DNA of 64,000 nt from Heterodontus francisci (taxonomy: Eukaryota): positions 32,070,432 through 32,134,431 of the forward strand of contig NC_090411.1 in assembly GCF_036365525.1 (NCBI RefSeq), read 5' to 3'. How positions within the stretch are numbered: the stretch's first letter is position 1; every line of letters starts with the position of its first letter. Made by a program: the position numbers and the translations under genes. The notes under the pieces are model-generated. The model did not search any database. It had not been told where the DNA came from and saw only the letters and a program-made list of their open reading frames with translations. Below are positions 1 through 64,000 of this stretch, piece after piece.

Positions 1-429
1 TTGGTGTATTTTATTTTGGGGTAAAAATAGAGTCTATGATCGACCGTATTGGTAACTGGGTAAACATTTAAATATATGTTGTGACCTGTGGAGAAGTGGA
101 ACTAGAAAAAACAATGCCCTCCTCCCACCTCTGTCAGAACAATATATAGAGAGAAACTATTTTCTCTGGTGGGGCAGTCCAGGACAGGGGCTATAATCTG
201 AATATTAGAACTAGACCATTCAGGGGTGATGTTAGGAAACATTTCTTCACAAAAAGGGATATGGAAATCTGGAATTCTCTCCCCCAAAATGTTGACATCA
301 ATTAAACATTTCAAAACTAAAACTGTTAGATTTTTGTTAGGTACAGGTATGATGCAATATGGATCCAATGCAGGCAAATGTCCTTAAGTGACAAACCATG
401 ATCTAATTGAATGGTGGAACAGGCTTGAG

Positions 430-723
430 GGGCTGATTGGCTTCCTCCTGTTCCTATGTTCCAATCACAGTATAATCATCCAAACCTGCCTGTATTCCAC
501 AGCTCTCATTGTCGCTGGGTCCAACCCCCACAGCCTGACGACATTGTTAACTGGTGCCTGGATTCAATAACTATTCCTGACTGGCTACCTGGAATTGTCA
601 ATCATCATTAATGATGTCATTCCCTGTTTGAATGCAGGCTGTCCCAACGGTACAAATACAAGAGCTTGTGCAGGAAACAGTTACATTGTTGTTTGAACTT
701 AGCTTCTGTTAGTAGTAAAGATT
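430..723 (+). promoter_or_regulatory. Ferritin proximal promoter and short 5'UTR (homologous block precedes all 11 copies)
   Basis: Conserved block TCAATCATCATTAATGATGTCATTCCCTGTTTGAATGCAGGCTG with CRE/ATF-like TGATGTCA (612-619), TATA-position TACAAATA (651-658) and CCAAT motifs near 433-466. The TATA position is at 5612, 11340, 18149, 24768, 31124, 37242, 43654, 48084, 54036 and 57372 in the other copies. Confidence 0.7.
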
Positions 724-3525
724 ATGATGGCATCTCAAGTGTGTCAGAACTACCACAAGGACTGTGGAGATGCTGTTAACAAGCAAATCAACCTGGAGCT
801 CTATTCCTCCTATGTTTATCTTTCCATGGTGTGTATTGTTTTCTTGGCGTTCTGTTTCAAAGTTAAGACTGGGATTTCAATGTATTTTGAGTAGCTAGAA
901 TTTCTGTAGGTCTCACAGCTCCAGCGACCTGGGTTCAATTCTGGGTACTGCCTGTGTGGAGTTTGCAAGTTCTCCCTGTGTCTGCGTGGGTTTCCTCCGG
1001 GTGCTCTGGTTTCCTCCCATATGCCAAAGACTTGCTGGTTGATAGGTTAATTGGCCATTATAAATTGCTCCTAGTATAGGTAGGTGGTAGGGAAATATAG
1101 GGACAGGTGGAGATGTGGTAGGAATATGGGATTAGTGTATGATTTAGTATAAATGGGTGGTTGATGGTCAGCACAGACTCTGTAGGTCGAAGGGCCTGTT
1201 TCAGTGCTGTATTTCTAAACTAAAACTAAATATTAATTGGGTTTATAATGTATCTTTCTAGTTCTCCTAGACTTAAATCTGTGAATACCCTTGAAACAGG
1301 GACTCTATTCCTTGCTCTGTAATATTTATGTCCAATTTTGAAAGTAACTCCAGTTCTGTGTAGTTTCCAATAGAGGATTCACGATCATGTATAAACCTAT
1401 TCAACTTGAATGGCAACAATGAAGTTTAGTGACTAGTTAGTGGAACACTGTCTGACTAGTTCTGGTCTGTCTTTCCCCCTTTGTAAATGAGTAAATCCTG
1501 TGGTGCTGAATTCTTTTGTTTGAGTAATGAATTTGCATGAAGCAGTAATTGAAAAGTCTCATTCAGTCCAATAAGACTTTTAGATCACTTGTCTCTTCAT
1601 TGGTGGACGAAGGATGTCCTGCTGATAAATGTAGTTTAAATGCTGAAATGAAACTTGGATCCAAATAGTGTTACTGCTTTTAGTAATGTCACTGGGAGGA
1701 GCATTTCATCATGGTTAGTATTTTACAATATTAACTTGAAAAACCAAGCCCCTTAATTGAAGAAGATTCTTTTGAGATAAAGAATGGATGATTTACTAGG
1801 ATGTTATTTTTAACGTGACCATGAATGATATTTGGGTCTGACCTCTCCCTTTCCATTTTTGCCTCTACCTGCAGTCCTATTACTTTGACCGGGATGATGT
1901 TGCCCTGCGTCACTTTGCTGAGTTCTTCAAGGAGCAGTCACATGAGGAACGGGAGCACGCTGAGAAACTGATGACATTCCAGAATAAACGTGGAGGCCGG
2001 ATCATCTTGGAGGACATCAAGGTTAGATTTAATAAGCCGCTCCCTTCAACAGATTGGACTGCAGTTTCCATTCTATCGGATAAAAGCAAAATACTGCAGA
2101 TGCTGGAAATCTGAAATAAAAACAAGAAATGCTGGAACCACTCAGCAGGTCTGGCAGCATCTGTGAAAAGAGAAGCAGAGTTAATGTTTTGGGTCGGTGA
2201 CCCTCCTTCGGAAATCCGGAATGTTAACTCTGCTTCTCTTTCCACAGATGTTGCCAGACCTGCTGAGTGGTTCCAGCATTTCTTGTTTTTATTTCAGATT
2301 TCCAGCATCTGCAGTATTTTGCTTTCATCCTATGTTCCTTTATTCTAATAATGTCAGTACTCAATCTATCTAGAGTTTAATGAGTAAAATTTCTAGTGTT
2401 GGTGAGTTGGTATGACTGACCTTTGTCTCCTATATTTATAAAATCAATAAATGGATTTTCAGAAGGAACAACGTCTGCTTTGTCAACTATTGGCTGAAAC
2501 ATACAGTGCTTAACTAGGTAACAGTCTTGAGAATGTGGGCCACAGCTGTAGATGTCCCTTAAATGTAGTTGAGGATTATAAAGGAGAAAAAGAAAATTTT
2601 GCATATTTGGGGTAATTGGGATTGGAGCTTTGGCCAAAAATGGCAGTGAACTGATCCAGTGTCCTGTAATGGTCTGTCAACCCAGTGATTAAACCCCATC
2701 CCTCATAGTATTGGGGTGCACAGATTGTCTTTGTTACTGCTAACATTGTTGACCTTGAGCATAACATCCCTTGGACTTTGCACTCCCACTAAAAAGACTA
2801 CTATTCTGTTCCAGAAGCCAGAGCAGGATGAGTGGAGCAATGGTCTGGAGGCAATGCAGAGAGCTCTGCAGATGGAGAAGGATGTGAACCAGAGTCTGCT
2901 GGATCTGCACAAACTCTCCACTGGCAACACTGACCCTCATGTAAGTTAATATTGGAATGAGTTTTCAGGTTTGAAGGTGATGATTAGAATCTACCCTTAA
3001 CTCTGGTAGAATTCCATAAGTTTTTTTTTTGTCTTATTTAAAAAACCAAGACATCCACACTAGATCTTGATCACTGAACAGTTTGCAAGGTACTTGGTTT
3101 CTCTGGCATCAATCTTGACTTGACTCCCAGTTTAATGGAATTGATTTGCCACATGTGGGTAAATTTTGGCCTTGTCTGGCTAAATATATCCACAGAATCT
3201 GAATGATTTCCTTCTGTGCTGACCACTTGGCCCACTGCCTGTGCTTCTTTCTCCAGAGAAAGTCTCGCTCCCATGTGCAGTACTTGTGCTATTATCCCAG
3301 TGCAAATAAAAATCTTATCTAATGAAGATTCTTGCTTTTTTAAGCTAACTATACTCGCCTGTTTCTCTTATGTTCTAGTTGTGTGACTTCCTGGAGACCC
3401 ATTACTTGGATGAGCAAGTGAAGATGATCAAGAAGCTTGGAGATCACATCACCAACCTGAAGAGACTGGGAGCTCCTGACAATGGCATGGGAGAGTACCT
3501 GTTTGACAAGCACACGCTGAGTTAA
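724..3525 (+). CDS. fth1: Ferritin heavy/middle-type subunit, copy 1 (A-type), 174 aa
   Basis: Exons 724-828, 1875-2021, 2815-2940, 3379-3525, all [71 protein letters not shown].../[26 protein letters not shown].../[15 protein letters not shown]...DKHTLS*. Ferroxidase ligands equivalent to human FTH1 E27, Y34, E61, E62, H65, E107, Q141 are present. AATAAA at 3606. The symbol is family-level; orthology (H versus M) is not established. Confidence 0.95.
911..1230 (+). mobile_element. V-SINE (HE1-like), 5'-truncated, in intron 1 of copy 1
   Basis: B-box GGGTTCAATTC, V-domain TGTGTGGAGTTTGCA..TTCTCCCTGTGTCTGCGTGGGTTTCCTCCGGGTG, and a CR1-derived tail GGGCCTGTTTCAGTGCTGTA..CTAAAC. Absent from intron 1 of copies 3, 5, 6 and 8. 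Confidence 0.8.
2078..2330. mobile_element. Penelope terminal-repeat-derived hairpin in intron 2 of copy 1
   Basis: About 110-bp inverted arms (AAAAGCAAAATACTGCAGATGCTGGAAATCTG.../...CAGATTTCCAGCATCTGCAGTATTTTGCTTT). Same sequence family as the end of the GIY-YIG element at 34871. Confidence 0.8.
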
Positions 3526-4419
3526 TTAGGGTTCTGCAACAATTAGTTCCATACTTTCTGAATTCTTTTTGATTGCCAGTTTTCTCATCTCTTGCTGTAT
3601 ATAGAAATAAAAGTATTTATCATGGATCTGATCTTTGTATTATTCAATAGCTGACTTGATTATTCAGATCATTATGCCTAGTTATATACTGATTCCATTT
3701 AAACCTTTCCCTGGCCAGCCTCCCAAACTTGGTTCAATGCCTTCTGAGGATAACTTACTCACATCTCCCAATTTTCATCGAGAAGCTTGGAGAGGATATC
3801 TGAAATATGCAGTTTCTGCTACAGAAGTGTTCTTGCTGCTGTAGGTGAGGTAGCATGAACTTGTGGAATATGGGGAAAGGATACCCAATTTCTACCTGCA
3901 TATGACCTTTTTGTCCACTTATTATAGACAAGAATTAACCACCTTTAATCTGCCATTTGATTAACTAATATCTGTACCCCTAATTCACCTAAAGGGTATG
4001 TTTACCAATGTCTAGCCTCAGTACAGGGAGATGCTTGGGTGAGGTAGTAGGAGACCCCTACGAGTTGACCTCATAAATCTTCCCTCAATAGTCTTGCACG
4101 TTGCAGAAAGTGCACTGTGACTTTACAGGTCTTAAATTCCATGGGGATTGTGCTCCATCTCTCCAGCGTTATGTGGAGCAACAATGGTCACTTTAAAGCT
4201 TCTCCATTTTCTATTTCCCTAATTTGCTGGTTAGGTTGCAGAGTCAGTGTGGATTACTTTCCATCTATTGTGGTCAAGATTGGTATCCCTGGCTTGGTCT
4301 AGACCCACCTGGAATACATCAATTTTCCAAGCCATCTTAATTTGGACCCAACTGTGCAAAATGGAATTTCCATTAACAAACTCATACAATTACATTATTA
4401 ATTACTGACTCTGAACAGA

Positions 4420-5430
4420 TTCAGTTTGAGGAACGCCAATATCAAATACATCATTGACAAGGTTCAACACAAGAGGTAAGGAAAAATGGAAGCCTGTGCA
4501 ATTGGAGGAAATCTTTCACTATGGGTGGAGATTTGGTTTTTGAGGTGGGAGACAGAGAGTAGGGATAATGGGTATGTACTCCAAACTATGGCTCGTCATC
4601 CTTTCCTGGGATCTATACTGTGGCTTCAGCTTTTCATTATATTTATAAATGATATCGATGAAGGAATAGAGTGCAGGATATGCAGGTTTTCTGATGCCAT
4701 TATGTTGGGTGGCACAGTTAGTGTAAACTGGAGCAGGAATTTGCAAAGGGACACTGATAGAGTAAGTGAGTGTGAAAAATTATGAATGATGGAGTTTAAT
4801 GTGAAGTTAAGGTTCCATGGACAGAAATTAATCAAAACCAGTGGAGAGATACAAACAAAATTGAAAAAACAAAATCAATGTTCATCTCTCACGAGGGCTG
4901 AAAATCAAAGTGGTGGAGGTTATGTTACAGTTGTATAAAGCTCAGGGTTAACCACATCTGAAGTACTGTGTTCATTTTGATCTGTTGGCCTTGGTGGGGG
5001 AACAGCACCAATTCACCAGAATGATACTCAGGCTAAATGATAAGGTCACTTTGCACTGACTGGTATGTATTCCTTCGTGTATTGAAGATTAAGTGATGAT
5101 TATAATTGAGCTGTTGAAGATAATTAATGGGTTTAATAACGTAGATAGAGAGAAACTATTTTCTCTGGGACAGGGCTTCATCTTCAGATTAGGCAATTCA
5201 GGGATGATATTGGAAAGCATTTCTTCACAACATGGGAAAATAGAAATCTGGAACTCTCTTCCCCAAAATGGATCAAGTCAACATTCAAAATTGATGTTAG
5301 GTTTTTGTGAGTTAAGGTCATGAAATCATGAACCAAGGCAGGGAAATGGCATTAAGACACAGAGCAGCCATGATCTAATTGAATGGTGGAACAGACTTGA
5401 ATTGGCCTCCTCCTGTTCCTTTGTTCCAAT
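4420..5430 (+). mobile_element. Decayed CR1-type LINE 3' portion abutting the B-type promoter
   Basis: RT remnants (DKVQH; [23 protein letters not shown]) and CR1 3' end ATGATCTAATTGAATGGTGGAACAG...GGCCTCCTCCTGTTCC. Paralogs at about 34480-37057 and 46860-47900. Boundaries approximate. Confidence 0.7.
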
Positions 5431-5694
5431 CACAGAATAATCTTGTAAACCAACCTGCATTCCACATCCCTGATTGGCTCTGGGTATCTCACCCCACCCA
5501 CTGCTCCTTAATTGGTGTCTGGAGACATGAACGATTCCTGACTGGCGATCGGGGATTGTCAATCATCATTGGTGATGTCATTCCCTGTTTGACTGCAGGC
5601 TGATCCAGTTGCATAAATACAAGAGCTTGTGAGGGAAGTGGTTAGATTGCTGTTGTTGTGTTTGATTTAACTTCTGTCAATATTAGAAGTGAAG

Positions 5695-7664
5695 ATGGTT
5701 TCCCAAGTGTGACAGAACTACCACAAGGACTGTGAGGATGCTGTTAACAAGAAGATTAACCTGGAGCTCTATTCCTCCTATGTTTACCTGTCCATGGTGA
5801 GTTTTGTATGTTTTGGGGTCCTAATTCAAAATTCAGGCTGTGACTTCATTGTATGCTGTTGTTTAGTGAATTGGCTTTTGGATGTATCTCAATAGCTCTC
5901 CCTAGACTTAATCCAGTGGATTATATTTAATAGTAATTCTGTAGAAGGTCTCATTAACAGACTGCTCCTGGCTCTGTAGTTGTCTTATTCAGAGATATTT
6001 TATACCTGAAACCAGCTCCATGGTTCCATGAAGCTTGTAATTGAGGATTCATCTTGAAGTATTAACTTGGTCAAATTTGTAACTTGGATGACAACAATTA
6101 ACTTTAATTGGGTGACTCGTGAGTGAAATATGGACTGGCTTTCTCTTTTTACTAATTGAGTGAAATTCTTTGAATCCTCTGTCACGGAACCTGGATCTTG
6201 GTACTTGATTGTGCCAAAATGTTAAACTGCTGAATCTGGAAGGTTTTACTTTTTTTTAATTTAAATCCCTGAATTGGGGAAAGGGATTGGTGAAGGGGGG
6301 TGGGGGGGGGAGGGAAGAATGTCCCACTGAAATTTGAGCTTTCAACCTGCACTTGGACCTCTAATAGATTCCACCAAAAAATATCATGGATCCCTCTTGT
6401 CTAATTTTAGCCACTTGCCTTGTTTCTACTTCATGAGGAGGGACTTTCAACCTTTTCAGAAAAGATTAATGAAGCCAATTGTGCTTTGTGTAAGAATCAT
6501 ACTTTCTCCCTTAAACTGTAAATGCTTTCAAAAGCAAGGTATTGAAGTCATGAATGGGTATTTCATCTACTATGATACAGCCACCATTTTTGATGTGACC
6601 ATGGAGGGAATTTTGGATGTGACCTGGCTTTCTTCAATTTTTTTTTTTTGTCTCTACCTGCAGTCCTATTACTTTGATTGGGATGATGTTGCCCTGTGTC
6701 ACTTTGCTGAGTTCTTCAAGGAGCAGTCACATGAGGAACGGGAGCACGCTGAGAAACTGCTGAAATTCCAGAATAAACGTGGAGGCCGAATCATCTTGGA
6801 GGACATCAAGGTTGGATTCAATGAATGAGTGACCTCCTGTCTGGATCCCTGTAAATTGATGCTTTAGAAAGTATTTGAAAGAATTGATTCCATGGTTTAA
6901 TGCAGTAATTGTATACATTTGTGACCCACTAGTTGCTTTTCCCCATTGTTCACCTTCTACTTTCTCATGTGTTTTTGTTTTAATCCATTGTAAGTGAACT
7001 GTCTGACTTTCCTCTTCAGAAGCCAGAGCAGGATGAGTGGAGCAATGGTCTGGAGGCAATGCAGAGAGCTCTGCAGATGGAGAAGGATGTGAACCAGAGT
7101 CTGCTGGATCTGCACAAACTCTCCACTGGCAACACTGACCCTCATGTAAGTTCCTAACATTGCAATTTTTCATGCATTGGTGATATTGGAATCTGCCCTG
7201 CACTCTACATTGGTAAACTTCTGTGTCAGTTTGTTTTTCATTTTTAGATTTTTGTTTTTGGGCCAAGAAGCCATCTACGCTGTAGACCTGGATCATTAAA
7301 CTGTTCCCAAGGCACTGTGTATCTGCAGCATCAAAATGTTTCTTGTGCAGTCCATTCCCTGTTTTATTAAAATTGGTTTGCCATTTTTGGGTAATTCTGC
7401 TCTTGTCTAGTTAAATGTGCCCATGTCACACTGTCCCAATTCCAAACCGGTGTAATTTCCCTTCTGGAGAAGATCCTCATTAAACACCTGTTTGGCATTT
7501 TCTATTTCATGTTCTAGTTGTGTGACTTCCTGGAGACTCTCTACTTGGAGGAGCAAGTGAAGATGATCAAGAAGCTAAGAGATCACATCACCAACCTGAA
7601 GAGACTGGGAGCCCCTGACAATGTCATGGGAGAGTACCTGTTTGACAAGCTCACCCTGAGTTGA
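5695..7664 (+). pseudogene. Ferritin copy 2 (B-type), premature stop at codon 6
   Basis: Exons 5695-5796, 6664-6810, 7020-7145, 7518-7664. ATG GTT TCC CAA GTG TGA (stop 5710-5712; TGT in most paralogs). Private missense changes: Q>K, R>W, H>L, D>E, G>R, G>V. Confidence 0.88.
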
Positions 7665-9029
7665 TTAGCATTATAGAACCATAGTTCTGTAATATTGGGA
7701 GAAATAAAATGTGATCCATTTCTGGTTATTATGTAGTTTTCTCATTTCTTGCTGTATGTGGAAATAAAAGTATTTATCATGGAGTGGTCTTTTGTTTTTC
7801 TTTGTATAGATAAGTAACTCATTTCATTATTCAGATTACCAAGATACCTAGCTGTCTAATATCTGGTTCCACTGCAACTTTACCATGCCTTTTGAGTTTT
7901 GCCCTCCTACATCCAGTTTCTGAGAACTGATTTCAATGTCTGCTTAGGATAGTTTGTTCACATCTTCCAATTTCACTGAAAAACCTGTCGGGAATATCTG
8001 AAATATGCAATTTTTATCACAAAGGCAGTTTCTTACATCTGCAGCTGAAATATTGTGCAACATGAGAAAGGGATGCTGAATTTTGTTTTGACCCCCTGTT
8101 CTCATTGGAGCACAAGGCAATGCAGAGAGATTTGATAGAGATGTGAAGATGCTGACAGGGGAACAAAGGAAGATCTATTCCTGTTAACTGATAGTACAAG
8201 TACTTGGGACACACACGTAGGGGGTTTGGGCAAGAGATGAAGGAATAGCTGAGGTGAAACTTTTTTTTTTTTAATGACCTGGAACATCCTGCAGCGAAAG
8301 CAAAAAATGACATCAAAAAGAAATTGGGTGAGCAGGTGGAGGCAAAAAAACTTGTAGGTGCGAGAGTAGGAGAATGGGACTGAATGCAGTGTACTGGTAA
8401 CCAGAGACTCCGTGGACCGAATGGCCTCTTGTGTCATAAATGACTGACATTATTCATTGTAAAATATTCACCATCTTAATCTGCCTCGTGGCCAGGTTGT
8501 CATTTGTTCAACCATTACTTGCACCCCAATTCACCAGGAGCCATACTTACGAATGTCTGGGATGAGTGAGTGCAGAAATACTTGGGTCAGGTAGTTATAA
8601 CACTCTATGTCAGGTTATAATTTTCCCTCGTAATCAAGTCTCAATAGACTTCAGTTTTGCAGAAGCAACAACACAGGACTTTACAACTCCTAAATTCCCT
8701 GGGGCTTGACCTCCATGTTGCACTTAGACGGAGCAACAGAGTTCTGTTCGAAGCTCTCCACTTTTCATTTCCCCAACATGTCAGTTGGTTTGCAGATGTG
8801 CTGTGGAATGTTTCGGGCTGGACAATCTCTTTCAATATATTGTGGTTAGCATTGTTAGAATAGATTCATTCTACACCCATCAAACGCAGTGTCAATTCTC
8901 CAAGAGATGGATCTAATTGTGTTCAACACAAAATGAAGTTCCATTTGCAGACTGCTGCAATTATGTTGACAAACTCTGAATCTGAGAACAGATTCCATCA
9001 GGTTCACTTTGAGAAAACTCCAAGAAGCC

Positions 9030-11150
9030 AACATCAAATACATCATTGACAAGATTCTACTCAAGAGATTAGGAAAAACGGAAGCACGTGGAATTGCAGG
9101 AAACCTTTAAACATGGTTGTGGAGTTGGTTGGGAGGTAGGAAACCGAGAGTAGAGATAATGGGTATGTACTCCAATTGGCAGGATACGACGAGTCATCTC
9201 TCCCAGGGATCTGTACCTGGGCCTCAGTTTTTCATTACATTTTTAAATGACATGAAGGAATCGAGAGCCATATATCCAAGTTTGCTAATGACACTAAGTT
9301 AGGTGTTACAGTAGGTAGAGTAATTTGGAGCAGAAAATTGAAAAGGGATGTTGATAGATTAGGTGAGTAGCCAAAACTATGATAGATGAATTTCAATGTC
9401 AGATAGAGCGAGGACAGAGAGACATAAATCAGAATATTTTCCAAATGGTGAGGAGCTAGGAACTGTGGAGGAGCAGAGAGAGTTAGGGGTCCGTGTACAG
9501 AAATTACTAAAAGCTAGTGGACTAGTACATAAATGAATTAAAATGTCTAATAGACTGTTAGTCTTCATCTCAAGGAGTCTGTAAAACATAGGGTGGATGC
9601 TTTGCTATATTTGTATAAAGCCCTGGTTAGATCACATCTGGAGTACTGTGTTCAGCTTTGATATATTGACCTTGGTGGGAGTGCAGCACAGATTCACCAG
9701 AATGATACCAGGGATAAAAGGGTTAAATTACGAGGACAGTTTGCATTAATGACTTTTGTATTTTTCAAGTATAGAAGAGGAAAGAATTATTATAATTGAT
9801 ATGTTGAACATGAATAATAGATATGATAAGGTATCGTTGTGACGGTGTTGCTATATTTCTTGTTGGTTTTTGTTGAGGACTCATATTTTACAATTATGGA
9901 CATTGTTTTATTTTGGGAAAATTGAAAAGGATTGTATGGATTTTTTTTTCACTGGGGTCCTTGAAAGGGCACTGAGAGGACTTATTGTAAACAACACTCA
10001 CTGGAAGTTACCTGTCTTCAGATAAATATCAGCAGGGGCTTTTTGACTTGGAGAAGATATTTACAGAGAAGTGACAGGTCAAAATGTACAGGGGTCAGGA
10101 GGCTTGACTCTTGAGATATTGTTTTTGGTTTTGCTTTGAACTGTGTATTGGGGTATAAACTGTTTCAAGGCAATTGGAGAAAACCAGCCAAGAGAGCAGT
10201 CACCATCAGCATCCTCTTCCATCTTTTTGAGAACTTCCTGTGAATTAAGTGTAAGAAATAGAGAAACTGATGCTGCATGTCTCCTGAAAAGGCTGCCAGA
10301 AACCCCTGATGGTGCATCTCACCTGGAAAACCAGCCAAACTGATCTTCAATGTCGCCTGAAAAGAACTATTCTGGAAAGATCCCAGTGGCAGCCGCATAA
10401 GGGTATTTGGGACACCAAACAAAAAAAGGGACACCTGACATCTTTCCATATCTTCTCTTTTATCTGCAAGAATTAGCAAGTATCAGGCCAAAGTATTCCT
10501 TTTTGTCTTGTTTTTATAACAGAGTTCTAAAAAGAAAATCTTTTTTTTCTGGTTCTCCAGTGTGTGTGTGTATGTTTGTGTGAGGGGCTAGGGTAAAAGG
10601 GAACTTTCATTTTTCAATCGGTGTGTTATTGCTTTGCTTTGTTACTGGTTAATTCTTGTTTTATAATAAATTGATAATTTTGTTATTAAATAAACCTGGT
10701 TAGTCTATTTATACTGGGGTAAAAATAGAGTATATGATTGACCAAATCAGTAACTGGGTAAACATTTAAATACATGTTGTGACCTGTGGAGAAGCGGGAT
10801 TAGAAAAAAATTGCACTCCTCCCACCTCGGTCCAAACAGAAAATACAGAGGAACAATTTTCTCTGGTGACATAGTCCAGGACAAGGGGTATAATCTTAAA
10901 ATTAGAGCTAGACCATTCAGGGGTGATGTCAGGAAGCATTTTTTCACAAAAAGTGAAATGAAAAGCCGGAACTGTCTCCCCCAAAATGTTGAGATCAATT
11001 AAATATTTCAAAAGTGAGATTTTTGTTAGGTTTGGGTATGAAGAAATATGGATCCAATGCAGGCAAAATGCATTCAGAGACAAACCATGATCTAATTGAA
11101 TGGTGGAACAGGCTTGAGGGGCTGATTGGCCTCCTCCTGTTCCTATGTTC
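9030..11150 (+). mobile_element. Decayed CR1-type LINE upstream of A/C-type promoters, interrupted by a solo LTR
   Basis: QGSVPGPQFFITFLND and TCCAAGTTTGCTAATGACACTAAG (SKFADDTK-like) remnants, with the CR1 3' end at about 11085-11150. Paralogs at about 15400-17960, 22577-24580, 28440-30935 and 41815-43465. Confidence 0.7.
9835..10838 (+). mobile_element. Putative solo LTR (about 1 kb)
   Basis: Interrupts CR1 sequence that is contiguous at about 5133-5168. Consensus termini across copies are TGTT...AACA with an apparent 4-bp GTAT target duplication. Internal AATAAA and TG tract; no coding signature. Confidence 0.6.
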
Positions 11151-11412
11151 CAATCACAGTCTAATCATCCAAACCTGCCTGAATTCCACAGCTCTCATTG
11201 TCTCTGGGTCCAACCCCCACAACCCGTCTACATTGTTAATTGGTGCCTGGATTCATGAGCGATTCCTGACTGGCTACCTGGAATTGTCAATCATCATTAA
11301 TGATGTCATTCCCTGTTTGAATGCAGGCTGTCCCAGTAGCATAAATACAAGAGCTTGGGTAGGAAGCAGTTAGATTGTTGTTTGAACTTAGCTTCTGTTA
11401 GTAGTAAAGATT

Positions 11413-14037
11413 ATGATGGCCTCTCAAGTGTGTCAGAACTACCACAAGGACTGTGAAGATGCTGTTAACAAGCAAATCAACCTGGAGCTCTATTCTTCTT
11501 ATGTTTATCTTTCCATGGTGTGTATTGCTTTCTGGGGGTCCTATTTCAAAGTTAAGATTGGAATTTCAATGCATTTTGAGTAGCTAGAATTTTTCTGGGC
11601 CAATCAGTTGGGTTTATTATCTATCTCTGTAGTTCTCCCTGGTCTTAAATCAGTGAACACCCTTGAAACAGGGACTCTGTTCCTTTCTCTGTAATCTGTG
11701 TCCAATTTTGAAAGTAACTCTCAGGTTCCATGAGGTTTCCAACTGAGGATTCATGTTGAAGATGTATAAACCTAGTCACATTTTCCCACTTAAATGATAA
11801 TTTACATTTAGTGACTAGTTAGTAAACATTGTTTGACTCGTTCTGGACTGTCTTTTTCCCCCTTTGTTAATGAATCAATCCTGTGGTGCTGTCCTTTTTA
11901 TAGGAGGGGTAATTATCTTGCATGAAGCAGTAGTCTACAGGTCTTTCTCTACTGAATGAAGAGAATAAAATCTCACTCACTTCAATCTTCATTGGGGGGA
12001 GCAAAGGATGTCCTACTGTTTAGTATAATTTGAATGCTGAAATGTAATTCTGATCCAAATAGTATTATTGCTTTTAGTGATCTTGCAGGGAGGGGTGTTT
12101 CAACAATTTTCCATTTTACAGTATAAACTTGAAAAGCTAAGCCCCTTTTAATTGAAAGCAAATTCTTTTGAGGTGAAGGTGATTTATCTACCATGTAATT
12201 ACTACCATTTTTCATAGTCATGAATAAGACTTGGGTAGTTGAGTAAATCCTGTAGTGTTAAGCTCTTGTCTGAGGAGTAGTGATATTACATGAAGCAGTA
12301 ATCTTAAAAATCTCATTCTACTGAATGCAACTTCTCTTCTATCACTTCATTGGGGGACAAAGGATGTCCTGCTGATAACTATAGTTTGAGTGCCTGAAAT
12401 GCAACTTTGATCCAAACAGTATTACTGCTTTTTTTTTTTTGTAATGTTACAGGGAGGGGCATTTCAACATTTAACATTTTACAGCCGAATTTTGGAAACC
12501 CAAGCCCCTTTAATTGAAAGCAAATTCTTTTGATATAAAGAATGGGTGATTTATTTACCATACCATTTTTGACATTGCCATAAATGAGATTTGGGTCTGA
12601 CCTCTCTTCCCTTTCCATTTTGTCTCTACCTGCAGTCCTATTACTTTGACCGGGATGATGTTGCCCTGCGTCACTTTGCTGAGTTCTTCAAGGAGCAGTC
12701 ACATGAGGAACGGGAGCATGCTGAGAAACTGATGAAATTCCAGAATAAACGTGGAGGCCGAATCATCTTGGCAGACATCAAGGTTGGGATCTTATCTTCA
12801 CGGAATCCATGATCTAACTTGGATACTTTCAGGCTATGTTCCTTATTCTAATGTCAGTACTCAATCCAGAGTTTAATGAGTAAAATTTCTAGTGTTGGTG
12901 AGTTGGTATGACTGACCTTTGTCTCCTATATTTATAAAATCAATAAATGGATTTTCAGAAGGAACAATGTCTGCTTTGTCAACTATTGGCTGAAACATAG
13001 TGCTTAACTAGTTAACAGTCTTGAGAATGTGGGCCACAGCTGTAGATGTCCCTTAGATGTAGTTGAGGACCAAAAAGGAGAAAAAGAAAATTTAGCATAT
13101 TTGGGGTAATTGGGATTCGAGCTTTGGCCAAAAATTGCAGTGTAGAGGCAATGAACTGATCCAGTGTCCTGTAATGGTCTGTCAACCCAGTGATTAAACC
13201 CCATCCCTCATAGTATTGGTGCACAGATTGTCTTTGCTGCTAACATTGTTGACCTTGAGCATAACATCCCTTGGACTTTGCACTCCCACTAACAGGACCA
13301 CTATTCTGTTCCAGAAGCCAGAGCAGGATGAGTGGAGCAATGGTCTGGAGGCAATGCAGAGAGCTCTGCAGATGGAGAAGGATGTGAACCAGAGTCTGCT
13401 GGATCTGCACAAACTCTCCACTGGCAACACTGACCCTCATGTAAGTTAATATTGGAATGAGTTTTCAGATGGATTGAATGTGATAATTGGAATGTGCCTT
13501 TAACTCTGGTATTGTTCCATATGTTTTTGGGCCTTTTATATTTATATATTAAACAGTGTGAATGGCTTTTTTTTTTTATTTGGATCACCAAACTGTTCAC
13601 AAGGTACTTGGTTTCTCTGGCATCAATCTTTTGTAATCACTTTGTGTAATGGATTTGACTTGCCATATTCTGGGTAAATTTTGGTCTTGTCTGGCTAAAC
13701 TTATTCACAGAATAGAATGATTTCCTTCTGTGCTGACCACTTTGCCTGTTGCCTGTGCTTGTTCTCTGGAGCAAGTCTCGCTCCCATCTGCAGTACTTGC
13801 ACCATTATCCTAGTGCAAATAAAATCTTATCGAATGAAGTTACTTGCATTTTTTAAAGCTAACTATACTTGCCTGTTTCTCATGTTCTAGTTGTGTGACT
13901 TCCTGGAGACTCACTACTTGGATGAGCAAGTGAAGATGATCAAGAAGCTTGGAGATCACATCACCAACCTGAAGAGACTGGGAGCCCCTGACAATGGCAT
14001 GGGAGAGTACCTGTTTGACAAGCACACGCTGAGTTGA
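11413..14037 (+). CDS. fth1: Ferritin copy 3 (C-type), 174 aa
   Basis: Exons 11413-11517, 12636-12782, 13315-13440, 13891-14037; intact frame; RIILADIK variant; ends HTLS*. Confidence 0.95.
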
Positions 14038-16202
14038 TTAGCATTCTAGAATCGTTAGTTCTGTAATATTGGTTGAAATAAAATGTGATCCATTTCTCAT
14101 TAGTATGCAATGTTATTTCTTGCTGGATGTGGAAATAAAGGTATTTATGGACTGAATTTGTTTTTCTTCTCTAAGTAACTCATTTCATTACTCAGATCAC
14201 CAAGGTACCTTACTGTCTAATATCTAATTCCACTGATACTTTACCATGCCTTTGAGTTTTGACCTCCTACATCCAGCTTCTGTGAAGTGATTCAATGTCT
14301 GCTTAGGTTAGTCTGCTCACATCTTCCAATTTTCAGTGAGAAACTTGTAGGGAATGTCTGAATTATGCAAGTTTCACTGCAAAAGTAGTTTCTTGCATCG
14401 ACAGCTGATATGTCATGCAGCTGTATGACACAAGGAAGGGATGCTGAATTTGGTTTTGACCCCCTGTTCTCATTGGAGCAAAGGGCAATGCAGAGAGATT
14501 TGATAGAGAAGGGACCATGTTGACCAAGGAAGATCTATTCCTGTTAGCTAATAACACAAGTACTCACCAACGCAGCCTTGGGGGCTTTGGGCAAGTGATG
14601 TAGGAGTATCTGAGGAGATTTTTTTTTTTAATACAACCAGTGGCAATGCCTTGGAACTTGCTGGTTATGTAGATGGTGGCAGTGTAGCCAATAACTGACT
14701 ACAAAAGGAAATTGGATCAGCATTTGGAGGAAAATACTTGTAGGTGCTAGAGTAGGGGAATGGGGCTGAATGTACTGTACTGGTCACAAAAGACTCCATG
14801 GACTGAATGGCCTCCTGTGTCATAAATGACTCTGACAATTCATTGTAAAACATTCACCATCTTAATCTACCTTTGACCAGGTTGTCATTTGGCCAACTAT
14901 TACTTGGAACCCTATTCACCCAGGAGCTATATTTATGAATGTCTGGGATGAGTGAATGCAGAAATACTTGGGTCAGGTCGTTATACCCCCTTCTATTTCA
15001 GGTTAAAACCATCGCTAGCAAACAAGTCTCAAGTTCAGCTTTGCAGAAGCAACAACACAGGAATTCACAACTCTTAAATTCCATGGGGCTAGACCTCCAT
15101 GTTGCACTGAGACAGAGCAACAGTGTTCTGTTCGAAGCTCTCCACTTTTCATTTCCCCAACATGTCAGTTGGTTCACAAATTTGCTTTGGGCTGGCCAAT
15201 CTTTTTCAAAATATTGTGGTTAGCACTGTGAGAATACATTCATTCTAGACCCATCAAGCGCAGTGTCAATTCTCCAAGAGATGGATCCAATTGTGCTCAA
15301 CACAAAATGAAGTTCCATTTGCAGACTCCTGCGATTATGTTGACAAACTCTGAATCTGAGAACAGATTCAATCGGATTCACTTCGAGAAAACTCAAAGTA
15401 GCCAACATCAAATACATCATTGACAGGATTCTACTGAAGAGATTAGGAAAAATGGAAGTACATGGAATTGCAGGAAACCTTTAGACATGGTCATGGAGTT
15501 GGTTGGGAGGTAGGAAACAGAGAATAGAGATAATGGGTATGTACTCCAATTGGCAGGATATGACTAGTCATCTCTCCCAGGGATCTGTACCAGGGCCTCG
15601 GTTTTTCATTACATTTTTAAATGACATGAAGGAATCGAGAGCCATATATCCAAGTTTGCTAATGACACTAAGTTACTTAGGTGTTACAGTAGGTGGAGTA
15701 AATTGGAGCAGAAAATTGAAAAGCGACATTGATAGATTGTGAGTAGCCAAAACTGTGATCGATAAATTTCAATGTGAGATAGAGCGAGAACAGAGAGAGA
15801 TAAATCAGAATATTTTCTAAATGGTGAGGAGCTAGGAACTGTGGAGGAGCAGAGAGAGTTAGGGGTCCGTGTACAGAAATTACTAAAAGCTAGTGGAGTG
15901 GTATTTAAATGAATTAAAAAGTCGAATAGACTTCATCTCAAGGGTCTGGAATACAAAGGGGTGGAGGTTATTGTATATTTGTATAAAGCTCTGGTTAGAT
16001 CACATCTGGAGTATTGTGTTCAGCTTTGATATATTGACCTTGGTGGGAGTGCAGCACAGATTCACCAGAATGATACCAGGGATAAAAGGGTTAAATTACG
16101 AGGACAGTTTGCATTAACGACTCTTGTATTCTTCAAGTATAGAAGAGTAAAGAATTATTATAATTGATGTGTTTAACATGAGTACTAGATTTGATCAGGT
16201 GT

Positions 16203-17639
16203 TGTTATAACGGTGCTGCTACATTTCTTGTTGGTTTTTTTTGGTAGACTCATATTTTAGATTTATGGACATTGTTTTATTTTGGGAAAACTGAAAAGGA
16301 TTCTATGGATTTTCTTGTCATTGTGGTCATTGAAAGGGCACTGAGAGGATTTGTGGTGAACAACCCTCACTGGCAGTCTCCAGTCTTCAGATAAATATCC
16401 CAGCAGGGGCTTTTTGACTTGGAGAAGATGTTTACAGTGAAGTGACAGGTCAGGATTTATAGGGGTCAGGAGGCTTGACTCTTGAGATATTGTTTTTGAT
16501 TTTGCTTTGAACAGTGTGTTGGAGTGTGAACTGTTTTGAAGACAATTGGAGAAAACCAGCCAAGAGAGCAGTCACCATCAGCATCCTCTTCTATCTTTTT
16601 GAGAATTTCCTGTGAATTAAGTGTAAGAAATAGGGAAACTAATATTGCATGTCTCCTGAAAAGGCTGCCAGAAACCCTGATGGCGCATTTCACGTGGAAA
16701 ACCGACCAAACTGATCTTCAATGTCGCCTGAAAAGAACTGTTCTGGAAAGATCCCAGTGGCAGCAGTCTACATGTATTTGGGACACCAAACCAAAAAAGG
16801 GACAACAGACATTTTTCTGTATCTTCTCTTTTTTCTTCAAGAATTAACAATATTTGGGCAAAGTATTCTTTTTTGCCTTTTTTGTAACAGAGCTCTAAAA
16901 AGAAAATCTCTTTTTCTGGTTATCCAGTGTGTGTGTGTATGTGTCTGTGTGAGGTAAAGACCTGCTACCCGACCCTAACACGACGGGACCTGACGACATG
17001 TGTCGGGTACAGGTCGGGTCGGGTCGCTCATTTGGGTGCGGCTTTCAGGCACTTCAGGTAAGAAGTGTTAAAAGTAAAAAACCCAGCTGAGGTGGGAGTC
17101 CGGGACGTCAAAGAGGGAAACTCTAAGTCTGCGCAGTGAGCGAGTGAACGTCCCTATGACGTCATCACGCTCATGCTGCAGCTTCCTGCAGATTGGGAGT
17201 CGCAGGGTAGGTAAAAGGAACATTCCGGTAGTTGGGTTGGGCTCAGGTCGGTTTGGGCTGGGTCGGGGTCGGGCTCGGGTCTGGGCTTGGGAAGAAAATG
17301 GAGGGACTCGGGCCGGATGGGGCTCGGGTCAGATGTGGTTCTGTTGGGTTTGCATCGGGTTTTTTTTCGTGACCTGAGCAGGCCTTTAGTGTGAGGGGCT
17401 AAGATAAAAGGGAACTTTCATATTTCAATCTGTGTGTTACTGGTTAAGTCTTGTTTTATAATTAACTGATAATTTTGTTGTTTATTAAAGAAACCTGGTT
17501 GGTGTATTTTATTTTGGGGTAAAAATAGAGTCTATGATTGACCGTATTGGTAACTGGGTAAACATTTAAATATATGTTGTGACCTGTGGAGAAGTGGAAC
17601 TAGAAAAAACAATGCCCTCCTCCCACCTCAGTCAGAACA
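16203..17639 (+). mobile_element. Solo LTR copy containing a nested hAT MITE
   Basis: Paralog of 9835-10838. Other copies at 1-141 (partial), 23268-24270, 29240-30614 and 42625-43145 (internally deleted). Confidence 0.6.
16955..17388. mobile_element. Non-autonomous hAT-type DNA transposon (MITE)
   Basis: 12-bp TIRs TAAAGACCTGCT/AGCAGGCCTTTA (1 mismatch), 8-bp TSD GTGTGAGG on both sides, empty site at about 10578, and subterminal CGGGT repeats. Confidence 0.85.
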
Positions 17640-18221
17640 ATATATAGAGAGAAACTATTTTCTCTGGTGGAGCAGTCCAGGACAGGGGCTATCATCTGAA
17701 TATTAGAACTAGACCATTCAGGGGTGATGTTAGGAAACATTTCTTCACAAAAAGGGATATGGAAATCTGGAATTCTCTCCCCCAAAATGTTGACATCAAT
17801 TAAACATTTCAAAACTAAAACTGTTAGATTTTTGTTCGGTACAGGTATGATGCAATATGGATCCAATGCAGGCAAATGTCCTTAAGTGACAAACCATGAT
17901 CTAATTGAATGGTGGAACAGGCTTGAGGGGCTGATTAGCTTCCTCCTGTTCCTATGTTCCAATCACAGTATAATCATCCAAACCTGCCTGTATTCCACAG
18001 CTCTCATTGTCTCTGGGTCCAACCCCCACAGCCTGACTCCATTGTTAACAGGTGCCTGGATTCAATAACTATTCCTGAGTGGCTACCTGGAATTGTCAAT
18101 CATCATTAATGATGTCATTCCCTGTTTGAATGCAGGCTGTCCCAACGGTACAAATACAAGAGCTTGTGCAGGAAACAGTTACATTGTTGTTTGAACTTAG
18201 CTTCTGTTAGCAGGAAAGATT

Positions 18222-21004
<2,783 letters not shown>

Positions 21005-22255
21005 TTAGGGTTCTGCAACTATTAGTTCTGTACTTGCTGAATGCTTTTTGATTGCCAGTTTTCTCGTCTCTTGCTGTATATGGAAATAAAAGTATTTATC
21101 ATGGATCTGATCTTTGTATAAGTCAATAACTGATTTGATTATTCAGATCATTATGCCTAGTTATATACTGATTCCATTTAAACCTTTCCCTCTCCCTGGC
21201 CAGCCTCCCAAACTTGGTTCAATGCCTTCTGAGGATAACTTACTCACATCTCCCAATTTTCATCGAGAAGCTTGTAGAGGATATCGGAAATATGCAGCTT
21301 CTGCTACAGCCATGTTCTTGCTGCTGTAGGTGAAGTAGCATGAACTTGTGAAATATGGGGAAAGGATACCTAATTTCTACCTGCATGTGACCTTTATGTC
21401 CACTTATAGACCAGAATTAACCACCTTTAATCTGCCATTTGATTAACTAATATCTGTATCCCTATTCACTAAAAGGGTATGTTTACCAATGTCTCGCCTC
21501 AGTACAGGGAGATGCTTGGATGAGGTAGTAGGAGACCCCTACGAATTGAGCTCATAAAGCTTCCTTCATAACAGTCCTGCACTTTGCCGAAAGTGTACTG
21601 TGACCTTACAGGTCTTAACTTCGATGGGGATTGTGCTCCATCTCTCCAGCGTTATGTGGAGCAACAACGATCACTTTAAAGCTTCTCCATTTTCTATTTC
21701 CCTAATTTGCTGGTTAGGTTGCAGAGTCAGTGTGGATCACTTTCCATCTATTGTGGTCAAGATTGGTATCCCTGGCTTGGTCTAGACCCACCTGTGGGTG
21801 CATCAACTTTCCAAGCCATCTTAATTTGGATCCAATTGTGCAAAATGGAATTTCCATTAACAAACTCATACAATTACATTATGAATTACTGACTCTGAAC
21901 AGATTCAGTTTGAGGAAAGCCAATATCAAATACATCACGGACATGGTTCAACACGAGATGAGGAAAAATGGAAGCCTGTGCAATTGGAGGAAATCTTTAT
22001 TTATGGGTGGAGATTTGGTTTTGAGATGGGAGACAGAGTAGGGATAATGGGTGTGTACTCCAAACTATGGCTCGTCATCCTTTCCTGGGATCTATACTGT
22101 GGCTTCAGCTTTTCATTATATTTATAAATGATATCGATGAAGGAATAGAGTGCAGGATATGCAGGTTTTCTGATGCCACTATGTTGGGTGGCACAGTTAG
22201 TGTAAATTGGAGCAGGAATTTGCAAAGGGACATTGATAGAGTAAGTGAGTGTGAA

Positions 22256-22576
22256 AATAGGACTGCAGGTAGAGACAAAAAAAAAATTGAAGAAAGCCAG
22301 GTCACATCCAAAATTCCCTCCATGGTCACATCAAAAATGGTGGCAGTATCATAGATGAAATACCCATTCATAACTTCAATACCTTGCTTTTGAAAGCATT
22401 TACAGTTTAAGGGAGAAAGTATGATTCTTACACAAAGCACAATTGGCTTCATTAATCTTTTCTGAAAAGGTTGAAAGTCCCTCCTCATGAAGTAGAAACA
22501 AGGCAAGTGGCTAAAATTAGACAAGAGGGATCCATGATATTTTTTGGTAGAATCTATTAGAGGTCCAAGTGCAGGT
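22256..22576 (-). other. Inverted fragment of B-type ferritin intron 1/exon 2 junction (rearrangement scar)
   Basis: Reverse complement of 6345-6670. Confidence 0.9.
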
Positions 22577-24840
22577 AGAAAACCGAGAGTAGAGATAATG
22601 GGTATGTACTCTAATTGGCAGGCTACGATGAGTCATCTCTCCCAGGGATCTGTACCTGGGCCTCAGTTTTTCATTACATTTTTAAATGACATGAAGGAAT
22701 CGAGAGCCATATATCCAAGTTTGCTAATGACACTAAGTTACTTAGGTGTTACAGTAGGTGGAGTAAATTTGAGCAGAAAATTGAAAAGCGACATTGATAG
22801 ATTGTGAGTAGCCAAAAGTGTGATCGATAAATTTCAATGTCAGAGCGAGGACAGAGAGACATAAATCAGAATATTTTCCAAATGGTGAGGAGCTAGGAAC
22901 TGTGGAGGAGCAGAGAGAGTTAGGGGTCCGTGTAAATTACTAAAAGCTAGTGGACTAGTACATAAATGAATTAAAATGTCTAATAGTCTGTTAGTCTTCA
23001 TCTCAAGGAGTCTGTAAAACATAGGGTGGATGTTTTGCTATATTTGTATAAAGCCGTGGTTAGATCACATCTGGAGTACTGTGTTCAGCTTTGATATATT
23101 GACCTTGGTGGGAGTGCAGCACAGATTCACCAGAATGATACCAGGGATAAAAGGGTTAAATTACGAGGACAGTTTGCATGAATGACTTTTGTATTCTTCA
23201 AGTATAGAAGAGTAAAGAATTAATATAATTGATATGTTGAACATGAATAATAGATATGATAAGGTATCGTTGTGACGGTGTTGCTATATTTCTCGTTGGT
23301 TTTTGTTGAGGACTCATATTTTAGATTTATGGACATTGTTTTATTTTGGGAAAATTGAAAAGGATTGTATGGATTTTTTTTCACTGGGGTCATTGAAAGG
23401 GCACTGAGAGGACTTGTTGTAAACAACACTCACTGGAAGTTACCTGTCTTCAGATAAATATCAGCAGGGGCTTTTTGACTTGGAGAAGATATTTACAGAG
23501 AAGTGACAGGTCAAAATGTACAGGGGTCAGGAGGCTTGACTCTCGAGATATTGTTTTTGGTTTTGCTTTGAACTGTGTATTGGGATATAAACTGTTTCAA
23601 GGCAATTGGAGAAAACCAGCCAAGAGAGCAGTCACCATCAGCATCCTCTTCCATCTTTTTGAGAACTTCCTGTGAATTAAGTGTAAGAAATAGAGAAACT
23701 GATGCTGCATGTCTCCTGAAAAGGCTGCCAGAAACCCCTGACGGTGCATCTCACCTGGAACACCAGCCAAACTGATCTTCAATGTCCCCTGAAAAGAACT
23801 ATTCTGGAAAGATCCAAGTGGCAGCAGTCTAAGGGTATTTAGGACGGAAAACCAAAAAAGGGACAACTGACATCTTTCCATATCTTCTCTTTTATCTGCA
23901 AGAATTAGCAAGTATCAGGCCAAAGTATTCCTTTTTGTCTTTTTTTTGTAACAGAGTTCTAAAAAGAAAATCTTTTTTTTTCTGGTTCTCCAGTGTGTGT
24001 GTGTATGTTTGTGTGAGGGGCTAGGGTAAAAGGGAACTTTCATTTTTCAATCGGTGTGTTATTGCTTTGCTTTGTTACTGGTTAATTCTTGTTTTATAAT
24101 AAATTGATAATTTTGTTATTAAATAAACCTGGTTAGTCTATTTATACTGGGGTAAAAATAGAGTATATGATTGACCAAATCAGTAACTGGGTAAACATTT
24201 AAATACATGTTGTGACCTGTGGAGAAGTGGGATTAGAAAAAAATTGCACTCCTCCCACCTCGGTCAAACAGAAAATACAGAGGAACAATTTTCTCTGGTG
24301 ACATTGTCCAGGACAAGGGGTATAATCTTAAAATTAGAGCTAGACCATTCAGGGGTGATGTCAGGAAGCATTTTCTCACAAAAAGTGAAATGAAAAGCCG
24401 CAACTGTCTCCCCCAAAATGTTCAGATCAATTAAATATTTCAAAAGTGAGATTGTTAGGTTTGGGTATGAAGAAATATGGATCCAATGCAGGCAAAATGC
24501 ATTTAGATACAAACCATGATCTAATTGAATGGTGGAATAGGCTTGAGGGGCTGATTGGCCTCCTCCTGTTCCTATGTTCCAATCACAGTCTAATCATCCA
24601 AACCTGCCTGAATTCCACGGCTCTCATTGTCTCTGGGTCCACCCCCACAACCCGTCTACATTGTTAATTGGTGCCTGGATTCATGAGCGATTCCTGACTG
24701 GCTACCTGGAATTGTCAATCATCATTAATGATGTCATTCCCTGTTTGAATGCAGGCTGTCCCAGTAGCATAAATACAAGAGCTTGGGTAGGAAGCAGTTA
24801 GATTGTTGTTTGAACTTAGCTTCTGTTAGTAGTAAAGATT

Positions 24841-27089
24841 ATGATGGCCACTCAAGTGTGTCAGAACTACCACAAGGACTGTGAAGATGCTGTTAACAAG
24901 CAAATCAACCTGGAGCTCTATTCCTCCTATGTTTATCTTTCCATGGTGTGTATTGCTTTCTGGGGGTCCTATTTCAAAGTTATGATTGGAATTTCAATGC
25001 ATTTTGAGTAGCTAGAATTTTTCTGGGCCAATCAGTTGGGTTTATTATCTATCTCTGTAGTTCTCCCTGGTCTTAAATCAGTGAACACCCTTGAAACAGG
25101 GACTCTGTTCCTTTCTCTGTAATCTGTGTCCAATTTTGAAAGTAACCCTCAGGTTCCATGAGGTTTCCAATTGAGGATTCATGTTGAAGATGTATAAACC
25201 TAGTCACATTTTCCCACTTAAATGATAATTTATATTTAGTGACTAGTTAGTAAACATTGTCTGACTAGTTCTGGACTGTCTTTTTCCCCCTTTGTTAATG
25301 AATCAATCCTGTGGTGCTGTCCTTTTTATAGGAGGGGTAATTATCTTGCATGAAGCAGTAGTCTACAGGTCTTTCTCTACTGAATGAGGAGAATAAAATC
25401 TCACTCGCTTCAATCTTCATTGGGGGGAGCAAAGGATGTTCTACTCTTTAGTATAATTTGAATGCTGAAATGTAATTCTGATCCAAATAGTATTATTGCT
25501 TTTAGTGATCTTGCAGGGAGGGGTGTTTCAACAATTTTCCATTTTACAGTATAAACTTGAAAAGCTAAGCCCCTTTTAATTGAAAGCAAATTCTTTTGAG
25601 ATTAAGAATGGGTGATTTATTTACCATACCATTTTTGACATGGCCATAAATGAGATTTGGGTCTGACCTCTCTTCCTTTTCCATTTTGTCTCTACCTGCA
25701 GTCCTATTACTTTGACCGGGATGATGTTGCCCTGCGTCACTTTGCTGAGTTCTTCAAGGAGCAGTCACATGAGGAACGGGAGCACGCTGAGAAACTGCTG
25801 AAATTCCAGAATAAACGTGGAGGCCGAATCATCTTGGCAGACATCAAGGTTGGGATCTTATCTTCATGGAATCCATGATCTAACTTGGATACTTTCAGGC
25901 TATGTTCCTTATTCTAATAATGTCAGTACTCAATCTAGAGTTTAATGAGTAAAATTTCTAGTGTTGCTATGACTGACCTTTGTCTCCTATATTTATAAAA
26001 TCAATAAATGGATTTTCAGAAGGAACAATGTCTGCTTTGTCAACTATTTCATGAAACATACAGTGCTTCACTATGTAACAGTCTTGAGAATGTGGGCCAC
26101 AGCTGTAGATGTCCCTTGGATGTAGTTGAGGATTATCAAGGAGAAAAAGAAAGTTTAGCGTAATTGGGATCAGAGCTTTGGCCAAAAATGGCAGTGCAGA
26201 GGCAATGTATTGATCCAGTGTCCTGTAATGGTCTGTCAACCCAGTGATTAAACCCCATCCCTCATAGTATTGGGATGCACAGATTGTCTTTGTTACTGCT
26301 AACATTGTTGACCTTGAGCATAACATCCCTTGGACTTTGCACTCCCACTAACAGGACCACTATTCTGTTCCAGAAGCCAGAGCAGGATGAGTGGAGCAAT
26401 GGTCTGGAGGCAATGCAGAGAGCTCTGCAGATGGAGAAGGATGTGAACCAGAGTCTGCTGGATCTGCACAAACTCTCCACTGGCAACACTGACCCTCATG
26501 TAAGTTAATATTGGAATGAGTTTTCAGATGGATTGAATGTGATAATTGGAATCTGCCCTTAACTCTGGTAGCATTCCATATGTTTTTGGGCCTTTTATTT
26601 TTTTTAAAAAGGCATTCACACTGTTGATCTGGATCCCCAAACTGTTCACAAGGTATTTGGTTTCTCTGGCATCGATCTTTTGTATTCACTTTGTGTAATG
26701 GATTTGACTTGCCATATTCTGGGTAAATTTTGGTCTTGTCTGGCTAAACTTACTCACAGAATAGAATGATTTCATTCTGTGCTGACCACTTGGCCTGCTG
26801 CCTGTGCTTGTTCTCTAGAGCAAGTCTTGCTCCCATGTCCAGTACTTGCACCATTATCCTAGTGTAAATAAATAATCTTATCGCATGAAGTTACTTGCAT
26901 TTTTTTAAAGCTAACTATACTTGCCTGTTTCTCATGTTCTAGTTGTGTGACTTCCTGGAGACTCACTACTTGGATGAGCAAGTGAAGATGATCAAGAAGC
27001 TTGGAGATCACATCACCAACCTGAAGAGACTGGGAGCTCCTGACAATGGCACGGGCGAGTACTTGTTTGACAAGCACACGCTGAGTTGA
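24841..27089 (+). CDS. fth1: Ferritin copy 5 (C-type), 174 aa
   Basis: Exons 24841-24945, 25702-25848, 26374-26499, 26943-27089; MMATQ start and NGTGEY variant. Confidence 0.94.
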
Positions 27090-29966
27090 TTAACACTCCA
27101 GAATCATTAGTTCTATAATATTGGTAGAAATAAAATGTGATCCATTTCTCATTAGTATGCAATCTTCTCAGTTCTTGCTGTATGTGGAAATAAAAGTATT
27201 TATGGATGGAATTTGTTTTTCTTTGTATAGATAAGTAACTCATTTCATTACCTTGCTGTCTAATATCTAATTCCACTGAAACTTTACCATGCCTTTTTGA
27301 GTTTTGCTCTCCTACATCCAGCTTCTGTGAAGTGATTCAATGTCTGCTTGGGATAGTTAAGTCGCCTTTTCCAATTTTCAGTGAGAAACTTGTAGGGAAT
27401 GTCTGAAGTATGCAAGTTTTACTGCAAAAGTGGTTTGCTGCAGCTGATATATCATGCAGTTGTGCGACATAAGGAATGGATGCTGAATTTGGTTTTGACC
27501 CCTGTTCTCATTGGAGCAAAGGGCAATGCAGCGAGATTTGAAAGAGATGGGAACATTTTGACCAAGGAAGATCTATTCCTGTTCGCTGATAACGCAAGTA
27601 CTCGCCAATGCAGCCTTGGGGGGTTTGGGCAAGTGATGTAGGAGTATGTGAGGAGAATTTTTTTTTTTTTTTAATACAACCAGTGGCAATGCCTTGGAAC
27701 TTGCTGCTTCTGCAGATGGTGGCAGTGTAGCCCATAAATAACTTCAAAAGGAAATTGGATGAGCATTTGGAGGAAAATACGTGTAGGTGCTAGAGTAGGG
27801 GAATGGGGCTGAATGTATTGTACTGGTCACGAAAGACTCCATGGACCGAATGGCCTCCTGTGTCATAAATAACTGACACTTCACAGTAAAACCTTCACCA
27901 TCTTAATCTACCTTTGACCAGGTTGTCATTTGGCCAACTATTACTTGGAACCCTATTCATCCAGGAGCTATATTTATGAATGTCTGGGATGAGTGAATGC
28001 AGAAATACTTGGGTCAGGTAGTTATGACCCCCTCTATTTCAGGTTAAAATCATTGCTTGCAAACAAGTCTCAAGTTCAGCTTTGCAGAAGCAACAACACA
28101 GGAATTCACAACTCTTAAATTCCTTGGGGCTAGACCTCCATGTTGCACTTAGACAGAGCAACAGCATTCTGTTCGAAGCTCTCCACTTTTCATTTCCCCA
28201 ACATGTCAGTTGGTTTGCAAATTTGCTTTGGGCTGGCCAATCTTTTCAAAATATTGTGGTTAGCACTGTGAGAATAGATTCATTCTAGACCCATCAAGCG
28301 CAGTGTCAATTCTCCAAGAGATGGATCCAATTGTGCTCAACACAAAATGAAGTTCCATTTGCAGACTCCTGCGATTATGTTGACAAACTCTGAATGTGAG
28401 AACAAATTCAATCGGATTTACTTTGAGAAAACCCAAAAGTAGCCAACATCAAATACACCATTGACAGGATTCTACTGAAGAGATTAGGAAAAATGGAAGT
28501 ACATGGAATTGCAGGAAACCTTTAGACATGGTCATGGAGTTGGTTGGGAGGTAGGAAACAGAGAATAGAGATAATGGGTATGTACTCCAATTGGCAGGAT
28601 ATGACTAGTCATCTCTCCCAGGGGTCTGTACCTGGGCCTCAGTTTTTCATTACATTTATAAATGACATGAAGGAATCGAGAGCCATATATCCAAGTTTGC
28701 TAATGACACTAAGTTACTTAGGTGTTACAGTAGGTGGAGTAAATTTGAGCAGAAAATTGAAAAGCGACATTGATAGATTGTGAGTAGCCAAAACTGTGAT
28801 CGATAAATTTCAATGTCAGAGCGAGGACAGAGAGACATAAATCAGAATATTTTCTAAATGGTGAGGAGCTAGGAACTGTGGAGGAGCAGAGAGAGTTAGG
28901 GGTCTGTGTACAGAAATTACTAAAAGCTAGTGGACTAGTACATAAATGAATTAAAAAGTCAAATAGACTTCATCTCAAGGGTCTGGAATACAAAGGGGTG
29001 GAGGTTATGCTATATTTGTATAAAGCTCTGGTTAGATCACATCTGGAGTATTGTGTTCAGCTTTGATATATTGACCTTGGTGGGAGTGCAGCACAGATTC
29101 ACCAGAATGATACCAGGGATAAAAGGGTTAAATTACGAGGACAGTTTGCATTAACGACTCTTGTATTCTTCAAATATGGAAGAGTAAAGAATTATTATAA
29201 TTGATGTGTTTAACATGAGTACTAGATTTGATCAGGTGTTGTTATAACGGTGCTGCTACATTTCTTGTTGGTTTTTTTTGGTAGACTCATATTTTAGATT
29301 TATGGACATTGTTTTATTTTGGGATTGTGGTCATTGAAAGGGCACTGAGAGGATTTGTGGTGAACAACCCTCACTGGCAGTCTCCAGTCTTCAGATAAAT
29401 ATCCCAGCAGGGGCTTTTTGACTTGGAGAAGATGTTTACAGAGAAGTGACAGGTCAAGATTTATAGGGGTCAGGAGGCTTGACTCTTGAGATATTGTTTT
29501 TGATTTTGCTTTGAACAGTGTGTTGGAGTGTGAACTGTTTTGAAGACAATTGGAGAAAACCAGCCAAGAGAGCAGTCACCATCAGCATCCTCTTCTATCT
29601 TTTTAAGAACTTCCTGTGAATTAAGTGTAAGAAATAGGGAAACTAATATTGCATGTCTCCTGAAAAGGCTGCCAGAAACCCTGACGGCGCATTTCACGTG
29701 GAAAACATACCAAACTGATCTTCAATGTCGCCTGAAAAGAACTGTTCTGGAAAGATCCCAGTGGCAGCAGTCTACATGTATTTGGGACACCAAACCAAAA
29801 AAGGGACAACAGACATTTTTCTGTATCTTCTCTTTTCTCTTCAAGAATTAACAATATTTGGGCAAAGTATTCTTTTTTGCCTTTTTTGTAACAGAGCTCT
29901 AAAAAGAAAATCTCTTTTTCTGGTTATCCAGTGTATGTGTGTGTGTGTGTATGTGTCTGTGTGAGG

Positions 29967-30368
29967 TAAAGACCTGCTACCTGACCCTAACACGACGGGA
30001 CCTGACGACATGTGTCGGGTACAGGTCGGGTCGGGTCGCTCATTTGGGTGCGGCTTTCAGGCACTTCAGGTAAGAAGTGTTAAAAGTAAAAAACCCAGCT
30101 GAGGTGGGAGTCCGGGACGTCAAAGAGGGAAACTCTAAGTCTGCGCAGTGAGCGAGTGAACGTCCCTATGACGTCATCACGCTCATGCTGCAGCTTCCTG
30201 CAGATTGGGAGTCGCAAGGTAGGTAAAAGGAACATTCCGGTAGTTGGGTTGGGCTCGGGTCAGGGCATGGGAAGAAAATGGAGGGACTCGGGCCGGATGG
30301 GGCTCGGGTCAGATGTGGTTCTGTTGGGTTTGCATCGGGTTTTTTTTCATGACCTGAGCAGGCCTTTA
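29967..30368. mobile_element. hAT MITE duplicate
   Basis: Same TIRs and TSD as 16955-17388. A right-end remnant also lies at about 42733-42884. Confidence 0.85.
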
Positions 30369-31196
30369 GTGTGAGGGGCTAAGATAAAAGGGAACTTTCA
30401 TATTTCAATCTGTGTGTTACTGGTCTTGTTTTATAATTAACTGATAATTTTGTTGTTTATTAAAGAAACCTGGTTGGTGTATTTTATTTTGGGGTAAAAA
30501 TAGAGTCTATGATTGACCATATTGGTAACTGGGTAAACATTTAAATATATGTTGTGACCTGTGGAGAAGTGGAACTAGAAAAAACAATGCCTTCCTCCCA
30601 CCTCAGTCAGAACAGTATATGGAGAGAAACTATTTTCTCTGGTGGAGCAGTCCAGGACAGGGGCTATAATCTGAATATTAGAACTAGACCATTCAGGGGT
30701 GATGTTAGGAAACATTTCTTCACAAAAAGGGATATGGAAATCTGGAATTCTCTCCCCCAAAATGTTGACATCAATTAAACATTTCAAAACTAAAACTGTT
30801 AGATTTTTGTTCGGTACAGGTATGATGCAATATGGATCCAATGCAGGCAAATGTCCTTAAGTGACAAACCATGATCTAATTGAATGGTGGAACAGGCTTG
30901 AGGGGCTGATTGGCCTCCTCCTGTTCCTATGTTCCAATCACAGTATCATCATCCAAACCTGCCTGAATTCCACAGCTCTCATTGTCGCTGGGTCCAACCC
31001 CCACAGCCTGACTCCATTGTTAACTGGTGCCTGGATTCGTGAACTATTCCTGACTGGCTACCTGGAATTGTCAATCATCATTAATGATGTCATTCCCTGT
31101 TTGACTGCAGGCTGTCCCAGCAGTACAAATACAAGAGTTTGTGCAGGAAGCAGTTACATTGTTGTTTGAACTTAGCTTCTGTTAGTAGTAAAGATT

Positions 31197-33595
31197 ATGA
31201 TGGCATCTCAAGTGTGTCAGAACTACCACAAGGACTGTGAAGATGCTGTTAACAAGCAAATCAACCTGGAGCTCTATTCCTCCTATGTTTATCTTTCCAT
31301 GGTGTGTATTGTTTTCTTGGGGTCCTATTTCAAAGTTAACATTGGAATTTCAGTGCATTTTGAGAATCTAGAATTTTTCTAGGCCCATCAATTGTGTTTT
31401 ATAATCTATTTCTGTAGTCCTCCCTAGACTTAAATCAGTGAATACCCTTGAAACAGGGACTCTATTCCTTGCTCTGTAATATTTTTTCAATTTGGAAAGT
31501 GACTCCAAGGTACCAATAGAGGATTCATGTTGAAGATGTATAAACCTAGTTATCTTGGATGGCAACAATTAATTTTAGTGACTAGTTAGTGAAACATTGT
31601 CTGATTAGTTCTGGCCTTTCTTTATTTCCCCCTTTGTAAATGAATAAATTTTGTGGTGTTGAGCTCTTTTGTATGAGGAATAATGGTCTTGCATGAAGCA
31701 GTCATCTACTGAATGAAGAGTGGGGGAGGGGGAAGAAATCTCTATGTTTAAATATTCATTGGGGGAACAAAGGATGTCCTACTTAACTATAGTTTGAATG
31801 CTGAATACAACTTTGGTCCAAATAGTATTACTGCTTTTTGTAATCGTCACAGGGAGGGGCATTTCAACACATTTGGTGTTTTACAGCCTAAACTTGAAAA
31901 GCCAAGCCCCTTTAATTGAAAGCAAATTCTTTTTGATGTAAAGAATGAGTGATTTATCTACCATGATATTACTACCATTTTTGACATGGCTGCCAATGAG
32001 ATTTGGGTCTGGTTTCTCTTCCTTTCCATTTTGTCTCTACTTGCAGTCCTATTACTTTGACCGGGATGATGTTGCCCTGTGTCACTTTGCTGAGTTCTTC
32101 AAGGAGCAGTCACATGAGGAACGGGAGCACGCTGAGAAACTGATGCAATTCCAGAATAAACGTGGAGGCCGAATCATCTTGGAGGACATCAAGGTTGGGT
32201 TTTTAACATGAAGGAGTCTATGATCTAACTTGGATATTTTCAGAGAATGTTCCTTATTCTAATAACTTCAGTTCTCCATCTGGTCAGATTAATGAGTAAA
32301 ATTTCTAGTGTTGGTGAGTGGCTATTGGATGAGTTGGTATGACTGATCTTTGCCTCTTCATTAGATATAAGGTCAATAAATGGATATTCAGAAGGAACAA
32401 CTTCTGCATTGTAAAGTATTGGCTCAAACATAAATGTCAGTTATACAGCACAGAAACAGGCCCTTTGGCCCATCTGTGCTGGCCATCAAGCACCTATCGC
32501 TTTGAATCCTATTTTCCAGCACTTGGCCCGTAGCCTTGTATGTTATGGTGTTTCAAGTACACATCTAAACTCTAAAATGAGGGTTCCTGCATCTACTGCC
32601 CCTTCAGTTCATGTGTTCTAGATTCCAACTGCCCTCTAGGTGAAAATATCTTTCCTCAAATCCCCTCTAACCCTCCTGCCTCCTTGCATTAAGTCTATGC
32701 CCATGGTTATTTTTCCCTCTGCTAAGGGAAAGGTTTCTTCTATCAATGCCCCTCATAATTTTGTTATCCATTTGCAATGGTCCCTCATAATATTGGGGTG
32801 CACAGATTATTTTTGTTGTCACTAACCCTGTTGACCTTGAGCATAACATCCCTTGGACTTTGCACTCCCACTAACAGGACCACTATTCTGTTCCAGAAGC
32901 CAGAGCAGGATGAGTGGAGCAATGGTCTGGAGGCAATGCAGAGAGCTCTGCAGATGGAGAAGGATGTGAACCAGAGTCTGCTGGATCTGCACAAACTCTC
33001 CACAGGCAACACTGACCCTCATGTAAGTTAATATTGGAATGAGTTTTCAGGTTTGAAGGTGATAATTAGAATTTAACCAAAACTCTGGTAAAATTCCATA
33101 GGTTTTTGGCTTTAATAAAAAAAAAAATTCATCCACACTGTAGATCTGGATCACTAAACTGTTCACAAGGTACTTTCTTTCTCTGGCATCAAACTTTTGT
33201 GTTCACTCTCCATGTAATAGATTTGACTTGCCGCATCTGGATAAATTTTGAACTTGTCTGGCTAAACTTATCCACAGATTCAGAATGATTCCCTGTTGCC
33301 TGTGCTTGTTCTCTTGAGCAAGTCTCGCTCCCATCTACAGTACTTTCACCATTATCCCAGTGCAAATAAAAAATCTCATCGAAGGAAGATACTTGGTTTT
33401 TTTTAAAGCTAACTATACTCAACTAGTTTCTTTTTTTTAATGTTCTAGTTGTGTGACTTCCTGGAGACTCACTACTTGGATGAGCAAGTGAAGATGATCA
33501 AGAAGCTTGGAGATCACATCACCAACCTGAAGAGACTGGGAGCCCCTGACAATGGCATGGGAGAGTACCTGTTTGACAAACACATGCTGAGTTGA
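31197..33595 (+). CDS. fth1: Ferritin copy 6 (A-like), 174 aa
   Basis: Exons 31197-31301, 32047-32193, 32897-33022, 33449-33595; ends KHMLS*. Confidence 0.94.
32440..32760 (-). mobile_element. CR1-type LINE 3' fragment in intron 2 of copy 6
   Basis: TACAGCACAGAAACAGGCCCTTTGGCCCA is the reverse complement of the CR1 3' end seen at 38820-38840. It replaces the intron segment seen in paralogs. Confidence 0.65.
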
Positions 33596-34967
33596 TTGGG
33601 GTTCTTGAAACATTCATTCTCCACATGGTGGAAATAAAATGTGATTCAATTCTGGCGAATGCTTTCTTGTTAATTCCCAGTTTTCTCATCTCTTGTTGGA
33701 TATGGAAATAAAAGTATTAATCATGGAACTGGTCTTTGTATAATTCAGTAGATGATTTGATTATTCAGTATGATTCCATTAAAATGTTTCCCTTTCCCAG
33801 GCCAGCCTCCCAAACTTCCTTCAATGCCTGCTGAAGCTTGTTTATTCACATCTCCCAATTTTAATGTAGTTTGTAGGGGATATCTGAAATATGCAATTCT
33901 GTTGTTAAAGTGTCCTTGCCTTTATCTGGCAGTTGTGGAACAGAAGGAAGTGGGAAAGAATACTGCATTATTGCCTTTTTATCGTAGAGAAGAATTGACT
34001 ACTTTAATCTGCCGTTTGTTCAACCAAAACCTGCATTCCTGTTTACGAAAGGGGCTATGCTTACCAGTATCTGGGCTGAGTACATGGAGATACTTGGGTC
34101 AGGTAGTGAAAGTAAGAATCACCCAATAATTCAGCTTATAAATCTTCCCTCACAGTAGACATGCGCTTCACAAAAAGTGCACCATGACTTTACAGGTCTT
34201 AAATTCCATGGGGATTGTGCTCCACATCAGACTGTAGAGATGGAGCAACAGAGTTCATTTTAAAGCTTCTGCAGTTTCTATTTTCTTGGTTTGCAGATTC
34301 AGATAGCATCTCTTTCCATCTATTGTGGTCAAGATTGGTATCCCTGATTTGTTCTAGATCCAACAGGGGTATGTCAATTCTCCAAGCCATGTTAATTTGG
34401 ATCCTATTGCAAAATGGAATTTCTATTTGCAAACATACAATTACGTTATGAATCTGAACAGATACATGTCTGAGGAAAGCTGACATCAACTACATCATGG
34501 ACAAGGTTCAACACAAGAGATAAGGACAAATGGAAGCCTGTGGAATTGGAGGAAATCTTCAAATATGGTGGGAGATTTGGTTTTGAGATAGGAGACAGAG
34601 TAGGATAATGGGTATGTACTCCAAGCTATGGCTCGTCATCCATTCTAGGGATCTATACTGGGGCCTCAGCTTTTCATTATATTTATAAATGATATAGATG
34701 AAGGAATAGAGTACAGTATATCCAAGTTTGCTGATGCCACTATGTTAGGTAGCACACTCAATGGTGTAAATTGGAACTGAAATTTGCAAAGGGACATTGC
34801 TAGATTAAGTGAGTGAGAAAAACTGTGATTGATTGAGTTTAATGTGAAGACCAAGAAAGATAAATCAGATAAAAGCAAAATACTGCGGATGCTGGAAATC
34901 TGAAACAAAAACAAGAAATGCTGGATTCACTCAGCAGGTCTGGCAGCATCTGTGGAAAGAGAAGCAG

Positions 34968-35004
34968 AGTTAACGTTTCGGGTCAGTGACCCTTCTTCGG
35001 AACT
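34968..35004 (-). ncRNA. Minimal hammerhead ribozyme-like motif (Penelope-associated)
   Basis: Minus strand AGTT-CCGAAGA-A-GGGTCACTGACCC-GAAACGTT-AACT: stem I AGTT/AACT, core variant CCGAAGA, stem II, GAAA and palindromic stem III ACGT. Mirror copy on + at 36299-36335. Confidence 0.6.
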
Positions 35005-35376
35005 GACAAATATTAGAAAAGTCACAGATTATAAACAAGTGAGGTGGGGGTTGGGCAAGAGATAACAAAGGAGAAGGTGCAGATTGGACCAGGCCACATA
35101 GCTGACCAAAAGGTCACGGAGCAAAGGCAAACAATATGTTAATGGTGTGTTGAAAGACAAAGCATTAGTACAGATTAGGTGTGAATATACTGAATATTGA
35201 ACATCAGCAAGTGCAAACCTGAAGAAAAACAACCTGAAAAAAACAGTGGGTGAGCAAACTGAACAAACTAAGATGAACTGAAATAAATACAAAAAAAGAT
35301 TGTAAAAAATGTAAAAAGGAATGCCAAAAAAAAAGGAAGAAAAAATAACTAAAAATGAAAGTAAAGTGGGGGGCTG

Positions 35377-35715
35377 TCATGCTCTGAAATTATTGAACTC
35401 AATGTTCAGACCGGCAGGCTGTAGTGTGCCTAATCGATAGATGAGATGCTGTTCCTCGAGCTTGCGTTGATGTTCACTGGAACACTGCAGCAATCCCAGG
35501 ACAGAGATGTGAGCATGAGAGCAGGGGGGAGTGTTGAAATGGCAAGCAACCGGAAGCTCAGGGTCCTGCTTGCGGACAGAGCGGAGATGTTCCGCAAAGC
35601 GGTCACCCAGTCTGCGCTTGGTCTCCCCAATGTAGAGGAGACCACACTGTGAGCAGCGAATACAGTATACTACATTGAAAGAAGTACAAGTAAATCGCTG
35701 CTTCACCTGAAACAT
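35377..35715 (-). CDS. Penelope GIY-YIG endonuclease domain (112-aa ORF)
   Basis: NVVYCIRCSQCGLLYIGETKRRLGDRFAEH...LEEQHLI...GLN: VVY/YIG motifs, CxxC and conserved R, H, E and N typical of the Penelope-element endonuclease. Confidence 0.85.
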   Translation of the reverse strand: MFQVKQRFTCTSFNVVYCIRCSQCGLLYIGETKRRLGDRFAEHLRSVRKQDPELPVACHFNTPPCSHAHISVLGLLQCSSEHQRKLEEQHLIYRLGTLQPAGLNIEFNNFRA

Positions 35716-37325
35716 CTCCGCTCAGTCCGCAAGCAGGACCCTGAGCTTCCGGTTGCTTGCCATTTCAACACTCCCCCCTGCTCTCATGCTCACATCTCTG
35801 TCCTGGGATTGCTGCAGTGTTCCAGTGAACATCAACGCAAGCTCGAGGAACAGCATCTCATCTATCGATTAGGCACACTACAGCCTGCCGGTCTGAACAT
35901 TGAGTTCAATAATTTCAGAGCATGAGAGCCCCCCACTTTACTTTCATTTTTAGTTATTTTTTCTTCCTTTTTTTTTTGGCATTCCTTTTTACATTTTTTA
36001 CAATCTTTTTTTGTATTTATTTCAGTTCATCTTAGTTTGTTCAGTTTGCTCACCCACTGTTTTTTTCAGGTTGTTTTTCTTCAGGTTTGCACTTGCTGAT
36101 GTTCAATATTCAGTATATTCACACCTAATCTGTACTAATGCTTTGTCTTTCAACACACCATTAACATATTGTTTGCCTTTGCTCCGTGACCTTTTGGTCA
36201 GCTATGTGGCCTGGTCCAATCTGCACCTTCTCCTTTGTTATCTCTTGCCCAACCCCCACCTCACTTGTTTATAATCTGTGACTTTTCTAATATTTGTCAG
36301 TTCCGAAGAAGGGTCACTGACCAGAAACGTTAACTCTGCTTCTCTTTCCACAGATGCTGCCAGACCTGCTGAGTGAATCCAAGATAAATCAGATGTTTTC
36401 TGGATAGTGAGGAGTTCAGAACTGTGAAGGAGCAGCAGTGAGATTGAAGGTTCCATGTACAGAAATTATTAAAAACTAGTGGACAGAGACAAAAAAAATT
36501 GGAAAAGCAAATACAATGTTAGTCTCTCAAGAGGGCTGGAAATCAAAGTGGTGGAGGTTATGTTACAGTTGTATAAAGCTCGGGGTTAACCACATCTGAA
36601 GTACTGTGTTCATTCAGTTCTATTGGCCTTGGTGGGGGCACAGCACTGATTCACCAGAATGACACCAGGGCTAAATGACTTAAATTATAAGGTCACTTTG
36701 CACAGTCTGTATTCCCTGGAGTATTGAAGATTAAGGGATGATTATAATTGAGGTGTTGAAGATAATTAATGGGTTTAATAATGTAGATAGAAACTATTTC
36801 CTCTGGAACAGATTCAGATTAGGCAATTCATGGATGATATTAGGAAGCATTTCTTCACAACAAGGAATATTGAAATCTGGAACTCTCTTCCCCAAAATGG
36901 ATCAAGTCAACATTTCAAAATTGCTGTTAGGTTTTTGTGAGTTAAGGTCATGAAATCATGAACCAAGGCAGGGAAATGGCATTAAGACACAGAGCAGCCA
37001 TGATCTAATTGAATGGTGGAACAGACTTGAATTGGCCTCCTCCTGTTCCTTTGTTCCAATCACAGAATAATCTTGTAAACCAACCTGCATTCCACATCCC
37101 TGATTGGCTCTGGGTATCTCACCCCACCCACTGCTCCTTAATTGGTGCTTCGTGGCATGGAAGATTCCTGACTGGCTATCAGGGATTGTCAATCATCATT
37201 GGTGATGTCATTCCCTGTTTGAATGCAGGCTGATCCAGTTGCATAAATACAAGAGCTTGTGAGGGAAGTGGTTAGATTGCTGTTGTTGTGTTTGAATTTA
37301 ACTTCTGCCAATATTAGAAGTGAAG

Positions 37326-40300
37326 ATGGCCTCCCAAGTGTGTCAGAACTACCACAAGGACTGTGAGGATGCTGTTAACAAGCAGGTTAACCTGGAACTC
37401 TATTCCTCCTATGTTTACCTGTCTATGGTGAGTTTTGTATTTTTTGGGGTCCTAATTCAAAATTCAGGCTGTGACTTCATTGCATTCTGTTGGTCAATGA
37501 ATTGGCTTTTGGATGTATCTCAATAGCCCTCCCTAGACTTAATCCAGTGGATTATGTTTAACAGGAATTCTGTAGAAGGTCTCATTAACAGACTGCTCCC
37601 TGCTTTCTAAGAGTTGTCTTATTCTGAGATATTTTATACTTGAAACCAGCTCCATGAAGCTTGTAATTGAGGATTCATCTTGAAATATTAACTTGGTCAA
37701 ATTTGTAACTTGGATGAAAACAAATTTAATTGGGTGACTAGTGAGTGAAATATGGACTGGTTTTGCCCAATTTTCTCTCTTTTACTAATTGAGTGAAATT
37801 CTCTGAATCCTCTCTGTTATGGAACCTGGATCTTGGTATTTGATTGTGCCCAAGTGTTAAACTGCTGAATGTGAAAGGCTTTACTCTTTTTTTTTTTTTT
37901 TTCTTCATTCCTGATATTGGACCTGAATTGGTGGAGCGGTAGAGGGAGGAGGGAAACAGGTCCTACTGAAATTTCAGCTTTCAACCTGCAACTGTTTTTG
38001 CGAGTGGAAGCCTGTGACCAGTAGTGTACTGCAGGGATCGGTGCTAGGACCCTTGCTGTTTGTAGCGTACATCTAATGATTTAGATGTGACTATAGGAGG
38101 TATAAGTTTGCAGATGACACAAAAATTGGTGGTGTAAATAGTGAGGAGGAAAGCCTTAGATTACAGGATGATATAGATGGGTTGTTAAGATGGGTGGAGC
38201 AGTGGCAAATGGAATTGAATCCTGAGAAATGTGAGGTGATGCATTTTGGGAGGACTAATAAGGCAAGGGAATATACAATGGATGGTAGGACCCTGGGAAG
38301 TACAGAGGGTCAGAGGGACCTTGGTGTACTTGTCCATGGATCATTGAAGGCAGCAGCACAGGTAGATAAAGGTGGTTAGGAAGGCATATGGGATACTTGC
38401 CTTTATTAGCCAAGGCATAGAATATAAAAGCAGGGAGATTATGATGGAGCTGTATAAAATGCTAGTTAAGCCACAGCTGGAGTAATGTGTACAGTTCTCG
38501 GCACCCCACCATGGGAATGATGTGATTGCTCTGGAGAGGGTGCAGAGGAGACTCACCAGGATGTTGCCTGGGCTGGAGCATTTCAGCTTTGAAGAGAGGC
38601 AGAAATGGCTAGGGTTGTTTTCCTTAGAGCAGAGAAGTGGGGGGTGGTGGGGGGGGGGGGGGCATGGAATATGATTGAGGTATACAAAATTATAAACCCT
38701 CAACATTTTAAGAAGTATTTAGGTGAGCATGTGAAATGCCAGAGCATACAAGGCGACAGGCCAAGTTCTGGAAAATGGGATTAGAATAGTTAGGTGCTTG
38801 ATGGCCAGCATGGACACGATGGGCCTGTTTCTGTGCTGTATGACTCTGACTTGGGCCACTAATACTTTAGCCCAAAAAATATTACGAATCCCTTGTGTCT
38901 AATGTTACCACTTGCCTTGCTTCTACTTCATCGGGAGGGACTTTCAACACTTCCAGAAAAGATTAATGAAGCCAATTGTGCTTTATTTGTCGGAAACATA
39001 CTTTCTCCATTAAATTGTAAATTCTTTCAAAAGCAAGGTATTGTAGTTGTGAATGGATAATTCATTTACCACGATACTGCTGTCATTTTTGATGTGACCA
39101 TGGAGAAGATTTGGATCTGACCTGGCTTTCTCCATTTTTGTCTCTACCTGCAGTCCTATTACTTTGACCGGGATGATGTTGCCCTGCGTCACTTTGCTGA
39201 GTTCTTCAAGGAGCAGTCACATGAGGAACGGGAGCACGCTGAGAAACTGATGAAATTCCAGAATAAACGTGGAGGCCGAATCATCTTGGAGGACATCAAG
39301 GTTGGATTGCAACTGAGGAGTCTTCTGTAATGTCATTTTTAGGTTGCTTAAAAGGTGTTTCCTCATGAATGCCCTTAAGTTCCCACTCCAGTGGCATTTA
39401 ATGAGTAAAATTGCTAGTGTTAGTGAAATGAAGATGGGTGTTATGATGGGCCACCCTAGCTAATGAATATAGGAAGATCACTAAATGTGGATGCTCAGAA
39501 GAAATGAGTTTGGGCACCATATACTAACTATTGGCTCAAATCGTGTGGCGCTTGGCTAGGAAAGGACTCTGGGGATTGTGGATCACAGCTGTAATCTTGC
39601 ATGGGCAGAGTAATTTGAAGATTTTTAAAAATGCAGTGTAACTGGGAATAGAGTTTCTTGACTCTACCCTGCCATTTTTAGCCAATTAACTGATCTCATG
39701 GTCTCCACCCTTCATACTTCCTCATAGTATTGAGGTGGACAGATTAACTTCTGCTGCTTTTAACCCTATTGACCTTGAGCATAACATCCCTTGGACTTTG
39801 CACTCCCACTAACAGGACCACTATTCTGTTCCAGAAGCCAGAGCAGGATGAGTGGAGCAATGGTCTGGAGGCAATGCAGAGAGCTCTGCAGATGGAGAAG
39901 GATGTGAACCAGAGTCTGCTGGATCTGCACAAACTCTCCACTGGCAACACTGACCCTCATGTAAGTTCCTAACATTCCAACTTTTCATGAGTTGGTGATA
40001 TTGGAATCTGCCCTTCACTCTACATTGGTAAAATTCTGTCAGTTTGTTTTTCACTTTCAGATTTTATTTGATTTTGGGCCAAGAAGCCATCTACACTGTA
40101 GACCTGGATCACTAAACAGTTCCCAAGGCACTTTGTATCTGCAGCATTAAAATGTTTCTTGTGCAGTCCATTCCCTGTTTATTAAAATTGATTTGTCAAT
40201 TTTGGGTAATTCTGCTCTTGTCTGATTAAATGTGCCCATGTCACACTATCCCAATACCAAAAAAGAGTAATTTCTCTTCTGGAGAAGATCCTCACTAAAC

Positions 40301-40476
40301 ATCTGTTTGGCATTTTCTGTTTCATCTAGTTGTGTGACTTCCTGGAGACTCACTACTTGGATGAGCAAGTGAAGATGATCAAGAAGCTTGGAGATCACAT
40401 CACCAACCTGAAGAGACTGGGTGCCCCTGACAATGGCATGGGAGTGTACCTGTTTGACAAGCACACGCTGAGTTGA
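37326..40476 (+). CDS. fth1: Ferritin copy 7 (B-type), 173 aa
   Basis: Exons 37326-37427, 39154-39300, 39835-39960, 40330-40476; GMGVYLF variant; CR1 insertion in intron 1. Confidence 0.94.
37991..38848 (+). mobile_element. Younger 5'-truncated CR1 (HER1-like) LINE in intron 1 of copy 7
   Basis: [36 protein letters not shown] and RDLGV remnants, with 3' end GGGCCTGTTTCTGTGCTGTATGACTCT. Absent at the equivalent site in copies 2 and 9. Confidence 0.85.
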
Positions 40477-43400
40477 TTGGGGTTCTTGAAACATTCATTC
40501 TCCACATGGTGGAAATAAAATGTGATTCAATTCTGGTTATTATGTAGTTCTCTCATTTCTTGCTGTATATTGAAATAAAAGTATTTATCATAGACTGATT
40601 TTTTTTTTTCCTCTCTTTTGATAAGTAACTCATTTCATTATTCTGATCAGCAAGATACTGAGCTGTGTAATAGTTGATTCTATTGAATCTTTAACATGCT
40701 GGTTAAGTTTTGCCCTCCTACATCTAGCTTCCTAAACTTGATTCAATGACTGCCTAGGGTAGTTTGCTCACATCTTCCATTTGTCACTGAGAAACTTGTA
40801 GGGGATATGTGAAATATGTAATTTTGATGCAATGTCATGCAATTGTGGGACATGAGGAAGGGATGCTGAAGTAGTGCCTTTGCTTGCCTTTTGTTTTCAC
40901 CCCTCCTCTCAGTGGAAGAAATGCCAATGTGGAGAGATTTGATAGAGGTGTAAAGATGTTGACAGGTAGGCAAAGGAAGATCTGTTCCTGGTAGCTGATA
41001 GTACAAGTAGTTGGGAACACTGCTTAAGGGGTTTAGGCAAGAGTTGTAGGAGGATGTGAGGAGAATATTTCTTTGACACCACCAATGGTAATGACCTGGA
41101 ACTTGCTGCCTATGTAGCCAATAAATGATTTCAAAAGGAAATTGGATGAGCATTTGGAGGAAAAAATAACTTGCAGGTGCTAGAGCAGGAAAATGGGACT
41201 GAATGTATTATGCTAGTCACCAGATACTCCATGGGCCGAATGGCTTCCTATGTCAAAAATGACTCTGACTCTATTCATTGTAAAGCATTCACCATCTTAA
41301 TCTGCCTTTTGGCTGTGTTGCCATTTGTTCAACTGTTACTTGCACTCCTATTCACTAAAAGCCCTACTTACCAATGTCTGGGATAGTCAATGCAGAAATA
41401 TTTGGGTTAGGTAGTCACAACACTGTCTATTTCAGGTTAAAATTTTCCCTTGCAAAAGTAACAACACAGGACTTCATAACTCTTAAATTCCATGGGCTAG
41501 ACCTCCAATTTGCATTTCGATGGAGCAACAGAGTTCTGTTTGAAGCTCTCCACTTTTCATTTCTCCAACATGTCTGTTGGTTTGCAAATTCACGGCGTAA
41601 TGTCTTGGGCTGGACAATCTCTTTAAATCTATTGTGGTCATTGGTATCACAGATTCATTCTAGACCCATCAAGCGCAGTGTCATTTCTCCAAGAGATGGA
41701 TCCAATTGTGCTCAACACAAAATAAATTTCTATTTGCAGACTCCTGCGATTATGTTGACAAGCTCTGAATCGGAGAACAGATTCAATCAGATTCACTTTG
41801 AGAAAACACAAATAAGCCAACATCAAATACATCATTGACTAGATTCTACTGAAGAGATGAGGAAAAATAGAAGCACATGGAATTGGAGGAAACCTTGAGA
41901 TATGGTTGTGGAATTGGTTGGGAAGTAGGAAACAGAGAGTAGGGGTAATGGGTATGAACTCCAATTGGCAGGATATGACTAATCATCTCTCCCAGGGATC
42001 TGTACCAGGGTCTCAGTTTTTCATTACATTTATAAATGACATGAAGGAATCGAGAGCCATATATCCAAGTTTGCTAATGACACTAAGTTAAGTGGTATAG
42101 TAAGTAGAGTAAATTGGAGCAGAAAATTGAAAAGAGACATTGATAGATTAAGTGAGTAGCCAAAAATGTGATAGATGAATTTCAATGTGAGATAGAGTGA
42201 GGACAGAGAGAGATAAATCAGAGTATTTTCTAAATGGTGAGGAGCTAGGAACTGTGGAGGAGCAGAGAGAGTTAGGGGTCCGTGTACAGAAATTACTAAC
42301 AGCTAGTGGACAGGTACTTAAATGAATTAAAATGTTTAATAGACTGTTAGTCTTCATCTCAAGGGCGCGGGAATACAAAGGGGTAGAGGTTATGCTTTAT
42401 TTGTGTAAATCTCTGGTTAGATCACATCTGGAGTACTGTGTTCAGCTCTGATATATTGATCTTTGTGGGAGTGCAGCACAGATTCACCAGAATGATACCA
42501 GGGATAAAAGGGTTAAATTTCAAGGACAGTTTGCATTGACGACTCTTGTATTCCTCAAGTATAGAAGATTAAAGAATGATTATAATTGATGTGTTGAACA
42601 TGAATAATAGGTTTGATAGGTTATTGTTATGACGGTGCTGCAACATTTCTTGTTAGTTTTTTTTGGCAGACTCGTATTTTAGAATTATGGCCATTGTTTT
42701 ATTTTGGGAAAACTGAAAAGGATTCTATGGATGGTCGGGTTGGGCTCGGCTCCGTTCGGGTCGGGCTCGGGTCAGGTCGGGCGTGGGAAGAAAATGGAGG
42801 GATTCGGGCAGGATCAGGCTTGGGTCCGATGTGGTTCTGTTGGGTCCGCGTCGGGTTTTTTTTCATGACCTGAGCAGGCCTTTAGTGTGAGGGGCTAAGA
42901 TAAAAGGGAACTTTCATATTTCAATCTGTGTGATAATGCTTTGTTACTGGTTAAGTCTTGTTTTATAATAAACTGATAATTTTGTTGTTTATTAAAGAAA
43001 CCTGGTTGGTGTATTTTATTCTGGGATAAAAATAGAGTCTATGATTGACCGTATCGGTAACTGGGTAAACATTTAAATATATGTTGTGACCTGTGGAGAA
43101 GTGGAACTAGAAAAACAATGCACTCCTCCCACCTCGGTCAGAACAGTATATAGAGAAAAACTATTTTCTCTGTTGGGGCAGTCCAGGACAGTAGGTATAA
43201 TCTTAAAATTAGAGCCAGACCATTCAGGGGTGATGTCAGGAAGCATTTCTTACAAAACGGGAAATGGAAATCTGGAATTCTCTCCCCCAAAATATTGAGA
43301 TCAATTAAACATTTCAAAACTGAGACTGTTAGATTTTTGTTAGGTACAGGTATGAAACAATATGGAACCAATGCAAGCAAATGGCCTTAAGATGCAAACC

Positions 43401-43723
43401 ATGATCTAATTGAATGGTGGAACAGGCTTGAGGGGCTGATTGGCCTCCTCATATTCCTATGTTCCAATCACATTATAATCATCCAAACCTGCCTGTATTC
43501 CACAGCTCTCATTGTCTCTGGGTCCAACCCCACAGCCCGGCTACATTGTTAATTGGTGCCTGGATTCATGAGTGATTCCTGACTGGCTACCTGGAATTGT
43601 CAATCATCATTAATGATGTCGTTCCCCTATTTGAATGCAGGCTGTCCCAGCGGTATAAATACAAGAGATTGTGCAGGAAGCAGTTAGATTGTTGTTACTT
43701 AGCTTTTGCTAGTAGTAAAGATT

Positions 43724-45952
43724 ATGATGGCCTCTCAAGTGTGTCAGAATTACCACAAGGACTGTGAGGATGCTGTTAACAAGCAAATCAACCTGGAGCT
43801 CTATTCCTCCTATGTTTATCTTTCCATGGTGTGTATTGTTTTCTTGGGTCCTGTTTCAAAGTTAAGACTGGAATTTCAATGCATTTTGAGTAACTATAAT
43901 TTTTCTAGGTCAATCAATTGGGTTTATAGTCTATCTCTGTAGTTCTCCCTTGACTTAAATCAGTGAATACCCTTGAAACAGAGACACTATTCCTTGTTCT
44001 GTAATATGTACTCAATTTTGAAAGTAACTCCCATGTTCCATGAAGTTTCCAATCGAGGATTCATGTTGAAGATGTATAAACTTTGTCAACTTTTCCAACT
44101 TGAATGGCAACCATTAAGTTTAGTGACTAGTTTGGTGAAACGTTGACTAGTTCTGGCCTGTCTTTCCTCCTTTAGTAAATGAGTAAATCCTGTGTTGCTG
44201 AACTCTTTTGCATGAAGCAGTAATCTAAAAGTCTTATTCCACTGAATGAAACTTTTCAATCACTTGCATCTTCATTGGGGACAAAGTATATCCTGCTGAT
44301 AATTGTAGTTTAAATGCTGAAATGGAACTTTGATCCAAATAGTATTACTGCTTTTTGTTGTGTTACAGGGAGGAGCATTTCAACATAGTTAGTGTTTTAT
44401 AGTATTAACTTGTAAAACCAAGCCCCTTAATTGAAAGCAAATTCTTTTGAGATCAAGAATGGATGATTTATTTACCATGATGTTGCTACCATTTTTGATG
44501 ATCCTATAAATCAGATTTGGGTCTGATATATCTTCCCTTTACATTTTGCTTTTACCTGCAGTCCTATTACTTTGACCGGGATGATGTTGCCCTGCGTCAC
44601 TTTGCTGAGTTCTTCAAGGAGCAGTCACATGAGGAACGGGAGCACGCTGAGAAACTGATGAAATTCCAGCATAAACGTGGAGGTCGTATCATCTTGGAGG
44701 ATATCAAGGTTGTGTTCTTAAAGGAGTCTATGATCTAACTTTGATACTTTCAGCGAATGTTCCTTATTCTAATAACTTCAGTTCTCGACCTAGAGATTAA
44801 TGAGTAAAATTCCTAATGTTGATGACTTGGTATGACTGGCTGATCTTTCTCTCCTATAGATATCAAGTCAATAAATAAATATTCAGATGGAACAATTTCT
44901 GTACTGTAAACTATTGGCTCAAACATATGGTGCTTAACTAGGTAACAGTCTGGAGAATGTGGGCCACAGCTGTAGACTTTCCATGGATGGAGGATTTTGA
45001 GAGGAAATTGGAACATATTTGGGGTAATTGGGATTGGAGCATCTGCCAAAATGGCAGAGCAATGAACTGATCATGTCCTGTAATGGTCTGTCATCCCAGT
45101 TGTTAAACCACATCCCTCACAATGCTACTTCATAGTATTGGGGTGCACAGATTATCTTTGTTGCTAACCCTGTTGACCTTGAACATAACATCCCTTGGAC
45201 TTTGCGCTCCCACTAAAAAGACTACTATTCTGTTCCAGAAGCCAGAGCAGGATGAGTGGAGCAATGGTCTGGAGGCAATGCAGAGAGCTCTGCAGATGGA
45301 GAAGGATGTGAACCAGAGTCTGCTGGATCTGCACAAACTCTCCACTGGCAACACTGACCCTCATGTAAGTTAATATTGGAATGAGTTTTCAGGTTTGAAG
45401 GTGATCATTAGAAACTACCCTTAACTTTGGTAGAACTCCATATGTTTCTTGGGTTTTTAAAAAAAAAAAGCCATTCACACTGTTGATCTGGATCACTAAA
45501 CTATTCACAAGGTACTTGGTTTCTCTGGCATCAATCTTTTGCATTTGTTCTGTGTAATGGAATTGACTTGCCACATGTGGGTAAATTTTGGTCTTGTCTG
45601 GCTAAACATATCCACAGGATCAGCATGATTTCCTTCTGTGCTGACATCTTGGCCTGCTGCCTGTGCTTGTTCTCTAGAGCAAGTCTCACTCCCATGTACA
45701 GTCCTTTCACCATTATCCCAGTGCAAATAACATTCTTATCCAATGAAGATTATTGCTTTTTTTTTAAAGCTAACTCTACTCTGCTAATTTCTCTTTATGT
45801 TCTAGTTGTGTGACTTCCTGGAGACTCACTACTTGGATGAGCAAGTGAAGATGATCAAGAAGCTTGGAGATCACATCACCAACCTGAAGAGACTGGGAGC
45901 TCCTAACAATGGCATGGGAGAGTACCTGTTTGACAAGCACACACTGAGTTGA
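43724..45952 (+). CDS. fth1: Ferritin copy 8 (A-like), 174 aa
   Basis: Exons 43724-43828, 44562-44708, 45239-45364, 45806-45952; FQHKRGG and APNNG variants; canonical TATAAATA at 43654. Confidence 0.94.
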
Positions 45953-48167
45953 TTGGGGTTCTACAACTATTAATTCTATACTTGCTGAATGCTTTCTAGT
46001 TAATTCCCAGTTTTCTCATCTCTTGCTGTATATGAAAATAAAAGTATTCATCATGGAACTGGTCTTTGTATAATTCAGTAGCTGATTTGATTATTCAGAT
46101 TATTATGCGGAGCTACCAATGATTCCATTTAAACCCCTTTTCCTTCTCCTTGGTTCAATGCCTGCCTCGGATAATTTACTCACATCTCCCAATTTTCATT
46201 GCGAAGTTTGTAGAGGATATCTGAAATATGCATTTTCTGCTACAGCAGTGTTCTTGCTGCTGTAGGTGAAATATTATGAACTTGTGGAATATTGAGAAAG
46301 GACACTGCATTAGTACCTACGTGTGACCTTTTTGTCCACTTATTATCGCCAAGGGTTAACCTGCCATTTGTTCAACTAATATCTGTACCCCTATTCACCA
46401 AAGGGGTATGTTTACCAATGTTTGGGCTGAGTCCATGGAGATACTTCAGTCACTTACTGAAAGTAAGAAGCACCCACTAATTGAGCTTATCAATCTTCCC
46501 TCACCGTAGACATGAGCTTTGTAAAAGGTGCACCATGACTTTATAGGTCGTAAATTCCATGGGGATTGTGCTCCATATCACACTGTAGAGATGGAGCAAC
46601 AGTGTTCACTTTAAAGCTTCTCTATTTTCCCCAGTTTGCTGGCTGGTTTGCAGAGTCAGTGTGGATCACTTTCCATCTATTGTGATGAAGATTGGTATCC
46701 CTGACTTGTTCTAGACCCACACATGGGTACATCAATTCTCCAAGCCATATTAATTTGGATCCAATTCCACTCAATGCAAAGTGGAATTTCCATTTGCATA
46801 CTCCTACAATTATGTTCAGAATTGCTGAATCTGAACAGTTTCAGTTTAAGGAAAGCTGACGTCAAATGCATCACAGACAAGGTTCAACACGAGAAAAAGA
46901 AAAATGGGAGGCTGTGGAATTGAAGGAAATCTTCAAATATGTTTGGAGATTTGGTTTTGAGGTAGGAGAGAGTGTAGGGATAATGGGTATGTACTCCAAG
47001 CTTATGGCTTGTCATCCATTCTAGGGATCTATACTGGGGCCTCAGCTTTTCATTATATTTATGAATGATAATGAAGGAATAGAGTGCAGAATATCCAAGT
47101 TATGTTAGGTAGCACACTCAATAGTGTAAATTGGAGCAGAAACTTGCAAAGGGACAATGCTAGATTAAGTGAGTGAGAAAAATTTTGATTGATTGAGTTT
47201 AATGTGAAGACCAAGAAAGATAAATCAGATGTTTTCTGGATAGTGAGGAGTTCAGAACTGTGAAGGAGCAGCAGTGAGATTGAAGGTTCCATGTACAGAA
47301 ATTATTAAAAACCAGTGGACAGAGACAAAAAAAATTGAAAAAGCAAATACAATGTTAGTCTCTCAAGAGGGCTGTAAATCAAAGTGGTGGAGGTTATGTT
47401 ACAGTTGTATAAAGCTTGGGGTTAACCACATCTGAAGTACTGTGTTCATTTAGATCTATTGGCCTTGGTGGGGGCACAGCACTGATTCACCAGAATGATA
47501 CCAGGGCTAAATGACTTAAATTATAAGGTCACTTTGCACAGTCTGTATTCCCTGGAGTATTGAAGATTAAGGGATGATTATAATTGAGGTGTTGAAGATA
47601 ATTAATGGGTTTAATAACGTAGATAGAAACTATTTCCTCTGGAACAGATTCAGATTAGGCAATTCAGGGATGATATTAGGAAGCATTTCTTCACAACAAG
47701 GAATATTGAAATCTGGAACTCCTTTCCCCAAAATGGATCAAGTCAACATTTCAAAATTGATGTTGTTAGGTTTTTGTGAGTTATGATCATGAAATCATAT
47801 TGAACCAAGGCAGGTAAATGGCATTAAGACACAGAGCAGCCATGATCTAATTGAATGGTGGAACAGACTTGAATTGGCCTCCTCCTGTTCCTTTGTTCCA
47901 ATCACAGAATAATCTTGTAAACCAACCTGCATTCCACATCCCTGATTGGCTCTGGGTATCTCACCTCACCCACTGCTCCTTAATTGGTGCCTCGAGGCAT
48001 GGAAGATTCCTGACTGGCTATCAGGGATTGTCAATCATCATTGGTGATGTCATTCCCTGTTTGAATGCAGGCTGATCCAGTTGCATAAATACAAGAGCTT
48101 GTGAGGGAAGTGGTTAGATTGCTGTTGTTGTGTTTGAATTTAACTTCTGTTAATAGTAGAAGTGAAG

Positions 48168-50467
<2,300 letters not shown>

Positions 50468-52099
50468 CTGAACTGACTGCAGGGATCAAACTTGTTGCAT
50501 TTACTGCTTGCTTATGTAATTGTGTGTGTGTGTGTGAGAGATCATCTTCCTCTAGGAAATAATGGCTTCTGACTTTCAAAGAACTCAAGACTATCTGATA
50601 TATAACTATAAATAAAATGTTCAATATTGAAATGAGTTTTGTTTCATTCATCAGGTGAATGCTTGATGTCAGCTGAATTCCACTGGTAACTTTATCTTGG
50701 ATTTCAGGCTTGTACTGTTTTCTGTTCCAACCTGGGATCTCTGTGGGGGCTTGGACATTTTCAGCCATATGCTAAATATCCAATTTCAAGTGGGAGCAAA
50801 TTTTTATTGCAACCAGCCATGACATGAACAACACTGACTTTTTAAAAATCTTTCTTACTATTTTTAAAAACTTGGCTGGATTGTTTATCAAAATTGACAT
50901 AAGACAGGTCCCCAAAAGCTTAGAAGTATCTTTTTTAGGGAGTAAACACTGGAGTTTAGGGGTCTAGGCAGCTAAATGCAAGGAACTGTGTCCTATGCAT
51001 GGTTCTTCTCTCTGCATCAATGGAACATCTGTTAACACCTCATACACTGAAATATCAGCGAATGTAACTTTGCATTAATTATTAGAGGATATTTTGCAGC
51101 AAATTTGTTTTATGATTTTAGACTTGGGATCGATCCTACTAATGCTGTGGGATGAGAAGTTTAGTATTCAAGTAAACTTCTACCAGTCCTAGTCTGAGTT
51201 CTTACTGTGGGTTACACCTGCTGTAGTTCACTCAGCTAGCTGCATACCTGCTGCGTCAGACTTCCTGGTAAGCTTTGGCTGTAATGCTCACAAGGGCAGA
51301 GTTCTGCAAATTCAAGTACTAAAGGGAATAACAATTGGGTGGTTGGGAAGTCAACCCGAAATGCCATAATTTCACTGGCCATGAGGAGGGGGGGTGAGGA
51401 GAAAGCCTAGATTCCTTGCTGGGAAAGGATTGAACTTAAGTCTGGAAATCAAAATTCTTGCATTTCTTACTCTATTCTCATTAGGTTCTTGACATCAATA
51501 GAAGCTTGGGTAGGGAACAGGAGAATGTGTGGAACTGTACTCTACTTTAATCCTTCTGGAAGGAGTGAACATATTTCATTAAATACACAAAGCAAATAAC
51601 TTCAAAGAATTAAAATGATATTTATCCTTTTATTGACCACCACACCCCAACCTCTTACATTTTCTCTTCAAGTTATAAGTCTAATACCAGCAGCTCCTCC
51701 ATACATATATCAATTTGTATTTAGGTACATTGTACATTTCATACCAAATAGGAATCATCCATTCCAAATCCTGTTAGATCTCCATTTGTCTCTTTTACCC
51801 CTATTAATAGATTCATATATTGATGCTGCAGCTGTAATTATCCCAATGTTTATAAGTTAAATTTAGGAACGCAGGTGAGAACTGCAGTGAGTGCAATCAA
51901 ATTGCAGTCTTCAATGTTCCCTATAAGCTGTGCAGCAATTGTCCGTGGGCCGTGCACAGAACAAATAAGTTGTGCCCAGGCAGTAGTCCCTTCAAGATGC
52001 ATGCATAGCTGCTTAGCAATGTTTAAGGGAATTGTAAGGAACGTTGGTCTTCAGTCATTCCACGTTAAAGTGGGCCTGTACTGTGTGCTGTGCTAAAGT

Positions 52100-52530
52100 C
52101 TTTGCCCCTATCACCCCTGTGCTCGCTGACCTACATTGGCTCCCAGTCAAGCATTATCTTGATTTTAAACTTCTCATTCTTGTTTTCATAGCCTCAAACC
52201 ACACCCCCCTCCCCCATTTCTGTAATTTCCTCCAGGCCCACAACACTCCAAGATTTTTGCCCTCCTCTAATTCTGCCCTATCGAGCATCCCTGATTCTAA
52301 TCACTTCAGCATTGGTGGCCGTGCCTTCAGTTCTCTAGGTCCCAGTGTCTGGAATATGCTCCCTATACCTCACCACCTCACTTTCCTCCTTAAAACCTAC
52401 CTCTTTGACTAATCTTTTGGTTATCTGACTTAATATCTCCTTATGTTGCTTGGCATTATACTTTGTTTTATAATGCTGCTGTGAAGCACCTTGGGACATA
52501 GTATTACATTAAAAGCACTATATAAATATA
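52100..52530 (+). mobile_element. L2-clade LINE 3' fragment
   Basis: PITPVLADLHWLPV..LDFKLLILVF...GGRAFS..GPSVWN..P...LKTYLF is the typical L2 ORF2 C-terminus. Confidence 0.75.
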
Positions 52531-52532
52531 AC

Positions 52533-52666
52533 ATAAAAGCAAAATATTGCAGATGCTGGAAATCTGAAATAAAAACAATAAATGCTGGAAATACTCAGCA
52601 TGTCTGGCAGCATCTATGGAGAGAGAAGCAGAGATAACGTTTCAGGTCAGTGACCCTTCTTCAGAA
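52533..52666 (-). mobile_element. Penelope terminal fragment with canonical hammerhead core
   Basis: Minus strand CTGAAGAAGGGTCACTGACCTGAAACGTT (52636-52664). A further decayed fragment lies at about 55363-55450. Confidence 0.7.
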
Positions 52667-53164
52667 TGTAACATATTGTTGTTATTTCCTTGAGCTTTTC
52701 ACATTGATCAACATCCCTACTCCCTATAGGTAGTGATACTGAATTTATAGTGGTCCTGTGGAAAGGATCAATCAATAGTTTCTTCAGAACCAGTAACCAC
52801 AGGCCTTATACAAAGTCTCTGCTGTTTACCTGGGAGGCCATTGAGTGACCATGTGATATCAGTTTGGTCAAAACCCTTTGCGACCACACCAGAACAGGGG
52901 TGAACACCCGGATGCATTTTCTGTTCAGGTGGGTCAACTGTGTCCATTGGTGGCATCTCTCCCAAGAGATTCTTGCCAGTAGCACGATTGGTGGCTCTGG
53001 ATGGGAATCACTGCCACCCTGTCTGGTCCATCTAAAACAGAGATTTAATCCAAGACAATGCATCTCATTACCTAATCTAGGACTGGACCACTTCTGTAAT
53101 GAAACCAGATGTCAACACATTGGATCTCAGAAAAACACCAATGTGAGGTAAAAGATCCAGAGGG

Positions 53165-53395
53165 AGAGATGAGACTTATTTCTCAAGTTGTTACAATCTG
53201 GAATGCACTGCCTGTAAGTGTGATTGAAGCAGTTACAATAAAAATTTTGAAGAGGGAGTTGGATTTAAACATTAAAAAATTGCAGGGATATGGGGAAAGA
53301 GCACAGAGTGGGACTAATTGGATAGTTCTTTCAAAGAGCTAGCACAGGTACAATGGGCTGAATGGACCTCTATGTGCTGTTTGACTCGATGATGA
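53165..53395 (+). mobile_element. CR1-type LINE 3' fragment
   Basis: WNALP..VIEA..I..LKRELD remnant and CR1-like tail GGGCTGAATGGACCTCTATGTGCTGT. Confidence 0.6.
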
Positions 53396-54102
53396 ACCAG
53401 AGAGTTAGAGAACATCTGAATCTCATTCAATCAGATTCAAATATTCTTTAGCTCATTGAAAGTTGACCATAAAAGGACTCATCTAATATACAGAATTATC
53501 AGGCAGGAAATGACCAGCTAGTCCATTAAGCCTGCCCCAAAACACACTACAGTAAATGGAGACGTGTCTGTGGGTGACACTGTATTCAGTAATGTTCACT
53601 CCCTCTCATTCTCACATTTCCATCTCTCTGTGCAATGGTTGGTTTGCAAATTCACTCAAGCCCACTTGATTGCTTTCAATATTACATCAGCTCCACAGTT
53701 CCTTGCAATTTACAAACTTGGTCAGATTATGAAAAGCCACTCCAGCAAAAGTAACAAATTATCATTTAACTCAAATGAGAGCATTAAACAACGAGACATT
53801 CTCAGATTTGAAGAAGGTCAAGGAATCCAAAAGCAGTGACATCATCGAGACTAATCTCCCAATCCTGTCTGCCATCCAAAGCTCTGATTGGCTCTGGGCA
53901 TCAACCCTTCCCCCACACCCCCTCTCTTTTTTTAATTGGTGCCTGGATTCATGGGAGATTCCTGATTGACAATCCCTGATAGCCAATCATCATTAGTGAT
54001 GTCATTCCCTACTTGTATGCAGGCTGGTCCAGTGGTATAAATACAAGAGCTTTGCTCAGTCCTGGAGCTTTCTTGGTGGTTCTGAGTATTTTGAGTCTAG
54101 AG

Positions 54103-54678
<576 letters not shown>

Positions 54679-57447
54679 ACTGACTGCAGGGAACAAGTTT
54701 TTTTGTTTGTAAAATTGTGTGCAAGACATTCCTTTTAGGGAATAATGGCTTGTGACTGCAAAATGTTGAGACCTTTTCTGTTGTGAAATATAACTGTAAA
54801 TTGCACCAGATTTTGTTTAAGATTAATGCCTGATGTAAACCACATTCAAGAATTATGCTGGGCTGCATGACAACTTAATCATGGGTTCAGTCCTGTGAAC
54901 TGTATTCTGTTCCTAGCTGGAATGCTGTATTGATTTGGAGGGTTTTGGGAGGGCCTAGCCATCTGTATATAAAACTAACTATTCATGCTGGTACTGAATC
55001 TCTAATGTCTCATATCAGTGGTTGTAGATTTGTTAAAATGCAGAGCATGTTGCCCAGTGACTTGATGTTGTACTAATTGAGTTAAAGCATCAAACTTGTT
55101 TCAGGCTGATACCTGTCCTGGGAAGAGCTGTTAATATCTTGTAAGCTTCAACCACTCCTACTTTGCCTTCCTGCTGGAGGATATACCTGTGGTTGCTCAC
55201 TCAGCCACAGCCATAACAGTTGCTTTAGACTTTTCTGGGATGCTTTGTAAGTATAATCATTCAGAGTGTGGGACTTTGTCTCCTCTTAGGCTGGTTTGGA
55301 CACGAGCATTACAGGAATAACAGAATACACTCAAAGCACCAAGTCAGATATTAAACTTTATTGAAATAAAAACAAGCACTGCTGGAAATGCTCAATAGGT
55401 CTGGCAGCATCTGTGGAGAGAGAGAGAAACAGAGTTAATGTTTCAGGTCAGCAATAAACACAAACATAAATAAATGTTAAACTTTATTGAGTTACTCCTG
55501 CTAGTTAACAATCACACATAGGCCAAAACACCCAACTACATCATTGATCTCTGGCTGAGAAGTTCAGTAATTTTCCATCATGTGAACAGCTGCACTAATT
55601 GAGGTTTGTGGATTTGTTGTAAGACACATCTGTTAAGCCAGCCACCCTACAGATAAAGGTGTTTTGCAGAAGTCAACAGATTAAGTTCAGTGTTATCTTA
55701 CTCTTTATAGGATTTTCTGTTGCTCATTAATTCCTTGAATTGGAATGGGCTTTGTTCTTTCCTGATAATGTTATCCAATCTTTGCTGTTCCTGCCACAGC
55801 TCAGCCAGCTGAATTTGAAAAACAAGGAATTCTCTTAACATCAATTCACTGGTTTTTTGTAGGGCATAACAGAGAATATAGGCAATCTTCAATATGGAGC
55901 TAAATTTTAGTAAAGCTATTTCTGTCTTACAAAATGTCAATGAGAAAATTTCCTGAATATAAAATACTAAAGGGAAGTACAATTGGGTGACTGGGAAATC
56001 AACCCGAAATAAGGTAATTGCCAGTGGCCTTATAAAGGAAAGAAACACAAACTTGTTTCCGAAAATCTTGCACTTGAAATCTCTCTATCTTGAATAATCT
56101 ATCTAGGCTCTTACACCCTACAATAAGAAATTGAGTAAGGCATTGACGGCAGAGAAGTACCCGTGGAACTGTGCTCCAATCTAATCCTTCTGGAAGGAGT
56201 GAATGTATTTCATTAAATGCACAAAGCAATTAACTTAAAACACAAAGTGAGTTAAACAGATATTTCACCTTCCACCACCCCTGCTCTAACAATTCCTCTG
56301 CCATCACTTTAGAAACCCCAAATCAGCAATTGCTCTATAAATGTATCAATTTGTCATGATGTGTTTCATACCAAATATTGGATCTTCATTTGTCTCCTTC
56401 ACTCCGATGGATGGATTCAAATGTTGATGCTGCAACTGTAATTATCCAATGTTTAACAGTTAATTTCAGAAGCTTAGTTGAGAACTGCTGTGAGTACAAT
56501 GACATTGCAGTCTTCAGTCATTCCATTGTGTGAAAATTCACATAACAAAGGATACTTCTCATCACATTGAACTTTCGTATTGATCAACATCCTTCCTATC
56601 TACAGGGAGTGATACTGAATTTAAAGAGAACCTATGGAAAAGATCAATCAGTAGTTCCCTCAGAACTGGTAACCACAGGCCTTAATCAAAGTCTCTGGCC
56701 TCCACATGGCTATTGAGGGACCATGTGATGTCCATCAATTTGGTCAAAACCCTTTGCAACCACAGGATATTCACTGCATCTTGGATCCTTTTTGACCAGA
56801 ACAGGTGTAAATACCTGGATACATTTTCTGTTCAGGTGGGTCAACTGTGCCCATTGGTGGCATCTCTCCCAAGAGGCTCATGGCTGTCGTGCGATTGGTG
56901 GCTCTGGATGTGAATCACTGTCACCCTGTCTGGCCCATCTAAAACAGAGATTTAATCCAAGACAACACATCTCATCAGCTAATCCAGACTGAACCACTTC
57001 TGCAATGAAACCAGATGTTAAGGCATTGGATCTCAGAGAAACACCAACGTGAGGCAAAAGAACCAGATTATGAAAAGCCACGTCAGGGAAAGAAACTAAT
57101 TATTATCACATAATTGATACTAAGCATTAAACAACGAGATATGTTCAGACTTGAAGGCCAATTAACCCAAAAGCAGTAATAACATTGAGGCTAATCTGCC
57201 AAAACCTCCTGTATTCCAAACCTCTGATTGACTCTGGGTCTCGCCCCCTCACCCAAACCCCCTCTCCATTGTTAATTGGCCCGGATTCATAGGAGATACC
57301 TGACTGGCTATCAGGGATGTCAATCATCGTTAGTGATGTCATTCCTGTTTGAATGCAGGCTGCTCCAGTGGTATAAATACAAGAGCCTGTATTAGAATGT
57401 GTTAGTATTCTTTAAGTGATAGTGAGTTTTAAAAAAAACAAGTAAAA

Positions 57448-59510
<2,063 letters not shown>

Positions 59511-61456
59511 GCTTAATCCCTGCAGTCAGTTTATTGTGTTCAGTACTCTTGTTTATATAATGTGCAAGATTCTCCCTGTCCTCTAGGGAGTGATGGCCTC
59601 TGACTTTGTACCAAGGGTTTGAGACCTGATCTCTTACTGTAATGTTAACTCTAAATAAACTACTCCATATTTGACTGGGTTTTCTCTCCTTGGTTATTTT
59701 ATTTTTTCAGATTAACACTCCAATGTACACAATGTAGTTTACATCTGGAAGAACTGGGCTGTGTAATAGATTTATCATGGGGAGATTTGTTTATTTGTCA
59801 GACCTTCAACATCCAAGGCAATTTCAATTCTCTTTACATCTGGTTGCATTTAGATAGTGCCTTTACCATAGTAAAACATTCCAAAATGCTTCACCAGGAA
59901 TGTTAAACAAAATGTGACTTTGCCCCACATGAGAGAAGCAGGTGCCCAAAAACGTAGTCAATGAAATAGGTTTTAAAGTGTTTGAGAGACATTTAGAGAG
60001 GGGATAGTAGAGTTTGGGGCCTAGGCAGCTGAGCATAAGTTGTTTCCTCTGATGCTGTATGTTCTCAGCTTTATTGACAACTCTCTCTAACCACTAAATA
60101 AACCAAAATATTAGTTGCTGCAACTTTTGCTTGTTAAAATGCAAAGGATGTCTTGCAGTGAATTAGTGTTGTATCATTTCAGTCCCAGGATCAATTCTAG
60201 TATCTGTCCTTAGGAAAGCAATTTTTGTGTTTAGTAAGTTTCCACTAATCCCAGTCTGACTTCTTGTAGGATACAGTTGGGGTAGCTCACTCGGCCAAAT
60301 TTATATCTGCTACTTTAGACTTGCTGGTAAGCTCTAAATAGCTGTTGTACCCAATGTCTGAGCTCACTGAGTTTGAATGTACTAAAGGGGAAATTACAGT
60401 TGGGTGACTGATGAAATCGACCTGAAATGCCATAAACTTTGCTTTTTTGGTGGGTGGAGAGGGGTGGTTTGGAGATGGAAGAGGATTGAACTCTGTTCTA
60501 GAAAGTCTTGCACTTGCTCTCTCTATTGAATAACCTATCTAGGCTCTCACTTCCATCAATAAAAACATTTGGTACGGAGGAGGAGAATGTGTGGATCTGT
60601 GCTCCAATTTCTTCCTTCTAGAAGGAGTGAACATCACTTATTCAATACACAAAGCAAAACATCAACTACATAATGAGTTAAATTGATATTTATTGTTCTT
60701 GCCACCTTTCTGCTTTCCCGCCCCCTGCCTCCCTTCTCAAACCCCCAAAATTTTCACTTCCTCCAATCTATAAACCTACTACCAGCAGCTGCTCCATCAA
60801 TCTATCAATTTGTATTTAGGCACATTGTACATTTCATACCAAATAGGATTTGGAATGGATAATTCCTACTGGATCTCCACTTGTCTCCTATCATTGGATT
60901 CAAATGATTTTGCTGCAACTGCAATTATCCAATGTTTACATGATTTTAGCAATGTAGTTGAGAATTGCACCAAGTGCAATGGTGAATAGGTCATGCCCGT
61001 GCACAGCTGTGCAGCAATCTTTAAGAGAATGAGAGGGAATATTGGTCTTCAGTAATTCCATATTAATGTCTTTGCATCTCTCAAAGAGGTTCCTAGTCAA
61101 CTTATTTGATCTTTGCTGTTGTGTGGAAATTTACAAAGAGCAAAGGATAAATCTCTCAACTTTGAGCTTTTTGTACAGATCAACAATACAGGTACAACAG
61201 TACAGGTAGTGATACTGAATTCAAAGCAGTCCTGTGGAAAAGATACATCAATAATTCCCTCAGAACCAGTAACCACAGGCCTTAATCAAAGTCTCTGCTG
61301 TCCATCTGGTGGCCATTGAGTGACCATGTGATATCCATCAGTTTGGTCAAAAGCCTATGCGGCCGCAGGACGTTCACTGCATCTCGGATCCTTTTTGACC
61401 AGAACAGGTGTAAATACGGGTACAACAATACAGTATCACCAACAGACACGTCTCCA

Positions 61457-64000
61457 TTTTTTTTAATTTCCAAAATATACTTTATTCATAAAAATCTGTA
61501 AAAATTACATTGCCAAACAGTTTCAAAAAATACAAACATTGCAAGGGAGATCAGTTTCCTTCTATACTATCATGAGTTTCTTCGCAACCCTTCCATTTCA
61601 CAATTGTCATGCCAATTACAGTTTTACATTTACAGCAAATGAAAATATTAACGATACAGTTCGAGGGGTTTCCCATAGATCCAGCCCCTCAGTTCAGCTT
61701 GGTGGGGGGACCTTACACTGTGGTCTTTCCCCATTGAGCCTTTGCTGCGGCTGCCCCAAGCTTTAGTGCGTCCCTCAGCACGTAGTCCTGGACCTTGGAA
61801 TGTGCCAGTCTGCAACATTCGGTGGTGGACAACTCTTTGCGCTGGAAGACCAGCAAGTTTCGGGCAGACCAAATTCACCGAATTGATAGTCCTCCAGCAG
61901 CAGTTGATGTTTGTCTCGGTGTGCGTCCCTGGGAACAGCCCGTAGAGTACAGACTCCTGTGTTACAGAGCTGCTTGGGATGAACCTCGACAAAAACCACT
62001 GCATCTCTTTCCACACTTGCTTTGCAAAGACACATTCCAAGAGGAGGTGGGCGACCGTCTCTTCCCCACCACAGCCACTGCGGGGGCATTGTGCGGAGGG
62101 GGCGAGACTTCAGGTGTGCATGAAGGATCTGACAGGGAGGGCCCTTCTCACCACCAGCCAAGCTACGTCTTGGTGCTTGTTTGAAAATTCTGGTGATGAG
62201 GCATTCCGCCAAATTACTTTGACGGTCTGCTCGGGGAACCATCCGACAGGATCCACCGTCTCCTTTTCCCGTAGGGCCTTGAGGACATTCCGTGCAGACC
62301 ACTGCCTGATGGACCGGTGGTCAAAGGTGTTTTCCCGCAGAAACGGCTCCACGAAGGATAGGTGGTACGGCACGGCCCAACTGCATGGAGCGTTCCGCGG
62401 CAATGTGACCAGGCCCATCCTTCGCAACACCGGGGACAGATAGAACCTCAGCACGTAGTGACACTTGGAGTTTGCATACTGGAGGTATACACACAGCTTG
62501 ATACAGCCGCACACGAAGGTGGTCATCAGGATGAGGGCCACGTTGGGGACATTTTTCCCGCCCTTGTCCAGAGATTTGAACATCGTGTCCCTCCGGACCC
62601 GGTCCATTTTAGATCCCCAGATGAAGCGGAAAATGGCTCGGGTGACTGCCACGGCGCAGGAGTGGGGTATGGGCCAGACCTGTGCCACGTAGAGCAACAA
62701 CGTGAGCGCCTCGCACCTGATGACCAGGTTCTTATCCACAATGGAGAAAGATCGCTGCCCCCACATGCCCAACTTTTGTCGTACCTTGGCTACTCGCTCC
62801 TCCCAGGTTTTGGTGCACGCCCCAGCCCTTCCGAACCATATCCCCAGCACCTTCAGGTAATCTGACCTGACGGTGAAGGGGACAAAGGATCGGTCAGCCC
62901 AGTTCCCAAAGAACATGGCCTCGCTCTTGCCGTGGTTAACTTTGGCTCCCGAGGCCAGTTCGAACTGGTCGCAGATGCTCATCAGTCTGCGCACGGACAG
63001 CGGAACCGAGCAGAAGACGGCGACGTCATCCATGTACAGGGAGGTTTTAACCTGAGTGCCTCCGCCACCTGGGATTGTCACCTCTCTTATGCTCGCATCC
63101 TTCCTAATAGACTCAGCAAAGGGTTCAATACAGCAAACAAACAAGACCGGGGAGAGAGGACAGCCCTGTCTGACTCCAGATTTGATCGGGAAACTTTCCG
63201 ATTCCCACCCGTTGATTGAGACTGCGCTACTGATGTTTGTGTGGAGCAGTTGGATCCAATTGCAGATTCCCTCCCCAAACCCCATTTTGGAAAGCACGTC
63301 CATCATGTAGGTGTGCGATATCCTGTCAAAAGCCTTCTCCTGGTCCAGGCTGATGAGGCAGGTGTCCACCCTCCTGTCCCGCACGTAGGCGATCGTATCC
63401 CTGAGTAGCGCGAGGCTATCAGAGATCTCCCTGCCGGGTACAGTACAGGTCTGATCGGGGTGAATCACCAACTCCAGAGCAGACTTGACTCGACTGGCTA
63501 TGACTTTGGACAGAATCTTGTAATCAACATTAAGCAGTGAGATGGGCCGCCAATTTCTGATTTCTGCCCTCTCCCCCTTCCGCTTGTAAATGAGGGTGAT
63601 GAAGCCTTTCCTCATGGATTCTGACATGCTGCTGGCCAGGAGCATACTCTCGTATACTTCCAGCAGGTCCGGGCCGACCCAGTCCCACACGGCCGAGTAC
63701 AACTCGACCGGTAAGCCGTCGCTCCCGGGAGTTTTACTCGTCTCGAAGGACTCGACGGCTTTTGTCAGCTCGTCCAGAGTTAGCGGCTTGTCCAATCTCT
63801 CCCTCCTGCTGTCATCTAAGACCTCTGTGATAGATGACAGGAAGGACTGGGAGGCTCTGCTGTCTGTGGGCTTCGCGTCATACAGCCCAGCATAAAAGGA
63901 TTTGCTGATCCTTAGTATGTCGGACTGCGAAGACGTTACCGAGCCATCTTCTTCCTTCAGGCTGCTGATAACAGAGCTCTCTCTGTGTACCTTTTGGAAG
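61457..64000 (-). mobile_element. Tx1/L1-clade non-LTR retrotransposon (ORF2 RT), runs off the window
   Basis: Frame is open from the window end to TGA at 62110-62112: KTPGSDGLP, NWRPISLLNVDYKILSK, SLDQEKAFD, GVRQGCPLSP, YMDD. The same frame continues into a C-terminal Cys/His motif. AATAAA at 61481-61486 and A-tail at 61457-61464 on the minus strand; GC/CpG-rich, so young. Confidence 0.92.

Follow-up and report, generated by a model that had tools for sequence, protein, structure and literature searches.

A head-to-tail ferritin array in Heterodontus francisci with predicted short leaders that carry no canonical iron-responsive element

The window, a 64-kb stretch of Heterodontus francisci DNA, holds 11 ferritin loci that run head-to-tail on the + strand from 651 to 59510, a span of 59 kb (Table 1). 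Ten of them have four coding exons and three GT..AG introns, which is the layout of vertebrate cytosolic H/M-type ferritin genes. Nine loci are intact and predict proteins of 173-176 amino acids; the other two are broken, locus 2 by a stop codon and locus 10 by loss of its 5' part. Locus 10 keeps its TATA-like site at 54036 and has no ferritin start. The six type A copies (loci 1, 3, 4, 5, 6 and 8) begin with a tandem in-frame ATGATG, found in locus 1 at 724-729.

Table 1. Coordinates of the ferritin loci and of the 5' features of locus 1, in window positions.
Feature	Position	Strand	Description
Conserved promoter block, locus 1	476..666	+	~190 nt, about TATA-175 to +15; present in 11/11 loci
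TATA-like octamer, locus 1	651..658	+	TACAAATA, non-consensus
TATA-to-ATG interval, locus 1	659..723	+	no IRE
Locus 1	724..3525	+	intact, four exons, leader type A
Locus 1 coding exons	727-828, 1875-2021, 2815-2940, 3379-3525	+	AATAAA at 3606
Locus 2	5612..7664	+	leader type B; pseudogene, TGA as codon 6 (5710-5712)
Locus 3	11340..14037	+	intact, type A, ATG 11416
Locus 4	18149..21004	+	intact, type A, ATG 18225, exon 4 from 20858
Locus 5	24768..27089	+	intact, type A, ATG 24844
Locus 6	31124..33595	+	intact, type A, ATG 31200
Locus 7	37242..40476	+	intact, type B, ATG 37326
Locus 8	43654..45952	+	intact, type A, ATG 43727
Locus 9	48084..50467	+	intact, type B, ATG 48168
Locus 10	54036..54678	+	5'-truncated, lacks exons 1-2; promoter block joins the middle of exon 3 at ~54095
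Locus 11	57372..59510	+	intact, leader type C, ATG 57448

All ten copies examined keep the seven ferroxidase-site positions E24, Y31, E58, E59, H62, E104 and Q138, with positions and numbering that we take from the human H chain. These residues match those of the control ferritin loci L003 and L005-L007 and differ from those of the L-type controls L002 and L004, the H, M and L labels of the control loci being assigned in this analysis. Purifying selection acts on the nine intact genes, and pN/pS among these nine copies is 0.155. The window proteins are 69-76% identical to the teleost-like H/M controls and 55-56% identical to the L-like controls. In a 10-row tree that leaves out locus 4 they form a clade of their own (96/98), at an open fork with L005 and the clade of L003, L006 and L007.

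Even loci with introns that cannot be aligned share a 100% identical exon 3 (for example 2815-2940, 39835-39960 and 58865-58990). At synonymous sites the divergence is 0.017 (1.7%) in exon 3 versus 0.222 (22%) in exon 1. Because exon 3 is nearly uniform while its flanking introns cannot be aligned, we infer exon-limited gene conversion, and the divergence values suggest a gradient along the gene.

Other elements lie between and beside the genes. Upstream of locus 7, a small inverted-repeat element encloses an apparent near-perfect palindrome of 1.46 kb (34922-36381; arms of about 670 nt, 99% identical, around a centre of ~60 nt), which may be real or an assembly artefact. A 259-nt MITE-like element with terminal inverted repeats sits in the second intron of loci 1 and 4 (2075-2333 and 19553-19811), and related pieces are found at 34864, 52533 and 55362. 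On the - strand, a 629-aa open frame with a YMDD motif and 55% G+C (62113-63999) runs off the window end and looks like a young LINE reverse transcriptase bordering the array. The DNA downstream of locus 11 (59510-61440) resembles the spacers that precede loci 10 and 11 and is interrupted by this LINE, so the array may continue past the window end.

Within the promoter block, CAATCA is present at about -52 in all 11 loci, and TGATGTCA, which we take to be CRE/AP-1-like, at about -39 in ten of them. The TATA-like octamer reads TACAAATA in three loci (1, 4 and 6), CATAAATA in five and TATAAATA in three, and it is followed by a CAAGAG-like sequence. In contrast to the remaining eight loci, loci 1, 4 and 6 (octamers at 651, 18149 and 31124), with the non-consensus TACAAATA, lack an ATTGG or TAATTG box and may have weaker promoters. 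Leader types A and B are 74-79% identical to type C from about -175 to TATA+13..18, and in the comparisons with locus 11 identity over -100..+15 is 0.79-0.86, whereas blastn returns no match between the introns of loci 1 and 11 or of loci 7 and 11. Compensatory pairs in the block number 0 of 41. That conservation ends just past the TATA-like site fits a promoter followed by an unconstrained leader; were an IRE functional there, it should be what is conserved most.

From this conserved block we infer a proximal start site, which would give a leader of ~45-55 nt. If transcription starts ~29 nt after TATA, the predicted 5'UTR of locus 1 would be about 680-726. In locus 11, an additional ATG upstream of the ferritin start (57397) falls close to where transcription is predicted to begin.

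In locus 1, the stretch 659-723 leads from the octamer to the first of two in-frame ATGs (724 and 727). Counted from the first base of TATA, the conserved ATG lies 73-84 nt downstream in 10/10 loci that have exon 1. This compact arrangement differs from that of teleost H/M ferritins, which share the four exons and the ferroxidase residues but have an IRE, with 160-256 nt between IRE loop and ATG in the controls L001-L007. In L001, a teleost M-type ferritin gene with the same GGTATAAATACA context around TATA, the IRE loop lies 71 nt and the ATG 231 nt after TATA. DNA alignment of the window with L001 did not place the promoters in register, and a promoter motif scan of the metagenome contigs gave no match.

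The leaders were searched for a canonical IRE with Rfam and with a script that applies the SIREs stem rules plus two canonical loops, the rules being taken from their source (PMC2896125). Rfam gave no match in the window at gathering score, seven matches at E<=10 and two on 600-830 alone, none of them an IRE. Over the full 64 kb, the script found no canonical site on the + strand and two weak canonical sites on the - strand. As for positive controls, Rfam IRE_I recovered seven of nine IRE loci (46-57 bits) and the script all nine; these loci (L001-L009) were drawn from metagenome contigs by a canonical motif and are therefore easy controls. The two control hairpins at L008 1501-1521 and L009 1264-1284 are IRE-like and pass the SIREs rule, and are not among the Rfam gathering-score matches; L009 is chimeric, joining a ferritin leader to bacterial 23S rRNA.

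No canonical IRE (Rfam IRE_I, or SIREs motifs 1-2 with CAGWGH loop, 5-bp stem and C bulge) is present in any of the ten leaders, and no CAG[AT]G loop in any of the ten TATA-to-ATG intervals. One candidate relic in type A leaders (CATTGT..TTTGAAC) was rejected, as its 5' arm is mismatched, it fails the stem rule, and the alignment with L001 left the promoters out of register. The upstream intergenic stretches of loci 2-11 (2.1-4.1 kb) lie wholly inside the window and the script found no IRE in any of them, so a local upstream exon could not supply one. Absence by itself is expected by chance, because only 6.8% of the 76-nt windows of this DNA hold CAGTGH (93% do not), and it is meaningful only against the IRE-bearing vertebrate ferritins. 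We regard the IRE-less state as highly probable.

These results partly uphold the original prediction that none of 11 ferritin 5'UTRs has a canonical IRE: the absence holds in both searches, and the count becomes ten, locus 10 having lost exons 1-2. The TATA-to-ATG spacing that it gave as about 65-85 nt in every copy is right for the ten loci with exon 1, and the intervals do lack a CAGTG-loop hairpin, as it said. It had also considered an upstream exon bringing in an IRE, which is missing from the intergenic DNA of loci 2-11; the DNA before locus 1 is outside the window.

The leaders fall into three related types (assigned in Table 1), and the copies are not independent, so one old IRE loss is probably likelier than eleven. 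Type A and B leaders are still alike (0.63, a value reached by 1 of 200 shuffles). From +30 on, leader similarity to locus 11 is no higher than in shuffles in 4/4 comparisons.

Arrays of this kind have been described in other sharks. In the Greenland shark, a preprint counts well over a hundred copies of ferritin, which form clusters also present in the white shark, and reports ovary-specific expression for the largest cluster (Sahm et al., 2024; 10.1101/2024.09.09.611499). FTH1b is expanded in sharks generally, with 59 copies in tandem clusters, five of them consisting of exons 3-4 only, and part of the copies are transcribed in fin and blood, according to Yang et al. (2026, PNAS, PMC13214024). 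The window likewise has tandem near-identical ferritin genes and, in locus 10, a copy 5'-truncated in the manner of those reduced to exons 3-4; going by the description of the published clusters, the array is most likely a shark FTH1b cluster. 'IRE' and 'iron-responsive' do not occur in the text of PMC13214024, nor 'iron-responsive' or 'UTR' in five supplements, and 'iron' does not occur in the preprint 10.1101/2024.09.09.611499. A literature search that took in few subscription papers turned up none that deals with loss of the IRE from shark ferritins, and an earlier mention in fish or amphibians is possible.

In salmon, all five H/M ferritin genes (H1, H2, M1-3) carry an IRE, and the element is even used as a mark separating real ferritin genes from pseudogenes (PMC4117605). 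Ferritins without an IRE are known elsewhere. The yolk ferritin of the snails Lymnaea and Biomphalaria, an egg-related ferritin, has a 5'UTR without IRE (PMC10799875). However, the snail protein is secreted, with a signal peptide and a 42-aa insertion, whereas the window proteins have no signal peptide, N-terminal extension or 42-aa insertion and are in register with cytosolic ferritins, so the likeness is one of analogy and not of membership. FTMT is not IRE/IRP regulated, and FTHL17 is germline-expressed and multicopy in mouse (PMC7760355). FTMT would resemble the window genes in its freedom from IRE/IRP regulation, but it is a mitochondrial retrogene with neither introns nor a TATA box, and FTHL17 is without ferroxidase activity; in the window genes the introns, a TATA-like box and the ferroxidase residues have been retained. 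The hadal snailfish fthl27, with 14 mostly tandem copies, is similar in arrangement and differs in its broad expression; IRE status is mentioned nowhere in the text (PMC10746142).

We favor a model in which transcription and gene dosage govern the intact cytosolic ferritins of the array, which would serve to load oocytes or ovary with iron, and we consider this model probable, if well short of assured. An ancestral four-exon cytosolic ferritin gene would have acquired the short (~45-55 nt) IRE-less leader, and the IRE-less gene would then have been amplified head-to-tail, with the loss before the amplification. Each copy would be driven by its own proximal TATA promoter, IRP1/2 would be unable to repress the mRNA, and output would be set by promoter activity and copy number. 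Ferritin could in this way be stocked ahead of a rise in cytosolic iron, and the likeliest use would be the developmental loading of oocytes or ovary. The ovary as main site would follow by analogy from the Greenland shark data, and ferritin is abundant in vertebrate ovaries (PMC1488847). The 3'UTR gives maternal mRNA no support, since none of the 11 loci has a CPE-like site ahead of AATAAA in the 260 nt that follow the stop.

At the level of sequence, then, the release from IRP control that the original prediction had proposed is well supported, with no IRE in the leaders or in the upstream intergenic DNA of loci 2-11. Of the control by transcription and copy number that it put in place of IRP, the transcriptional part would fit the conserved promoter block. 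It had missed that this array type is published in sharks, that the array has two broken members among its 11, and that egg and mitochondrial ferritins lacking an IRE had already been described.

Alternatively, the mRNAs could be IRE-less and stress could be what induces the array, in the soma and not in oocytes, to meet antioxidant, acute-phase or anti-ferroptosis needs. The CRE/AP-1-like TGATGTCA would speak for such a somatic role. Two published cases would do the same: the snailfish fthl27 copies are high in most tissues and lower ROS in cells (PMC10746142), and the authors who found shark FTH1b copies transcribed in fin and blood propose a link to ferroptosis (PMC13214024). However, the largest cluster is ovary-specific in Greenland shark data that cover multiple tissues (10.1101/2024.09.09.611499), and the expansion is found throughout sharks irrespective of lifespan (PMC13214024). 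We think a somatic role unlikely as the main explanation.

The array could also be birth-and-death debris, in which most copies have little or no activity and the IRE was left to decay once it was irrelevant. The two broken loci and the degraded TATA/CCAAT boxes in three loci would be expected of debris, and gene conversion could hold exons alike without selection on each copy. Yet nine of 11 loci are intact at the low pN/pS given above, the promoter block has stayed alike between loci with diverged introns, and 4/4 runs examined contain spliced relatives, which makes decay an improbable account of the array.

A further possibility is that transcription starts mainly somewhere other than at the TATA-like site and that splicing joins an upstream non-coding IRE exon to an AG 9-14 nt ahead of the ATG, which would make the mRNAs IRP-regulated. 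Type A and B leaders do have a T-rich tract and an AG there, with a pyrimidine fraction of 0.58-0.68. Transcript contigs from public runs bear on this point; they come from 4 of 12 listed runs, cover locus 6 and are contigs only, of presumed RNA origin. GT..AG joints connect exons 1-2 in 3/4 runs and exons 2-3 in 4/4 runs. Two spliced contigs, from two studies, extend just 38 and 34 nt 5' of the ATG, ends that are weakly compatible with a short leader and are not proof of one. In the X3 contig the match begins at 31186, right after an AG whose upstream pyrimidine fraction (0.63) is within the range of real exon-3 acceptors, and 24 further letters lie beyond this exact limit. None of the window's ten exon-1 copies explains this pattern, and a splice is here indistinguishable from the divergent leader of a related species. 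One contig of run X8 spans the promoter block (31013-31143) and reflects some upstream transcription or DNA carry-over.

The remaining evidence argues against an upstream IRE exon. The intergenic DNA before loci 2-11 being without an IRE, such an exon must precede the window, in the DNA 5' of locus 1, and be spliced across whole genes. Type C has no comparable site near the ATG (pyrimidine fraction 0.32), and conservation peaks at the TATA block and not at the AG. The M-type controls L001 and L005 are also T-rich and then A-rich before the ATG, although their genomic and cDNA-like text match, and no such joint is among those listed for the locus 6 runs. We judge an upstream IRE exon to be quite improbable.

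It is more doubtful still that a non-canonical leader hairpin binds IRP: loci 1, 4 and 6 have C-N5-CAUUGU with 4/5 upper pairs at about TATA+27, and an any-loop scan gives 13 weak stems that pass the SIREs stem rule in 8/11 loci, but the CAUUGU site fails the SIREs rule and is missing in 7/10 leaders, the 13 stems all have a mismatch or bulge, none has a canonical loop or is common to all three leader types, none is known to fit the loop list of SIREs SELEX motifs 3-18, and the leader consensus fold is just -3.3 kcal/mol.

A bolder form of the favored model would make the array a shark oocyte iron-loading system, in which one cytosolic ferritin was freed from IRP and amplified, its exons kept uniform via gene conversion, in convergence with the yolk ferritins of invertebrates. 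The published expansion would then represent egg provisioning and not ferroptosis defence or longevity. We put this form forward tentatively, and would not rate its chances as even.

Arrays of this type and IRE-less ferritins are each known already; that the two come together in a vertebrate cytosolic array whose genes have introns and intact ferroxidase sites appears to have gone unremarked. Vertebrate cytosolic ferritin mRNAs are held to be marked by their 5' IRE, a rule to which this array is an exception. The array offers mechanistic access to the gene family most expanded in sharks, which PMC13214024 discusses via ferroptosis and lifespan. If the copies are deaf to iron via IRP, their output would depend on promoter and dosage, which would fit the provisioning of eggs.
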